DNA of 63,030 nucleotides, counting the filler. It is 4 parts of 4 records of this genome, joined end to end, with 100 filler letters (N's around TTAATTAATTAA, not from the genome) between each part and the next. Parts side by side here need not be neighbours in the genome. Positions count along the whole stretch, not along the records: positions 1 to 10,486 come from SRR31156797_11459; 3 more parts are not named here. The stretch is one strand, 5' to 3'. The position numbers and the translations under genes were made by a program. Below are positions 1-63,030 of this stretch, piece after piece (position 1 is the stretch's first letter; each line of letters starts with the position of its first letter). The notes under the pieces are model-generated. The model ran no database searches, was not told where the DNA came from, and saw nothing but the letters and a program-made list of their open reading frames with translations.

Positions 1-41
1 CGGTTTCCACCTAAGCCACTATATAAGTTCAGTATCTTCAT
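1..41 (-). CDS. 5' fragment of a probable DNA cytosine-5 methyltransferase (truncated by window edge)
   Basis: Not in the ORF track. ATG at 41, 2 nt after the stop of the upstream MTase, reads MKILNLYSGLGGN(R), matching SAM-binding motif I at the N-terminus of phage-type C5 MTases. Confidence 0.6.
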   Translation of the reverse strand, partial: MKILNLYSGLGGN

Positions 42-43
42 GA

Positions 44-1840
44 CTAGGCAGTTTTTCTGTTATTTGCTTGCTGTTTCTCCGTCCATTGGTCAGCCATTGC
101 ATCAGCAATCCCCTGAAAGGTTTTACTGCGCACCCTACGTCTTTCTTCATCGCTTAAATCCCTTGCCTGATAGTACCAAAGCGGTTGCCGTCTCCAACGT
201 TTTTTCTTCTTATCGTACCAATGTTTGTATTCCAATTGGTCTTCATCAAGCATATCGGTTGGTTCAAGTAGTGGTAGGTTCTTTAACCACAAGCAAGTTG
301 ATTTCTTTGCATTATCGCCAAAATAGTATGGCTGAATGATTTGGTCAGGCTTACGGATGGCGGTACTGATAACACCAATGGGGTTTTCAATGGCAATTTT
401 ATCAATGGGAGCTTTCATTAATTTGCGGATAAAAGCCAATGCTTTCTTACGTTCCTTTTGACGTTCCGGGTCGTGCATCCAAGCATTGCCTGAAACAGTC
501 AAGTAGGTGCATGGTGGAAATGCTATCATCATATCCCATCCTTTATCCAATTGGTTCAATACATCACCCTGTATATGCCATTCGGGATGTTTGCCTGTGG
601 TTGGAAGAATATCACAGCTATAGGCTTCATGCCCCTGACTGCGGAGTGCCATTGTGACGGTCTGGCTTTCTTCACAAGCAACCAAAATGCGTAGCGGTCG
701 GTTTGCCATTGGGAGTTTGCCAAGTGATAACTGTTTTTGCTTTATCAGGATGGCTTTAGCACGAAGCTTAATAATCTTTACATCTTTAGTTTGAGGTTTT
801 GGGCTTCTACTGTTGCCTAAACCAACCCTGTCCCAAAGTTCTTCATGGGTATTGACAACGGTGCTGTGCAGTTTATTTTTAAGCGGAGCTGCTCCACCGG
901 GAACTGCTTTTGCTCCATCAATCAGAATCAATCGGGTATTGATTGAAGTTCCTTGTCTGGAGTAAAGCTTTTTACCGTTAATCGGGATAATATCTTCAAC
1001 GTTGTAAAAGTGATAGAGGTAATTCAGGAAAATGCGGTTAGTTCCTGCCGTAACCCGACCGTGTTCGTCCCAAGTGGTATGACCACCAATGATGATAGCT
1101 GCCTTACCGTCATCCTTCATGCAACGCAAAGCGTTTAATGCCATTGCATGTTCCAATCGCTTGATTTTGAATTTTCCGAAAAGTTCAGGTTGAGAAAGTG
1201 AACCGAAAGGTGGATTCGTAACTATACCGTCAAAAGTTCTGTCATAAGCTGCCGGAGGTTTTAAAGCATCCCAAGAGCTGACCTTTGCAAAAGGTTGTTC
1301 TTTCAGGTTGGCAAGCCTTACATCGTCCAACTCGTTAACATGCGTATAGTGATAAGGTAAAGCAATGGTTAAAAGTCCGTTCCCTGCCGATGGTTCTAAA
1401 TACTTTGGAAAATCGTTTTTGTCATTGGTAAGATGGGCATTGCCGACAATTTTACCTTTGGTGCTGCCTTTAACGATATTTTTAAAAGCCTTGTAGCCTG
1501 TTAAACTACCTGATTTTAAAATGTAACTCGATGCCAAAAATGAAATGGGTGCCGGAGTGGAATATTGCTGCATCAACACACTCATGCTTGTTCGCATGGA
1601 AAGGTTGACCTGTGATTGATACAGGGCTACAATATCAAGGTATTTTTCGTAAGTGGTAAGCGAACTGTCATGTGCTACCTCTCTTGCATTAAGGATTATT
1701 GCCAGTTCGGTAAATTCTTTAACCAAGTTTTTGTTGGTAATGCCGAAGCTTTTGGCAATGCTTTCAATAGTGGTTTTAGAGTGCTTACGTCCACCTTTTA
1801 AATCCTCACGAATCCTTGATATGTAGCCCTTTTTATGCAT
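44..1840 (-). CDS. Fused DNA methyltransferase: N-terminal N6-adenine MTase + C-terminal phage-type C5-cytosine MTase
   Basis: N part: QQYSTP, LEPSAGNG (motif I), VTNPPFG (motif IV). C part from Met378 (ATG at 709): RILVACEESQ, GHEAYSCDI, IAFPPCTYL (catalytic PC), IENP, RSKTFQGIADAMADQW. Confidence 0.85.
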   Translation of the reverse strand: MHKKGYISRIREDLKGGRKHSKTTIESIAKSFGITNKNLVKEFTELAIILNAREVAHDSSLTTYEKYLDIVALYQSQVNLSMRTSMSVLMQQYSTPAPISFLASSYILKSGSLTGYKAFKNIVKGSTKGKIVGNAHLTNDKNDFPKYLEPSAGNGLLTIALPYHYTHVNELDDVRLANLKEQPFAKVSSWDALKPPAAYDRTFDGIVTNPPFGSLSQPELFGKFKIKRLEHAMALNALRCMKDDGKAAIIIGGHTTWDEHGRVTAGTNRIFLNYLYHFYNVEDIIPINGKKLYSRQGTSINTRLILIDGAKAVPGGAAPLKNKLHSTVVNTHEELWDRVGLGNSRSPKPQTKDVKIIKLRAKAILIKQKQLSLGKLPMANRPLRILVACEESQTVTMALRSQGHEAYSCDILPTTGKHPEWHIQGDVLNQLDKGWDMMIAFPPCTYLTVSGNAWMHDPERQKERKKALAFIRKLMKAPIDKIAIENPIGVISTAIRKPDQIIQPYYFGDNAKKSTCLWLKNLPLLEPTDMLDEDQLEYKHWYDKKKKRWRRQPLWYYQARDLSDEERRRVRSKTFQGIADAMADQWTEKQQANNRKTA

Positions 1841-1852
1841 GAAAAACCAGAA

Positions 1853-2353
1853 CTACATGATTGTGTGAGCCAAATAGAAAAGACCTACGAATATCTCTGC
1901 TGCCATTGTCAGCTCCAAACACCAAATTCGCTTATCGGCAAAACCTGTTGCAATTAAAGCCGAGATAGCAATGATAATGGTGTATTCGATATTATCGAAA
2001 CTGAAATAATAGCTTAATCCAAGGAGCATAAAACCACCAATTGCTGATACATAGTGAGCAATGCGGATAAACAGGTTTCGCTTAAAGTCGGAAAATATAC
2101 CGACTAAAAAGATTCCGATACCACCACCGATAACCCACCAATCGGCAGATTCTTTAATGAAAAGACCTGCTATGATGATGGCCAGTCCACAAACCCACAT
2201 CACAATCTCAAATACAAGCTTGTAGGGTTTGCGTAAAAAGTAATTACTATCAGAAATTGATTTGCGTATGCCATGAACCGCTATGATTGAGGTAAGATAA
2301 ACTACCAATGCTATAAATGCTGTAAAAAGGCTTGCTATTACTAATGCTTTCAT
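1853..2353 (-). CDS. Multi-pass membrane protein of unknown function
   Basis: 166 aa with about 5-6 hydrophobic segments; SISDSNY motif near the N-terminus. Confidence 0.7.
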   Translation of the reverse strand: MKALVIASLFTAFIALVVYLTSIIAVHGIRKSISDSNYFLRKPYKLVFEIVMWVCGLAIIIAGLFIKESADWWVIGGGIGIFLVGIFSDFKRNLFIRIAHYVSAIGGFMLLGLSYYFSFDNIEYTIIIAISALIATGFADKRIWCLELTMAAEIFVGLFYLAHTIM

Positions 2354-2355
2354 AA

Positions 2356-4857
2356 TTATTGAAGTGTAATGGTTTTGTCTGTTTCGTCTTTGAAAGTGAG
2401 CTTCAGGTTGTTCCCTGCAACATCTACTGAAAGGCTATCTACATCGGCATCCACGAAGTTTTTCATAAAGTTGATTTGGAAATTCAGTATCTCAGCCAGC
2501 TTTGCTTCCCAATCTTCTCCTGAGAATAAGCCTGAATCAGCATACACCTGTAAGAACTTCTTTAGGAAATCAGGAATATTCTGTAAGTTGACATCCCAAT
2601 CTGCTCCAACGGTGGCATTTTCTTCAATGCCCGAAAGCTTGTCTGCATCTGCCTGTGGGTAACTGCGTTTAGCATTATTGGCTTCAATAGCTGCTGCCTG
2701 TTCTACTGATATGGTTGTCGGTTTATTTTGAATATTGGTATTCCAATCTGCTCCAACAGTAGCTCCTTCTTCAATTCCTCCAAGCTTGGTTTCGTCCGCT
2801 TCGGGATAAGAGCGTTTTGCCGTGTTCGCTTCGATAGATGTAGATTGTTCCTCTGTTATGGTAGTAGGCTTATTCGCAATATTCGTCTCCCAGTCCGCCC
2901 CGGCTGAAGCGTTTTCTTCGATACCCGAAAGTTTATCCTGGTCAGCTTGTGGGTAGCTTCGTTTTTGGGCATTGGTTTCGATGGCTGCTGCCTGTTCTGC
3001 CGAGATGGTAACAGGTTTATTCTTAATATTGGTTTCCCAATCACCTCCAACAGTAGCCCCTTCTTCAATTCCTCCAAGTTTGGTTTCATCCGCTTCGGGA
3101 TATGAACGTTTTGCCATGTTCGCTTCAATAGCCGTAGCCTGTTCCTCTGAAATAGTGGTTGGCTTATTGGCAATATTTGTCTCCCAATCCGCACCAACAG
3201 TAGCGTTTTCTTCAATACCCGATAGCTTGTCTTCATCAACTTGAGGATAGCTACGTTTCTGCGTATTAGCTTCAATAGCCTCTGCTTGTTCAGGAGAAAT
3301 TGTAACTGGTTTGTTCTGTACGTTTTGTTCCCAATCAGCCCCAACAGTTGCATTTTCCTCAATGTCCGATAGTTTGTCTTCATCGGCTTGCGGATAACTT
3401 CGTTTTTCGGTATTTGCTTCAATAGCTTCTGCCTGTTCCTGAGAGATTGTTACGGGTTTGTTCTGCACATTGCTTTCCCAATCTGCTCCAACAGTAGCGT
3501 AAGCTTCAATCCCGGCAAGTTTATCTTCATCAGCTTGTGGATAGCTGCGTTTATTGTTATTGGATTCAATATCGGCTGCTTGTTGTGGGGAAATCGTTAC
3601 AGGTTTATTCTGCACATTTTGCTCCCAGTCAGCACCAACAGTTGCATTCGCCTCAATTCCAGAAAGCTTTTCTTCATCGGTTAGAGGATAGCTTCGTTTT
3701 TGGATATTCGCCTCAATTGCTTCTGCCTGTTCCTGGCTAATCGTTACAGGTTTGTTCTGTAAGTTGCTATTCCAATCAGCCCCAGCAGTTGCATTTTCTT
3801 CAATCCCTGCCAACTTCTCTGCATCAGCTTGCGGATAGCTACTTTTTTTGTTGTTGTTTTCAATGGCAGTAGCCTGTTCAGGAGAAATGGTGTTGGGTTT
3901 GTTTTCCAATTCCTCAAAATTGGAGGTCAGGTTCATATCATTCTCCAATTGAGATAGTTTTGTTGGAATGGCGATATTTAGATTACCATCAGGGTCGGTA
4001 ACAAAACCACCATGTACCTCAATACCCCCGTTAGGCATGTACACAGGACTTTTCTCTGATATGAGCAAATCTTCAACATTCCCGGCGATTATCAGACCTC
4101 CTGAAATTTGCTGAACAATGGTTTTTGGTCTAAAGTCCGGAGCTGATTTTGAACGAGCAATATTAATGAAAGAACCAACCGAAGCCCTATCCAGAATAGT
4201 GTCCTGAACATCACGGTTCATCTTGAAATAAGTATCAGAAAATACAATCTTGTTATAACCACGGTCAAACACACATGATTGATTGACTTTAGCCTCAAAA
4301 CAGCAATCATCTATGTTGGTCGTGCTGTTCAGAAATGCCAATGCACCACTTCCTTCATCGCTGAACTCAAACCGAATATCCCTAAAATTGATAGCACTAT
4401 TGTAAATCTCAATGGCCTTGTCACTCTGAAAAACAACAGGCTTCACGTAAGTACCGACTGTTCCATCTGCCTTATTGCTTAATGAACAGATGTTGATTTG
4501 ATAGGAAAAATCACGAAGTACCAGGAATGTTCCTAAATCGTTAATGAAAGTGCCATCCTCGAACATGATGCTGATACTTGCATTCTCGTTGGTGTGGTAT
4601 TTCAATGCCTTGGGCAATGAGTCAAATAAAAGCTGGAGCTTTGAAAACGGTGTTCCAGTTGGAATGATAATTGCCTTTTGGTCAAGGTCGTATTCAAATC
4701 CTGCAATCTGCTGGTCCTTACTCATATCAAACACGCCCTGAAATACCTTGTATTGTTCGTGTTCCATACCTAAATAGGCATACTGACCATCAGAAGCCCA
4801 TTCGCCCTTTTTTAGTAACGGTGGGGTTGTTCCCCTAAACATCTTGATTGTTCCCAT
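2356..4857 (-). CDS. Putative virion fibre/spike protein with beta-helix-like region and nine 49-aa repeats
   Basis: N-terminal FRGT..LLKKGEW cap typical of phage fibres; beta-rich I/F/N-periodic middle; IPTKLSQLEND and KLxGIEENA..ADW..NKP segments resembling phage fibre repeats. Confidence 0.65.
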   Translation of the reverse strand: MGTIKMFRGTTPPLLKKGEWASDGQYAYLGMEHEQYKVFQGVFDMSKDQQIAGFEYDLDQKAIIIPTGTPFSKLQLLFDSLPKALKYHTNENASISIMFEDGTFINDLGTFLVLRDFSYQINICSLSNKADGTVGTYVKPVVFQSDKAIEIYNSAINFRDIRFEFSDEGSGALAFLNSTTNIDDCCFEAKVNQSCVFDRGYNKIVFSDTYFKMNRDVQDTILDRASVGSFINIARSKSAPDFRPKTIVQQISGGLIIAGNVEDLLISEKSPVYMPNGGIEVHGGFVTDPDGNLNIAIPTKLSQLENDMNLTSNFEELENKPNTISPEQATAIENNNKKSSYPQADAEKLAGIEENATAGADWNSNLQNKPVTISQEQAEAIEANIQKRSYPLTDEEKLSGIEANATVGADWEQNVQNKPVTISPQQAADIESNNNKRSYPQADEDKLAGIEAYATVGADWESNVQNKPVTISQEQAEAIEANTEKRSYPQADEDKLSDIEENATVGADWEQNVQNKPVTISPEQAEAIEANTQKRSYPQVDEDKLSGIEENATVGADWETNIANKPTTISEEQATAIEANMAKRSYPEADETKLGGIEEGATVGGDWETNIKNKPVTISAEQAAAIETNAQKRSYPQADQDKLSGIEENASAGADWETNIANKPTTITEEQSTSIEANTAKRSYPEADETKLGGIEEGATVGADWNTNIQNKPTTISVEQAAAIEANNAKRSYPQADADKLSGIEENATVGADWDVNLQNIPDFLKKFLQVYADSGLFSGEDWEAKLAEILNFQINFMKNFVDADVDSLSVDVAGNNLKLTFKDETDKTITLQ
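2581..3903 (-). repeat. Nine tandem 147-bp (49-aa) coding repeats
   Basis: Unit consensus NKPVTISxEQAxAIEANxxKRSYPQADEDKLSGIEENATVGADWExNxQ; 9 x 147 = 1323 bp fits 2581-3903 exactly. Confidence 0.95.
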
Positions 4858-4878
4858 ATTATGAAGTCTTTTAAATTT

Positions 4879-5490
4879 CTAAATCATTAAATAAGCCCTG
4901 TCGAACAGTTCATTACTGACGTAATTGCCACCATTCTCAACCTTGGCTATTGAAAGCACCAAAAGCCGAAGCGTATTCTTAGTTGGTAGTAGCTTCGCTG
5001 TTTTACTCACCTTTAAATCCTTGCAAACTGTATTGATGTATGCTGCCGTATTGTTCTCAAACTTGGGCGCATATTCCTCGATAAGAGCCGGAACTGTGTT
5101 CTTGCCTTTCTCAATGTCATGCTTGAGGTCTTTAATCATAGCACGAACTCCAAATACAGGAGCTTTAAACATTTCAAAACGTCTGTCTTTGTTCTGCTCT
5201 TTGGGCAGTTTACCATTCCATTTGATGTTGGTGTAAATCAGGTTTCCCGGATTGTTGTTGCGGATGCCCCTAGGTGCATTGGATAGATAAGTATTGCCAC
5301 CATTCCAATTTTGAAAATCCGAAGGCAACTCATTGTTGTTCGTAGTTAAGATGTTTGAACCACGATGGGGCAATAGCCCTTGCTGTTTTTTCTTATTGCG
5401 TCTGCGAATAAGTAAAACGGTGGTAACTATCGCCCCTGTGGTTACTAACCCTCCCGAAATAAATAATATCTTCTTTTGTTTCTTGTCCAT
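4879..5490 (-). CDS. Membrane-anchored lysozyme-like virion protein (RNNNPGN family)
   Basis: N-terminal hydrophobic anchor + RRRNKKK, then PRGIRNNNPGNL ... FGVRAM ... EYAPKFENNTAAY ... KVENG. Confidence 0.75.
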   Translation of the reverse strand: MDKKQKKILFISGGLVTTGAIVTTVLLIRRRNKKKQQGLLPHRGSNILTTNNNELPSDFQNWNGGNTYLSNAPRGIRNNNPGNLIYTNIKWNGKLPKEQNKDRRFEMFKAPVFGVRAMIKDLKHDIEKGKNTVPALIEEYAPKFENNTAAYINTVCKDLKVSKTAKLLPTKNTLRLLVLSIAKVENGGNYVSNELFDRAYLMI

Positions 5491-5505
5491 AGCTGTAATC
5501 GTGTT

Positions 5506-5982
5506 TTAGAGAGGGATTCCCCAACTGTCGAACTTGGGTTTTATTTTGGCAATCTCTTTATCGCTTAACTCAAAGCGCAGCCAACCAATCAAATTGTAGT
5601 CCTGACCAAGAAATGCAGCACGAGTTCCCCATAAGTACATCTTCATACCGAAAGCTTTTATCACCAGAAGCATATCATCTTTGGTCTGTAGCTTATCTAT
5701 TGTGCTGTAAATCGTTTTTTCGTCTGTGCCGAAATCAAGCATTGCACCGTACAATGTATTAGCATACAAGGCAGCATCAGACGGAGAAATGGTCAAATTT
5801 TCCTTTTGGAGAACCATATCGCTCAATGCAGGAGCAACCCTTGATGAAGTGCCATCAGGATTGCGCTTGAACAATAGTTTTTTAACGGCATAAATACCTA
5901 TACCTACGCCTAAGATGGGTAAGCCGTATTTAATTCCATTAGCGACTAATGTTGCCTTATTTACTGATGGTAACTTTTGCAC
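5506..5982 (-). CDS. Membrane-anchored protein with an annexin-like repeat
   Basis: TM segment YGLPILGVGIGIYAV + KK, then DAALYANTLYGAMLDFGTDEKTIY ... NLIGWLRFELS, matching annexin consensus DA..L..AM.G.GTDE..I ... L...L..ELS. Confidence 0.7.
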   Translation of the reverse strand: MQKLPSVNKATLVANGIKYGLPILGVGIGIYAVKKLLFKRNPDGTSSRVAPALSDMVLQKENLTISPSDAALYANTLYGAMLDFGTDEKTIYSTIDKLQTKDDMLLVIKAFGMKMYLWGTRAAFLGQDYNLIGWLRFELSDKEIAKIKPKFDSWGIPL

Positions 5983-5994
5983 GGTACTTGAATT

Positions 5995-6171
5995 TTAGAT
6001 GTATCTCAATGCGGTCTTTACAATCTTTGGATTCTTGGCTACTTTGGAGAGCAGCTTTATAATATCCTCCTGTTCAACCTTGTTTACCGCATTTTGTATC
6101 AGGTTTCCAACTTGCTGAACTGTTTCAGGTGTTTCTGCTTCAATGGTAATTCCTACTTTAAACTTTCTCAT
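5995..6171 (-). CDS. Small 58-aa protein missed by the ORF track
   Basis: ATG at 6171, TAA at 5995-5997; MRKFKVGITIEAETPETVQQVGNLIQNAVNKVEQEDIIKLLSKVAKNPKIVKTALRYI; fills the gap between two co-oriented genes. Confidence 0.75.
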   Translation of the reverse strand: MRKFKVGITIEAETPETVQQVGNLIQNAVNKVEQEDIIKLLSKVAKNPKIVKTALRYI

Positions 6172-6182
6172 AATCGTATGTT

Positions 6183-7298
6183 TTAATCGTTATCTAAATC
6201 TTGATTGTCTAAATCAGTATTACCCGGTTCTTCAATGCCGTTCATAGCTTGATTCAGGAACATGAGGGTTTTATTGATGAGTTCTGCTTTATCCAAGCAT
6301 AATCCAACAATGTTGGCAATCTTGGCTACGTCTTGCAGCTCCCATGTAATAAGTGCATCAGAAAGGTTCTTGATAATCTCAGCTTTCTTCTTGTCTTCTG
6401 GAGAACTTGGAGCACCCATGTCGGTAATCTCAACATTGGTTTCTGGTATGTGAGTGGCTTCTTCAGAATTGTCTTCAATCATTCCTAAAGCACCTTTCAA
6501 CTCATCTGCTGTAAGTCCTAATAACTCTGCTGTTTTCGGACTATTGGTAAGTATGCGTGAACCGATGCCTACCAATGCACCTGTGGCTACTCGCTTCATT
6601 ACTTCATTGGGAGCATACCCGGCAAGACGATTTTCAAGGTCTGTTTTCTCTGATTTTAATTCCCTGTTTTCACTTTGGTAGCGGTCTTTCTCAGCTCGTA
6701 GTTCCGCATTTTCGTTGCGTAGTCGCTCAAACTTCTCTTCCAAAGTATTGTAGCGTGTCTCGAACTTAAAATCATCCAACTGCTTTTGGTAGCTGATTCG
6801 TTCAACCTCTTTGTTATTGCCAGATAAGGCATTGAACACGCCAAACAAACCTTCCAATTTGTTTTTTGCCTGTTCGTTTTCACCTGAGAACAATCCCAAT
6901 AGCGTATCCAATTCTCCTAAACCATTGGTATTATTCTGAATCTGCTGCTGTTTAACTTCTTGTTGAATAATAGTTTGAAGTTCTGCTCTCTCAATAGGTT
7001 CTTTTGGTGGATTGAGAAGTTTGCTCACATTGATGGTATAGCTGTTCAGGCTTCTTGCATTGGGACTTTTACCTCCAAACACATCAACTCTAAGTGTACC
7101 ATGTGATTGTTTTGCTTTCTCAATAGCACTTTCAATATCACGGTTGAACTTTTCAGTTCCGGCAGTTCTCGAAGTGAGTGCCGTCTCATCAACTCCTGTT
7201 ACCAAGTATATTTCGTATGCGTAAGGGTACTTTTGTTCATCCTCAGAACGCTTTATAAACTCGTATATGCTTTGTATTTGCTCTCTGTAATCTAGCAT
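6183..7298 (-). CDS. Coiled-coil hypothetical protein
   Basis: 371 aa; central heptad region LEEKFERLRNENAELRAEKDRYQSENRELKSEKTDLENRL; Gly-rich hydrophobic stretch VATGALVGIG. Confidence 0.7.
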   Translation of the reverse strand: MLDYREQIQSIYEFIKRSEDEQKYPYAYEIYLVTGVDETALTSRTAGTEKFNRDIESAIEKAKQSHGTLRVDVFGGKSPNARSLNSYTINVSKLLNPPKEPIERAELQTIIQQEVKQQQIQNNTNGLGELDTLLGLFSGENEQAKNKLEGLFGVFNALSGNNKEVERISYQKQLDDFKFETRYNTLEEKFERLRNENAELRAEKDRYQSENRELKSEKTDLENRLAGYAPNEVMKRVATGALVGIGSRILTNSPKTAELLGLTADELKGALGMIEDNSEEATHIPETNVEITDMGAPSSPEDKKKAEIIKNLSDALITWELQDVAKIANIVGLCLDKAELINKTLMFLNQAMNGIEEPGNTDLDNQDLDND

Positions 7299-7305
7299 GG
7301 CTGTA

Positions 7306-7656
7306 TTAATTTCGGTGGGGAATAATTTTCACAAACTCCAATCGGTAAGGCTTGAAGCTTTCCGCTTGGGTAAGGATGTCTATGTAATCGGTGAATACCT
7401 GGTAGCGGTACTCATCCATAAATTCGTATTCTTCAGGCGTGGCGGTAAACACGTTATCGCTACTAATCATTTCCAATTCATCAATGGAACCGGGAAGACC
7501 TTTGGTATTCAGAATCCACATGTCGTTTTTCAGGTCCAGGGACATATCAGGACTTGTAACTCGAATCACAGTCGGTTTCAACTGGTAACTGTCAATGGTT
7601 CGTAGCCCTGCAATGCGGTCTTTGGCGATGGTATGTAATAACTCACTCGTGTTCAT
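7306..7656 (-). CDS. Small beta-rich hypothetical protein (possible minor structural protein)
   Basis: 116 aa, overlaps the upstream gene by 14 nt; alternating hydrophobic strands ending YRLEFVKIIP. Confidence 0.65.
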   Translation of the reverse strand: MNTSELLHTIAKDRIAGLRTIDSYQLKPTVIRVTSPDMSLDLKNDMWILNTKGLPGSIDELEMISSDNVFTATPEEYEFMDEYRYQVFTDYIDILTQAESFKPYRLEFVKIIPHRN

Positions 7657-8479
7657 TGGTTACTTCCTCCGAATTAATGTTCGACAATTGCAGTTCTTTT
7701 TTTGATGGAGCTTCGTACTCGATGTAAATCCTGATGGTCAGGATATTTTCCTCGCTGTTCTTGTTGCTCTTGAATACTGTGTAGATGTTGCTGTTAACCT
7801 CCAAAGGCTCATGGAAAGGGATAATCTCTTTGCTGAGATACTTGATGTTTCTGTTTGCAGTAACCATGTAGTCACGAAGCAAGAAGCTATTGCCATTTAC
7901 TAAAAGACTAATATTGCCACACTCGTATGGTTCCGGCTGCTTGTATGCCTTGATGGTTCTTTTGAACAGTTCATCCTTGTGCTGATAGGTAAACACCAAT
8001 GTTTGTTGGGAGATAAAATCAGAGAACTCAAGGTTGGTCATTCCCTGACCTCTAACAAACAGATTGGATTCGTCATAAACGAAATCAACGAACTGCTCAT
8101 TGAATACATGAGCAATATGGTCGCTCAATTCCTGTTGCTCATCTTTATCCAGGCAGGAATAAACGATACCATTGGTCAGTACCCTGATAATTTCAGGCAA
8201 AATGTCGCTTTCAAAGAATGTACGACTATCATGCTCATCTGCTCGTGTGCGTAAATAGGAGTAGAACAAGTCCGTAATCTGCTCATCGTTTAAAAGGTCA
8301 GTAATCAATTCTTGTGGGAAAGCAAGGCTCTCCACTACATCAATCAACTCTGTTTGCTTTTTAACGGTGGCGATAACAGCAAGACCAGTTATCAACTTGC
8401 AGGAAGCAGGGAGCAAATCTTGTGCGTTGATGTGGCTATTGTCCTCGGACTTATGCGTAATAACAAAATATCGTTTCAT
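7643..8479 (-). CDS. Hypothetical protein; beta-sandwich similar to the 8498-8884 protein with a ~150-aa helical insertion
   Basis: 278 aa; N- and C-terminal strands align by eye to the neighbouring 128-aa protein. Confidence 0.6.
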   Translation of the reverse strand: MKRYFVITHKSEDNSHINAQDLLPASCKLITGLAVIATVKKQTELIDVVESLAFPQELITDLLNDEQITDLFYSYLRTRADEHDSRTFFESDILPEIIRVLTNGIVYSCLDKDEQQELSDHIAHVFNEQFVDFVYDESNLFVRGQGMTNLEFSDFISQQTLVFTYQHKDELFKRTIKAYKQPEPYECGNISLLVNGNSFLLRDYMVTANRNIKYLSKEIIPFHEPLEVNSNIYTVFKSNKNSEENILTIRIYIEYEAPSKKELQLSNINSEEVTNEHE

Positions 8480-8497
8480 ATCGGGAGTATTGGGGGA

Positions 8498-8884
8498 TTA
8501 TGAATTATCTACTTCTGCAAGCAGATACACACGCACATGGTAACTATCATTGACAGCCAGGTTTTCACTATCATCCTTATAGATGATTCTGATAGGGCTG
8601 TTCTTGGCTTTTTCATTCACAGGGAAAGTCACGTCTTTGATACTCATATCATCATTGTGATGAAGAAGAGCTACCTCGGTATCATCGGGGATGATTTCAG
8701 TATCATCAATCCACGCTCGAAGTGTTGAACCCGGTAGGGCTTGTTGATTGGACAAGCGAAGGAACATACCCGTAATGCGGTCGTGTTCTGTTTTGGTATT
8801 GCCGTTAAACTCAAAGGTTTCTCCTTTTTTTACCTCGAATTTTACAACCTGTAGTTTCTTTATTTTGTTGTCTTGTACTTCCAT
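8498..8884 (-). CDS. Small all-beta protein, candidate penton/minor capsid (single jelly-roll-like)
   Basis: 128 aa of successive amphipathic strands (QVVKFEV, RITGMFLRL, TLRAWID, IRIIYKD, YHVRVYLLAE); directly downstream of the candidate capsid gene. Confidence 0.5.
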   Translation of the reverse strand: MEVQDNKIKKLQVVKFEVKKGETFEFNGNTKTEHDRITGMFLRLSNQQALPGSTLRAWIDDTEIIPDDTEVALLHHNDDMSIKDVTFPVNEKAKNSPIRIIYKDDSENLAVNDSYHVRVYLLAEVDNS

Positions 8885-8901
8885 TGGTATAAGTGATTAA
8901 G

Positions 8902-8938
8902 AAAAAAGGGACGGAAGCAAGTATTGCGACCGCCCCTT
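8902..8938 (-). terminator. Intrinsic terminator after the candidate capsid gene
   Basis: Minus-strand RNA GGGGCGG-UC-GCAA-UAC-UUGC-UU-CCGUCCC-UUUUUU; the G.U pair and U-tail work only on the minus strand. Confidence 0.7.
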
Positions 8939-8964
8939 CTAACGATTATGGCATACCCAAAAAA

Positions 8965-9810
8965 CTATGCTTTCTCTGTGATTGTACCCAATAGCGTAAT
9001 CTTAACAGCCGGGTTAAAAACCTTGTCGCTGTTGTTGATAGCCTTTGGCATGTTCAGCTTTGGCGTGATGTCCATTGATGGCTTTAACCACTTTGGATTC
9101 GCCAATTTGTACTGGAACTTACGCTTGGTTGTATCGGTATCATCGAATACCGCACAAGAGATTTCAGGAAGAATCACCTTAGTTCCCAAGGTCATCTCAA
9201 ATGTTCCGTTTAGGATTTGTGCAGGAAGCGCAAACTGACCGAATGCAAAATCTGCCGGGTCGTTATCTTCTTCTGATGCACCATGAGCGTACTCAAGAAC
9301 AATGTCAGTCAGCAAGAAATACTTTCCTGAATCCAACTGCGCACGGTTCAGGTTGGTGCGACCAGCCTTCTTATCATCCGATGCTTCCATCAAATCAATA
9401 TCGGATTTGTCCTTAACCGACTTAATGGTATAAATTGCCGTATCAACGGTTTGCATACGTGCATCTTTCAATGCCTTTTGAATCTCTGCCGGAAGCTGCT
9501 GTCTGCGTAATTCAAACTGACCTTTTGAAGTCAATTGAGTTGTCAAACCTGTTTTTACAGCGGTACTTCTGCGGCCTGCATTGTACGACCTTCGAACAGC
9601 ACGTTTGCGGTAACTACGTCTGCGACCTCTACGGCTTCTGCGTCTTCTTCTTCGTCTCGAACGTCCGAGTTCACCGATGCCTTCCGTGGCATCATCCTGG
9701 TCATCTTCTTTGTCCAGGGAATCCTCTTCCTTATCGAGAATCGCTTCTTCTAAACCTTCTATATCTTCCATTGAAGGGTACAAATCATTTTGCTCATTAA
9801 TCTCTGCCAT
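8965..9810 (-). CDS. Candidate major capsid protein (acidic leader, Arg-rich arm, single jelly-roll-like beta domain)
   Basis: aa1-44 very acidic; aa50-81 contain 19 Arg; C-terminal ~165 aa beta-rich with TNL..QL...YFLLTDIVLEY, ILNGTFEM, YKLANPKWL, VKITLLG. Confidence 0.55.
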   Translation of the reverse strand: MAEINEQNDLYPSMEDIEGLEEAILDKEEDSLDKEDDQDDATEGIGELGRSRRRRRRRSRRGRRRSYRKRAVRRSYNAGRRSTAVKTGLTTQLTSKGQFELRRQQLPAEIQKALKDARMQTVDTAIYTIKSVKDKSDIDLMEASDDKKAGRTNLNRAQLDSGKYFLLTDIVLEYAHGASEEDNDPADFAFGQFALPAQILNGTFEMTLGTKVILPEISCAVFDDTDTTKRKFQYKLANPKWLKPSMDITPKLNMPKAINNSDKVFNPAVKITLLGTITEKA

Positions 9811-9876
9811 GATAATTTGTTTTTGTGGCTCAATAGCCTGTTATAAAATTGAATTGATTATTTAGTTGTGGATGAA

Positions 9877-10473
9877 TCAGGATGCCATCATATCACCCGA
9901 AAAGATGTCATAGTCCATGCTGTCGGGGTCGATGTCTTTAATCTTACCGATTTGAGGTTCTTCATCCTCCGGATAGTCGGCTTTGCCGATAGGTTCATCG
10001 CTCATTGCATAATCGGCTGCTGAACTTCCCACAGGGTCGTCACTCATGGAGTAATCTTCTGCTGCACCTGAAACAGAAGCTTCTATTTCACGCTCGATGT
10101 CAATATCCGCTGCTGGCAAAGCTTGTGTGATTGGGTTCAGGGCTTGTAAACCATCAACTTCATCGTAGTCCTCGTCTCCTATGATGCCCTCTAATCCTTG
10201 TAGGATGGTTTTACCTGTGGCTTTTTTGATAATGGATTCTACACCAGCTCCTGCTGCTCCAACAAGCCCAAGCTTGATGTATTCATTTTTGGTAAATTGA
10301 GTACCTACCAAACTACCCATTGTAACCGCTGCCGGAACGATGTAGCTTTTCATGTCGTTGCCTAAAAGACCACTTACTGCCTGGCTTTTCTCTAACTTCT
10401 TTAAAGCGTACTTTCCAACTGCAAACCCTGCTACGGCAGCAATGGGCTTGCCAATGTTGTTGGTGGCTTTCAT
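9877..10473 (-). CDS. Membrane-associated protein with acidic repetitive tail
   Basis: Three Gly/Ala-rich hydrophobic helices, then an acidic tail with DYSMSDDPVG/DYAMSDEPIG/DYPEDEEPQIG. Confidence 0.65.
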   Translation of the reverse strand: MKATNNIGKPIAAVAGFAVGKYALKKLEKSQAVSGLLGNDMKSYIVPAAVTMGSLVGTQFTKNEYIKLGLVGAAGAGVESIIKKATGKTILQGLEGIIGDEDYDEVDGLQALNPITQALPAADIDIEREIEASVSGAAEDYSMSDDPVGSSAADYAMSDEPIGKADYPEDEEPQIGKIKDIDPDSMDYDIFSGDMMAS

Positions 10474-10486
10474 AAAGTCAATTTTT

Positions 10487-10586
10487 NNNNNNNNNNNNNN
10501 NNNNNNNNNNNNNNNNNNNNNNNNNNNNNNTTAATTAATTAANNNNNNNNNNNNNNNNNNNNNNNNNNNNNNNNNNNNNNNNNNNN
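10487..10586. other. Artificial contig spacer
   Basis: 44 N + TTAATTAATTAA (stops in all six frames) + 44 N. Confidence 0.98.
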
Positions 10587-10731
10587 TGAAGAGCCCGTCG
10601 GCTTGAGACAAATTTATTAAAGGTTTATATAAATAAATTTAATTGAAATCTTATTAGAAAGCTTCCTGTATGTGAATTATTAAAGATTTATAACAATTAT
10701 GATTGATACTTGAAAATAAAGAAATCTATAA

Positions 10732-12315
10732 ATGATAACATTCGTTTTAAATAATCAGATCATACAAACAGACAAAGCAGAAGGAACGGCTTTGTTGGAC
10801 TTTATTCGGGACGATTCTTCGCTACCGGGAACCAAAATTGGTTGTCGTGAGGGTGATTGTGGTGCATGTACCGTATTGGAAGGTCGATTGATTGAGGGAA
10901 AGGTCGTGTACAAAAGCATTGTTTCATGTCTTACACCTTTGCGCAATGCACAGGGTAAACACATTGTAACGCTTGAAGGAATCAATATGAAGCATTTGTC
11001 GCCCGTGCAAAAAGCCATGGTTGATAATGCCGCTACGCAATGTGGGTTTTGTACTCCCGGATTTGTGATGTCTTTCACGGGTCAGGCCATGTCCAAAAAT
11101 ATTTCATCGAAAGAGTTGGCTATTGATGCTGTAAGTGGAAATATTTGTCGTTGTACAGGCTACAAATCCATTGAGAGAGCCGCCCAAGCTATTGCCGGAA
11201 CATTTGCCAATAAAAATTTGGAAAATCCCATAGAATGGATGGTGGAGCAACAGTATTTACCAGATTACTTCCTTGAAATACCTAAGCGATTAGAGAAAAT
11301 TTCGAATGAGTTTCTAAAAAAAGGTTCAAATCAGAATTCACAAGAGTCGGATAAGAAATCATCATTTTCAAGGCTTGCGAAGTCAGGAAAACCGCAGTTT
11401 GCTGATGTAAATGAGGATTTTGCTGACAAGCGAAACGAAGAACCGTTAGCTCGCGAACACAAATTAAAATTTGATAAAAGTGAGCAAAATGGTGATTTAT
11501 TGACGACGATAATTATGGGAGGGGGGACTGATCTAATGGTGCAAAAACACGATGAAATTGCGGAATCGTCACTCAATAGCTTTTATCTGAAAAAAGATTT
11601 GCAATACATTAAAAATGAGGAAGGCAAAATATGCATTGGAGCTGCTTCAACTGCTAATGATATTGCTAATAACAATCTTATACAGGAGTTGATTCCTGAC
11701 ATTAAAGCGTTCTTTAAACTGGTCTCTTCAGAGCCAATTCGAAATACAGGAACAGTTGCCGGAAATGTGGTAAATGCATCGCCTATTGGTGATTTAACTA
11801 TTATGTTGTTGGCTATGAATGCTGATGTGGTGCTCAACGCAGAAGGGAAGAAGCGTAGTATGCCACTGAAATCATTTTTCCTCGATTATAAAAAGATCGA
11901 TTTGAAACCGGGAGAATACATTGAGCAGTTCGATATTCAGTTACCCCAAAATACGTATCGATTTAACTACGAGAAAATTAGCAAACGTATCCATCTGGAT
12001 ATTGCAAGTGTAACTACGGCAATGTCTTGTGAAATGAATGGAAATACAATAGTAAGTTGCCATGTGTCAGCAGGTGGTGTAAAAGCCATTCCACTATATT
12101 TGGAAGTCACATCACGCTTTTTAGAAGGCAAAGAGCTAACTGCTGAAATAGTATTGCAGGCAGCTGAAATTATACAAAGTGAAATTTCGCCCATCAGCGA
12201 TGTCCGTGGAACCGATGAATACAAGCGTCAGTTACTCAGACAGCTGTTTATTGCCCATTGCGTAAAATTGTTCCCTGAGTCGGTTTCGGCAAAGGAATTA
12301 CTAGCGGCTCAGTAA
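10732..12315 (+). CDS. xdhA: Xanthine dehydrogenase small subunit (2x[2Fe-2S] + FAD)
   Basis: GTKIGCREGDCGAC, QCGFCTPG, GNICRCTGY, GGGTDL, IRNTGTVAGN, ISDVRGTDEYK. Confidence 0.92.
   Translation: MITFVLNNQIIQTDKAEGTALLDFIRDDSSLPGTKIGCREGDCGACTVLEGRLIEGKVVYKSIVSCLTPLRNAQGKHIVTLEGINMKHLSPVQKAMVDNAATQCGFCTPGFVMSFTGQAMSKNISSKELAIDAVSGNICRCTGYKSIERAAQAIAGTFANKNLENPIEWMVEQQYLPDYFLEIPKRLEKISNEFLKKGSNQNSQESDKKSSFSRLAKSGKPQFADVNEDFADKRNEEPLAREHKLKFDKSEQNGDLLTTIIMGGGTDLMVQKHDEIAESSLNSFYLKKDLQYIKNEEGKICIGAASTANDIANNNLIQELIPDIKAFFKLVSSEPIRNTGTVAGNVVNASPIGDLTIMLLAMNADVVLNAEGKKRSMPLKSFFLDYKKIDLKPGEYIEQFDIQLPQNTYRFNYEKISKRIHLDIASVTTAMSCEMNGNTIVSCHVSAGGVKAIPLYLEVTSRFLEGKELTAEIVLQAAEIIQSEISPISDVRGTDEYKRQLLRQLFIAHCVKLFPESVSAKELLAAQ
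11346..11507. repeat. 162-bp palindromic (MITE/RPE-like) element inserted in frame in xdhA
   Basis: Imperfect terminal IRs gtcggataagaaatcatcatttt / aaaatggtgatttattgacgac; internal IR gtcaggaaaaccgca...tgaggattttgctgac; length is 54 codons. Confidence 0.65.
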
Positions 12316-12336
12316 GGTATTGGTGGAACTTTAAAT

Positions 12337-14658
12337 TTGAAGAAAATGAAGAATGTTGACTCTATAAATCACGTAACCGGACGATCAGTTTATTTGGATG
12401 ATATACCCGAACAAAAGGGAACTTTGCATGGGGTTGTGTATGGCGCGCCTGTGGGACATGCCACCATCAAAAGCATTGACTACTCTAAAGCCGAAATGGT
12501 TCCGGGCGTAGTGAAAATAGTAACACATAAAGATATTACCGGCGATAATCAGATTGGTGGAATTATTGAAGATGAGCCACTTTTTGCCGAAGATGAAATT
12601 CACTTTTACGGTCATCCCATTGCATTGATTGTCGCAAAAGATGCCTTTACAGCTCGCAAAGCCCGCCGATTGATTGAGATCGACTATGAGGAACATGAGG
12701 TTGTAACAGATCCGCGTGTGGCCTATGAAAAAGGGGAGCTTTTGATTCCTTCACGCAGTTTCCAGATGGGTGATGTCAATGCAGCATGGGAAAAATGCGC
12801 GCATGTGATTGAAGGCAGTGTAGAGATTGGCGGACAGGAACATTTATACATTGAAACACAAGGGTCGTATGCCTATCCATTGGATAATGGCAGCATTAAA
12901 ATACATTCTTCAACGCAGGGACCAACCGCAGTGCAAAAAACTGCAGCCCGGGTGCTTGGATTGCCTATGCACCGCATCGAAGTGGATGTGGCCCGATTGG
13001 GTGGAGCATTTGGAGGAAAAGAAGATCAGGCTTCAGGTTTTGCTACCATGGTGGCATTAGCTGCATTCCTTTTACATAAACCTGTTAAAATTACCCTCGA
13101 CCGCATGGACGATATGCAAATGACAGGTAAACGTCACCCTTACAGCGGCGATTATAAAATTGGATTAACCAAAGATTTAAAAATATTAGCTTACGAAACC
13201 ACACTCTATCAAAATGGTGGGGCCGCTGCGGACTTGTCTCCAGCCATTATGGAGCGTACGCTATTTCATTCAACAAATACCTACTATGTGCCCAACACTT
13301 TTGTAACGGTGCATAGCTGCAGAACTAATTTGCCGCCCAATACTGCATATCGGGGGTTCGGAGCACCTCAAGGAGCTTTTACAATAGAATCTGCCATTAA
13401 TCAAGCAGCTGAAAGATTAAACGTTCCGGCTTATAAAATTCAGGAAGCCAATTTCATTAAAGACAATGATCTGTTCCAGTATGGACAAGTTGCTGAACAG
13501 GTAAACAATCGTAAAACCTTCGAAGAGGCAATCAATTTATATGATTTCAAAGGCACTGAAAAAGCAGTTGCTGAATTCAATCAGACACACGTTGATAAAA
13601 AGAAAGGTTTGTCATTGATGCCCATTTGTTTCGGTATTTCGTTTACCAAAACGCCTATGAATCAGGCGCGTGCATTGGTGCATGTGTATCAGGATGGTAG
13701 CGTGGGAATTAGTACCGGAGCCATTGAAATGGGACAAGGTGTCAATACCAAAATCATACAGGTGGCGGCACATATTTTTTCCATCAATACAGACCGTATC
13801 AAGGTAGAGTCTACCAACACAACCCGTGTGGCCAATACATCACCTACAGCGGCCAGTTCAGGAGCCGATTTAAACGGACATGCAACCCGTTTGGCTTGTA
13901 CTGCTTTGATTAAACGATTGGAAAACACAGCAGCAGAAATGCTCGAAACTTCCATCGAAAATGTGGAAGTGAAAGATGAGTATGTGTACAACAATGGCAA
14001 AAAGACAGATATAGGCTGGGAGCATTTGGTTGAAACAGCCTTTTTGAAACGTGTAGCCTTAACGGAAAATGGTCATTATGCCACACCCAAAATCCACTTC
14101 GATAAAACCAAAGAGAAAGGTCACCCGTTTGCGTATCATGTATATGGAACAGCCATCACAGAAGTTACGGTAGATTGCATTCGTGGAACTTACGAATTCG
14201 ATAAAGTACAAATTGTACACGATTTTGGAAAAAGCATGAACCCAACCATTGATTTTGGTCAGGTAGAAGGTGCGTTAGTACAGGGAATTGGTTGGATGAC
14301 CATGGAAGAATTGGCTTTTAAATCAAACGGTAAACTTGCCAGCGATTCACTATCAACCTACAAAATACCGGACATCTATTCTGTACCAAAACAAGTCGAC
14401 ATTAAAGCCTTGGAAACTGAAGGTGCTGAATTAGCCATTCTAAAATCCAAAGCAGTGGGCGAACCGCCATTCTTGTACGGCATGGGCGCATTCTTCGCCA
14501 TTCGCAATGCCATTAAAGCATTCAACACAGATCACGAACCCGCATTCAATGCTCCTTATACGAATGAAAAAGTGTTGATGGATTTGTACAATCGAAGTTT
14601 AAAAAACGCTGGAGTTGAAAAATTGAAAGAAGGCAGTGTGAGTGGGGCGGAGGTTTGA
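12337..14658 (+). CDS. xdhB: Xanthine dehydrogenase molybdopterin-binding subunit (likely start ATG 12346)
   Basis: HVTGRSVYLDD, QEHLYIE, RLGGAFGGKE, TAYRGFGAPQG, EMGQG, SPTAASSG, SKAVGEPP. Confidence 0.93.
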   Translation: MKKMKNVDSINHVTGRSVYLDDIPEQKGTLHGVVYGAPVGHATIKSIDYSKAEMVPGVVKIVTHKDITGDNQIGGIIEDEPLFAEDEIHFYGHPIALIVAKDAFTARKARRLIEIDYEEHEVVTDPRVAYEKGELLIPSRSFQMGDVNAAWEKCAHVIEGSVEIGGQEHLYIETQGSYAYPLDNGSIKIHSSTQGPTAVQKTAARVLGLPMHRIEVDVARLGGAFGGKEDQASGFATMVALAAFLLHKPVKITLDRMDDMQMTGKRHPYSGDYKIGLTKDLKILAYETTLYQNGGAAADLSPAIMERTLFHSTNTYYVPNTFVTVHSCRTNLPPNTAYRGFGAPQGAFTIESAINQAAERLNVPAYKIQEANFIKDNDLFQYGQVAEQVNNRKTFEEAINLYDFKGTEKAVAEFNQTHVDKKKGLSLMPICFGISFTKTPMNQARALVHVYQDGSVGISTGAIEMGQGVNTKIIQVAAHIFSINTDRIKVESTNTTRVANTSPTAASSGADLNGHATRLACTALIKRLENTAAEMLETSIENVEVKDEYVYNNGKKTDIGWEHLVETAFLKRVALTENGHYATPKIHFDKTKEKGHPFAYHVYGTAITEVTVDCIRGTYEFDKVQIVHDFGKSMNPTIDFGQVEGALVQGIGWMTMEELAFKSNGKLASDSLSTYKIPDIYSVPKQVDIKALETEGAELAILKSKAVGEPPFLYGMGAFFAIRNAIKAFNTDHEPAFNAPYTNEKVLMDLYNRSLKNAGVEKLKEGSVSGAEV

Positions 14659-14667
14659 TAAGGCGTT

Positions 14668-14696
14668 TCCGTTCCCTGAGCCGAGTCGAAGGGAAC
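14668..14696. repeat. REP-like hairpin downstream of xdhB
   Basis: gttccct gagccgagtcga agggaac inverted repeat between convergent genes. Confidence 0.5.
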
Positions 14697-14713
14697 ACTC
14701 TAAAACTATTTTG

Positions 14714-15199
14714 CTACTGAAATATTAAAGGTATTAACCTATAAGTGTATTCATATTGAAACTCGAACTTTTTGAGTTTCTCTTCAAAGTCATTCTTTCT
14801 ATCCATCAAACAAGTAACATATAATTTTTTGCGATTGGCTAAAGTGATTCGAAAGTAATATAATTCTCCATCACCTCCTGGATAAAAATAGGCAGCATCA
14901 TAACCTTTTCTATTCTTGGATTCAATCAATTGAATTTTCTGTATTTGTTCTTTCGGAATAGTTTTATTTTTGTATAAAATCCCTCGATCGCTTATTGAAA
15001 GTGGTGTGCCTTTGATAATATGCTGAGATAAAACAGTGAAAAATGGTAAATAAAGAATTACAAAACAACTTATGCCGAATAATATTAAATTTGTTTCAAG
15101 ATAATAATGAGAAAATATAATCATTGCTATAATGATAAGTAAATAAACTATTGAATTAAAAATAACGATTAAAGTTTTTATAAAACTGGTTTTATACAT
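14714..15199 (-). CDS. Hypothetical membrane protein
   Basis: 161 aa, two N-terminal TM helices followed by a small beta domain; AT-rich. Confidence 0.6.
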   Translation of the reverse strand: MYKTSFIKTLIVIFNSIVYLLIIIAMIIFSHYYLETNLILFGISCFVILYLPFFTVLSQHIIKGTPLSISDRGILYKNKTIPKEQIQKIQLIESKNRKGYDAAYFYPGGDGELYYFRITLANRKKLYVTCLMDRKNDFEEKLKKFEFQYEYTYRLIPLIFQ

Positions 15200-15588
15200 A
15201 CTTTATAAGTTGAGTAAATTTTGAATTTGGATTAAAGCTTGTTTAAAGGAATAAAGTTAATTCCATTCCTCTAAATCTAATTATTTTATTCAGAAAATCA
15301 TGATAGCAATTTTTAAAATATCCGAGCATCGAACGTGGGAACAATTCTGTACGATCAGGGTGATATTGTATTAATATCACTCCTAGCGGAGTTTTCGTAG
15401 GTTTTCTGAAAGATATACTACCGATATTTTAGCCCTCCGGGCTTTGAATAGAACACCAGCGGTGTGATATGTCGGTAGTCAAATTTAATTCGTATGAATA
15501 AATGCCGCGATGCGAAAAAAAACAATGGATTAGTGCTTCGATCGGCATCATATATTGAGTTTTTCATTTCCCAAAAAACCTTATAAAT

Positions 15589-15645
15589 ATTTCCGCACGA
15601 TCAAGTTAAGAAAGCGGCGGTCTCGCTTGGAGCGAGGCTGCCGCT
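15589..15645. repeat. Palindromic repeat copy 1 (upstream of SusC-like gene)
   Basis: atttccgcacgatc-N10-agcggcggtctcgct tgg agcgaggctgccgct; related copy at 18688-18742. Confidence 0.75.
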
Positions 15646-16011
15646 AAGGTAGGTTTTCTTCAAGTCAATCTCATCGTTTTTAATTATTCTTCAAAATAGA
15701 CTAGGTTATAATCAAACCCGGAGGGTTTGCATATCTATAGCCAAAAGATAATGTTAAAGACAGGACTCCGGAGGAGTCCAATAAATTAAACCTATCTACA
15801 TACATGTAATGCTGGAATCATGGTTCGAAAACCTTAATTAGAAACCCTTGCTACTTGTTTTTAGATGGTTGGAATTAAGTAATTGAGTTAATAAGATTAT
15901 TATTTATTATAATGGTTAAATATAAAACTTGCTTGCATAGCTATGCGTACCGAGGGTATAACTGCATGTTTTGTTATTTATGTTATTTGTGTATTTTTGA
16001 AGCCTAAATAA

Positions 16012-18537
16012 GTGCACTCTATGAGATTTCTATTGGCAGCTGTATTGTTTTTTCTTGTAGCCCAATTACAAGGACAAATTATTCAGGATTCAATTCACAA
16101 CAAAAAAAATGGATCGTCAATTCCTGATTCTTTGATGAACAAAGGAAATATAAGTGATCCGTTATATTTAATTAAAGGACGTGTGTCTGGATTAACAATG
16201 TCACGAGGAAGTGGGCATTCCATGAATTATGAATCTGTGTTTATTCGCGGATTGTCATCTAGAGGATGGAGCAGTACTCCATTATATGTTATTGACGGAA
16301 TACCTTTTGCAAGTCCGTATAATTTATTTCCTGAGGACATTAAATCATTTACTGTTTATAAAAATGTATCAAATACAGCTAAATACGGAATTTATGGTGG
16401 TAATGGAGTTATCGAAATCGAAACAAAGAATGTAAATGATAGCGCCTTTCATGTTTCCTACCATAGCATTCTTTCATTTGATGAGCCTTCGAACCGACTT
16501 GATTTGTTAGGTGCAAATGAATATAGAGCAAAGGTGGATGAATTTGACTGGAATGAATATTTTGATGACCTTGGAGGTAATACTGATTGGCAAAATGAAG
16601 CTTTTAGTCCGGTTGTCAGTCATCAACAAAACATTATTGTCAGTCAACAAGTAAAAAACACGAAATATCGTTTCTCTTTGAGTTTTATCGATCAGCCTGG
16701 ATTGTTAATTCGTTCGGGGAAGGAAAAAATTGGAGGAAACGGTTTTGTTAACCAATCATTATTGGACGACAAATTGAATATTAATTTCTCGTTTAACCTC
16801 TCCAGGCAAAATTACAAAGGCATATCATTAAATGATGCAGATATTGTACTGTATCAGGTTTACACAAGACTACCAACGAATCCAATTAATATGGATATGC
16901 CTGAATGGATTGACATATTCCATTCTCGTTTTGGCGAATTTGATCCAGTTACATTTATTAATTCGTACCAAAATAAAGAAAAAGAAGATCGCCAGTTATT
17001 TAACCTCAATTTAAACTATTCATTGAACGACGAGATCACATTTACTATATCTTCAGGATTTCAATCATTTGCACAAGAACGAGTTTTAAATCTCGAAGAA
17101 AGCTTAAATAATTATAGTATCAGATTCAATGAAATGGATCGACACATAACCGACGAGAACTATTACTTTTCCACTCGGGCTACATACCATAAAATATTAG
17201 ATCATTCAGTACTTGATTTATCGCTAAACTACAGTTATTTCAGGAATAATTATTTTGGTGATACTTTATTGTACACATACTATTACCAAAAAAACAGGGA
17301 AATAACAAACGCAATTGTAGGGAATATACAATACATGCATGAGACAGGGTTTAATTTTAACTGGACCAGCCGGTACGATAAACAAAATATTGAAACATCT
17401 GAATCATATCGAGACGAATACTGGAGCCATGGATTATCTTTGGGATGGAATATTAAAAAATTATCAATTTTAAAGAATATTGATAAACTTGACTATCTCA
17501 ATTTAAAATACAACATTGGTCATGCCTACAGCAAACCAATTCCCAATAGAACTAATTATAATGTCTATGGTTATCAGTTTTTTAGTGACTATTTACCCAC
17601 AAGTGAACAATCCTTTTCCTTAAAATCTTCAGCATTCAGCCATCGCTTAAATATAAGTTTTAATGTGTACAAGCGTGAGACAGTTAATACACACAACTTT
17701 AAAATATGGGCACTATATCATCCATATTACCTTCCCTATACATACACAGTAGAAAACAAAGGAATAGAACTTGATGTAAATTATTTAGTATTATCCAAAA
17801 AGCAAATTACTTGGCGTACAAACTTCAATTTTTTCAAAAACAAAAACATGGTTACCCGAACTGAGGGTGTTCTAATCCCAGAAATTTATTCTGAATTCGG
17901 AAACCAGATTCTTGAGGAAGGTTCTTCAATTTATACGTTTTATTTGCCTGATTTTGCACATACTTTTGATTTCTACATGTTCTTTTATGATGAAAATGGT
18001 GAAATAACAGAGGATGAGTGGGCGGCAAGGAAAGTACGAGCGTCCATATTTCCCGATTTTCAACTTGGTTGGCAAAACTATTTTACCTTAGGCCAATTTA
18101 GTTTATCATTTTCGATGCGATATGTACATGGTAACCATATATACAATTTCGACAGATATATTTTGAGTAAATATATGCTGACAGAAAACAATGTTCTTGC
18201 CAGCGAAATGGAAATTCCATTACATGAGATTATTGAATCAGATCTATATCTTGAAGATGCCTCTTATCTTAGATTAGACAACCTGACATTAGGTTATAAG
18301 TTCAGTTTTGAAAAATTCAATTTAAACAACTTTTTTGAGGTGTATATTGGCGCAAACAATTTGCTAACCCTAACTTACTTTGATGGATTGAATCCTGAAA
18401 TAGACTATGAACGGCCTATTTCCCCCACAGACTATTATGGCTATTCTTATTCATATGAGGATTGGACAGGCAATTCAACTACATCAGGGTATCCGGCTTT
18501 ACGATCTTATTTTGTTGGTGTAAAAGTTTATTTCTAG
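16012..18537 (+). CDS. SusC/RagA-like TonB-dependent outer membrane receptor (likely start ATG 16021)
   Basis: Signal peptide; plug motifs FIRG, PLYVIDG, AKYG..GGNGVIEIETK; NTDWQ, ENKGIEL, LEDASYLRL; C-terminal YP..RSYFVGVKVYF. Confidence 0.85.
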   Translation: MHSMRFLLAAVLFFLVAQLQGQIIQDSIHNKKNGSSIPDSLMNKGNISDPLYLIKGRVSGLTMSRGSGHSMNYESVFIRGLSSRGWSSTPLYVIDGIPFASPYNLFPEDIKSFTVYKNVSNTAKYGIYGGNGVIEIETKNVNDSAFHVSYHSILSFDEPSNRLDLLGANEYRAKVDEFDWNEYFDDLGGNTDWQNEAFSPVVSHQQNIIVSQQVKNTKYRFSLSFIDQPGLLIRSGKEKIGGNGFVNQSLLDDKLNINFSFNLSRQNYKGISLNDADIVLYQVYTRLPTNPINMDMPEWIDIFHSRFGEFDPVTFINSYQNKEKEDRQLFNLNLNYSLNDEITFTISSGFQSFAQERVLNLEESLNNYSIRFNEMDRHITDENYYFSTRATYHKILDHSVLDLSLNYSYFRNNYFGDTLLYTYYYQKNREITNAIVGNIQYMHETGFNFNWTSRYDKQNIETSESYRDEYWSHGLSLGWNIKKLSILKNIDKLDYLNLKYNIGHAYSKPIPNRTNYNVYGYQFFSDYLPTSEQSFSLKSSAFSHRLNISFNVYKRETVNTHNFKIWALYHPYYLPYTYTVENKGIELDVNYLVLSKKQITWRTNFNFFKNKNMVTRTEGVLIPEIYSEFGNQILEEGSSIYTFYLPDFAHTFDFYMFFYDENGEITEDEWAARKVRASIFPDFQLGWQNYFTLGQFSLSFSMRYVHGNHIYNFDRYILSKYMLTENNVLASEMEIPLHEIIESDLYLEDASYLRLDNLTLGYKFSFEKFNLNNFFEVYIGANNLLTLTYFDGLNPEIDYERPISPTDYYGYSYSYEDWTGNSTTSGYPALRSYFVGVKVYF

Positions 18538-18687
18538 AAAACAGCCTTACACAATGGCCGCAAAAGTGCTGATTTACTATACGTGTGTGCTATTAACCTT
18601 AAAATATATATTAAACCATTTTCTGGAAGGCAACGAATTAGCAAACTTTTTTTAAACCTTATTTTCTGATCATTGCACGTGGAAAAC

Positions 18688-18742
18688 ATTTCCGCGCGAT
18701 CTCTAGCCAAGCGGCAGACTCGCTTAAAGCGAGACCGCCGCT
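18688..18742. repeat. Palindromic repeat copy 2 (downstream of SusC-like gene)
   Basis: atttccgcgcgatc-N8-agcggcagactcgct taa agcgagaccgccgct. Confidence 0.75.
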
Positions 18743-18758
18743 ATGCATTATATTCTTT

Positions 18759-19892
18759 TTACATCAACCTCTCGGATTTTACATAATTCACATTCCGTTC
18801 CTTCAGATATGCTAAAATGTAATTGAAACACTTTTCATGTTTACCTATCAGTTCAGGAGGAAACATCCCTTTTTCATTAAATACTTTATTGAGAATCATG
18901 TCGGCAGCGGCCGTTGCTGTAAATCCTGTGGTGCGTGCCATGGATGAAATTTTTTCAGCCGGATCGTATTCATCATATAAATCATATACAATCTCTTTCT
19001 TCACACCATCTTCTTCGCCTTGAACTATTACGCGCATGATGGTAAACTCTTCATCTTCAGGGTTGAGTTTCCAGGCTTTGAATAAAATCTCAGATGTAAT
19101 GTCAAAAGGTACAAACTCCTGGCCTTTTACTTTTAACGGTTCCTGATCCAAAAAACCTGCAGCTTTAAGGGCTTGTATCATATTGATGTGTCCGGGAAAA
19201 CGAAGCGTCTTTTCCTTCATATTTGGAATATTCTTTAAAGTATAAATCAACGATCGTAACCCATCTGAATTAAAGGCTTCCAAAGTGCCTGTTTCTTCAA
19301 ACTCCATTAACTCAAGATCGCTCATGGCTGCTTTTACTACTATTTCGCCATTTTCAACAAACCGGGCAGGGCGTGTGTATTCTTCAATTACATCGCATGG
19401 CGAAAACGGAGCTTTGTACTGGAACGGAAAAATTCTGACTTTTGGTAAGCCGCCAACCATGTATTCGAAATTCTCAACTTTCATTCTTTCATTGTGATAA
19501 CCTGCTATGATATTTGGCATTCCTGGCGCAACTCCACAGTCCATAACGACTGTTACTCCATGCTTTTTTGCCATATCATCCAAATCTAAAACGCCTTCCG
19601 GGAGAAATGAAATATCTACCAAATCCTTCTTGTTTATAATCACGGTTTTCATGGTTTGCAAACCTAAAAATCCCGGCACTGCAGAAACAACAAGATCGAA
19701 ATCGCTTATTACTTTTGAGAGCGATGCCTCATTAGTTACATCTATAATTTCTGTTTCTATTGGATAATTATTAGATAGAAAATCTAGCGATTCTTTATCT
19801 ACATCTACAGATTTTACTTTATAATTTTTTGATAAGTCAATGGCCATAGCTTTACCTACCATGCCTGCACCTAGTATGATAATTTTTTTCAT
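18759..19892 (-). CDS. Saccharopine dehydrogenase / lysine 6-dehydrogenase family protein
   Basis: Rossmann ILGAGMVG; DCGVAPG; EEYTRPAR; LEAFNSDGLRSL; EKTLRFPGH; SMARTTG. Confidence 0.85.
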   Translation of the reverse strand: MKKIIILGAGMVGKAMAIDLSKNYKVKSVDVDKESLDFLSNNYPIETEIIDVTNEASLSKVISDFDLVVSAVPGFLGLQTMKTVIINKKDLVDISFLPEGVLDLDDMAKKHGVTVVMDCGVAPGMPNIIAGYHNERMKVENFEYMVGGLPKVRIFPFQYKAPFSPCDVIEEYTRPARFVENGEIVVKAAMSDLELMEFEETGTLEAFNSDGLRSLIYTLKNIPNMKEKTLRFPGHINMIQALKAAGFLDQEPLKVKGQEFVPFDITSEILFKAWKLNPEDEEFTIMRVIVQGEEDGVKKEIVYDLYDEYDPAEKISSMARTTGFTATAAADMILNKVFNEKGMFPPELIGKHEKCFNYILAYLKERNVNYVKSERLM

Positions 19893-20083
19893 ATTATTAA
19901 GATTAATTGTTTGAAATAAAAAGTGTTGTGATAAATATTGTCAATTGTACAGGTAGGTATTACAATCCGTTGAATCGGTTAAGGAAGGTGACGGTATTTC
20001 TTTTTTGAATTGGCATCACTACCAAAGTTATGAAATAAATTGCAGGTAATTCGTTATTGTTGTATTTTTGATTAAAATACATT

Positions 20084-20389
20084 ATGCATAAGCTAATAAA
20101 AGAAAATATCGATAAAATTGAGCAGTTGTGTCGCACACACAATGTGAAAACCTTGTTTGTTTTTGGATCCATATGTACGGATGAATTCAAAGAAACAAGT
20201 GATGTCGATTTTTTAATCTCAATTGATACTGATGATTTTGGTGAGTATGCGGATACGTATTTTAATATTGCTCATGAATTAGAAAATATTCTTCAACGAC
20301 CGGTAGATTTGGTTACAGATAAATCTCTTTCAAATCCTTATTTTATTCAATCTCTAAATCAAACAAAAACACTGATTTATGCAGCTTGA
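20084..20389 (+). CDS. MNT nucleotidyltransferase antitoxin (MntA-like)
   Basis: GS-X10-DXD motif (FGSICTDEFKETSDVD), RPVDLV; overlaps the HEPN gene. Confidence 0.88.
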   Translation: MHKLIKENIDKIEQLCRTHNVKTLFVFGSICTDEFKETSDVDFLISIDTDDFGEYADTYFNIAHELENILQRPVDLVTDKSLSNPYFIQSLNQTKTLIYAA

Positions 20390-20717
20390 TATTAAAAAGT
20401 ACCTTTATGATATTAATGAGAGCATTCTTTCAATTGAAAACTTTTTGAAAGGAAATAAAGATTTTACATCATACGAATCAAATAAAATGTTGAGAAGAGC
20501 TGTTGAAAGAGAGTTTGAGATCATTGGTGAGGCGATGAATAGAATTAATAAACTAGATGATTCTATCTCTATTTCAAGCAAGATGTACATTATCGGTATG
20601 CGAAATCGTGTTATCCATGCTTATGATAAAATTGACAATGCCATCATTTGGGGTACAATTATTCGACACCTTCCAAAACTGAAGTTAGAGATTGAGCAGT
20701 TGCTTGATGAGGATTAA
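20379..20717 (+). CDS. HEPN/DUF86 RNase toxin (HepT-like)
   Basis: AVEREFEIIGEA; RX4HXY motif RNRVIHAY. Confidence 0.88.
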   Translation: MQLDIKKYLYDINESILSIENFLKGNKDFTSYESNKMLRRAVEREFEIIGEAMNRINKLDDSISISSKMYIIGMRNRVIHAYDKIDNAIIWGTIIRHLPKLKLEIEQLLDED

Positions 20718-20791
20718 TAATAAAATATTTCACCTTCCATCCTAAAAATTCCGCTCTCCGAGAGAACAACCTATTCATTTCTCACCTAAAT

Positions 20792-21412
20792 TTGCTCAAC
20801 TTATTTTTAAACAACTTTATGAGTATAGTGCGCAAAGTCCGTGCTGTTGAAAAGTTATTCAAAACACTGGAAAAAGATATCCAATCTTTACAATCCCAAT
20901 CCCAAATTTCTTGCATCGAAAACTGCATTAAATGCTGTACAACTTCCAAAATTATGGCTACGTCACTGGAATTTTATCCATTGGCTTATTATTTATTCAA
21001 AATAGGGAAGGCTGAATTGTATTTGTCTAAAATTGAGCAAGATAACAATAACTCTATTTGTCCCATACTTAATAATCTGGTAGTGCCGAATCAAAGACTT
21101 GGCTGCGGCCTTTATGAGCAAAGAGGCATGATTTGCAGATTGTTTACGTACAACTATATTGTGAATAAATATGGTCAGCGAAAAATTGCTGCATGCAAAC
21201 CTATCGTGATAACTCAACCTGAGCAGGTTAATAAAGCAAATGAGTTGCTTGCACTAAATCCATTGGGGCCAAAAGCATCAGATTATTATTCGCAATTGCG
21301 GTATATTGATTTCTGGAATGGTTCTCAGTTGTATCCAATCGCACAAGCCATTCAAATTGCAATTGAAGCCATCCTGACAGATTCACGCTACAGAGGCAAA
21401 AAAGCTGGGTAG
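20792..21412 (+). CDS. YkgJ-family Cys-rich Zn/Fe-chelating protein (likely start ATG 20819)
   Basis: CIENCIKCC, CP, CGLYEQRGMICRLF. Confidence 0.8.
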   Translation: MLNLFLNNFMSIVRKVRAVEKLFKTLEKDIQSLQSQSQISCIENCIKCCTTSKIMATSLEFYPLAYYLFKIGKAELYLSKIEQDNNNSICPILNNLVVPNQRLGCGLYEQRGMICRLFTYNYIVNKYGQRKIAACKPIVITQPEQVNKANELLALNPLGPKASDYYSQLRYIDFWNGSQLYPIAQAIQIAIEAILTDSRYRGKKAG

Positions 21413-21629
21413 GTTGAGTGAGTGCTTTAAAGTTCATTGCCCACCTCATTTACTAAGCTAATGAATCAAAACACATAATCGCAGACGCGTCATCACGAAG
21501 GCGAAGCCTGAAGTGATCTGTTCTAATAACTTGTACAATTAATTAGAACGGCGCGTTTTCAAATTTTGGGTTGTCATTTTAAACAAGGCGTTCTCTCTTT
21601 GAGAGGGCTAGGGTGAGGTGTTCTTACTT

Positions 21630-22232
21630 TTACGAAAACCACCTCTCATAATCCTCCCTGCTATTAATATTAACCACAATTTTCTCATCTTCGATTGGAA
21701 GTCGTAATGATGGGAATTGCTGCATGAATTGTTTGAAGTGTGTTTGAGGATCTTTTTCATGAATCGCTTCAGCTAAAATTTTCTCGGAAGCCAGAAAAGG
21801 GTGCCCTCCTTTGCCTTTAAATGTGGGGATAATATAATCTGCTGTAGAGCTTTTTTCTGCTAACATGTTTAATGTTTCCTTTTTTGTGAAAGGGTTGTCA
21901 ATATTCTGAATAAAAGTGCGTTGTGGTTTGCTCATTGCTTTTGCTGCCAAATGCAATGAGTAAAATTTCTGCCATTCGGGATGTGGATTGATAATCAATT
22001 TTGCATCATGCAGTTTAAGGTTTTGGTTCTCCATTAATTGAATCACACTTTCATTCACCACAATATAAATTTCTTCACAACCAAAATCTTTATAGACATG
22101 AATTATATGTTCGATGAAAGTCAGCTCTTTATCATAAGGAAGCAATAACTTTGGACTTCCCATGCGGGTGCTTAGTCCTGCTGCTAAAATGATGGCAGAA
22201 AATTTTTTGCTATCAGTGCGGTTGTTTGTCAT
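21630..22232 (-). CDS. Molybdenum cofactor cytidylyltransferase-like (MocA/MobA-family NTP transferase)
   Basis: IILAAGLSTRMGSPKLLL, GKGGHP, NINSREDY; lies near xdhAB and ygfK. Confidence 0.8.
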   Translation of the reverse strand: MTNNRTDSKKFSAIILAAGLSTRMGSPKLLLPYDKELTFIEHIIHVYKDFGCEEIYIVVNESVIQLMENQNLKLHDAKLIINPHPEWQKFYSLHLAAKAMSKPQRTFIQNIDNPFTKKETLNMLAEKSSTADYIIPTFKGKGGHPFLASEKILAEAIHEKDPQTHFKQFMQQFPSLRLPIEDEKIVVNINSREDYERWFS

Positions 22233-22632
22233 ATTTTCCTGAAAAAGTACTTTAGATGCATTGATTAATCACAAAAATATTAATTTATTTAGGATTTGTG
22301 TATTTTTAACTCGCATTGTTCATCAAGTTAAATAACGATGAACATAAATGCGAGTTATCCCGATTTAGCCGAACTCAATTTTAAATTAAAATTGATAGTG
22401 AGACTTAGTCGCTGTCGGAAACAGGGATTATTCAAGAGAATAATTCGGATTAAGGTTCAATAAATTTGAGACATGGTTTACTTATAAAAACAAACTTGTT
22501 TGTTTTTAAATCCGTGAAAATCAATTAGGGAACTTTTAATAGTTGCAATTAATTATAAACCCTTTATTTATTTTCAATGGAAACGAGTTAATCCGTTAAT
22601 CCTGTTTAATCCGTGTTCTAAATATATTAATT

Positions 22633-25600
22633 ATGTCAGATAGATTTCATCCCATTAGCCTAAAGCATTTGCTTACAAATATTACAGCAGAATTAGAGAA
22701 GTACCAGACATTTTATGGTATTCCTCAGGAATTATCATATAATCCGTCAGAGTATTCGGCTTTTAATCAGAACATATTCTGCCAAACCATTGATACACCT
22801 GTTGGTGTGGCAGCTGGACCGCATTCTCAACTGGCGCAGAATATCATTGGATCATGGATGATGGGTGCTCGTTATATTGAGCTGAAAACAGTACAAACTT
22901 TGGATGAAATTGAAGTGGCAAAGCCATGTATCGACATGCAGGATGAAGGATACAATTGTGAATGGTCGCAGGAACTGAAAATCAAAGAGAGTTTCAATGA
23001 ATATCTGAATGCATGGATTGCAGTGCATTATTTGAATCACAAACTTCATGGCGACAGACCGCTGAATACCATTTTCAATATGAGTGTGGGGTACAACCTC
23101 GAAGGTATAATGAATGAGAATGTGCAGTGGTTTTTTGCTAAAATGAAAGATTGTGCTGCGGAGCTAAAAGCAAAAATTGATGAGATAAAAGCGGATTTTC
23201 CTGAAGTTGCTCTCTTAAATATTCCATCCCGCATTTCAGATAATATCACTTTATCGACCATGCATGGATGTCCTGCCGATGAAATTCAGGATATTGGTAT
23301 GTATCTGCTTAAAGAGCAAAAGCTACATACATTTATTAAGTTGAATCCTACGTTGTTGGGCCCACTTGAGTTACGTAAGATATTGAATCAAACCAGTAAT
23401 TTCAAGTCGGTGATTCCTGATCAGGCATTTGAGCACGATTTGAAATATCCTCAAGCATTGGAGATTATCAAAGCCTTGGGCGATGAGGCTAAGCGACAAG
23501 CTTTAGAATTTGGACTAAAGTTAACTAACACACTGGAGACGCAGAATTTCAAAGATACATTCGGCGACGATGTGGATATGATGTACATGAGTGGTCGCTC
23601 TTTGCATCCACTTACCGTGAATATTGCGCGTAAGTTGCAGAATGATTTTGATGGACAATTACAACTAAGCTTTTCCGGTGGTGCCGATGCATTTAATGTT
23701 TCAGATGTACTAGCTGCTGGTTTTAAAACCGTAACGGTAAGTTCTGACCTATTAAAACCGGGCGGCTATATGCGTTTAAGTCAATATTTTGAAGAGATGC
23801 AAAAGCGGTTCAAAGCAGAGTCCGCTAACAATATCAATGAGTTTATTGAAAAAATGGGCGGCTCAACTGACTTAAAAACAGCAACTCATAACAATTTGCA
23901 AAAATATGCTGATCAGGTTTTAACTGATAATCGTTATCAGCGAACACGCATACAAGACCCTAGTATAAAAACTGATCGCGAATTGGGAATGTTCGATTGT
24001 ATTGCAGCACCTTGTCGTGAGACGTGTGCGACTAATCAGGATATTCCAGATTATTTATATTACACAGCAAAAGGAGAGTTTGATAAAGCATACGAAGTAA
24101 TTCTCAGACGTAATCCTTTCCCATCTATAACCGGAATGGTTTGTGATCACCTTTGTCAGAATAAATGTACACGCATTAACTATGATAATTCATTGCTAAT
24201 TCGCGAGGTGAAACGATTTATTTCTGAGCAGGATGAAGTAAAGCTTACCCCAAGATCTTCTAACGGAGTAAAAGTGGGGGTAATTGGTGCAGGACCTGCA
24301 GGATTGTCTGCGGCATATTATTTGGCAATGGCTGGTTTCAAAGTTGAGGTTTTTGAACGTAATACTAAAGCTGGTGGAATGGTTCAATACGCTATTCCTG
24401 GTTTCCGATTAACAGATGAGGCTATCGAGAAGGATTTTAAACGTGTGACTGATTTAGGAGTAGAGGTGCATTATGAGCAGAATGTGGATAAAGCCAAATT
24501 TGAAGAGATTAATAAGAACTTTGATTACATATTCATCGGAGCAGGAGCACAGCTTTCCAAACCCATGAAAATGGAGGGAATTGAGTCGAAAGGTGTAATT
24601 GAACCATTACAATTTTTATTTGATGTGAAAGAGGGTGTAAAAAGTCAGGCAGGAAATAATATTGTAATCATTGGAGGTGGAAATACTGCCATGGATGCGG
24701 CACGAACTGCTTATCGTGTGGTGGGGGAAAATGGAAAAGTGACCGTCGTGTATCGTCGCACCATAGATCAAATGCCAGCTGACCAGGGAGAAATCAAAGC
24801 CGTGTTGGAAGAAGGTATTGAGGTGATTGAATTGGCCGGACCTGAAAAAGTGGTGGTTGAGAATGGTGAAGTGAAGGCATTGCTGGTTAGTCGCATGGAG
24901 TTGAAGGAGAGTGATAGTTCAGGCAGACCTCGTCCGGTAAAAATTGAAAATTCAGAGTTTGAAATACCTTGTGATACCATTATTCCGGCTATAGGTCAGG
25001 ATTTGGATATAGATTTTATTTCAAATGATTTGCTGAAAACTAAGTCTGGCACCTATAAAACTCAGGAAGAACAAATCTACATTGGAGGAGATGCTTTACG
25101 CGGTGCTTCAACAGCTATAAATGCTATTGGTGATGGTCGTAAGGCAGCTGCTGAAATTATGTCGCAAGCGCATATCGATTTCCAAATTGATTTACCTAAA
25201 GAAAAGTCATACGATAAAAAAGAGCTGATGCTCAAGAAAGCAAAACGCGCTTATGCACCTGCATTGAAAGAACTGGCTATTGATGATCGTAAGAATTTTA
25301 AGTTGGTAGCTGAAACATTAGATGAGAAAACGATTCAAGCGGAGGCTGATCGCTGTTTGCAATGTGATGAGATTTGTAATGTGTGTACTACTGTATGTCC
25401 TAACTTTGCCAACTTCGGTTATGAGATAAAGCCTATTCATTATGATTTACAAAAGATAAAAGTAGACATTGATGGTTCTATTTCTTATCCGGAAGCTGAA
25501 GTGTTTAAAGTAGAGCAGAAATACCAGATATTAAACATAGCCAATTACTGTAACGAATGTGGTAACTGTACAACCTTCTGTCCAACTAAAGGCGCCCCTT

Positions 25601-25908
25601 ACAAGGAAAAACCACACATTTATGTGACACGAGCAGCTTTTGACGCTACTGATGAAGGTTATTACCTAAACAAAAAGGCTGGAGAACTAATCCTGCTGAA
25701 TAAAGATGGTGGGAAGCTTATTTCTTTAACGGATAAAGGAAATAGCTATCAGTATGAAACTGATTTGCTATGTGTTGAATTGGATAAAACTAATTTTAGG
25801 GTGGTTAGTATTAACTTAAAATCAACCACCTCACAGCAAATTTCAATTCGCAAAGCTGCAGAGATGAGTGTGATTTTGGAAGGTGCGAAGCAGTTGGAAT
25901 ATGAATAG
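22633..25908 (+). CDS. ygfK: YgfK-like Fe-S flavoprotein oxidoreductase (putative selenate reductase subunit family)
   Basis: GVAAGPHSQLAQNI, ELKTVQ, TLSTMHGCP, KLNPTLLG, KLTNT, GAGPAG, GGGNTAMD, CNVCTTVCPN, CNECGNCTTFCP. Confidence 0.88.
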   Translation: MSDRFHPISLKHLLTNITAELEKYQTFYGIPQELSYNPSEYSAFNQNIFCQTIDTPVGVAAGPHSQLAQNIIGSWMMGARYIELKTVQTLDEIEVAKPCIDMQDEGYNCEWSQELKIKESFNEYLNAWIAVHYLNHKLHGDRPLNTIFNMSVGYNLEGIMNENVQWFFAKMKDCAAELKAKIDEIKADFPEVALLNIPSRISDNITLSTMHGCPADEIQDIGMYLLKEQKLHTFIKLNPTLLGPLELRKILNQTSNFKSVIPDQAFEHDLKYPQALEIIKALGDEAKRQALEFGLKLTNTLETQNFKDTFGDDVDMMYMSGRSLHPLTVNIARKLQNDFDGQLQLSFSGGADAFNVSDVLAAGFKTVTVSSDLLKPGGYMRLSQYFEEMQKRFKAESANNINEFIEKMGGSTDLKTATHNNLQKYADQVLTDNRYQRTRIQDPSIKTDRELGMFDCIAAPCRETCATNQDIPDYLYYTAKGEFDKAYEVILRRNPFPSITGMVCDHLCQNKCTRINYDNSLLIREVKRFISEQDEVKLTPRSSNGVKVGVIGAGPAGLSAAYYLAMAGFKVEVFERNTKAGGMVQYAIPGFRLTDEAIEKDFKRVTDLGVEVHYEQNVDKAKFEEINKNFDYIFIGAGAQLSKPMKMEGIESKGVIEPLQFLFDVKEGVKSQAGNNIVIIGGGNTAMDAARTAYRVVGENGKVTVVYRRTIDQMPADQGEIKAVLEEGIEVIELAGPEKVVVENGEVKALLVSRMELKESDSSGRPRPVKIENSEFEIPCDTIIPAIGQDLDIDFISNDLLKTKSGTYKTQEEQIYIGGDALRGASTAINAIGDGRKAAAEIMSQAHIDFQIDLPKEKSYDKKELMLKKAKRAYAPALKELAIDDRKNFKLVAETLDEKTIQAEADRCLQCDEICNVCTTVCPNFANFGYEIKPIHYDLQKIKVDIDGSISYPEAEVFKVEQKYQILNIANYCNECGNCTTFCPTKGAPYKEKPHIYVTRAAFDATDEGYYLNKKAGELILLNKDGGKLISLTDKGNSYQYETDLLCVELDKTNFRVVSINLKSTTSQQISIRKAAEMSVILEGAKQLEYE

Positions 25909-26193
25909 ATGTTGGATCTAAGATGTAGGATTTTAGATATTCGAAAAAATAAGAAACTTTAATGTTGCCATTTTTGCCCTGAAAGCGCATTGGCATTAGC
26001 ACAGGGCAGCGCCCTGTGGTTTTTAATCCTAGCGTGATATTGTCCTGAAGGGGCAATAGAAATAGTTTTCTTTTCTCATTAATGCAGTGCGTAGATATAG
26101 GAGAAGGTCAGGCAGAAGGGATCATTTCAGTACCCAAGTTCTAATATTTAATATCTAGTATCTGATCCAAGATCTATTATCCAAGATCCAAGA
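25906..26193. repeat. Inverted heptamer tracts flanking REP-like hairpins
   Basis: tagatgt/tggatct/aagatgt/aggattt/tagatat at 25906-25940; tctaata/tttaata/tctagta...tccaaga/tctatta/tccaaga/tccaaga at the contig end; hairpin cacagggc-agc-gccctgtg between them. Confidence 0.55.
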
Positions 26194-26293
26194 NNNNNNN
26201 NNNNNNNNNNNNNNNNNNNNNNNNNNNNNNNNNNNNNTTAATTAATTAANNNNNNNNNNNNNNNNNNNNNNNNNNNNNNNNNNNNNNNNNNNN
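26194..26293. other. Artificial contig spacer
   Basis: N-run + TTAATTAATTAA + N-run, 100 nt. Confidence 0.98.
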
Positions 26294-26318
26294 ATCCGAT
26301 GACTTTGAGTCATCGGAT
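26294..26318. repeat. Palindrome at contig start (REP/terminator-like)
   Basis: atccgatgact ttg agtcatcggat, perfect 11-bp stem just downstream of the minus-strand operon. Confidence 0.6.
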
Positions 26319-26326
26319 GAATTATT

Positions 26327-27418
26327 TTACCCAATTCCATCCCCGGTAAGCAAGTTGCCTTTTTCTCCTGAACAGGGAATACACAGTTTCTTACCTGCCT
26401 TTTCAACAATCCTGGTAGCCATCACCGGCTCACCACATTTTTCACAAATGATGCTTTCGTGGGATGGTGCATAAGGCGGTATATCAACCATAACTTCTTC
26501 TACCTTAAATAATTTATCGAAGTTCAGGGTAAGGGTAGCAAAAGCCTTTTCCACGCCCAGCTTTTTAAACCTGGCGATCTCCTCATCGCTGTGATCCTGA
26601 TCTCCAACAACCTTTTTGTAGCTGTCAGAAAACAACGGGTTGGCTTGTTTCATATAGGTTTTGGCATCGGGTAAGCTGGAGATGCGGATGCCATATCCAT
26701 CGCGTTTTGTGAGTGTAAAGGCCACTTTTCCGTGATCCTTAAAAATCAGGGCATTGTTTCCAAAAGTACAACCGGTTACAAACTGGATTCCGTCTGAAAC
26801 ACAATTGTTGGTTTCAACAATGGCGATTAAATCTTCCAAACCGTCAGAATTTCCCCGCACCAATTGCATGGCTTTGGTAGCCATCAGTACACCCATGGCC
26901 AGTCCCGGACAAAAATGCCCATGAATTTGAGCAGCGTCCAGCATCAGCCTGTCTGTTTTTCCAGCCCAGATGTTCGACAATATCACTTTTCTCGGATTCA
27001 TTTTTCTGCTATGTATTTCTGCCTCATCAACTTCTTCTTCCTTGAGTGGAATGTGAATGGGTTTGATATCAATCAGCGGGGTATTGTTGAGGGCATCCAA
27101 TCCCTGAACACGTAAAATATTTCCGTTACGTTCAAGGACTTTAACTATGGTGCTGCCGACCTGAGAAGGCCTTCGTGGGCTCCGTGTCGCAAAAACACCT
27201 TTGTATTCACCGGTAAATGTGTGTGTTTTTAATTCAAACGGATCTGCCTTGTCGAAGTGGAAATAAATTTCCAGGTATTCCGAAAGTTCTGTTTTGAAAA
27301 GCCCTTCGGCATATGCATCAAAAATTTCAATTTCGCTTACAGCATCACGCATTTTTGCAGGTGAGGTGGGTTCATCAAATTTGCTTTTAATTTTTCCGAT
27401 ATATGGTAGTGTGTGCAT
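26327..27418 (-). CDS. TsaA/TrmO (YaeB)-like SAM-binding domain fused to FmdE domain with C-terminal Zn finger
   Basis: GVFATRSPRRP, GLDALNNTPLIDIKP (TsaA); HGHFCPGLAMG, ETNNCVSDGIQFVTGCTFG (FmdE); CEKCGE...CIPC. Confidence 0.85.
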   Translation of the reverse strand: MHTLPYIGKIKSKFDEPTSPAKMRDAVSEIEIFDAYAEGLFKTELSEYLEIYFHFDKADPFELKTHTFTGEYKGVFATRSPRRPSQVGSTIVKVLERNGNILRVQGLDALNNTPLIDIKPIHIPLKEEEVDEAEIHSRKMNPRKVILSNIWAGKTDRLMLDAAQIHGHFCPGLAMGVLMATKAMQLVRGNSDGLEDLIAIVETNNCVSDGIQFVTGCTFGNNALIFKDHGKVAFTLTKRDGYGIRISSLPDAKTYMKQANPLFSDSYKKVVGDQDHSDEEIARFKKLGVEKAFATLTLNFDKLFKVEEVMVDIPPYAPSHESIICEKCGEPVMATRIVEKAGKKLCIPCSGEKGNLLTGDGIG

Positions 27419-27433
27419 GTTGCGTGTTTTGGA

Positions 27434-29752
27434 TTAAAAATGAACTGAAACTCCTAGATTTATGCGCCTTCCGGGAGATAAATAGTATTCGGTTTCCAGT
27501 TGCTGGTTGTCAAAAATATCAATAACTTCAGCATAAACTTTAAGGATCTTTCCAATGGTCTTGCTTATCCTGGCATCGAAGCTTAAAAACGGATCAATAT
27601 GATTTTGGTTATCATCGCTGGTGAATTGCTTGCTTTTGTAGGTCATTACCAAAGCAATATCAACCCATTTGTGGTGAACATGTGTTCCGGCCTTGACCTG
27701 TTGCCTGGGCGTGTACTTAAGTGCTTTTCCTTCCAGGTCAGGATTTTTGTTAAATTTCCCAATCTCCGAGTGGTTAAAGGTGTAATTGACAAATACACTT
27801 ATTTTGTTATTTATCTGGTAAGACGAATGTAAATCGAGGCCGTAGATATCGACTTCAGTGATGTTTCGCCGTTGAAAAACCGGTCGTTTTCCCCAGAGTG
27901 ACTCACCGGTAGCAACATAGTACAGGAAATCTTTGCCTTTGGAATAATAGAATGACGGTGCGATATTCAGTTTTTCTCCAAATCTAAAATCCCCGCCAAT
28001 TTCATAATTGTTGATTGTTTCGGGCCCCAGCTCCGGGTTGGCAATTTTGGGGCCTACCCACATCCAGCCCGACCGGCACAGGTCATCCAAAATGGAAGCG
28101 CGAAATCCTTTTGACCAGGAGGCATAGAAACGCAGGTTTTCTTTCGGTCGATAGTTAAGTCCAACCCTGGGTGAGATAGCGTTCCATTCGTGGTCTGTCA
28201 ATTCGGGCAAAATGTTTGTCCATGAGCCGTCTGTGGTCGTGTAATCCCCATCATGAAATTTGGCCACATCATACCGGAATCCTACAGTTAAGTTAAGCAT
28301 GTTATTTAAAAAACGCTGTTCATCCTGCACGAAGATTGCGTAATTGTCCATCTTGCCTTCGTTGACCACACTATCCGTTGAGGTCACATAATAATCGCCA
28401 CCTTCAACGCTGCCAAACCGGGCTTCTGATCCATAGGTCAACTTGTTGTTAGGCGTCAGTTGGTTGGTGAAGTTAGCTGTCAGTCCCTTGTCAATTCTGT
28501 CGGATTTTACATCAAACCTCGAGTAGTTGCCACCCTGCATCCGCTCATCCAGTTTAAAATAATATTCCTTCTGGTAGAACAGGTTAAGGTTATAGCTGAA
28601 TTTTTCACTGTTTCCGTTGATCCGTAAACCCAGGAAATCAGTATCGAAATTTCGGTATTCCCCGTCAGGGGCTTCAATTTTTTCACCTTCACCTTTTTTG
28701 TTCCTGTAGTGGTCATATTGCAGCTCAACATTTAATAGCGGATCAACTGCCCATCCTGCTTTGGTGCTGATGTTGTATTCATATAGATATTTTGCAACTG
28801 AATAATCCGGATTTTCTTTCAATACTTCAGGCATATCATTATATCCGTCGCTGGTATTGTACATCCCGGAAATCCGGTAGTACAGACCATTTTGTTGAGT
28901 TCCTCCAATATTTGCACTGGTCATCAGCGTGTTGTAGGTACCAAAAGAAATTCTTGCGCTTCCTTCTACCTGTTTGACAGGTTTGCGTGTGATAATGTTA
29001 ATCATACCTCCCATGGCATTATTTCCATAAATGCTTGATCCCGGCCCGTGATAAACCTCAATCCGCTCAACATCATCTGCATTTATTCTGGACCAGTTTA
29101 CGCCCCCTGTGTCTCCCTTGTTGAGTGGAGCGCCGTCAACCAAAACCAGCGTTCTACCCTGCTCATCACCGCCAAGTCCGCGTAGGGTAACGACGGGCCG
29201 CATCGAATACAATCCACTGGGATTGAGCACATTTATTCCTGTAGTGTATTTCAGGATGTCTTCGATTTTTTGATGTGGGATGCCTTCTATTTGATCTCTG
29301 CCTATGATGTTTACACGGGCAGGGATTTTTGTGATGCTTTCGTTGCTTCGGCTGGCGGTTATCACAACCTCATTACTTGAATAAATTGTGGGTTGTAGCT
29401 GGATTTCGAGCATAACGGCTTCTGTATCTACTGCCTCCACCCACTTTGCCATGCTTTGGTATCCCACAAATGTAATTTCTATACGGTATGTTCCCGCTTT
29501 AGGAATTTCCACGGCGAACGAACCATCCTGCGCGGTGATTGTCGCGATATCAAGCTTAGGGATCAGAACGTGTGAACCTGCAAGGGGTTTGCCACAAGTT
29601 TTATCCGTGACTTTACCTTCAATAATTATTGCAGCTGATTCTGCTGTAATAAGAAAAAACAAACCAATAATCAGTAATAAATTCTTCTTCATGATAACTG
29701 TCGATTTTATCTGCTGAACAAATGCTGATGTTTTTATGGTGATGTAAATCAC
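27434..29752 (-). CDS. TonB-dependent receptor, probably metal uptake (likely start ATG 29692)
   Basis: Signal peptide, N-terminal carboxypeptidase-like domain, EVVITASR TonB box, VERIEVYHGPGSSIYG, NPELGPE, C-terminal F. Confidence 0.9.
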   Translation of the reverse strand: MIYITIKTSAFVQQIKSTVIMKKNLLLIIGLFFLITAESAAIIIEGKVTDKTCGKPLAGSHVLIPKLDIATITAQDGSFAVEIPKAGTYRIEITFVGYQSMAKWVEAVDTEAVMLEIQLQPTIYSSNEVVITASRSNESITKIPARVNIIGRDQIEGIPHQKIEDILKYTTGINVLNPSGLYSMRPVVTLRGLGGDEQGRTLVLVDGAPLNKGDTGGVNWSRINADDVERIEVYHGPGSSIYGNNAMGGMINIITRKPVKQVEGSARISFGTYNTLMTSANIGGTQQNGLYYRISGMYNTSDGYNDMPEVLKENPDYSVAKYLYEYNISTKAGWAVDPLLNVELQYDHYRNKKGEGEKIEAPDGEYRNFDTDFLGLRINGNSEKFSYNLNLFYQKEYYFKLDERMQGGNYSRFDVKSDRIDKGLTANFTNQLTPNNKLTYGSEARFGSVEGGDYYVTSTDSVVNEGKMDNYAIFVQDEQRFLNNMLNLTVGFRYDVAKFHDGDYTTTDGSWTNILPELTDHEWNAISPRVGLNYRPKENLRFYASWSKGFRASILDDLCRSGWMWVGPKIANPELGPETINNYEIGGDFRFGEKLNIAPSFYYSKGKDFLYYVATGESLWGKRPVFQRRNITEVDIYGLDLHSSYQINNKISVFVNYTFNHSEIGKFNKNPDLEGKALKYTPRQQVKAGTHVHHKWVDIALVMTYKSKQFTSDDNQNHIDPFLSFDARISKTIGKILKVYAEVIDIFDNQQLETEYYLSPGRRINLGVSVHF

Positions 29753-29755
29753 TCA

Positions 29756-30157
29756 CTAACCGTTGGCACTCATCACCAGTTTTCCATGCTTGATGCCCTT
29801 CAACGCAATCAGCCTGTCGGCCAGGATGTGCAGTTTCGATGCTTTTCCTCTTACAGCAATCGTTTCAAGACAATTATTGTGATCCAGGTGGACATGTTGC
29901 ACAGATAAGATTAGGTCGTGATATTCATGCTGGATATCCGTAGATTTTGTTTGCAGGTCTCTTTTATGGTGATCGTAAACAATTACAATCGCCCCGGCAA
30001 CATCGGCGTTGTCTTCCCACTTGTCTTCCACTTTTGATTTCGCCACCAAAAACCGGATGGCCTGTGACCGGTTTGGGAATTGTTTTCTTTCTACAATTTT
30101 ATCGAGGTCGTTGAGGATATTTTCTTCAAGCGATACCCCAAATCTTTTTAAGCTCAT
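29756..30157 (-). CDS. nikR: Nickel-responsive regulator NikR
   Basis: MSLKRFGVSL ribbon, NRSQAIR, VYDHH, HVHLDHNNCLE. Confidence 0.93.
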   Translation of the reverse strand: MSLKRFGVSLEENILNDLDKIVERKQFPNRSQAIRFLVAKSKVEDKWEDNADVAGAIVIVYDHHKRDLQTKSTDIQHEYHDLILSVQHVHLDHNNCLETIAVRGKASKLHILADRLIALKGIKHGKLVMSANG

Positions 30158-30158
30158 C

Positions 30159-30185
30159 GTAACACTAATTTGAATTTCGTGCCAC
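30159..30185 (-). promoter_or_regulatory. Putative NikR operator
   Basis: GTGGCAC-N13-GTGTTAC pseudo-palindrome between the Bacteroidota -7 box (TACTTTTG, 30185-30192 minus) and the nikR ATG. Confidence 0.55.
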
Positions 30186-30249
30186 AAAAGTATATCGTCT
30201 TGTTAAATGGTTAACAGTTGTTGGAAATTTAGAATGATTTTAAGGTAGG

Positions 30250-30582
30250 TCAGCGGAATGAATATTCCACCGAACGGCCAGGCATTTGGATTATTCTATT
30301 TGCAATGGTTGGACGCAGTATCTGCTATGTTTAATTTGTCGGGGATGAGTTCAGCGGAATGAATATTCCTACGAATGGCCAGACATCCCGGGGTTATGAT
30401 GCTCGTCACCTGAAGCTAAAGCAACAGCGTGTGATAAATTCAGTGTTATGAATATTCCGTCGAACGTTCTTGCATATGGGGGTTATGGTGCTCCGCAGCT
30501 GATCCAAAAGCCACAGCATGGAGAAATTTTGGTAGAATAAAGAATCACAATGTAGTTTATAGGTGCAGAGCACCGTAATATT
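30250..30582. repeat. Three degenerate ~90-100-bp direct repeats plus REP-like pair
   Basis: tcagcggaatgaatattcc..cgaa at ~30250 and ~30351; tcagtgttatgaatattccgtcgaa at ~30440; ggtgctccgcagct and aggtgcagagcacc form an inverted pair. Confidence 0.6.
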
Positions 30583-30691
30583 CTTATGGTCTCAAAAAGT
30601 CTGTGAGACCTGATACACAGTTGATGTTTTTTAGCAGCTTCTATGATAGGGCAGAGGAATGACCGGGAGATGATACTTTATCATGAAAAAT

Positions 30692-30722
30692 AAAAAAGGC
30701 CTGCCCGATGGCAAGCCTTTTC
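30692..30722 (-). terminator. Intrinsic terminator after sigma factor gene
   Basis: aaaaaaggc-ctgcc-cgat-ggcaa-gcctttt; U-tail on the minus strand. Confidence 0.65.
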
Positions 30723-30746
30723 TATTCGTTCGGATGTCGAAAAATT

Positions 30747-31613
30747 TTATTGTCCGAGGTAAGCTTTCAGCAGTTTGCTGCGTGAAGTGTGTTTCAGTCG
30801 TCTGATGGCTTTTTCTTTGATTTGCCTTACACGTTCGCGGGTCAGGTCAAATTTCATGGCGATCTCATCCAGTGTAAGTCCGTGGTTCATCCCGATACCG
30901 TAGTAAAGGTTAATGACGTCACGTTCTTTTTTGGTGAGTGTTGCCAGCGATCTTTGGATCTCTTTGGCCAACGATTCTTTCATCAGGTCTTTGTCGGTGT
31001 GCGGGCTGTCGTCAGAAACGTACACGTCAAGCAGGCTCATATCCTCATCCTGCGTTAGCGGTGCATCCATCGAAACAGTACGTGTTGTGATTTTTAAAAC
31101 CGACTCAACCTTGTTTTCAGGTAAATCCAGCGAATTGGCAATTTCATCTGCTGAAGGCGGACGCTCAAATTTCTGTTCAAGTTTAGAAGATTCCTTACGA
31201 ATCCGGTTCAATGATCCTACCTGGTTTAAGGGTAAACGGACGATACGAGATTGCTCGGCCAGTGCCTGCAGAATTGATTGACGAATCCACCACACGGCAT
31301 AAGAAATAAACTTAAATCCGCGGGTTTCGTCAAATCTCTGGGCAGCTTTTATGAGTCCTAAATTACCCTCGTTAATAAGATCAGGCAGACTTAATCCCTG
31401 GTTTTGATATTGCTTGGCTACTGATACCACAAAACGCAGATTGGCTTTGGTGAGTTTTTCAAGGGCTGTCTGGTCGCCTTGCTTGATACGCTGCGCCAAT
31501 TGCACCTCTTCCTCTGCGGTAATCAGTTCCTCTTTTCCAATATCCTGAAGATATTTGTCCAAGGAAGCAGTCTCCCGGTTCGTAATTGATTTGGTGATCT
31601 TAAGCTGTCTCAT
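30747..31613 (-). CDS. rpoD: Primary sigma-70 factor (Bacteroidota short RpoD type)
   Basis: [60 protein letters not shown]. Confidence 0.93.
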
Positions 31614-31821
31614 TCAACTTTAACTTAATGATTATTAAAAATGGTCCTATAAATCTGATTTTGTTTTACATCTATTAGGAAACAACAAGGTAACTTGATA
31701 AATGTTAAAATATTGTAAAGAAAAATTTTTATACGCACAAAATATTAACACAGACTAACATAAAACAGGTTTGTCTGGTTAATGTTTACCCATCTGAAAT
31801 AAAAAGGGTTTGCAACAGCAA

Positions 31822-33276
31822 CTACATGCCTATCGCATAATAATTGCGCTGGCCATTTGGATATACGCCTTCAATTAAAACGCCACCTCGTTTTCCGGAT
31901 AGCAGGTTGTTAATGTCATCGGCTGAACGGACAGGGTTCTTATCGACCTCTGTAATGATAAAACCTTCGCGGATTCCTTTATCCATGAGTTTACCTCTTT
32001 GCAGATCAACAATTTTCATCCCATGATCGATGCCCAGATGATTTTTTTCTTCATCCGAAACCCTTTCGAATGAGGCGCCCAGTTTTTCTGTTACTTCCAA
32101 TTCTTCACGGGTTAGGACATCGTACGTGTTTTGTCTGTTCTTTAAAAGTACCTCTCTATTGGTAATTTCACCATCCCTTCGTAAAGTAACCATGATTCTG
32201 TCTCCTGGATTATGTTGACCAACTGATTCAAGCAATCTGGAAACACTTGTAATTTCCTTACCATCAATCTCGAGGATCACATCGTCTGGTTCAATGCTGG
32301 CATCATCGGCTGAACTGTTTTCAACAACCGATACAACATACACACCCTGTAAATCTTCAAGTTCCATTTCATCAGCAAAGTCACTGTCAATATCGCGGAT
32401 GGTTACACCAATATAGGCGCGCTGAATTTCGCCATAATTGATAAAATCGTTTACCACCTTTTTTACAATGTTTACAGGGATTGCAAAAGAATATCCTGTG
32501 TAAGAACCGGTGTTTGAGGCAATAGCGGCATTTATTCCAATCAGTTCACCGTTTGTGTTGACGAGTGCACCGCCACTGTTCCCGCGGTTTACAGGGGCAT
32601 CGGTCTGGATAAATGATTCGATTGCGGAATTGGTTCCCAGGATATTAATATCGCGGGCAAGCGCACTTACAATTCCTGCAGTTACTGTTGAAGTAAGGTT
32701 GAAAGGGTTTCCGACAGCCAGCACCCACTCACCAATTTTTACATCATCAGAATCGCCATAAGTCAGGAATGGCAGGTTTTCTTCTGAAATCTTGATAAGA
32801 GCCAGGTCTGTTGAGGGATCCGTACCTATTATCTCAGCTTCATAGGTCCGCTTGTCATTGAGTGTAACTTCCAGCCTTTCAGCATTATGAACAACATGGT
32901 TATTGGTTACAATAAAACCATCAGCAGTAATGATCACCCCTGAACCTGTTGCCACCAGCGGCTGATTATACTGCGGCTGTGGCCTTCCGAAGAATTCATA
33001 AAAAAAGTCGTCATAAACCGATGTCCTTCTTCTAACTTCAGTTTTGATGTGTACCACTGCATGTACTGACATATCGGCAGCGCTGGTAAAGTCAGGGCCA
33101 ATCTGTGGTGTGGCCCGAGGCATGGTATAGCTTGCCGGGATAGCGGTCATGCTTTTGTGGTGCGTGTTTTGGATAATTTGTTGATTATCATCCTTGTTTT
33201 CAATGGTTGAATAAATTCCCAGGGAAATCAATCCGCCTGCAAAAGCAGCAACAATCATTAAAACAAACTTTTTCAT
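31822..33276 (-). CDS. htrA: Do/DegP (HtrA) serine protease with two PDZ domains
   Basis: GSGVII, TNNHV, DLAL, IQTDAPVNRGNSGGAL. Confidence 0.92.
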   Translation of the reverse strand: MKKFVLMIVAAFAGGLISLGIYSTIENKDDNQQIIQNTHHKSMTAIPASYTMPRATPQIGPDFTSAADMSVHAVVHIKTEVRRRTSVYDDFFYEFFGRPQPQYNQPLVATGSGVIITADGFIVTNNHVVHNAERLEVTLNDKRTYEAEIIGTDPSTDLALIKISEENLPFLTYGDSDDVKIGEWVLAVGNPFNLTSTVTAGIVSALARDINILGTNSAIESFIQTDAPVNRGNSGGALVNTNGELIGINAAIASNTGSYTGYSFAIPVNIVKKVVNDFINYGEIQRAYIGVTIRDIDSDFADEMELEDLQGVYVVSVVENSSADDASIEPDDVILEIDGKEITSVSRLLESVGQHNPGDRIMVTLRRDGEITNREVLLKNRQNTYDVLTREELEVTEKLGASFERVSDEEKNHLGIDHGMKIVDLQRGKLMDKGIREGFIITEVDKNPVRSADDINNLLSGKRGGVLIEGVYPNGQRNYYAIGM

Positions 33277-33539
33277 AATTTGATATTTTGTGTTTCTAAA
33301 TCAATGAATAATTCGTTTTTGGCCTTATCAATAATTAATCCAGTTTGTAAAATCAACCCTTTTAATAATTCTTAAAACCTGCTGTGAATAACGCCTGTAT
33401 TCCCGATGTTGCCTGGTGTTACCGTTAAAAGATGTTAAGCAATATTGCTGCGTAAACTTTTGTTTGCTCACGCTTTTTCTGAACAGGTACACTGACTCCT
33501 GAAAATTTGCGTTTTTTTGCATAACCTAAATCACGTTGT

Positions 33540-34328
33540 ATGAAAGTTACATTTAATAAATACCAGGGTGCAGGTAACGATTTCATTATAATTGACAATC
33601 GCAGAAAACAATTTATTCCGGATCAGAAAGTGGTCGAGAAATTGTGTGATCGTCATTTCGGAATTGGTGCCGATGGCCTGATCCTGTTGGAGCATGATGC
33701 AGAGAGCGATTTTTTTATGCGTTATTTCAATGCTGATGGCCATGAAGGATCGATGTGTGGAAATGGTGGGAGGTGTGTTGTGCTGTTTGCGCATAAGGAA
33801 GGAATTATTCAAAAGGACACTGTGTTCCATGCCGCCGATGGTTATCATCAGGCTGAAATATTAATTTCAGGAGAGTCCAGCGCCATGGTTAAATTGAAAA
33901 TGAATGATGTTGAAAATGTGATGCAAAAAAACGGTCAGTGGATGGTCGACTCGGGTTCACCACATTTGCTTATTCCTGTTGAAGACGCAGAAAAAGTTGA
34001 CGTTCAGGCAGAAGGTAAAAAAATCAGAAACAGTGAATTGTTTGCGCCTGAAGGCATCAATGTGAATTTTATCCGCGTTCATGATGAAGGCGTTGACATC
34101 AGAACGTATGAGCGGGGTGTGGAAAATGAAACACTGGCTTGTGGAACCGGGGCCGTAGCTGCTGCGCTGGTTGTCATATCTACTGAAAAAAATGTTGAAC
34201 CTCCGGTTGATGTGAGGGCTTTAGGAGGTAACCTTCGGGTGTATCTGAATAAAACAGCAGGAAAATTCATCAATATCTGGCTTGAAGGGCCTGCGTCTTG
34301 CGTTTTTAAAGGAGAAATTATTTTATAA
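33540..34328 (+). CDS. dapF: Diaminopimelate epimerase
   Basis: KYQGAGNDF, GIGADG, MCGNGGRC, ERGVENETLACGTG. Confidence 0.95.
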   Translation: MKVTFNKYQGAGNDFIIIDNRRKQFIPDQKVVEKLCDRHFGIGADGLILLEHDAESDFFMRYFNADGHEGSMCGNGGRCVVLFAHKEGIIQKDTVFHAADGYHQAEILISGESSAMVKLKMNDVENVMQKNGQWMVDSGSPHLLIPVEDAEKVDVQAEGKKIRNSELFAPEGINVNFIRVHDEGVDIRTYERGVENETLACGTGAVAAALVVISTEKNVEPPVDVRALGGNLRVYLNKTAGKFINIWLEGPASCVFKGEIIL

Positions 34329-34329
34329 C

Positions 34330-34863
34330 ATGTTTTTGTCAGGACAAAATATTGGATTGCGTGCACTTGAGCCCGGTGACGTAGATTTACTTTACCAGTG
34401 GGAAAACGATCAGGATGTATGGCACCTGAGCAATACACGCACACCCTTTTCAAGGTTTGATCTCGAACAATATGTTCTCAATGCCGGTAAAGACATTTTT
34501 GCCGATAAGCAGGTAAGGCTGATGATTGATGAAAATGCTTCAGATAACTCAGTTGGTGCCATTGATTTATTCGAGTTCAATCCATCTTATCAGCGGGTTG
34601 GGGTTGGCATATTAATCGCCGGACCATTCAGGGGAAAAGGATATGCTTCCGAGGCACTGGATCTTGCCATAAAATATTGTTTTGAAACATTAAGGGTTCA
34701 CCAGGTGTTTGCCAACATTGCCGAAAATAACCAGAAGAGCATCCGGCTTTTTGAGCAAAAGGGATTTACTAAAAGTGGTACGAAAAAAGACTGGCTGCTT
34801 ATTGATAACAACTGGACTGACGAGCTTTTTTATCAATTGTTTAACCCGCAACCATTAAAATGA
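34330..34863 (+). CDS. GNAT (RimJ/RimL-like) N-acetyltransferase
   Basis: LRALEPGD, FRGKGYASEAL, NQKSIRLFEQKGF; ATG at 34330 right after dapF. Confidence 0.85.
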   Translation: MFLSGQNIGLRALEPGDVDLLYQWENDQDVWHLSNTRTPFSRFDLEQYVLNAGKDIFADKQVRLMIDENASDNSVGAIDLFEFNPSYQRVGVGILIAGPFRGKGYASEALDLAIKYCFETLRVHQVFANIAENNQKSIRLFEQKGFTKSGTKKDWLLIDNNWTDELFYQLFNPQPLK

Positions 34864-35918
34864 AGTCAGGTAAAAGATCAAAATTATTCAGGGTTGTCCT
34901 GTATATGTTTTTGCTGATTGCAATTGTAGGTGGGGTTGCAGCCTTTCTGTTTTGGCGGGCGGTTTATAAAAACAACATCAACCTGGAATCAGGGCAGGTT
35001 TCCTATTTGTTTGTAAGCACGGGATCAGATTATACCGACCTTATCGATAACCTGGATAAATCAGGGCTGTTGAAAAATCATGAAACATTTGAATGGCTTG
35101 CCGAACGGAAAAATCTGCCCAATCATGTTTATCCCGGCAGGTATGAGATCAGTTACGGAATGAGTAATGACGAACTGATTAATATGTTGCGCTCAGGAGC
35201 TCAAAAACCGTTGAACGTCATTTTTAACAGTGTACGGACGATTGATCAAATGGCAGGTGTTGTGGGTGCTCAAATTGAGGCGGATAGTGCGTCAATAGCT
35301 GATTTTATCAAATGTACTGCTTTTGAAGAAACCTATGGTTTTGATGAACAGAAAGCCTCGGCTATGTTTATCCCGAATACATATGAGTTTTACTGGAACA
35401 CTTCAGCTGAGCAATTTGCTGGCCGTATGTTTTCTGAATATAAAAAATACTGGAGCGATGATCGAATTGCGCTGGCTGAAAAACAAAAACTATCTCCTGT
35501 TGAGGCGACTATTCTGGCATCTATCGTGGATAAAGAGACCATAAGAAATGACGAAAAAGCCACGATTGCCGGTGTTTACCTTAACCGTTTGCTCAAAGGC
35601 TGGAAACTCCAGGCCGATCCGACCACAGTTTTTGCCTTTTACCTGGAACATGATTCCATTTTACATCGTGTTTACCGGAAACATACGAAAATGGATTCGC
35701 CATATAATACCTATGTTCATAAAGGATTACCTCCCGGGCCTATTTGCCTGCCTTCGCTGAGCAGCATTAATGCAGTACTGAAGCCCGAAAAACACGAATA
35801 CATGTATTTCGTAGCCAAAGCAGATGGTTCGGGATATCATCATTTTTCAAAGACATATCAACAGCATCTTCGCTATGCCAGAGAGCATTACGACGGTTTG
35901 AAAAACAGAAACAAATAA
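34860..35918 (+). CDS. mltG: Endolytic transglycosylase MltG
   Basis: N-terminal TM; ILASIVDKET, AGVYLNRL, LQADPT, SPYNTY..GLPPGPI. Confidence 0.93.
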   Translation: MKSGKRSKLFRVVLYMFLLIAIVGGVAAFLFWRAVYKNNINLESGQVSYLFVSTGSDYTDLIDNLDKSGLLKNHETFEWLAERKNLPNHVYPGRYEISYGMSNDELINMLRSGAQKPLNVIFNSVRTIDQMAGVVGAQIEADSASIADFIKCTAFEETYGFDEQKASAMFIPNTYEFYWNTSAEQFAGRMFSEYKKYWSDDRIALAEKQKLSPVEATILASIVDKETIRNDEKATIAGVYLNRLLKGWKLQADPTTVFAFYLEHDSILHRVYRKHTKMDSPYNTYVHKGLPPGPICLPSLSSINAVLKPEKHEYMYFVAKADGSGYHHFSKTYQQHLRYAREHYDGLKNRNK

Positions 35919-35919
35919 A

Positions 35920-36348
35920 ATGAAATCTTCAAAACACAAAATATCAGTCACCATTCTTTCAGTTATTTTCCTGGGTCTAATTATTTCAGGTTGTGTAGAT
36001 AAGGAAAAGAAAGTTGCTGAGCTGATTAGAGAAGCGGAAAAAATGTTGTACAACTCCAGGGTAGAATCTGCAAGGGATCTTTTCCTTGAAGCTGCCGAAC
36101 TAGACCCTGAAAACCCAATCGTATGGTATGGGATTGGTGTGAGTTGGATGAACGAAGAAAAATGGGAAAAAGCGATTGGCTATTTTGATAAAGCGATCGA
36201 ATTAAAAAGTGATTACACCGATGCTTTTTATAACCGGGGGCAGGCCAATTTTTATCTGGGAGAGGTTTACAGGGCTTGCGAAGACTGGCAGGTAGCCTAT
36301 GAACTAGGCAAACCAAACATGGAAGATAAACTCAGGAAATGTGAGTGA
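35920..36348 (+). CDS. TPR lipoprotein
   Basis: Lipobox ISGC; TPR motifs AAELDPEN, AIELKSDYTDAFYNRG. Confidence 0.8.
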   Translation: MKSSKHKISVTILSVIFLGLIISGCVDKEKKVAELIREAEKMLYNSRVESARDLFLEAAELDPENPIVWYGIGVSWMNEEKWEKAIGYFDKAIELKSDYTDAFYNRGQANFYLGEVYRACEDWQVAYELGKPNMEDKLRKCE

Positions 36349-36378
36349 TTACCGCAGTCATTTTTCAGCTTTATATCC

Positions 36379-36386
36379 TACCTTTG
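36379..36386 (+). promoter_or_regulatory. Bacteroidota -7 promoter box upstream of ychF
   Basis: TACCTTTG (TAnnTTTG consensus) 25 nt before the ATG. Confidence 0.55.
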
Positions 36387-36411
36387 CACACCAATTTTAA
36401 TTTTTACATCA

Positions 36412-37512
36412 ATGGGTCTTAAATGTGGAATTATCGGGATAACCAATTCCGGAAAAACAGCGATTTTTAATTGTATATCAAAAACGAAAGGCGAGATCAC
36501 AAATTTCGCTTTCAGCACCAATAAATCCAACCTGGGAATGATTGATGTCCCTGACGAAAGGTTGTATAAGATTGACGAAATCATCAAATCAGCAAGGGTT
36601 GTTCCTGCTACGGTTGATATCGTGGATATTCCGGGCCTGGCCAAAGGATCAAGCCAGGGTGAGGGTGTTGGAAATAAGTTTCTGGCCGACATTCAGCAAA
36701 CCGATGCACTTATCCATGTTTTGCGGTGTTTCGATGATGAAAACCTGCCACATGTTGAAGGCTCCGTAGATCCGGTCAGGGATATGGAAATTGTCGACCT
36801 GGAGCTTCAGGTCAGGGATCTGGACCTGGTGCAACGCAAGATTCAACGTCTGGAAAAAATGGCCAAATCCGGCGATAAGGAAGTTAAGCGTCAGGCTGCT
36901 GAACTGCAAAAACTTGCTGATCATCTGGAAAACTTCAGCAACGCCCGTGATTTTGAAATGGACCCTGAAGATAAAAAGAAGATTGTTGACGACATGTTTC
37001 TCCTTACGGATAAACCATTGATGTATGTCTGCAATGTAGATGACGATTCGGCGGTTGATGGAAATAGTTACTCAAAAGCTGTGCAGGAAGTTCTCAAAGA
37101 TACCGGTTCGGAAGTGATTGTGGTAGCCGGTAAACTCGAAGCTGAGATAGCTGAACTGGAAGATGAAGCTGATCGTAAGGAATTTTTGGATGATGCCGGA
37201 TTAACAGAGCCTGGCGTAAACAGGATGATCCGTTCAGCATATACCATGTTAAACCTTGAGTCATTCTTTACAGCCGGCCCGAAAGAGGTAAGGGCATGGA
37301 CGGTTAAAAAAGGGTCAACAGCACCTGTGGCTGCCGGGGTGATCCACAGCGACCTGGAACGTGGCTTTATTCGCGCCGAAGTGATGAAGTATGCCGATTT
37401 TATGAAATATGGCTCTGAACATGCCGTGAAAGAGGCCGGGAAATTTCACATCGAGGGAAAGAATTACATCGTCAGGGATGGTGATATGTTAAACATCCGC
37501 TTTAACGTTTAG
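36412..37512 (+). CDS. ychF: Ribosome-associated ATPase YchF (divergent P-loop)
   Basis: DIPGL..G.S.GEG.GNKFL, FFTAGPKEVRAW, AAGVIHSD.ERGFIRAEV, C-terminal RFNV. Confidence 0.9.
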   Translation: MGLKCGIIGITNSGKTAIFNCISKTKGEITNFAFSTNKSNLGMIDVPDERLYKIDEIIKSARVVPATVDIVDIPGLAKGSSQGEGVGNKFLADIQQTDALIHVLRCFDDENLPHVEGSVDPVRDMEIVDLELQVRDLDLVQRKIQRLEKMAKSGDKEVKRQAAELQKLADHLENFSNARDFEMDPEDKKKIVDDMFLLTDKPLMYVCNVDDDSAVDGNSYSKAVQEVLKDTGSEVIVVAGKLEAEIAELEDEADRKEFLDDAGLTEPGVNRMIRSAYTMLNLESFFTAGPKEVRAWTVKKGSTAPVAAGVIHSDLERGFIRAEVMKYADFMKYGSEHAVKEAGKFHIEGKNYIVRDGDMLNIRFNV

Positions 37513-37548
37513 GGGCACGGACACCAGGGGTGTGTCCGGTAACTGGGT

Positions 37549-38376
37549 TCACAGTTGTCCGACAAGTTCAGTAAAAATCCGGGTCATTTTCTTCTCTGCT
37601 ATACTTGCCATTTCCAGGATTTCATTGATATTCACAGGTGCGAGGTTGTCCGGATCACATTCATCCGTAATCACTGAGATTGCTGAAACGGGCAGGTTCA
37701 TATGATTGGCAACCAACACTTCCGGAATGGTCGACATACCAATTACATCAGCTCCGATACGTCTCATGAATCGGTATTCAGCACGCGTTTCAAGGTTTGG
37801 CCCGGCAACTGCCGCATAAACCCCTTCATTCAATTTGATGCCCAGCTTTTCAGCAACAGCGCGTATTTTCCTGTTTATCTTTTTGTCATAAGGCTGGCTC
37901 ATGTCCGGGAACCTGGGGCCCAGTACGTCATGGTTTTTACCAATTAGCGGATTATCACCAAGTAAGTTTATATGATCGGTGATAAGCATCAACTCACTTT
38001 TGTTAAATTGAGGATTCACCGTTCCACAGGCATTGGATACCAGCAATCTCTTGATTTTTAGAAATTTCATTACCCTTACCGGAAAAGTGATTTGCTGCAT
38101 CGTATATCCCTCATAGTAGTGAAACCTGCCTTGCATGGCCAGAACCTGCTTTCCATTCAGTTTACCATAAATAAGTTTTCCGTTGTGAAACTCCACCGTT
38201 GAAACAGGAAAATGGGGAATATTTTTATAGTCGAGCTCCCTTTCAATATCTATGTTGTTTATGAGATTGCCGAGGCCAGTGCCGAGAATAATGCCGGTTT
38301 CCGGGTTAGTGATGCCATTCTCCTGAAGGTAAGTTACACTTTCGTTGATTTTATCAAGCAGACTTTCCATATTCAC
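37549..38376 (-). CDS. Purine nucleoside phosphorylase (trimeric, PNP I type)
   Basis: ILGTGLG, GRFHYYEGY, GPNLETRAE, GMSTIPE. Confidence 0.92.
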   Translation of the reverse strand: MNMESLLDKINESVTYLQENGITNPETGIILGTGLGNLINNIDIERELDYKNIPHFPVSTVEFHNGKLIYGKLNGKQVLAMQGRFHYYEGYTMQQITFPVRVMKFLKIKRLLVSNACGTVNPQFNKSELMLITDHINLLGDNPLIGKNHDVLGPRFPDMSQPYDKKINRKIRAVAEKLGIKLNEGVYAAVAGPNLETRAEYRFMRRIGADVIGMSTIPEVLVANHMNLPVSAISVITDECDPDNLAPVNINEILEMASIAEKKMTRIFTELVGQL

Positions 38377-38463
38377 AAATTAAATTGGTGGTCAAAATTA
38401 GAATTTCTAAATTAGCGCACAACAACCTAAATTGGTGATATTACATTTCAAAGCTTTGCAACT

Positions 38464-39297
38464 ATGTCGAATTCGCTTATATCAAAGGAGAAACAATTTT
38501 GGATAATTGTTATTAATTCTCTGGCTTATTTCATGTTGGCCTACATCGTTGTCATCACACTTACCAATTCATTTTCGATACTTCTCGCAAACCTCGAAGG
38601 CGTTAGCGGGAAATTATATTACTACGGATTTGATATTTTAACCAAACAAAAGCAGTGGTCATCAGAGCTTACTTTTTTAATTTTCTTTTTCGGAACCGGT
38701 TTTTCTCTTGTCCTGGGATTTATTTTTGAAAGGGCTTATAAGTACAAGCGAAGGCATTCCACGCCCTTTAAAATGTTTTATCTGTGGGGTTTCCTGTTGA
38801 GTTTTACCTATTTCTTTGGTAACATTATCGTTGGCACGTTTTTCTACTTTGGAACAGGCGTATTGTTTGTTGAGTTTTCGATGCCAGTTATTTTCAGAAT
38901 TATTGCAGGCATAATGGCATTGGTGGCGATGGCATATCTGGGGGTATACGCAACCCGCGGGCTATTGATATCCTTAAACAGTTACATGAAATTGATTGAA
39001 CGCATTGAAATGAACAGGCTGATAAAAGCTCAACTACTCTATCCGGCCATCATAGGAAATGTTTTGATTTTTTTTCTTAAAATGCCCATGTACAATTATG
39101 TGCACATGCTGGATGTTTTGATTTGGGCAACAATAATAATTCCAATAGCAGCTGTTTTTATAAACCTGCCATCACAGCAATCCATTCGCTTTAAAAGAAG
39201 AACTGTGTCCATCCGCATTTTTCCTAGGCCAATTATCCTGGTCGTAATACTGGCCTTGATTTATCGCTTAGGGTTGATCAACGGATTAGAATTTTAG
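38464..39297 (+). CDS. Multi-pass membrane protein, unknown function
   Basis: 277 aa with about 7 hydrophobic helices. Confidence 0.75.
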   Translation: MSNSLISKEKQFWIIVINSLAYFMLAYIVVITLTNSFSILLANLEGVSGKLYYYGFDILTKQKQWSSELTFLIFFFGTGFSLVLGFIFERAYKYKRRHSTPFKMFYLWGFLLSFTYFFGNIIVGTFFYFGTGVLFVEFSMPVIFRIIAGIMALVAMAYLGVYATRGLLISLNSYMKLIERIEMNRLIKAQLLYPAIIGNVLIFFLKMPMYNYVHMLDVLIWATIIIPIAAVFINLPSQQSIRFKRRTVSIRIFPRPIILVVILALIYRLGLINGLEF

Positions 39298-39498
39298 TCC
39301 TGTTTCCGTTGAGTAATTTTCCTTTATTTAGATGAAAATGCCCACCAGCCAAAGTTTTACATACTTATTAACATGCAATAGCGTATGGATTATTTCAAGT
39401 AATTTTGTTAAGCAGGTTTCAGGTATCTAAGCTTAACAGGGAAGCCTTTTATCAATTTGAACACCCGGCACCGGTATTAAGTCAGTTAGAAGAAACAA

Positions 39499-40920
39499 TT
39501 GGTGATTATTAAAATCTTTTATTTTATGAATGTCAGGGCAACGAAATTCCAGAAACAATTGTTGATATCCTGCTTTTTGATGATCAGTTTGATCTTAACA
39601 GGACAGCAAAACAAGGAGATTCCTGTGCCCACTACCCGTATCCTGTTTGTTTTTGATGCATCGCAAAGCATGTACGGCCGATGGCAAAGTGACATGAAAA
39701 TGCACATCGCTCAAAAACTTCTGGGCAATGTTCTGGATAGTTTAAAAAATATCGAAAATCTGGAAATGGCACTACGGGTGTATGGTCATCAAAAACCCTT
39801 TCCACCGCAGGATTGCGACGATACGAGATTGGAAGTTCCATTTGGAAAAGATAATGTTTCGAGGATAAAGTATAAACTTTCAACCATTAACCCAAAAGGC
39901 ACAACACCGATTGCCTATGCATTATCGCAGGCCAGCAGTGATTTTACAGCATGCGATAATTGCAGGAATATTATCATCTTGATAACCGATGGGGTAGAGG
40001 AGTGTGATGGCGATCCATGCGAGGTTTCGAAAATGCTGCAAAAGCAGGGTATAGCGTTGAAACCATTTGTAATTGGCATCGGGACGGATTTTAGTGAGTC
40101 GCTCAATTGCGTGGGGACTTATTTTCCGGCAAGCAGCGAAAAGGCGTTTACTAAGGCGTTAAATGTGGTCATTTCGCAGGCACTGAATTCTACAACAGCA
40201 CAGGTTAATCTTTTGGACGATTCAGGTAAACCAACCGAAACCAATGTAAACATGACTTTTTATGATATCGTTTCAGGGAATGTGGTTTATAACCTGGTTC
40301 ATACCTTTAACAACAAAGGCCTGCCGGATACGCTTTTGCTTGACCCACTTTTAAAATATAATGTTACCGTTCACACAATTCCGCCATTACATTTGGATAG
40401 CATTGAAATCAATCCTGGTAAGCATACCATCATTCCTTTTGATGCGGGTCAGGGATCGCTCAGTTTAAACGTTGGGGGCAATTGGAGAACCCTGAAAAAC
40501 CTGCAGGCCATTTTACGCAGACATGGTGATATGGAGACATTGAATGTTCAGAATTTTGGGACTACACGGAAATATCTGAATGGTACCTATGACCTTGAAG
40601 TACTGGGGCTGCCGCGCATTAAAATTGATAGTGTGGTGATTAGCCAGAGCCATACCACCACAATTGAAATACCCATGCCGGGGATTGCTGTAATCAAGCG
40701 AAATGTAGATGGCGTGGGGAGTTTGTATGTTGAACGTGATGGTGAGCTTGAGCTAATTTATAACCTCACTGAAGATAAAGATCATGTGGAAAACCTGGTA
40801 CTCCAGCCGGGGAATTACAGGGTCGTGTTCAGGTCGAAATGGGTTGATAAGGCAGTTTATACCATTGAGGAAAAGTTTGAGGTGAAGCCTGGTAAAACCA
40901 TCGAAATAAAATTGAATTAG
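39499..40920 (+). CDS. Secreted von Willebrand factor A domain protein (likely start ATG 39526)
   Basis: MIDAS FDASQSM, GTTPIA, ITDGVEEC; C-terminal beta domains. Confidence 0.85.
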   Translation: MVIIKIFYFMNVRATKFQKQLLISCFLMISLILTGQQNKEIPVPTTRILFVFDASQSMYGRWQSDMKMHIAQKLLGNVLDSLKNIENLEMALRVYGHQKPFPPQDCDDTRLEVPFGKDNVSRIKYKLSTINPKGTTPIAYALSQASSDFTACDNCRNIIILITDGVEECDGDPCEVSKMLQKQGIALKPFVIGIGTDFSESLNCVGTYFPASSEKAFTKALNVVISQALNSTTAQVNLLDDSGKPTETNVNMTFYDIVSGNVVYNLVHTFNNKGLPDTLLLDPLLKYNVTVHTIPPLHLDSIEINPGKHTIIPFDAGQGSLSLNVGGNWRTLKNLQAILRRHGDMETLNVQNFGTTRKYLNGTYDLEVLGLPRIKIDSVVISQSHTTTIEIPMPGIAVIKRNVDGVGSLYVERDGELELIYNLTEDKDHVENLVLQPGNYRVVFRSKWVDKAVYTIEEKFEVKPGKTIEIKLN

Positions 40921-40940
40921 TGTTGAACCAGTGAATTGGT

Positions 40941-41699
40941 TTGCAAGTAATTCAAGAATTTACAATGAATATGACTAACAATTCGAAAGAATATTTACCC
41001 GGTGAGGCATTTCTGGATGTTTCTGAGTATGATGAAGGTATTCAAAAAATAGTACCTCATTATGGTTTAATGCTGGATATCATTACCGGAAGTATTCCGG
41101 AAAGCAGCAAACTGATTTTGGATTTGGGTAGTGGTACCGGGGGTCTGGGTTTAAAGATCCTGGACAGGCTTCCGGATGTCGAACTTGTGGCAGTGGATTA
41201 TTCCGAAAGGATGACTGGATTTATGGAAGAGCAGGTTGCGAAAAAAGGATATTTGTCCAGGGTTTCATGGATCAGATCGGAATTTGAAAACCTCTCGCAA
41301 GGGAACTATCCGGAATTGAATGCCGGCACTTTTGATGCCATCGTAAGTTCGATGGCCATCCATCATTTGAATGATATTTCGAAGAAAAAACTGTTTAACC
41401 AGATTTATATTTGGCTAAAACCAGGTGGTCATTTCTGGCAGGCTGATGTGGTATTGCCATCTCATGATTGTTTCACAGATATTTTTCTGGATGCCCGCAA
41501 TAAGTGGTTGCAACAGCACAACACCTCGCGTGAAAAGATTTCAGAGCGGATGGTTCATGACAAACTGTTTAAAAAGCCTGATAACCACAATCCCGGTACA
41601 CTCAATTCGCAATTAAAAATGCTCGAAGAATCCGGGTTTAATCAAAGTGAAGTACTGTGGAAATACTTTGGACTGGCAGTATTTGGAGGAATAAAATAG
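40941..41699 (+). CDS. Class I SAM-dependent methyltransferase (CmoA-like; likely start ATG 40965)
   Basis: ILDLGSGTG, VDYSERM, FDAIVSSMAIHHL, LKPGG. Confidence 0.88.
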   Translation: MQVIQEFTMNMTNNSKEYLPGEAFLDVSEYDEGIQKIVPHYGLMLDIITGSIPESSKLILDLGSGTGGLGLKILDRLPDVELVAVDYSERMTGFMEEQVAKKGYLSRVSWIRSEFENLSQGNYPELNAGTFDAIVSSMAIHHLNDISKKKLFNQIYIWLKPGGHFWQADVVLPSHDCFTDIFLDARNKWLQQHNTSREKISERMVHDKLFKKPDNHNPGTLNSQLKMLEESGFNQSEVLWKYFGLAVFGGIK

Positions 41700-41720
41700 T
41701 TTTTCTCAAGTCTTTTTTCT

Positions 41721-44297
41721 GTGGAAAACAATCTAAACTATAATAATAACTTCTTATCCCGATTTTACGACATTGTTTATAAATATGGCGAAAAATCGGG
41801 AGTTATAACTGATAATCAAAATTATACTTTTCATCAGCTCAATGAGATATCAGACAGCATTGCAACAACTATCACCCGCTTCAGTCCCAATAACCGGAAA
41901 CCTGTTGCATTGCTTTTTGGGCCATCAGTTTTTCAGGTTGCAGCTATTATTGGCGTAATTAAAAGCGGACATCCGTTTATTCCACTGGACATTAGCTTTC
42001 CGGTTGATAGATTTCGGTATATTATCAATGATTCAAAAACTGCAATTCTCTTAACTGATAATTATTGTAGCGCTCAGACAAAATCTATAGTAGAGCATCA
42101 TTGCCACCTTGTGAATCTGGATGAGGTCAAGGATAAATATGCTAAACCAGAAATCATAAATCCTCGTCCATACGACGTTTGTGCGATCGTTTACACATCC
42201 GGATCAACCGGCAACCCTAAAGGGGTAGTACATACACACAGGAGTTTATTCACCGGAACTATAAGTACGCTGCACACAATGGGCTTTTCAAATAACGACC
42301 GGGTAATACTTGCCTCTCAATCGGCAACAATTGGTTCACTTTCGCAAACCATTTCAGCTTTCCTTAGTGGGGCGATTAGTTATCCGTTTAGTCTTTATCA
42401 TCAAAGTCTGCATGCATTGGGTAGTGAAATCACAGATAAGCATATTTCGATTTACAGTTCTACACCAACCCTATTCAGAAATTTGTGTGAAGTTTTTTCT
42501 GATAGAAATATTTTTAACAGCCTGCGGATTGTGCGCCTTGGCGGTGAGCCTGTTTTAGCATCCGACTGGCAGCTTTGCCAGGAAAAATGTGGTCATAAAA
42601 CAGTATTCCAGGTGGCTTATGGGGCCACCGAGACAAATTTAAACTGCTGTTTAAGCACTGATGCGAAAAGGGGATTTGCTTCACCTTCACAAATTTTACC
42701 TGTTGGTAAAGCAGTAGCGGGGAAAGAATTATTAATTGTTGATGAAAAAATGATACCTGTGGAGGCCGGACAGGCCGGTGAATTGCATATTTCGGGTGAA
42801 GCAGTTGCAAAAGAATACCTCAACCAGCCACATTTAACCAGGCAAAAATTTATTGAATTGACCGGGAAACACGGAATTAAAAAATCATTTTTCCGGACAG
42901 GTGATTTGGTTTTAATGAGCGAAAACGGGATGATATATTATAAAGGCAGAATTGACGACCAAATTAAAATTCATGGTAACAGGATTGAAACTGCAGAGGT
43001 TGAAGTGTGTGTGAATCAAAAGTCTGAGATAAGTGGTTGTGTAGTTAAGGCTATAAAAGATGCAACTGATAAGAGGCTTATTGCTTTTTATACAACAAGC
43101 AATCATGAGGAGTTATCTGAAGTTGAATTGCGCTCACATCTGGTTAATAAATTGCCTTCCTCTATGATTCCTGAAAGGTTTTATCATCTTAAAAAGTTCC
43201 CGTTATTACCCAATGGTAAGATTAACCGGAAAGGTCTTAAGCCTTTTGATAAGGATATAAAAGCGAGAAGTCTGGAAAAATCCAATCATTCAAAAACAGT
43301 GAAGGTATTGTTGGATATTATTTCAGATATCATTAACAAGGAAAATGTGCAGCCCGGAGATAATTTTTTTCACGTTGGTGGCAATTCGTTAAAAATGTTA
43401 CATGTGCTTGAAGCCATAAGGCTGAAATTTAAATTTGACCTTGACACTTCTGCTTTTCTTGAAAACCCGCATATAAATGAGATAGCTGCCATTATTGAAA
43501 AAAAGCAAATAAAAGCAGATACAGGCATTGTTCACCTAAATCCTGGTGTTGTAAACTATCCGGTTTTATTTATTGGTTCAGGGGCTTATGTTCGTCATTT
43601 TGCTGAAGTTGTTAAAACTAAATTTCCGGTTTATGCTGTTGAGCCACCAAATCATCCTGAAGTTTTGGCCTGGGACGGAAATCTCAATAATTTGCGGGTC
43701 GAAAAAATGAGTTCCTTTTATGTAAATTTGATTGAAAAGTACCTTATTGAAAACAAAGTAATTATTGCAGGATATTCATTTTTTGGCATCCTGGCTTTTG
43801 AGGCTGCAAGGCAACTAATTAAAAGGGGACGTGAGGTTAAGGCTTTAATTTTACTTGATAGTGTTTTTAAAATACATTCACATCCGGCTGTTGAAAAACT
43901 CGAAAAATTAAGAAGGGAAATGAATAGCGGAAGTGGTGATTCATCCGGTTTACAAAATATTGAAGATGCAGCAGGAAGATTAAGTGCCATAAAAAACAGT
44001 GCTCAAGTTGTTGAATGGAAGGATTTTGCCAACCTCGCCGAAGTTTTAAGGGTTGTTGCGAAAAAACACTATAAACCAGAACCTTTAAACTGCCCTGGAC
44101 TTCTTTTCCGTACGGATGAAACTGTATTTGTTAAAGCGTTGAAGGAATTAAATCAGGATTATGGTTGGTCTCCATTCTTTGCAGATACATTGGATATTAT
44201 CAAAATATCTTCGTTACACAACCAGTTTGTTGAGCCTTCAAAAATCCGTGAAATCGCAATGAACTTCACCGGCTGGTTGCAATCGAAAAAACTTTAG
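41721..44297 (+). CDS. Single-module NRPS-like enzyme (A-T-TE)
   Basis: A domain YTSGSTGNPKG, YGATE, GELHISG, FRTGD, GRIDDQIKIHG, LPNGK; PCP DNFFHVGGNSL; TE AGYSFFGILAFEAARQL with C-terminal His. Confidence 0.88.
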   Translation: MENNLNYNNNFLSRFYDIVYKYGEKSGVITDNQNYTFHQLNEISDSIATTITRFSPNNRKPVALLFGPSVFQVAAIIGVIKSGHPFIPLDISFPVDRFRYIINDSKTAILLTDNYCSAQTKSIVEHHCHLVNLDEVKDKYAKPEIINPRPYDVCAIVYTSGSTGNPKGVVHTHRSLFTGTISTLHTMGFSNNDRVILASQSATIGSLSQTISAFLSGAISYPFSLYHQSLHALGSEITDKHISIYSSTPTLFRNLCEVFSDRNIFNSLRIVRLGGEPVLASDWQLCQEKCGHKTVFQVAYGATETNLNCCLSTDAKRGFASPSQILPVGKAVAGKELLIVDEKMIPVEAGQAGELHISGEAVAKEYLNQPHLTRQKFIELTGKHGIKKSFFRTGDLVLMSENGMIYYKGRIDDQIKIHGNRIETAEVEVCVNQKSEISGCVVKAIKDATDKRLIAFYTTSNHEELSEVELRSHLVNKLPSSMIPERFYHLKKFPLLPNGKINRKGLKPFDKDIKARSLEKSNHSKTVKVLLDIISDIINKENVQPGDNFFHVGGNSLKMLHVLEAIRLKFKFDLDTSAFLENPHINEIAAIIEKKQIKADTGIVHLNPGVVNYPVLFIGSGAYVRHFAEVVKTKFPVYAVEPPNHPEVLAWDGNLNNLRVEKMSSFYVNLIEKYLIENKVIIAGYSFFGILAFEAARQLIKRGREVKALILLDSVFKIHSHPAVEKLEKLRREMNSGSGDSSGLQNIEDAAGRLSAIKNSAQVVEWKDFANLAEVLRVVAKKHYKPEPLNCPGLLFRTDETVFVKALKELNQDYGWSPFFADTLDIIKISSLHNQFVEPSKIREIAMNFTGWLQSKKL

Positions 44298-44299
44298 CA

Positions 44300-45295
44300 A
44301 TGAATCATTTTGAAAGATTACACTGCTGTTTGTCCGGGAAAAACATGCAAGAAATACCAGTGTCTTTTTGGCGGCATTTTCCGATGCACGATAGCTATGG
44401 ACCTGATTTTGTTAAAGCCACATTAAAATGGCAGTCTGATTACGATTTTGATTTTGTGAAAGTAATGCCTCCGGCTTCATTTAATTTAAAAGACTGGGGA
44501 AGTCGTGATGCCTATACCGGAAATGGTCTTGGCATAAGAAGGATTACACATTTCCCTGTAAGTAAGCCTGATCATTGGATAAAGTTAAAAGAATTGAATC
44601 CCTCATCAGGATATTTACACCAACACTTGAAGGCCGTTAAAGCGATTATTCAGGCATGTAAAAACAAAGTACCCGTTGTACATTCTGTTTTTAATCCTGT
44701 TGCACAAATGATAAACCTTTGTCCTCCTGATGTTTTGTGTAAGCATCTCACTGAAGAACCGCAAGCTGTTACAGAAGGTTTACGAACTATTGCGCAAAGT
44801 ACGGCCAATATGGTTTTGTGTATGGCTGAGATGGGATTGGATGGGATATTTTTTATCGTTAAAGAGCTGGATTTGCATAATCAGATGCATGTTGAGTATT
44901 TTTCAAATATTTCGAAAGGTTTCGATTTGCAATGTCTTGAGCCTGCAAAAAATCTTTGGCTCAATATCCTGCATTTACACACTTCGAAACCAAACCCTGA
45001 GTGTTTTGAAAATTATCCGGTACAGGTAAATAGTTTACATGGTTTACATGAGAAAGAAGTACTACTTCAAATAAAATCAAATACCCGGAAAGTTCTATGC
45101 GGTGGGTTGCAGCGTTTTGAAACCATGACAAGTGGCACGATCCAACAGGTGGAAGAAGAATGTGATCGTTTTGCGCAATACAATGCAACGGGGAATTATA
45201 TATTGGGTTCTGAATGTGGACTACCCATAAATACCCCTGCTAAAAACATCAACACAGCTGTTGCGTTTGCCAGAGGCAGAAATCACATAATTTAA
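44300..45295 (+). CDS. Uroporphyrinogen decarboxylase (URO-D/MtaA) superfamily protein
   Basis: PVSFWRHF, DFDFVKVM, GLDGIFF, NILHLH, YILGSECGLP. Confidence 0.8.
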   Translation: MNHFERLHCCLSGKNMQEIPVSFWRHFPMHDSYGPDFVKATLKWQSDYDFDFVKVMPPASFNLKDWGSRDAYTGNGLGIRRITHFPVSKPDHWIKLKELNPSSGYLHQHLKAVKAIIQACKNKVPVVHSVFNPVAQMINLCPPDVLCKHLTEEPQAVTEGLRTIAQSTANMVLCMAEMGLDGIFFIVKELDLHNQMHVEYFSNISKGFDLQCLEPAKNLWLNILHLHTSKPNPECFENYPVQVNSLHGLHEKEVLLQIKSNTRKVLCGGLQRFETMTSGTIQQVEEECDRFAQYNATGNYILGSECGLPINTPAKNINTAVAFARGRNHII

Positions 45296-47703
45296 TCAAA
45301 CCGGGTGATTTTTTCAATACCCTTTACTTTCAGTAACTTTTGTTTAAGAAACCCGAGGTGTTCCACATCCCGTATCTGGACCCTTATCAATCCTTCGAAC
45401 ACACTGCCTTTTGTTTGAAACCTGATATCTTTCATATTCACTTTCAGGTCGTTTGAAATGATTTTTGTAATATCATTGATAAGCCCAATTCGGTCTGATC
45501 CTACAACTTTGAGGTTTGTTACAAAAAATTGTGTCGAACGGGTTTCTTTCCACCGGGCATCGATGCGGCGATAAGGATAATGCTTGAGCAATTGCTTGGC
45601 ATTGGGGCAATCTTTACGGTGGATTTTGATGCCACTATTTACGGTAATGAAACCAAAAATTTTATCTCCGGCAATTGGGTTACAGCATTTGGCCAGCGAA
45701 TAGTTGAGGTTGGTTACACCAGTTTCAATCAGGATAAAACCGTGGTCTTTTTCCGATTGCGATTCGATGACCTCCTCGGTCAGTTCAAAATTAGGAGATG
45801 CCGGATCTTTTTTACTTTCATCAATTTCAAGGGTCTGGAATATCTGTCGTATCTCCTGCACGTCAATTTTACCAATTGCGACATTGAAGAACAGATCCAC
45901 AGGTTTTTGAAGATTGTAATATTTTATGGTTTTGCTGATATTCTTGTCATTGAATTCAATCTTCCAGTTTTTAAACTTACGGATCAATGTTTCTTTTCCA
46001 GTTTCGGCATCTTTAAACTTTTCTTCACGCAGCGCACGGTTTATGCGGGTTTTAGCTTTTGAAGTTACTACATAGTTGAGCCAGTCGATATTGGGCTTTT
46101 GTTTTTTCGAGGTAATGATCTCAACCATGTCGCCGTTGCTTAGCTTGTGGCGAATGGGTTTTACTTTGCCATTTACTTTTCCGCCGGTACATTTGGCTCC
46201 GACGCCAGTGTGAATATCGAATGCGAAATCAAGAACTGTGGCACCATTGCGGAGTTCCCGAAGGTCGTTTGTTGGGGTAAAAACATATATTTTTTCAGAA
46301 TCTCCCTTTATCCTGGAGCTAGTTCCATCATCCAGCTTTTGAGCGCCCATATTTTCAAGCACATTCCGGATGTCATTCATCCAGCTGCCAACATCTTTTC
46401 CATATGCCGATTCTTTGTATCGCCAGTGTGCAGCGCTACCGGTTTCAGCGTGCTCATCCATTCTTTTCGTCCTGATCTGTACTTCAACATATTTATTATC
46501 GGGGCCAAGCACGGTGGTATGCAGCGATTCGTATCCACTGGCTTTAGGTGCCGAAATCCAATCACGCAAACGTTTTGGATTGGGCGAGTATATGTTGGTT
46601 ATCAGGGAATAAGCTTTCCAGCAGGCTGTTTTTTCACGATGCATCAGGTCGAGGTATCGCTTTCGCTTAGCTTCAAATTCCTGAAGTTTTTCTCGTTGAA
46701 TTTCTTTTTCAATGGCGAGTTCTTCATGAAAATCTTCTTCCATTTCTTCATGTGAGCCATTTCCATTCATACCTATTTTAAGCTTGCGTTCATTCCGCGG
46801 GTCGCCATGTTCTCGAATGAATTTTTCATAATCTTCCACAAACTCATATTCTGCCTCATTTAGCGTATCCTTAATTATAACACGGATGGCAAACAGGTCG
46901 TAAACCTGGTCGAGGTCAACGCCCTGTTTTTCCATTTTCCTTTTAATGGATGAGATGGTCTTGGTTCTGCTCTTCAATTCAAATTGCATCCCCTCCTGCT
47001 CCAGCACTTTACGAATAGGAGCAATAAACCGTTTGATATATTTTTCCTGTTCTTCCCGGCTTTCGTTGAGCTTCAACTCGATCTGCCTGTATTCCTCCGG
47101 GGAGGAATGTTTAAGTTCAAGGTCTTCCAGTTCAGCTTTGATCTGGTAGAGGCCAAGCCTGTGGGCGATGGGAATATACAGGTAGCTGACATCATCAAGA
47201 AACCACTTTTTCAATGTTTCCGGCAGGTGGTCGTAAATTCGCATATCGTAAAGGCGGTGTGCCATTTTTATGAAGATAATGCGGATGTCTTCAACGGTGT
47301 TCAGATAGAGGCTTCTGAAATTTTCGGACTGCAGGCTGACTTTATCTGAATGAAAACCTGATATCTTTTTGAAACCCCGGACGATTGTTGCAACTTCTTT
47401 CCCAAATTCTTTTTCCACACTTTTCGGGAAATCCTGTTCAGTATCATCTATGATGTCATGAAGCAGGGCAGCGATTACGGATATCTGTTTCAGGCCAATT
47501 TCCTCTGAAACAATTTTGGCGACTTTCAGGCTTTGTACAATCTTCAATTCACCGGTTTCGAGCCTTTGATCCCGGTAAATGCCTTTTGCAAACTCATAAG
47601 CCTTATCAAGTTTTTTGAGTTCTTCAGGGGGGCAATTAATGCAGGAGCGTTTTAGTGCTTCAAAATGTTTTATGATCTCCATTTCTTCCACTACTTTAGT
47701 CAT
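45292..47703 (-). CDS. relA: RelA/SpoT (p)ppGpp synthetase with HD, SYNTH, TGS, ZFD, ACT domains
   Basis: PIAHRLGL, YDLFAIRV, RDWISAPKASGYESLHTTV, EVQIRT, AAHWRYK, DFAFDIHT, AKCCNP, C-terminal ACT. Confidence 0.9.
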   Translation of the reverse strand: MTKVVEEMEIIKHFEALKRSCINCPPEELKKLDKAYEFAKGIYRDQRLETGELKIVQSLKVAKIVSEEIGLKQISVIAALLHDIIDDTEQDFPKSVEKEFGKEVATIVRGFKKISGFHSDKVSLQSENFRSLYLNTVEDIRIIFIKMAHRLYDMRIYDHLPETLKKWFLDDVSYLYIPIAHRLGLYQIKAELEDLELKHSSPEEYRQIELKLNESREEQEKYIKRFIAPIRKVLEQEGMQFELKSRTKTISSIKRKMEKQGVDLDQVYDLFAIRVIIKDTLNEAEYEFVEDYEKFIREHGDPRNERKLKIGMNGNGSHEEMEEDFHEELAIEKEIQREKLQEFEAKRKRYLDLMHREKTACWKAYSLITNIYSPNPKRLRDWISAPKASGYESLHTTVLGPDNKYVEVQIRTKRMDEHAETGSAAHWRYKESAYGKDVGSWMNDIRNVLENMGAQKLDDGTSSRIKGDSEKIYVFTPTNDLRELRNGATVLDFAFDIHTGVGAKCTGGKVNGKVKPIRHKLSNGDMVEIITSKKQKPNIDWLNYVVTSKAKTRINRALREEKFKDAETGKETLIRKFKNWKIEFNDKNISKTIKYYNLQKPVDLFFNVAIGKIDVQEIRQIFQTLEIDESKKDPASPNFELTEEVIESQSEKDHGFILIETGVTNLNYSLAKCCNPIAGDKIFGFITVNSGIKIHRKDCPNAKQLLKHYPYRRIDARWKETRSTQFFVTNLKVVGSDRIGLINDITKIISNDLKVNMKDIRFQTKGSVFEGLIRVQIRDVEHLGFLKQKLLKVKGIEKITRFD

Positions 47704-47830
47704 CAGGTCTTCAGGTTTATACTCTGGTCAATAAATTTCATTCTACTAACGGCAGGTGTCGGTTCTAAGTATTATTTGAAGGGTTATTTAAACACGGCTA
47801 TAAATTGTAATACAGGCTCGCCTTAAAATG

Positions 47831-47863
47831 AAAAAACCCGGAGTTTTAGCCCCGGGTTTTTTT
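47831..47863 (-). terminator. Intrinsic terminator downstream of floA
   Basis: aaaaaacccgg-loop-ccgggttttttt. Confidence 0.75.
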
Positions 47864-47880
47864 AATGATGATTTAAGAAT

Positions 47881-48891
47881 TTATTTCTTCGAATCACCTT
47901 TTCTCGGGTCCTTCTTTGGCGGCTGATCCTGAGGAGATGCAATTGAATCCCTCATTTTTGTATCAGCCTGAATATTTTCAAATTTATAATAATCCATAAT
48001 ACCAAGCTTTCCGTTTCTGAACGCGTCAGAAATTGCTTTTGGAATTTCAGCCTCAGCCTGGATAACATTGGCACGGGCTTCCTGGGCTTTGGCTTTCATT
48101 TCCTGCTCGGCAGCAATAGCCATGGCACGTCTTTCCTCAGCTTTGGCCTGGGCAATATTCTTATCGGCATTGGCCTGATCCATTTGTAGAACCGCACCAA
48201 TATTCTTACCAACATCAATGTCAGCGATATCAATTGAAAGAATTTCAAAAGCTGTTCCGGAGTCAAGCCCTTTTTCCAGCACTACACGTGAAATGGAATC
48301 CGGATTCTCAAGAACCCGTTTATGTGAATCAGCTGAACCGATTGAAGAAACAACGCCTTCACCAACGCGGGCAAGGATGGTTTCCTCGCCGGCACCACCA
48401 ACAAGTTGCTTGATGTTTGCTCGAACGGTAATCCTTGCTTTTGCGATTAGCTGGATACCATCTTTAGCAACAGCAGCAACCGGGGGAGTATTAATTACCT
48501 TTGGGTTTACAGACATTTGAACGGCTTCAAATACATCACGGCCTGCCAGGTCGATGGCGGTTGCAGTTTTAAAGTCAAGGTCCATATTGGCTTTGTCAGC
48601 AGAGATCAGGGCATTAACAACTGACTGAACCTTTCCTCCAGCCAGGTAGTGTGCTTCCAGGTCATTTCTATTGAGATGCAAGCCCGCTTTGGTTGCTGCA
48701 ATCAAGCTGTTTACAATTACAGGTGGTTTAATTTTTCTCCAGCGCATCAGCACCAGCTGGATCAGGGAAATTCTAACACCTGAAACAAGTGCTGAAAACC
48801 ATAGTCCGACGGGGATAAAATAAAAGATCACCCAAAGCCCGAACAATGATGCTACGCCAATGGCAATAATTACAAATACACTGTTTTCCAT
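47881..48891 (-). CDS. floA: Flotillin-like protein FloA (YqfA, UPF0365)
   Basis: [53 protein letters not shown]. Confidence 0.92.
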
Positions 48892-48896
48892 TACTT

Positions 48897-49370
48897 TTAT
48901 TTTTTAGGTTTTACGTAAATTTTATTGAATTCGATTTTGGTAACCACTACCTCTGTTTCCTGATCTACAAACTCACCCGATGTTCTAACCTCGTAGTAGT
49001 CATCATTAATAAAAGCTTTGCCCATCGGGACGAGCCTTGAAACAGCTTTCCCTACATCACCTGCCTTAACTTTGTCAGCCTCATAAACATTGGTTTTGCC
49101 ATCAATTTCGGTGTGCAACATGGCCCGGTTCCAGGTCTTTGATCTAAGCGACAAAGCCAGCGCTCCAAGCGTAAGGATTACAGAGCCAGCCAAAACATAA
49201 TGGCCTGTTTCTGACCCATAAACCAAATATGTTTGCCAAATGCCGATGGCCATAAGGATAAAGCCAACAACACCTACAATAGTGCTGCCGGGGACCACCA
49301 GAATCTCAAGAATCAGGAAAATCAACCCGATAACGATTAGTGCAGCAATTACAGTCCAGGACATGGGCAA
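48897..49370 (-). CDS. NfeD-like membrane protein
   Basis: Three TM helices + C-terminal OB fold ([13 protein letters not shown]); canonical partner upstream of floA. Confidence 0.85.
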
Positions 49371-49379
49371 AAAATTAAA

Positions 49380-49652
49380 TTAATTTATTGATACGGTTAA
49401 ACCCCGGTCAGTCATTTCTCTGCTCATGGGTTTGAGTTCATCAAAATCACCACTTTTAACAGTACACTTTCCTTTGTAGTGAACAATCAGTGTAAGCTGT
49501 TCAGCGGTAATCGGCTCGTGATCACATACTTCGATCAGTGTCTCTATCACAAAATCGAAGGTGTTGTGGTCATCATTGTGGAGGATCAGATTATTGGATT
49601 CACTTGTCTGATCTTCAGTGTTTTCAATTGGTTTTGTGCGTTCCTTAATCAT
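49380..49652 (-). CDS. clpS: ATP-dependent Clp protease adaptor ClpS
   Basis: LILHNDDHNTFDFVI, VHYKGK. Confidence 0.9.
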   Translation of the reverse strand: MIKERTKPIENTEDQTSESNNLILHNDDHNTFDFVIETLIEVCDHEPITAEQLTLIVHYKGKCTVKSGDFDELKPMSREMTDRGLTVSIN

Positions 49653-49759
49653 ATTTCAGATAACATTTAACCCGAAGCAATATTAGGAATATTTTGTTTC
49701 ACGGCAAAGGTAGCAGAATTATTTTTAGTGCGTTGGAAATCCTATTTTTGCAAGCACAA

Positions 49760-50395
49760 ATGAATTCAGAATTTAAAAACTTTATCCACCACTTAAGCAT
49801 CAAGCTAAAGGCAAAGTTACCCGGTGATGCGGCTCATGAATTATTAGCACCTGTTTCGCGCAAAAAATACCCGGCACACCCTGACATTTCTAAAGCAAAA
49901 CCCAGTAGTGTTTTGGCTTTGTTTTATTCCTCCGGAAAATCCATACAACTTGTTTTTATTCAGCGGCCATTTTATGATGGTGTGCATAGTGGCCAAATTG
50001 CTTTTCCCGGTGGGGCTTATGAACCTATTGATCAGGATTTTGAGGATACTGCCCTTCGTGAAACTTTTGAGGAAATCGGAATTCATCCCGAACAGATCTC
50101 CGTTATTGGAAAACTTTCCAATCTCTACATTCCCCCCAGCAATTTTTTGGTACATCCCTACATCGGATATTTAAAGGGAAATCCATATTTCATTCCTGAT
50201 CCACAGGAAGTTTATGAAGTTTTTTCGCTGGACATTTTTGATCTTTTGAGAGAAGAATGTTTTCAAAAGCGTGAGGTATCAGGCCAGGGATACAAATTTA
50301 CAGCACCTTGTTTTTATTTGAATGATCGCCTCATATGGGGCGCAACTTCCATGATATTAAGCGAATTGCTGGAGATCGTCAGGGATATAAAATAA
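49760..50395 (+). CDS. Nudix CoA pyrophosphatase
   Basis: HSGQIAFPGG, TALRETFEEIG, IWGAT; start taken as ATG 49760 after a TATTTTTG box. Confidence 0.88.
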   Translation: MNSEFKNFIHHLSIKLKAKLPGDAAHELLAPVSRKKYPAHPDISKAKPSSVLALFYSSGKSIQLVFIQRPFYDGVHSGQIAFPGGAYEPIDQDFEDTALRETFEEIGIHPEQISVIGKLSNLYIPPSNFLVHPYIGYLKGNPYFIPDPQEVYEVFSLDIFDLLREECFQKREVSGQGYKFTAPCFYLNDRLIWGATSMILSELLEIVRDIK

Positions 50396-50439
50396 GAGCC
50401 GGACTTTGGAGCCCGGCTTCAAAATTACATTTGAAATAT

Positions 50440-50856
50440 TTAATCCAGTATTTTTATTTCGTGGGTGATCTCAGCTGCTTTTTCAAGCATGGCTGTTACG
50501 CCACAATACTTATCCTGTGAAAGGTTAACAGCCTTTTCCAACTTGGCCATTGGCAAATCCTTACCTTTAAAGGAATAGGTAATGTGAATTTTATTGTAAT
50601 ACTTGGGGTGGTCATCCGTTGATTCAGCCGAAACCGAAATGTTGAAATATTCGGGTTCTACACGCATTTTTCTCAGCATTGAAATGACATCCATTCCTGT
50701 GCATCCTCCCAACGATGCAAGTGCCAGTGGCTTGGGTCTTGGGCCGCGGTCCTTTCCCCCAACTGCTTCAACAGCATCAATCATGAATTTATGATTATTT
50801 ACTTCTACATTGAATGACATTTGTTCATGCAATGTTACATCTGCTATTTTTTCCAT
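50440..50856 (-). CDS. OsmC family protein
   Basis: GPRPKPL.LASLGGCTGMD, LSQDKYC. Confidence 0.88.
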   Translation of the reverse strand: MEKIADVTLHEQMSFNVEVNNHKFMIDAVEAVGGKDRGPRPKPLALASLGGCTGMDVISMLRKMRVEPEYFNISVSAESTDDHPKYYNKIHITYSFKGKDLPMAKLEKAVNLSQDKYCGVTAMLEKAAEITHEIKILD

Positions 50857-51084
50857 AACCTAATGTTTTTCATTTATTAATAAATTGCAAAAATAAATAA
50901 AATTATAGTGATATTTATGTGATTTAAAATTATTAACAATCCAAGATAAATTTCCAAAGAAAAAGGTATTGAATTGTAGCAAAGCAAATATTTAATGCAA
51001 GTGAGCGGAAATTAATTTCTCATTCACTCATATATTTTTTACTTTTGATGAAATAATTTGCTGCCAAACTAATAATTCCGGAAA

Positions 51085-51534
51085 ATGATTCACAACGAGG
51101 ATTCATTGATTTTGCTAGTGGATGATAACACCAGTAACCTTAAAGTTCTTGGTGCGGTATTGAGCAGCAAAGGTTACAGGGTAGCTTTGGCTTCCAATGG
51201 TGATGAATGCCTTGAGTTTGTTGATAACCAGTTGCCCGACCTGATTTTTCTTGATATCATGATGCCCGGACTAAATGGTTTTGATGTATGTAAACGATTG
51301 AAGAGCAACCCTAAAACAAAGCATATTCCGGTAATTTTTATTAGTGCATTGGCAAATTCGCAACACATTGCCAAGGCTTTCGATTCAGGCGGTATTGATT
51401 ACCTGGTAAAACCGTTTGATAAAAATGATCTTCTTGCCCGAACAAAAGTCCACCTCGGAATTAAAAGTGAGATGGATACCCTCAGACAAACGGTTATCGA
51501 TCTCGAAGAAAAGGTTAAGCAAATGCAGGGCTGA
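51085..51534 (+). CDS. Stand-alone response regulator receiver with C-terminal coiled coil
   Basis: LVDD, LDIMMPG, FISA, KPF. Confidence 0.88.
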   Translation: MIHNEDSLILLVDDNTSNLKVLGAVLSSKGYRVALASNGDECLEFVDNQLPDLIFLDIMMPGLNGFDVCKRLKSNPKTKHIPVIFISALANSQHIAKAFDSGGIDYLVKPFDKNDLLARTKVHLGIKSEMDTLRQTVIDLEEKVKQMQG

Positions 51535-51698
51535 TTATCCTATTTTACATTTCATAATTGCATCCTTGCGGAAGTTATTTTTTGCAGATGAATTCCAATC
51601 GGATTTATCATACTCATATTTGCCTGTATCCCTTTATTTTCAGTTACTAACAAATTCTTATATTTTCATCTGTAGGTGGGCTTTCACACAAAATATTT

Positions 51699-51706
51699 TA
51701 CCTTTG
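51699..51706 (+). promoter_or_regulatory. Bacteroidota -7 promoter box upstream of serC
   Basis: TACCTTTG. Confidence 0.5.
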
Positions 51707-51752
51707 TGCGCATTGAAAATTCAAGAAATAATCATTTAAAATTAGTCTGGTT

Positions 51753-52826
51753 ATGAAGAAACATAATTTTTATGCAGGGCCATCAATCCTTCCGCAATTT
51801 ACCCTTGATGAAACCATCAAAGCCATTAAGGATTTTGCAGGAACAGGGCTTTCAATCATGGAAATCTCACACCGCAGCAAGGAGTTTGTTGCAGTTATGG
51901 ATGAAGCGCAGTCATTGTTCCGTGAATTGTTGAATATTCCTGAAGGGTATTCCGTAATTTTTGTTGGTGGTGGTGCCAGCACACAGTTTGCCATGGTACC
52001 CTATAATCTGATGAAGAACAAAGCCGCCTACCTGAATACGGGTTCATGGTCGAGTAAAGCCATTAAAGAGGCCAAACTTTTTGGTGAGGTTGTTGAGGTA
52101 GCTTCCTCAAAAGATCAGACCTTTAGCTACATTCCCAAAGGCTGGAAACTCCCTGAGGATGCTGATTATTTCCACATCACAACAAATAATACCATTTACG
52201 GAACCGAAATCCGTGAAGATTTTGATGTGCCCATGCCATTGGTTGCAGACATGTCATCTGATATTTTCAGCCGTCCGGTTGATATTTCGAAATATGCCAT
52301 TATCTATGGTGGTGCCCAGAAAAACCTTGCACCGGCCGGAGTAACCTTTGCCATCGTTCGTAACGATGTACTTGGTAAAGTTGACCGCGAAATCCCGACC
52401 ATGCTCAACTACAAAACGCATATTGATAAAGAATCGATGTTTAATACACCTCCGGTATTGCCTGTATTTGCTGCATTACAAACCTTAAAGTGGCTCAAAG
52501 CACAGGGTGGTATTGCTGAGATGGAAAAAATCAACCTGAAAAAAGCCGGCCTGCTTTATGATGAGATCGACAGGAACCCCATGTTCAAATGCACTGTTGG
52601 CGATCCTGCCGACCGTTCAATCATGAATATTTGCTTTGTAATGAGCGAAGGCTTTGAAGGGTTCGAAAAAGAATTCCTGGAATTTGCCGGAACAAAAGGG
52701 CTGGTAGGTTTGAAAGGTCACCGCTCTGTAGGCGGATTCAGGGCCTCAACATATAACGCATTGCCAACAGAGAGTGTACAGGCTTTGGTGGATGCCATGA
52801 AGGAATTTGAAACCATAAAAGCTTAA
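51753..52826 (+). CDS. serC: Phosphoserine aminotransferase
   Basis: [40 protein letters not shown]. Confidence 0.95.
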
Positions 52827-52832
52827 AAAGAA

Positions 52833-53762
52833 TTGGATATGAAAAAGTTATTAGTTGCAACTGTAAAACCATTTGCCCCTGCTGCTGTAGATGCCATAAG
52901 AGAAATTGTTGACAAGGCAGGTTATAAATTCGAATTGATCGAAAAATATGAATCACAGGATGACCTGATTAAGGCTGTGGCTGATGCTGATGCCGTGATC
53001 ATTCGTAGCGATAAAGCTACCAAAGAAGTGATTGACGCTGCGAAAAACCTGAAAGTAATTGTGAGAGCTGGGGCAGGTTATGATAACATCGACCTTGAAG
53101 CTTGCACCGCCAATGGTGTTGTTGCCATGAATACACCCGGGCAAAACTCAAATGCTGTCGCTGAGCTTGCCATTGGAATGATGGTTCTTTTAGCCAGGAA
53201 TAATTACAATGGAAAAGCAGGAACTGAACTCAGGGGAAAAACCATCGGAATACATGCATACGGAAATGTTGGGAAATATGTAGCTGCTTTGGCCACAGGA
53301 TTCGGGATGCAGATATTTGCATTTGACCCATTTATCGATAAGCAGGTGATGATTGGTGATGGTGTAACTCCGGTTGACAGTGTAGAGGAGTTATATGAAA
53401 AATCTCAGTATGTATCGTTACATATACCGGCCAACGACAAAACTAAAAATACCATTGGATTTGACTTGTTATCAAAGATGCCACAAAATGCTGTTTTGGT
53501 TAATACTGCTCGCAAGGAAGTAATCAATGAAACAGAGTTGATTAAAGTTTTTGAATCGCGGCAGGATTTCAAATATATTTCGGATATAGCACCGGACTGC
53601 AAACCGGATATTGAAGTAAAATTTCCCGGCAGATTCTTTTTTACACCCAAGAAAATGGGAGCGCAAACCGCTGAAGCAAACATCAATGCTGGTATTGCTG
53701 GTGCAAATCAGATTATTAACTATTTCGAAAATGGCGACACCACTTTCCAGGTGAATAAATAG
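52833..53762 (+). CDS. serA: D-3-phosphoglycerate dehydrogenase (short type; likely start ATG 52839)
   Basis: RAGAGYDNID, NTPGQNSNAVAEL, NTARKE, KMGAQT; follows serC. Confidence 0.85.
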   Translation: MDMKKLLVATVKPFAPAAVDAIREIVDKAGYKFELIEKYESQDDLIKAVADADAVIIRSDKATKEVIDAAKNLKVIVRAGAGYDNIDLEACTANGVVAMNTPGQNSNAVAELAIGMMVLLARNNYNGKAGTELRGKTIGIHAYGNVGKYVAALATGFGMQIFAFDPFIDKQVMIGDGVTPVDSVEELYEKSQYVSLHIPANDKTKNTIGFDLLSKMPQNAVLVNTARKEVINETELIKVFESRQDFKYISDIAPDCKPDIEVKFPGRFFFTPKKMGAQTAEANINAGIAGANQIINYFENGDTTFQVNK

Positions 53763-53791
53763 GTTAATATTTTTATTAATTTTGCCCGGCC

Positions 53792-53834
53792 AAAAATCAG
53801 ACCTGATGATGAACAGTTATCAGGTCTGATTTTT
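53792..53834 (+). terminator. Long hairpin/terminator after serA
   Basis: aaaaatcagacctgat-gatgaacagtt-atcaggtctgattttt, 16-bp perfect stem. Confidence 0.7.
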
Positions 53835-53856
53835 AGTACTTTGAAGTAGTATTTTA

Positions 53857-54279
53857 TTGACTGAATCTATTTTTACTATGGAAGACAACGAAAAGAACAT
53901 GACCTTTTTCAGGTTTGAAGACCTGAGGGTTTATCACAAAGCACTGGACTATGTTGAGTGGGTGCACTCAAATACCGGGCTTTTCCCTGAAAGCGAGATG
54001 CAAAATCTTACAACAAAATTTGTTAATGCCGCACAAGCTATTGCCCTGCAAATTGCCGAAGGCTCATCCCGTAACAAAACGCAGTTTATCTATTATCTTA
54101 AAATGGCAAAATCCTCTATCAGAGAATGTGTTGTATATACTTCAATTGCCCGTGGAATGAATTATATGACAGATACTGCTGTGGATGAATCGAGAGGCCA
54201 ATTGATGGAGCTAACCAAAATGATTGGTGCACTGATTGGATCACTGCAACGGAGCACCCATAGCTACGATGAAAAATAA
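53857..54279 (+). CDS. Four-helix-bundle protein (23S rRNA IVS protein family; likely start ATG 53878)
   Basis: FEDLRVYHKA, FP..E, IAEGSSR, F..YL.MA.SS..EC. Confidence 0.85.
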   Translation: MTESIFTMEDNEKNMTFFRFEDLRVYHKALDYVEWVHSNTGLFPESEMQNLTTKFVNAAQAIALQIAEGSSRNKTQFIYYLKMAKSSIRECVVYTSIARGMNYMTDTAVDESRGQLMELTKMIGALIGSLQRSTHSYDEK

Positions 54280-54325
54280 CCAAATTAATCAGTAGATTTA
54301 TTAACCAAATTTATTAATCAGAAAC

Positions 54326-55576
54326 ATGGCAATATTAAAAGCTTTTAAAGGGTTAAGGCCACCAAAACACATGGCTGAAAAAGTGGCATCACGTCCTTAT
54401 GATGTGCTTAATTCGGCAGAAGCCAGGGATGAAGCAGCAGGTAATGAGCACTCACTGCTTCATGTTATTAAACCTGAAATCGACCTTCCGGCTGGTACTG
54501 ACCTGTATTCACAGGAGGTTTATGACAAAGCACGGGATAATTTTAATGCTTTTCGCGAAAAAGGCTGGCTGGTGCCTGACGAGGGTGAATACCTATACAT
54601 TTATGCGCAAACCATGAACGGGAAAACCCAGTATGGTTTAGTGGGTTGTGCAGCCGTTGAAGACTACATGAACAATGTGATTAAAAAACATGAACTTACA
54701 CGCAAGGTAAAGGAGGAAGACCGTATGAAACATGTTCGGGTAACAAATGCCAACATGGAACCGGTATTTTTTACTTATCCTGCCAAAGCAGAAATTGATG
54801 AAATTGTTGCCAAGTGGGTAAATGAACATCAGCCTGATTATGATTTCACTGCTGTAGATGGTTTTGGCCATCATTTCTGGGCTGTCAATGAAAAGGAAGT
54901 TGTGGATCAATTGATCGCTCTGTTTGGTGAAGTTCCTGCCACTTATGTTGCCGATGGACACCACAGAACAGCCGCCGCTGCGCTGGTTGGAAACGAAAAG
55001 AAACAAAACAATCCTAACCATACCGGTGAAGAAGAATATAATTTTTTCCTCGCGGTTCATTTTCCAGACAACCAACTCACCATTATCGATTACAATCGTG
55101 TGATTACCGATTTGAATGGCTTGAGTAATGATGAATTTATTGAGATGCTCTCAATGCATTTTGTGATCGAGGAAAAAGGGGCCGAAATTTATAAACCGGA
55201 TCGATTGCATAATTTCAGCATGTACCTGGATGGTAAATGGTACTCGCTTACCGCAAAAGAAGGCACATACGACGACAATGATCCCATTGGCGTTCTGGAT
55301 GTAACCATTTTATCCAAACTGGTTTTGGATCCCATTGATATCAAGGATCTCCGCACCTCAAACAGGATTGATTTTGTAGGTGGAATCCGCGGACTGGAAG
55401 AGTTGAAAAAACGCGTTGATTCAGGAGAGATGAAAGCTGCTTTCGCACTTTACCCGGTTTCAATGAAGCAATTGATTGATATTGCCGATACCGGAAACAT
55501 CATGCCTCCAAAAACAACCTGGTTTGAGCCTAAGCTTAGAAGCGGACTTGTAGTACATTCACTTGATAAAATTTAA
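54326..55576 (+). CDS. DUF1015 family protein
   Basis: PYDV, KKHELT, YVADGHHR, MPPKTTWFEPKLRSGL. Confidence 0.9.
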   Translation: MAILKAFKGLRPPKHMAEKVASRPYDVLNSAEARDEAAGNEHSLLHVIKPEIDLPAGTDLYSQEVYDKARDNFNAFREKGWLVPDEGEYLYIYAQTMNGKTQYGLVGCAAVEDYMNNVIKKHELTRKVKEEDRMKHVRVTNANMEPVFFTYPAKAEIDEIVAKWVNEHQPDYDFTAVDGFGHHFWAVNEKEVVDQLIALFGEVPATYVADGHHRTAAAALVGNEKKQNNPNHTGEEEYNFFLAVHFPDNQLTIIDYNRVITDLNGLSNDEFIEMLSMHFVIEEKGAEIYKPDRLHNFSMYLDGKWYSLTAKEGTYDDNDPIGVLDVTILSKLVLDPIDIKDLRTSNRIDFVGGIRGLEELKKRVDSGEMKAAFALYPVSMKQLIDIADTGNIMPPKTTWFEPKLRSGLVVHSLDKI

Positions 55577-55580
55577 TGTT

Positions 55581-55760
55581 ATGGAAATCAAGGAAGTTGT
55601 TTTAAAAACTTTAAAGGGGTCAGACCAGCCTCTGAAAGGTGGAGAAATTGCTGACAAAGCAGGGTTGGATAAAAAGGAAGTTGACAAAGCCATTAAAGTA
55701 CTCAAGAAGGAAGCGTTGATTTTCTCACCAAAACGCTGTTTTTACGACACATCTAAATAG
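55581..55760 (+). CDS. Small winged-helix protein
   Basis: MEIKEVVLKTLK...GEIADKAGLDKKEVDKAIKVLKKE..I.SPKRCFY. Confidence 0.75.
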   Translation: MEIKEVVLKTLKGSDQPLKGGEIADKAGLDKKEVDKAIKVLKKEALIFSPKRCFYDTSK

Positions 55761-55783
55761 TCACCCCTTAAGATCGAATTTAG

Positions 55784-55883
55784 NNNNNNNNNNNNNNNNN
55801 NNNNNNNNNNNNNNNNNNNNNNNNNNNTTAATTAATTAANNNNNNNNNNNNNNNNNNNNNNNNNNNNNNNNNNNNNNNNNNNN
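55784..55883. other. Artificial contig spacer
   Basis: N-run + TTAATTAATTAA + N-run, 100 nt. Confidence 0.98.
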
Positions 55884-55884
55884 A

Positions 55885-56526
55885 AAAGGGTTTGCAGTTG
55901 TTGCACAAGAGGTAAGAAACTTGGCTTCAAGATCAGCAGATGCCGCAAAAGAGATTAAAGATGTGGTTGTTTCTATTCAAGAAGAGACAGCACGGATGAA
56001 AGCAAGCTCAGATGTAGTAGCAAAAGTTGTAAAAGAGACAAAAGAGAGAGTTGAAGTTCTTATTAAGCTAATGAATACCTTCCAAAAAAATGCTGGAAGA
56101 AATGTTTTTGAAGTTGAAGCTGTTAGTAATAAAATATTTGTTAACCTTGCAAAACTTGATCATGTTATTTATAAAAATAATCTTTACCAATTACTTTTTG
56201 GTGAAAGTACTAAATTTAAGCCAGCTACACACAAAGAGTGTAGACTTGGTAAATGGTATGATACAGGACTAGGAAAATCTGAGTTTAGTGGTACAAGATC
56301 ATATAATGCTCTTGCGAAGCCACATGCTATTGTTCATGAAGAAGCCAATGCCCTTGCTCAAGAGTGTGCAGGAAACTCAGTAGTATGTACGAAAAAAGTG
56401 ATTGAAGAAAAAATTGTAAAAATTGAAGATGCAAGTGGACAAGTTTTTGATGTTTTAGATAGAATGTTAGAAGAGAAAAATGAGCAAGTGATGAAAGTTG
56501 CTGCTAAAGATTTATTTGAACACTAA
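55885..56526 (+). CDS. Methyl-accepting chemotaxis protein with CZB domain (5' truncated)
   Basis: Frame open from the contig start: KGFAVVAQEVRNLASRS (MCP hairpin); CZB DHVIYK, HKECRLGKWY, PHAIVH. Confidence 0.9.
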   Translation, partial: KGFAVVAQEVRNLASRSADAAKEIKDVVVSIQEETARMKASSDVVAKVVKETKERVEVLIKLMNTFQKNAGRNVFEVEAVSNKIFVNLAKLDHVIYKNNLYQLLFGESTKFKPATHKECRLGKWYDTGLGKSEFSGTRSYNALAKPHAIVHEEANALAQECAGNSVVCTKKVIEEKIVKIEDASGQVFDVLDRMLEEKNEQVMKVAAKDLFEH

Positions 56527-56545
56527 TTAATAAAGAGGATAAAAA

Positions 56546-56917
56546 ATGGAAAATGGTAGATATAAAATAGCAATAGTTGATGATGAAAATGAAATTTTAA
56601 GTATGATTCAAAGATTTTTAAATAGAAATGAAAAATATAGTGTAACAACATATTTAAATCTAGTAGTTGCAGTAGATTCTATAGATTCAACTTATGATGT
56701 TGTTTTATTAGATATTATGATGCCTCAAATGAATGGATTAGATGCATTAGAGAAATTAATGGCTAAAAATCCTAATCTAAAAGTTATTATGATGACTGCG
56801 TATTCAACACTTGATAAAGTATTAAAATCGCATAAATATGGTGCAACACACTATCTTATGAAACCATTTGATTCTTTACAGGCTATTGAATCTAAAATCT
56901 CTGAAGTTCTAGGTTAA
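56546..56917 (+). CDS. Single-domain response regulator
   Basis: IVDDE, LDIMMP, MTAY, KPF. Confidence 0.9.
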   Translation: MENGRYKIAIVDDENEILSMIQRFLNRNEKYSVTTYLNLVVAVDSIDSTYDVVLLDIMMPQMNGLDALEKLMAKNPNLKVIMMTAYSTLDKVLKSHKYGATHYLMKPFDSLQAIESKISEVLG

Positions 56918-56932
56918 GATACATCCTCTTTA

Positions 56933-58768
56933 ATGGCTTTTAAAACAAAGGTTTTTTTTACCTTCTTAGGATTCGCAATTTTTATTGTGGGTCTAAGTTT
57001 TTATGGATTTTCTGATTTAATTGAGCAAAAAAACTTATTTTTTTTACAAGGTCAAACCCTTAAAAACTTTATCTTTCAATTTTCTGATATAGTAGCTACA
57101 TTAATTCTCTTAATAGGTATTGCAGTAATTTTAGCTATATTCTTTTCTCTATTATTCTCAAAGTCTATTTTACAACAGACAAGTGATTTGGAGACTAAAA
57201 ACAAAAAACTTGATACTATTATTGATGAAAAAACTAATCAACTTCAAGAATCTTTAAAAATTTTAGACCGTTATGTGATCCGTTCAACTACAGACACTAA
57301 TGGGATTATTATTGATGCAAGTGAAGCATTTTGTAAGATCTCTGGATTTTCAAAAGAGGAACTTATCGGTCAACCCCATTCTATTGTAAGACATCCTGAT
57401 ATGGAGGATGAGATCTTTCAAAAGATGTGGGCAACTATCTCTTTAGGAAAACCGTGGAATGGTAAAATAAAAAACAGAACAAAAAATGGTGATTATTATT
57501 GGGTGAAAGCATTTATAGAACCTCAATATGATATTGAAGGAAATATTGTAGCTTATACAGCAGTTAGAACAGATATCACAAATAAAATATTACTTCAAGA
57601 TCAAATAGAAAAACATGATGCGATCATCCGATTTGCAAATAGTGGAATAGGAACTATGGATCTCGAGGGGAATTTTTTAAGTGTCAACCATGTATATCAT
57701 GAACTTTTTGGATATACACCTAAAGAGATGATTGGAAAAAATTGTTTAGAGATGACTACTGAGGGTTCTTTTGAAGATGCAAAAGAGGCTTTACGAACCG
57801 CAAATGAAAAAGGGGTAGTATCACATCTAGAGAAGTCTTGTTATAATAAACTAGGAGTTCCAGTATATATAGAGTTTTCACTTAATAAACTTCCTGATAA
57901 TAGAAGTTTTGTTGTGGTTATTAACTCTTTAGAAGATAAAAAGAAACTAGAGCAGACCAATGAGCTTTTAAGTCAAAAAGTTATGGAAGAGGTTGAGCGA
58001 AATACAAGGCAGATGGAGATTATTCAAGAAGAACAGCTTAAAAGTGTGAAACTCAGCTCCATTGGAGCATTAGCAGCTGGAATTACTCATGAGATCAATA
58101 CCCCTTTAACATATATAAAAGGGAACTTTGAATTGATGCAATTTGATATTGAGGATCTTCCTGGGAGTGATATTAAAAAAAGTATGGAAGAGATCAGTGG
58201 TAGGATACTAGATGGGATCAACAGAGTTGCAAATATTGTTGAATCTATGAGAGAAGTCTCTCAAGCGTCAAGTGAGATGAAAACAATTGTAAATATCTAT
58301 AATACCTTATTAACAGCTCTTACAATCTCTCAAAATGCAATGATTACTAAAAGTAAGATTTATATCAATGGTGAGCTTTTCAGCTCAGAGATGAAAAAAG
58401 ACAAGTTTATGCTAAAAAGTAATGTACAAAAACAAAGAATAGAACAAGTTTGGATTGTTATTATTAATAATGCTTTGGATGAATTAGTCAAGATAGATGA
58501 TTATGATGCAAGAGCATTACATATTAAATTAGAAGAGACTGAAGATAGAGTAAAAGTATATTTTCAAGATAATGCTGGGGGGATCAATAAAGATATTTTA
58601 GACAAGATATTTGATCCTTTTGTAAGTACTAAAGAGAGTGGTGGTATTGGTGTTGGGCTTAATATTGCCAAAAAGATCATTAATGAGCAAAACGGTGAGA
58701 TAATCGCTTATAATAAAAATGAGGGTGCTATTTTTGAAGTATCCTTACATAAAGTAATAGAGAAATAG
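56933..58768 (+). CDS. Membrane PAS-PAS sensor histidine kinase
   Basis: Two TM helices; PAS (RHPDM, KNGDYYWV); H-box AGITHEINTPL; NNALD, DNAGGI, PFVSTK, GIGVGL. Confidence 0.92.
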   Translation: MAFKTKVFFTFLGFAIFIVGLSFYGFSDLIEQKNLFFLQGQTLKNFIFQFSDIVATLILLIGIAVILAIFFSLLFSKSILQQTSDLETKNKKLDTIIDEKTNQLQESLKILDRYVIRSTTDTNGIIIDASEAFCKISGFSKEELIGQPHSIVRHPDMEDEIFQKMWATISLGKPWNGKIKNRTKNGDYYWVKAFIEPQYDIEGNIVAYTAVRTDITNKILLQDQIEKHDAIIRFANSGIGTMDLEGNFLSVNHVYHELFGYTPKEMIGKNCLEMTTEGSFEDAKEALRTANEKGVVSHLEKSCYNKLGVPVYIEFSLNKLPDNRSFVVVINSLEDKKKLEQTNELLSQKVMEEVERNTRQMEIIQEEQLKSVKLSSIGALAAGITHEINTPLTYIKGNFELMQFDIEDLPGSDIKKSMEEISGRILDGINRVANIVESMREVSQASSEMKTIVNIYNTLLTALTISQNAMITKSKIYINGELFSSEMKKDKFMLKSNVQKQRIEQVWIVIINNALDELVKIDDYDARALHIKLEETEDRVKVYFQDNAGGINKDILDKIFDPFVSTKESGGIGVGLNIAKKIINEQNGEIIAYNKNEGAIFEVSLHKVIEK

Positions 58769-58773
58769 TTTTA

Positions 58774-59586
58774 ATGAAAGTTGCATTTATAGGGGATATT
58801 GTAGGACGTCCTGGTCGAAAAATAGTGAAACAAAAACTTCAAGCTTTTAAAGAAGAACACACTATAGATTTTGTAGTTGCCAATGGGGAAAATGCAAGTC
58901 ATGGATTTGGCTTAACAGTCAAAAATGCAGCGGAACTTTTTAATGCAGGGATAGATCTTATCACAGGTGGAAATCACTCTTGGGATAAAAAAAAAGATAT
59001 TTTAACTCTTTTTGAGACAAAACCTGTTCTTCGTCCTGATAATTATCCAGATGGGGTACCTGGTAGTGGAGTAAAAGTACTTGAGCATAATGGGACAAAA
59101 GTAGCAGTGATAAATCTTATGGGACTCTATACTATGCCCCAAGTATTAAATCCTTTTACTCATGCAATGGAACTTATACAAAAGCTACAAAAAGAGGATA
59201 TTAAACATATTTTTATCGATTTTCATGCGGAAGTTACCTCTGAAAAAAGAGTTTTAATGCAGATGCTAAAAGGGAAAGTAAGTAGTATCTGTGGAACTCA
59301 TACCCATGTGGGAACAGATGATCTAGAGATCACTGAGGGAACTTTTTATGTGACAGATATTGGACTTACAGGATGTAGGGATAATGTGATAGGGATGGAT
59401 AGTAAGATCCCTATCCAAAAAGCATTAACTGGTCTTGGCGGACACTTTGAAGTACCAAATAATTGTAAATCAGTTTTACAAATAGTTGTAGTTGAAATAG
59501 ATGAAGAGGGACAAGCGATAGATGCTACAAAATATAAACTTTTCTGTGATCAAGAATCTCAATATTTCAAAGCAATAATAAACTAA
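58774..59586 (+). CDS. YmdB-like (TIGR00282) metallophosphoesterase
   Basis: GDIVGRPG, NGEN, TGGNH, DFHAE.TSEK, GTHTHV. Confidence 0.92.
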   Translation: MKVAFIGDIVGRPGRKIVKQKLQAFKEEHTIDFVVANGENASHGFGLTVKNAAELFNAGIDLITGGNHSWDKKKDILTLFETKPVLRPDNYPDGVPGSGVKVLEHNGTKVAVINLMGLYTMPQVLNPFTHAMELIQKLQKEDIKHIFIDFHAEVTSEKRVLMQMLKGKVSSICGTHTHVGTDDLEITEGTFYVTDIGLTGCRDNVIGMDSKIPIQKALTGLGGHFEVPNNCKSVLQIVVVEIDEEGQAIDATKYKLFCDQESQYFKAIIN

Positions 59587-59630
59587 ACTTTTGCTAAAAT
59601 CTAAGCATATTAAATTGAAGGAAGCATAAG

Positions 59631-60422
59631 ATGATCATTATCCCTCAAACCAAAGGTGGTGTAGGAAAGTCAACAGTAGCTATGCAGGTCATTGCCCCTT
59701 ATCTTTATAAGCGACATGGGAAAAAAATCACTTATATTGAGATAGATGATGAAAACAATGATTCACAAAGTTTTACAAGAACTCAAATAGTGAATAAAAA
59801 GATGCTTAAGACTAATAATATTACACAACTAGATGAGATGATCTTAATGGATGATAATCATGAAGTGATCGTAGATGTTGGTGGAAATAAAACTTCAACT
59901 TTAGTGCTCGAAGAGATTGCAAAAGTAGGATCATTTAATAATATTAAATGGATCGTTCCAATGGGTGATGGGGAACTCGATGGAAAAAATGCTATTGCAA
60001 CTATGAAAAAGCTTCGAAAGATTGAGAGAAACTCAACAGATAATCTCTTTTTTGCCCTAAACCGTGCAATTTCATCTGAACAAGATTATTTAGAAGAGCA
60101 GTTTATTAACTTTTTTGGACATAAATATTTAGGAAGTGATTCGACGATTATGGATTTTGTCCATGACCCAAAATATTTTGCAGTAAAAAACGATAAGATC
60201 ATCACTATGAGTAGATATCTAGGAAGTACTGTATGGGAGATGGCTCATAATAATACAGATTTTCAACAAAAAGCTCTAGATGCAAAAGAGAAAAGTGATA
60301 GAGAAGCTGCTTTAAAATATCTTTTTTTCAAACGTCTTCAAACAGAAGCAAAAGATTATGTACTTGGGAGTTTAAATGGAATATTTTGTACTCTTGATAA
60401 GTGGATTACAATCAATAAATAA
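59631..60422 (+). CDS. ParA/MinD-like P-loop ATPase
   Basis: Deviant Walker A TKGGVGKST; IEIDDEN; VDVGG. Confidence 0.75.
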   Translation: MIIIPQTKGGVGKSTVAMQVIAPYLYKRHGKKITYIEIDDENNDSQSFTRTQIVNKKMLKTNNITQLDEMILMDDNHEVIVDVGGNKTSTLVLEEIAKVGSFNNIKWIVPMGDGELDGKNAIATMKKLRKIERNSTDNLFFALNRAISSEQDYLEEQFINFFGHKYLGSDSTIMDFVHDPKYFAVKNDKIITMSRYLGSTVWEMAHNNTDFQQKALDAKEKSDREAALKYLFFKRLQTEAKDYVLGSLNGIFCTLDKWITINK

Positions 60423-60430
60423 GGTGTATT

Positions 60431-60679
60431 ATGAGTGATATGAGTTTTAAGCAGGCAAAAGAGCTAACAGAACAATTTGAATTAGCTCAGCTTAGTTTAG
60501 CTCAAACAATAAAAAAGCTTGATCAGGTAACACAAAACTTTGATGAGAGTGTAGAGCGACAAGAAAAAGTTATGCAATATATGCCAAAACTTGATAAAAA
60601 GCTTGAAGTGATGAAAATAGTCATTGCATTAAATATAGGATTTGTTTTAGGGCTTTTAGTAGCAAAGTTTATTTTATAG
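60431..60679 (+). CDS. Small coiled-coil protein with C-terminal membrane anchor
   Basis: 82 aa; heptad region then IVIALNIGFVLGLLVAKFIL. Confidence 0.7.
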   Translation: MSDMSFKQAKELTEQFELAQLSLAQTIKKLDQVTQNFDESVERQEKVMQYMPKLDKKLEVMKIVIALNIGFVLGLLVAKFIL

Positions 60680-60690
60680 GATTAGAATTA

Positions 60691-61413
60691 GTGGAAGAGA
60701 AAAAACAGAGTCAAGAAGAGATTGTAAAAATGTTTAATGATATTGCTAAAACATATGATTTGGCAAATAGAATATTAAGTATGGGGATCGATAAAACATG
60801 GAGAAGAAAAGCTTGTAACTTAGTATATAACTTTTATGGACATGCTCACATTGAAAAGATTGTAGATGTAGCATGTGGTACAGGTGATCTAATGATCGAT
60901 TGGGAGAATATTGCAAAGTACAATGGTATAGAGCTAGATGATATTGTTGGAGTTGATCCAAGTGTTGGGATGATGGAAGTAGGGAAAACTAAAATACCCC
61001 ATAGAACATTTATAGAAGCTGGAGCTGAGGAGATGCCACTTGAAAGTGAAAGTGTAGATATTATCTCTATCTCATATGGGATTCGAAATGTTGTAAAAAG
61101 AAAAGAGGGGCTCGCTGAGTTTGCAAGGGTTTTAAAAAAAGATGGGATTTGTACGATTTTAGAGTTTACTAAAAATGAAAAAACAGATCCACTTGCAAAA
61201 TTATCAAAGTTTTATCTTAATAATATTATGCCTCATATCGGTGGGTTAGTTTCAAAAAATAAAGATGCCTATACATATTTGCCAGAGTCTATTGAAAACT
61301 TTGTGACTATAGAACAGCTTTGCAGTGAGCTTAAAGAGGTAGGGTTAGAGCCTATATTTATTAAAGGGTATTCTTTAGATATTTCAACTACTATCATTGC
61401 TAGGAAAATATGA
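60691..61413 (+). CDS. ubiE: Ubiquinone/menaquinone biosynthesis C-methyltransferase UbiE/MenG
   Basis: MFNDIA.TYD.AN, DVACGTGD, YGIRNV, AYTYLPESI. Confidence 0.92.
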   Translation: MEEKKQSQEEIVKMFNDIAKTYDLANRILSMGIDKTWRRKACNLVYNFYGHAHIEKIVDVACGTGDLMIDWENIAKYNGIELDDIVGVDPSVGMMEVGKTKIPHRTFIEAGAEEMPLESESVDIISISYGIRNVVKRKEGLAEFARVLKKDGICTILEFTKNEKTDPLAKLSKFYLNNIMPHIGGLVSKNKDAYTYLPESIENFVTIEQLCSELKEVGLEPIFIKGYSLDISTTIIARKI

Positions 61414-62612
61414 ACGCACCAATTAGTGTAAGTGAGCTAAATGAGCAGATAAAAGGGGTACTTGAAACAACTTTTTCCAATATCTATGTGGAAGGTGAGA
61501 TATCAAACCTTACTTATCATAATTCTGGGCATATATACTTTTCTATAAAAGATGAAAAATCTACAATATCATGTGTAATGTTTCGAGGAAATGCTTCTAG
61601 GTTAAAGTTTCGTTTAGAGATGGGACAAAAGATTGTTATACAAGGAAGCATAACCGTATATACTCCAAGGGGAAACTATCAGCTTTTATGTAATAAGATC
61701 GAGCCAAGTGGAGTAGGGGCATTAGCTTTAGCTTATGAGCAACTCAAAACAAAACTTCAAATAAAAGGGTATTTTGATCAATCCATTAAAAAAACATTGC
61801 CAAAGTTTGTAGAAGAGATATATGTAGTAACTTCAAATACAGGAGCTGCTATAGAGGATATGAAAAAGATCCTCTCACATAGATATCCACTAGCAAAAAT
61901 GATCCTTATCCCAACTTTAGTGCAAGGTGAAGGTTCTAAAGAATCTATAGTACGATCTATTAAATATGCTGATTCTTTAGCTTGTAATAGCAATAAACGC
62001 GCTATTATGATCGTAGGACGTGGTGGAGGAAGTATAGAAGATCTTTGGGCTTTTAATGAAGAGATCGTTGCAGTTGCTATTTATGAAGCACAAAGTATTA
62101 TTATAAGTGCAGTAGGACATGAGAGTGACTTTGTGATCAGTGACTTTGTAGCGGACGTAAGAGCAAGTACTCCATCAAATGCTATAGAAATATCAACTCC
62201 AGATATCAATGAGCTCCGAATTTATGTAGATAGTGTATCAAATGACTTTTCAAATAAGTTTAAGACTATTTTATATTATAAAGAACAGCAATTAACTCAT
62301 ATTAAAAAAAGTTTTGAACAACACTCTTTACATCGAAGATTTGAACAAATTCAAAGCTCAATTAAACAAACAAAAGAGCAGTTAAAAAATAGCTTTTTAC
62401 AAGTTCTTCAAAGAAAACAAAATAGTTTAGAATTATTGCAAAAAAGTTTAGTGATGAACGATCCAAAAAGAAAAGATAAAAAGGGTTTTGTTCAATTAAA
62501 TAAAAATAATAGGATAATTAATTTAGAAGATACACAAGAAAATGATATAATTACATTACAAGACTCAAAATATAGTGTAGATTGTAAGGTGATGCAAAAA
62601 CAAGCAATATAA
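61410..62612 (+). CDS. xseA: Exodeoxyribonuclease VII large subunit
   Basis: GEISN, SGHIYFSIKD, VQG, RGGGSIEDLWAFN, SAVGHE.D, TPS. Confidence 0.94.
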   Translation: MNAPISVSELNEQIKGVLETTFSNIYVEGEISNLTYHNSGHIYFSIKDEKSTISCVMFRGNASRLKFRLEMGQKIVIQGSITVYTPRGNYQLLCNKIEPSGVGALALAYEQLKTKLQIKGYFDQSIKKTLPKFVEEIYVVTSNTGAAIEDMKKILSHRYPLAKMILIPTLVQGEGSKESIVRSIKYADSLACNSNKRAIMIVGRGGGSIEDLWAFNEEIVAVAIYEAQSIIISAVGHESDFVISDFVADVRASTPSNAIEISTPDINELRIYVDSVSNDFSNKFKTILYYKEQQLTHIKKSFEQHSLHRRFEQIQSSIKQTKEQLKNSFLQVLQRKQNSLELLQKSLVMNDPKRKDKKGFVQLNKNNRIINLEDTQENDIITLQDSKYSVDCKVMQKQAI

Positions 62613-62690
62613 TAGTATGAATCTTTTGTAAATAATTATTCTTTAATTTATATTTGTATATTATATGATTAATAAAAATAGGGGATTAAC

Positions 62691-63030
62691 ATGGCAGAAT
62701 ATAATAGTATGAACTCAGATGAGTATATGACATTTATTTTAGGTGAGATGAAATACGCGGTAGAGTTACCAAAAATTAGAGAGATTTTGACATATCCAGA
62801 ACTAATTACAACATTACCAAATACATCAAGCTGGGTAAAAGGATTAATTAACCTAAGAGGTGAAGTGGTACCAATTTTAGATATTAGAATTAAGTTTAAT
62901 ACTGGTGAAGTAAAATATGATGAAAATACTGCAGTTATTGCAGTTATAACAGATGATAATAGAATGTTAGGATTAGTTGTTGATAGAGTTGATGATGTTC
63001 AAAAATTAGACTCTGCGTCTTTATATCCAG
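62691..63030 (+). CDS. cheW: Chemotaxis coupling protein CheW (3' truncated)
   Basis: Not in the ORF track. ATG 62691 after GGGGA; YMTFILG..YAVEL.KIREI, VKGLINLRGEVVPILD, GLVVDRV. Confidence 0.88.
   Translation, partial: MAEYNSMNSDEYMTFILGEMKYAVELPKIREILTYPELITTLPNTSSWVKGLINLRGEVVPILDIRIKFNTGEVKYDENTAVIAVITDDNRMLGLVVDRVDDVQKLDSASLYP

Follow-up and report, generated by a model that had tools for sequence, protein, structure and literature searches.

A membrane-anchored single annexin repeat encoded beside a peptidoglycan-hydrolase homologue in proviruses of Marinilabiliaceae, and its possible part in cell entry

What use could a virus of bacteria make of an annexin? Annexins have so far been known as Ca2+-dependent membrane binders of eukaryotes, with a few bacterial outliers of unknown role, and the question is raised here by a small gene of the window, i.e., the whole stretch of 63,030 nucleotides that was analysed, for which a first-pass annotation had proposed an annexin-like repeat behind a transmembrane anchor, within a virus-like module and next to a lytic enzyme gene. 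The ORF was recovered at exactly the position given there, the peptide quoted earlier corresponding to residues 69–140 of its translation, and the encoded protein consists of an N-terminal hydrophobic anchor, a linker of ~20 residues and a single annexin repeat. Its features are the following.

5506..5982, minus strand: annexin-repeat gene (ORF list; GTG start, 158 aa)
5872..5928, minus strand: N-terminal hydrophobic anchor (residues ~19–37), Gly-rich, weak in this copy (AF2 helix, Kyte-Doolittle window)
5515..5811, minus strand: annexin repeat, helices A–E (residues ~58–156) (profile against PDB annexins, PF00191 in relatives, fold match)
5719..5742, minus strand: AB loop M81-L-D-F-G-T-D-E88, putative counterpart of the annexin type II Ca2+ loop (translation, conservation)
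5593..5646, minus strand: family-specific insertion between helices C and D (residues ~113–130) (modelled beta hairpin)
5569..5571, minus strand: E138 (in E-L-S), putative counterpart of the Ca2+-site capping acid (translation, conservation)

Taken by itself, the 158-aa sequence gives no match with the Pfam annexin profile PF00191, even at E ≤ 1, and searches of Pfam, PHROGs and NCBIfam with the protein itself likewise returned no match; a single-sequence phmmer search of the PDB produced 19 weak matches, 17 of which are annexins (best E 0.022), and P0090, a protein of Marinilabilia salmonicolor that is 76% identical to the query and carries the UniRef name “Annexin”, scores 15.3 bits against PF00191, for which the cut-off is 25. 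At the level of the family, on the other hand, PF00191 is matched by 44 of 136 relatives at E ≤ 0.01 (best 1.1e-8), so that the HMM check suggested in the first-pass annotation fails for the single sequence and succeeds for its family. Furthermore, the profile built from the 136 sequences finds 74 PDB matches at E ≤ 0.01, the best at 9e-30 and the best single stretch at 9.5e-4, and the 60 that were listed of these 74 all represent annexins or fusions of annexin A2. Four long proteins are matched directly by the query in a library of 1.8 billion sequences (E 3e-24 to 3.4e-8), and these are themselves multi-repeat PF00191 annexins (E 1e-23 to 2.5e-64). The signature shared with annexins comprises the helix A–loop–helix B unit, an F-G motif that follows helix C and an E-L-S/T cap.

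The structural data point in the same direction, an annexin repeat being a bundle of five helices (A–E) that spans about 70 residues. In the AF2 model the annexin domain has a pLDDT above 95 (95–98); a VIA comparison of this model with annexins gives Z values up to 10.4, with an rmsd of 2.0–3.0 Å over 75–83 residues, and all 73 residues of annexin I domain 1 can be aligned with it at an rmsd of 2.0 Å. Foldseek returned nothing from the PDB at E ≤ 0.001, every match listed being nevertheless an annexin or an annexin fusion, and in a fold search independent of Foldseek annexin folds occupy the first 11 places among 48,161 chains (Z 9.9–6.0, the next chain scoring 5.5); the five-helix annexin fold expected by the first-pass annotation is thus borne out in the predicted structure. 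The resemblance to an annexin repeat goes far beyond chance, given the family profile and the specificity of the fold match, and the family and structure evidence together are decisive in assigning to the 158-aa protein one true annexin repeat. There is one repeat only (residues ~58–156 of 158) in place of a four-repeat core, and the insertion between helices C and D, whose strands are modelled at residues 114–116 and 127–129, is absent from the shortest relatives in the alignment.

Type II Ca2+ sites of annexins combine an M-K-G-x-G-T loop with an acidic residue located about 38 residues downstream. The presence of such a loop and of its capping Glu, as claimed earlier, can be upheld in most but not all respects. 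Among the 136 relatives M81 is kept in 129, G85 in 133, T86 in 129, D87 in 117 and E88 in 105, so that the G-T-D-E loop is conserved among homologues, and position 138 is acidic in 135 (E in 128, D in 7); Met, the second Gly, Thr and the capping acid belong to ten nearly invariant positions of a family whose mean column identity is 16%, and the loop tip (position 84) is mostly hydrophobic or aromatic. On the other hand, the first Gly of G-x-G-T is an Asp here (position 83), being Gly in only 39 of the 136 relatives, and the distance from T86 to the cap amounts to 51 residues, the family ranging from 39 to 59. Judged from the sequence, the putative Ca2+-binding loop is largely intact.

The “TM anchor” of the first-pass annotation also stands with a reservation, for a hydrophobic anchor does precede the repeat, but it is weak in this copy: its best 15-residue Kyte-Doolittle window reaches 1.70 compared with a family median of 2.43, and the helix modelled by AF2 at residues 22–37 has a low pLDDT. 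At least 1.6 is attained in the best 15-residue window by 133 of the 136 relatives, and in a comparison of 133 sequences the anchor is flanked by a mean of 3.29 positive charges on the C-terminal and 2.46 on the N-terminal side, the C-terminal flank having more of them in 76, as many in 35 and fewer in 22.

The protein has 214 close homologues, and the family to which it belongs comprises 532 representative clusters at 50% identity in the library of 1.8 billion sequences, a number to which the description of annexins as rare in bacteria, offered earlier, does not do justice as far as the anchored family is concerned. Comparison of the gene with 22 related loci yields a median dN/dS of 0.073 (maximum 0.134), which indicates that it is under strong purifying selection.

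The contig on which the gene resides, together with the other genes relevant to its interpretation, can be described as follows.

1..10486, no strand assigned: provirus fragment, one contig, collinear with the ~45-kb proviruses G001 and G002
2356..4857, minus strand: fibre- or spike-like protein, 833 aa, about ten tandem 49-aa repeats (translation, blastn ladder)
4879..5490, minus strand: anchored peptidoglycan-hydrolase homologue, 203 aa, directly downstream of the annexin gene (phrog_873, PDB matches)
5995..6171, minus strand: 58-aa ORF, not hydrophobic, directly upstream of the annexin gene (ORF list; conserved)
8965..9810, minus strand: 281-aa protein with acidic N-terminus, poly-Arg arm and all-beta C-terminal domain modelled as a capsid-type jelly roll (AF2, fold search)

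The stretch 1–10486 is collinear by blastn with 30+ loci, all of which stop at 10485/6. This position was considered as a biological boundary of the element, beside xanthine dehydrogenase genes, and was rejected as such, since what follows at 10487–10586 is a run of N with a stop-codon linker, an artificial joint between contigs. G001 and G002 are classified as proviruses in IMG/VR, with CheckV completeness of 98% and 100%, and the related genomes hold two to four related proviruses each. Carriers of the provirus include strains of Carboxylicivirga or Saccharicrinis, such as those of L005, L014 and L016. The virus-like setting of the gene, next to a lytic enzyme, is supported as proposed by the first-pass annotation. 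Gene order is fixed within the clade: capsid-like jelly-roll gene, coiled-coil protein, 58-aa ORF, annexin, anchored hydrolase and fibre-like protein. The 58-aa ORF lies upstream of the annexin gene in 37 of 37 related loci (L001–L037), the capsid-like gene upstream in all 29 loci with room for it and the hydrolase gene directly downstream in 31 of the 33 with room, followed in its turn by the conserved fibre-like gene, which shows a self-similar blastn ladder in 147-nt steps and a weak Beta_helix match (E 0.33).

The 281-aa protein was modelled by AF2 with a pLDDT of 72 overall and of ~80 in the beta domain. For this domain the only PDB chains with Z ≥ 8 are the capsid proteins of PBCV-1, EhV-201 and SPV1, with middling values (8.8–8.1); 124 matches were found in BFVD at E ≤ 1e-3, many of the named ones among the best 50 being capsid proteins, and the atlas returned unnamed clusters only. 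Among the ORFs of G001 that were scanned no PHROG or Pfam match to terminase, portal, capsid or tail families was found, a result that divergent versions could escape, and Terminase_6N is absent from both G001 and G002. The only small ATPase of G001 (210 aa) matches phrog_6891 “ATPase” and RadA (E 4.4e-5), no packaging ATPase of the FtsK/HerA type being recognised in this provirus; an 836-aa protein of G001 has weak transglutaminase-like leads in the atlas, below 0.9, and a weak RuvB match in the PDB. In tblastn searches of 50,697 phage records neither this protein nor the annexin protein found a match. Other conserved proteins of the block measure 128, 278, 116 and 371 aa, and G001 encodes a further one of 288 aa.

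The neighbouring gene at 4879–5490 does encode a homologue of lytic enzymes, as had been claimed (phrog_873, E 5.9e-34). The 203-aa protein also matches PHROG families of tape-measure proteins (weakly, E 1e-5 to 2e-7), head proteins and “tail injection transglycosylase”, and in the PDB it matches 7q47 “Endolysin” (E 3.8e-11) as well as 9vvp “Gp29” (E 4.6e-12), the latter a protein of 1295 aa. Its anchor is rich in Gly, Thr and Ala, a composition that we take to resemble that of signal-anchor-release domains, and is flanked by a mean of 6.1 Lys/Arg on the C-terminal and 3.6 on the N-terminal side in 30 distinct homologues. G001 possesses elsewhere, about 20 kb from the annexin–hydrolase pair, a weak holin match paired with a GH108/PG_binding_3 endolysin; given this separate pair, the hydrolase encoded next to the annexin gene probably does not serve for exit.

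Annexin repeats are found in other viral loci as well. True family members are present in 58 of the 99 IMG/VR loci that match the loop motif, and in 26 of 45 distinct viral ORFs an anchor lies just upstream of the repeat; viral annexin repeats often stand behind an anchor, near or fused to wall-binding or wall-lytic modules. L116 encodes a protein of 871 aa in which an annexin repeat (AnxA4, E 5.3e-10) is combined with four TM segments and a weak match to tape-measure proteins, and in L111 two annexin repeats are joined to a peptidoglycan-binding domain. The latter was at one stage regarded, on account of PHROG labels, as an annexin–endolysin fusion, a designation that was dropped when a PDB search revealed the matched part to be at least partly a peptidoglycan-binding domain. 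Hydrolases are encoded 0–5 genes away from annexin genes in G004, G006 and G007, an endolysin-like gene coming directly after the annexin gene in L117/G006; in L088 a gene for a tail sheath is the immediate neighbour of the annexin gene; in G005 a holin match is located 4 kb from the annexin genes, and a weak terminase match occurs as well; and G007 is a complete genome of 13.2 kb that lacks tailed-phage hallmarks. In five independent viral records the annexin genes occur within runs of small ORFs with TM segments predicted by a crude predictor. Most neighbours in other viral contigs have no annotation at all, and for the distant members P0127, P0150 and P0171 no viral loci were found.

The reading that we favour, tentatively and with chances that we place a little short of even, is that the annexin protein is a virion-associated, Ca2+-switched membrane binder acting together with the hydrolase when the virus enters the cell. 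By analogy with annexins, the AB loop, with its Met, its Gly-Thr-Asp-Glu and its hydrophobic tip, would bind Ca2+ together with the distant capping Glu, and the Ca2+-loaded repeat would bind the head groups of acidic phospholipids. We would count the gene among those that build the particle of a temperate virus of Marinilabiliaceae, its product travelling in that particle alongside the anchored peptidoglycan hydrolase; upon infection the hydrolase would open the wall, and the repeat, charged with the abundant Ca2+ found in seawater and periplasm, would attach the viral delivery structure, either an internal membrane or proteins that are ejected, to the membrane of the host. While still inside the producing cell, where cytoplasmic Ca2+ is low, the repeat would remain inactive.

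Several lines of evidence argue for such a role in entry: the fixed gene order with the capsid-like gene on one side and the hydrolase on the other; the occurrence of the hydrolase domain inside large phage proteins, such as Gp29 and those of the tape-measure, head and injection PHROGs; the excess of positive charge on the catalytic side of the hydrolase anchor, unexpected in an endolysin that the producing cell exports; the tape-measure-like protein of L116, the wall-binding fusion of L111 and the tail sheath neighbour of L088; and the precedent of toxin annexin domains for which a helping part in breaching target membranes was proposed (PMC3482391). This proposal is weakened by the replacement of the first Gly by Asp and by the inserted hairpin that stretches the loop-to-cap spacing, either of which could alter the Ca2+ site, by the slight leaning of the annexin anchor charge to the C-terminal flank, by the existence of a soluble endolysin with the same hydrolase domain (7q47) and of the holin match in G005, by the weakness of the PHROG tape-measure matches and by the failure of our searches to reveal a terminase, a portal or a recognisable major capsid gene in G001.

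This last circumstance, taken with the capsid-type jelly-roll fold of the neighbouring 281-aa protein, would also suit a function in the assembly of a tailless, membrane-containing jelly-roll virus, in which the anchor would sit in an internal membrane and the repeat, facing the capsid shell, would recruit or shape a patch of host-derived membrane or tie it to the capsid. We consider this unlikely, even if a 45-kb provirus in which the scans revealed neither a terminase nor portal, HK97-type capsid or tail families, the complete 13.2-kb genome of G007 and the small TM-predicted ORFs around annexin genes in five viral records are in keeping with it, and even if the charge bias would put repeat and hydrolase on the cytoplasmic face, presumably the future outer face of an internal virion membrane. 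The jelly-roll match is indeed middling, and tailed phages have jelly rolls too; the small ATPase looks like RadA and unlike the known packaging ATPases; the weak terminase match of G005 as well as L088 and L116 point to tailed phages; and the TM predictor behind the small-ORF observation is crude. Furthermore, the low Ca2+ of the cytoplasm sits uneasily with an intracellular step that depends on Ca2+.

A part in exit is likewise improbable in our estimation. Here the two genes would form a lysis cassette with an anchored, signal-anchor-release-like hydrolase, and the annexin protein, anchored in the inner membrane, would with its periplasmic repeat bind the outer membrane at its inner leaflet after the wall has been cut, thereby helping to fuse or disrupt membranes in a spanin-like manner, or would time lysis like a holin or antiholin. 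The layout does recall i-spanins and one-TM holins, the composition of the hydrolase anchor recalls signal-anchor-release domains, and the hydrolase domain matches a solved endolysin; the endolysin-like gene of L117/G006, the holin match near the annexin genes of G005 and the L111 fusion, which places such repeats in the envelope, are also compatible with it. However, the related complete provirus has its own holin-like and GH108 endolysin pair, the annexin–hydrolase pair lies inside a structural block, between capsid-like and fibre-like genes, and the charge bias does not favour a periplasmic C-terminus. Nor is there an o-spanin candidate on the same strand in or beside the two genes: within 4700–6300 a simple regular expression found no same-strand lipobox ORF, its sole match (5999–6118) being on the opposite strand, and with an annexin repeat as soluble domain and no lipoprotein ORF of the same strand beside the genes the arrangement differs from that of a two-component spanin.

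Very unlikely, in our view, is a function in the lysogen, where the protein, inserted in the host membrane, would block DNA entry of competing phages or help reseal damage upon Ca2+ leakage. Small one-TM prophage proteins often act in superinfection exclusion, competition is real in genomes with two to four related proviruses each, and a repeat facing the cytoplasm, as the charge bias would have it, would sense Ca2+ influx; in addition, eukaryotic annexins act in Ca2+-triggered membrane repair, as reviews describe. The gene is nevertheless co-oriented in the middle of a structural block, not near integrase, repressor or accessory genes, it occupies the same position in the 29 loci that extend far enough upstream, and the links with hydrolases and tail proteins in unrelated viral contigs fit poorly with such a function. 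That the fold was kept and the activity lost, the repeat being a protein–protein or wall-binding module devoid of Ca2+ and lipid binding, seems highly improbable, for although the first canonical loop Gly is gone in 97 of 136 relatives, a 10–20-residue insertion changes the loop-to-cap spacing and a common fold is no proof of common function, Met, the second Gly, Thr and the capping acid are nearly invariant in so divergent a family and the loop tip stays hydrophobic or aromatic.

Joining the membrane-containing particle to the favoured role in entry leads to a bolder proposal, which we regard as doubtful: marine Bacteroidota would be host to a lineage of temperate viruses, of which we found no description in the literature searched, that builds a jelly-roll capsid around an internal membrane and uses the anchored annexin repeat as a Ca2+ location switch, distinguishing cytoplasm from seawater, to fasten or fuse the viral to the host membrane at entry with the help of the anchored hydrolase, and viruses of bacteria would constitute a large annexin reservoir. 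Were this true, the reservoir would have been missed by the 2014 survey, which reports none in viruses, and could have moved the domain between bacterial phyla, perhaps towards eukaryotes.

What emerges is a large family of anchored single-repeat annexins, with members that occur in proviruses and viral contigs, adjacent to wall-binding and wall-cutting modules or fused with them, and hence a first concrete and testable job for bacterial annexins, namely the handling of membranes while a virus crosses the cell envelope. A minimal one-repeat annexin is also offered for biophysics, and attention is drawn to a group of ~45-kb proviruses, common and present in multiple copies in Marinilabiliaceae, whose particle may contain a membrane.

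With respect to known systems, i-spanins and one-TM holins consist of an N-terminal anchor and a soluble domain of ~100 residues and are encoded next to a hydrolase gene. The present protein shares this layout; unlike in spanins, its soluble part is formed by an annexin repeat instead of a coiled coil and no same-strand outer-membrane lipoprotein partner was found, and unlike in spanin/holin cassettes a separate holin/endolysin pair exists in the complete provirus. PRD1-type phages have membrane-associated DNA-delivery proteins, including the virion transglycosylase P7, and here the likeness would lie in small anchored proteins encoded beside a wall hydrolase, putatively virion-borne, spike-like genes and a gene for a putative jelly-roll capsid protein; it is a likeness in layout, with no relation in sequence or fold being claimed, and the internal membrane of the present virus is hypothetical. 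With eukaryotic annexins (PF00191; annexin A5, A4, A6, giardins) the five-helix fold is shared, as the Z values indicate, whereas the query has one repeat instead of the four-repeat core, possesses an N-terminal anchor, is encoded by a virus of bacteria and belongs to a family in which another residue mostly takes the place of the first loop Gly and helices C and D are separated by an extra hairpin.

A search of the literature for phage or viral annexins yielded nothing on point. Kodavali et al. 2014 (PMC3894181) found no annexins in viruses and no general clue in gene neighbourhoods, and listed 17 annexin-bearing bacteria, M. salmonicolor among them, whose entry we infer to be of the short anchored type seen in the query; the viral context of bacterial annexins appears to be new, while a close homologue appears to have been called a bacterial annexin already at that time. 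The annexins of that paper, such as the protein of M. salmonicolor and the single-domain one of Cytophaga hutchinsonii, resemble the present one in having single or few repeats, in occurring in Bacteroidota and, in some cases, in a predicted TM segment; the family described here differs from them in being located in proviruses and viral contigs beside wall hydrolases and in being much larger. Finally, Zhang et al. 2012 (PMC3482391) describe polymorphic toxins that phage-tail-like (PVC) systems deliver and that contain a single annexin domain, which was suggested to assist in breaching the target membrane, so that in both cases a lone repeat would travel on a machine that crosses the envelope of a target cell; in those toxins, however, the repeat lies within a large soluble polypeptide and an enzymatic toxin domain always comes after it, whereas the viral repeat is free-standing and anchored, or joined to wall-binding or tape-measure-like proteins.

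The annexin protein is encoded in the first contig by an open reading frame whose position and quoted peptide (residues 69–140) are as described in the first-pass annotation, and which lies, together with the two elements of the putative Ca2+ site, as follows:

5506–5982, minus strand: ORF of the annexin protein, GTG start, 158 aa
5719–5742, minus strand: loop M-L-D-F-G-T-D-E, residues 81–88, read from the translation
5569–5571, minus strand: Glu of E-L-S (E138), read from the translation

The gene is real and constrained by purifying selection; in the 22 of 35 related loci (L001–L035) that passed a simple motif and length filter the median dN/dS is 0.073 and the maximum 0.134, with values of 0.013–0.045 in four unsaturated close pairs. 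Close homologues account for 214 of 240 candidates at E ≤0.01, identity to the query being 70–97% among the 120 matches listed, and when 1.84 billion representatives were searched exhaustively, 532 clusters matched at E ≤0.001 (65 of them at ≤1e-10), most being about 150 aa long and having the layout of the query. A 39-aa ORF on the plus strand (5999–6118), antisense to a gene for a 58-aa protein, bears a lipobox-like I-S-S-C, probably by chance.

Taken alone, the query matches neither PF00191, the Pfam annexin family by which its identity was to be checked, nor any other Pfam family at E ≤1, and nothing in PHROGs or NCBIfam. A single-sequence search of the PDB gives 19 weak matches (best E 0.022), 17 of which are annexins, all matches spanning helix A, the loop and helix B. 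Four long matches to the query (E 3e-24 to 3.4e-8), found among the 1.84 billion representatives, are multi-repeat PF00191 annexins with 3–9 repeats each (E 1.8e-51, 4.9e-41, 1e-23 and 2.5e-64). Used as a profile, an alignment of 136 diverse relatives (A1) matches 74 PDB sequences at E ≤0.01, the best 60 of the 74 being annexins or annexin A2 fusion constructs, headed by the eight-repeat annexin VI (E 9e-30; best single stretch 9.5e-4), and PF00191 is matched individually by 44 of the 136 members at E ≤0.01 (best 1.1e-8). The homology of the repeat to annexins is taken as established, profile, relatives and predicted fold agreeing with the original annexin call.

The AlphaFold2 model built on A1 (mean pLDDT 82.8, with 95–98 across most of the domain) displays the five helices expected of the annexin fold plus a small hairpin. 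The rows listed by Foldseek against the PDB are only annexins and PDZ-annexin A2 fusions (probability 0.93–1.00, the best 1.00), with no match at E ≤0.001 and a modest best E of 0.041; aligned with VIA-align, these candidates give Z up to 10.4 and rmsd of 2.0–3.0 Å over 75–83 residues within model residues 58–156. The cleanest control on the fold is a Foldseek-independent search of 48,161 representative chains, whose top 11 rows (Z 9.9 to 6.0) are all of annexin fold, namely annexins VI, A8 and I (domain 1), cotton and schistosome annexins, three giardins, the annexin-like domain of astrotactin-2 as well as two annexin A2 fusions; unrelated chains begin only at Z 5.5.

The first contig (1–10486) is collinear with 35 genomic loci, belonging to Marinilabiliaceae-type genomes and one Flavobacteriales MAG, and with two proviruses from IMG/VR, 45.0 and 45.8 kb long, whose completeness is rated at 98% and 100%. 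Several genomes carry 2–4 diverged provirus copies (68–99% protein identity; loci L003–L037), and in draft assemblies the region is often found on contigs of 0.6–4 kb, as expected of a repeated element. At 10487–10586 the window contains N runs around TTAATTAATTAA, a six-frame stop linker joining separate contigs; the end of similarity to every related locus at 10485/6 is due to this linker, and genes on either side, such as the xanthine dehydrogenase genes beyond the linker, are therefore not shown to be neighbours. The gene order is fixed: proteins of ~220, 281, ~128, 278 and 116 aa are followed by a ~370-aa coiled-coil protein, a 58-aa protein, the annexin protein, the anchored hydrolase and an 833-aa repeat protein. 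The 281-aa gene is found upstream of the annexin gene in 29/29 loci and the hydrolase gene immediately downstream in 31 of the 33 loci with room for it, so that both the adjacent lytic enzyme gene and the virus-like module originally reported are borne out. One of the two exceptions is L035, in which only the first 91 codons of the annexin gene remain (10001–10273), with neither a hydrolase nor a fibre gene downstream; this copy of the provirus is broken or rearranged.

The other features of interest are:

8965–9810, minus strand: 281-aa protein with an acidic N-terminus, an Arg-rich run of ~20 residues (poly-Arg arm) and an all-beta domain
2356–4857, minus strand: 833-aa protein with about ten tandem 49-aa (147-nt) repeats (about 2571–3905) and a weak beta-helix match
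44–1840, minus strand: polyvalent-protein-type genes downstream of the fibre gene (in related loci, L002:13708–20160 and L039:204–2060)
20084–20717, plus strand, second contig: adjacent nucleotidyltransferase (Polbeta/NTP_transf_2) and HepT-like RNase, likely an MNT/HepT toxin–antitoxin module

The 203-aa hydrolase matches phrog_873 (E 5.9e-34) and further families bearing the labels tape measure, head protein and tail injection transglycosylase; its PDB matches include the N-terminus of Gp29, a phage protein of 1295 aa (E 4.6e-12), and an endolysin of 170 aa (E 3.8e-11). The 833-aa protein, whose repeats differ in number and sequence across related loci (blastn ladder), is probably a fibre or spike. 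For a provirus of 45 kb, the block downstream of it is unusual in content, with phrog_757/phrog_14770 matches, a C5 DNA methylase, an LPD1 domain protein and a Strawberry-notch-like helicase of 1315 aa. The gene content of the complete provirus (G001) further includes an excisionase-like HTH protein, a tyrosine integrase and a DnaG-type primase, DNA methylases, a Strawberry-notch-like helicase and a polyvalent-protein domain of the LPD1 type, together with Abi and further accessory genes. At a distance of ~20 kb from its annexin gene is a weak match to holins, with a GH108 + PG_binding_3 endolysin after it; scans of this provirus found no terminase, portal, or recognised capsid or tail family.

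The model of the 281-aa protein (pLDDT 72 overall) has only three PDB matches with Z of at least 8, the capsid jelly rolls of PBCV-1 (8.8), EhV-201 (8.2) and Sulfolobus polyhedral virus 1 (8.1), all three being membrane-containing viruses, and 124 BFVD matches at E ≤1e-3, the named ones among the best 50 including many capsid proteins. In view of these middling scores, a virus with a jelly-roll capsid and perhaps an internal membrane is kept as a hypothesis; that the annexin protein serves in assembly within such a membrane is unlikely.

The TM anchor ascribed to the annexin protein is real for the family and weak in the query: a 15-residue Kyte-Doolittle window of at least 1.6 precedes the repeat in 133/136 relatives (median 2.43), the Gly-rich query segment reaching 1.70. 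Positive charges flanking the anchor average 3.29 on the C-terminal and 2.46 on the N-terminal side (C>N in 76, equal in 35 and C<N in 22 of the 133 relatives), a slight excess which suggests, as a mild lean, that the repeat would face the cytoplasm of the producing cell. For the hydrolase anchor the mean Lys/Arg count is 6.1 on the catalytic vs 3.6 on the N side (30 distinct homologues).

Other viruses have annexin repeats as well. In IMG/VR, 99 stretches fit a degenerate DNA pattern encoding A-M-x-G-x-G-T-D-E, and 58 of these loci contain ORFs (61, 45 distinct) matching the family HMM at E ≤1e-3, some near wall hydrolases; a hydrophobic segment lies at most 90 residues upstream of the loop in 26 of the 45. 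BFVD likewise contains a viral protein of 154 aa matching from end to end and, from an uncultured tailed phage, a protein of 801 aa (E ~2e-4). Most neighbours of the viral genes are unannotated, and those with an annotation point to the envelope. The 871-aa protein of L116, a weak tape-measure match (E 1.7e-7), has four TM segments and carries an annexin repeat with a direct match to annexin A4 (E 5.3e-10); elsewhere a peptidoglycan-binding domain is joined to two annexin repeats (L111) and a tail sheath gene abuts the annexin gene (L088).

Five independent viral records (G003–G007) were considered more widely, and in all of them the annexin genes lie amid runs of small ORFs with TM segments predicted by a crude predictor. 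G007 is a complete genome of 13,164 bp with direct terminal repeats and 22 ORFs, encoding an anchored phrog_873 enzyme and an anchored M23-type peptidase four to five genes downstream of the anchored annexin, as well as a primase/helicase-like protein; no recognisable capsid, terminase or tail gene was found in the whole record. An endolysin-like match is found 3 kb downstream of the annexin gene in G004 (lytic tail/internal-virion type) and immediately downstream in G006, whereas G003 has no annotated neighbours. G005, a 56-kb contig with a holin match 4 kb from the annexin genes and a weak terminase match, has four of them in tandem (9463–11265, 134–166 aa), recalling the idea that single repeats act in pairs or fours.

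In the provirus the annexin gene is fixed in the structural block, beside the anchored wall hydrolase gene. We propose that its product would be present in the particle and act at entry with the hydrolase. Four considerations favour entry over exit: a separate holin/endolysin pair is present in the complete provirus; capsid-like and fibre-like genes lie on either side of the annexin–hydrolase pair; large virion proteins also contain the hydrolase domain; and annexin repeats are found elsewhere in tape-measure-like and tail-adjacent proteins. A spanin- or holin-like role at exit is doubtful, no same-strand lipoprotein partner of a two-component spanin having been found in or beside the two genes; a function in the lysogen is quite improbable.

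At entry, the repeat would bind acidic phospholipids in a Ca2+-dependent manner. The type II Ca2+ site of annexins consists of the backbone carbonyls of an M-K-G-x-G-T loop and an acidic side chain ~38 residues downstream. Although mean column identity in A1 is only 16%, conservation reaches 90% or more at ten positions, which include the counterparts of those forming this site. The loop (M81 129/136, G85 133/136, T86 129/136, D87 117/136, E88 105/136) and the capping Glu (position 138 acidic in 135/136; 128 Glu, 7 Asp) pointed out in the first-pass annotation are kept among the relatives, and the loop tip, position 84, is mostly Phe, Tyr, Val, Ile or Trp. Two departures are seen: Asp replaces the first Gly of G-x-G-T in the query, this Gly being present in only 39/136 members, and the Thr-to-cap spacing is 51 residues in the query and 39–59 across the family, owing to an insertion between helices C and D (the hairpin of the model), the shortest members being near-canonical. 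Given the conserved residues and these departures, binding of Ca2+ and lipid is likely, short of proof, and retention of the fold without annexin activity very improbable. Since Ca2+ is millimolar in seawater and periplasm and far lower in the bacterial cytoplasm, this difference would provide a natural switch, off in the producing cell and on in the next host.

No paper on phage or provirus annexins was found in the full-text literature, in which coverage of subscription journals is thin; as far as searched, novelty lies in the viral setting, the tie to wall-degrading modules and the family's size. The annexin call for a close homologue is probably already in print, a survey of 17 annexin-bearing bacteria naming Marinilabilia salmonicolor, noting TM regions in some of their annexins and reporting none from viruses (Kodavali et al. 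2014, PMC3894181); the homologue from this species (P0090) is 76% identical to the query and carries the UniRef name "Annexin". Single annexin domains also occur in toxins delivered by phage-tail-like systems, where they are suggested to help breach membranes (Zhang et al. 2012, PMC3482391).
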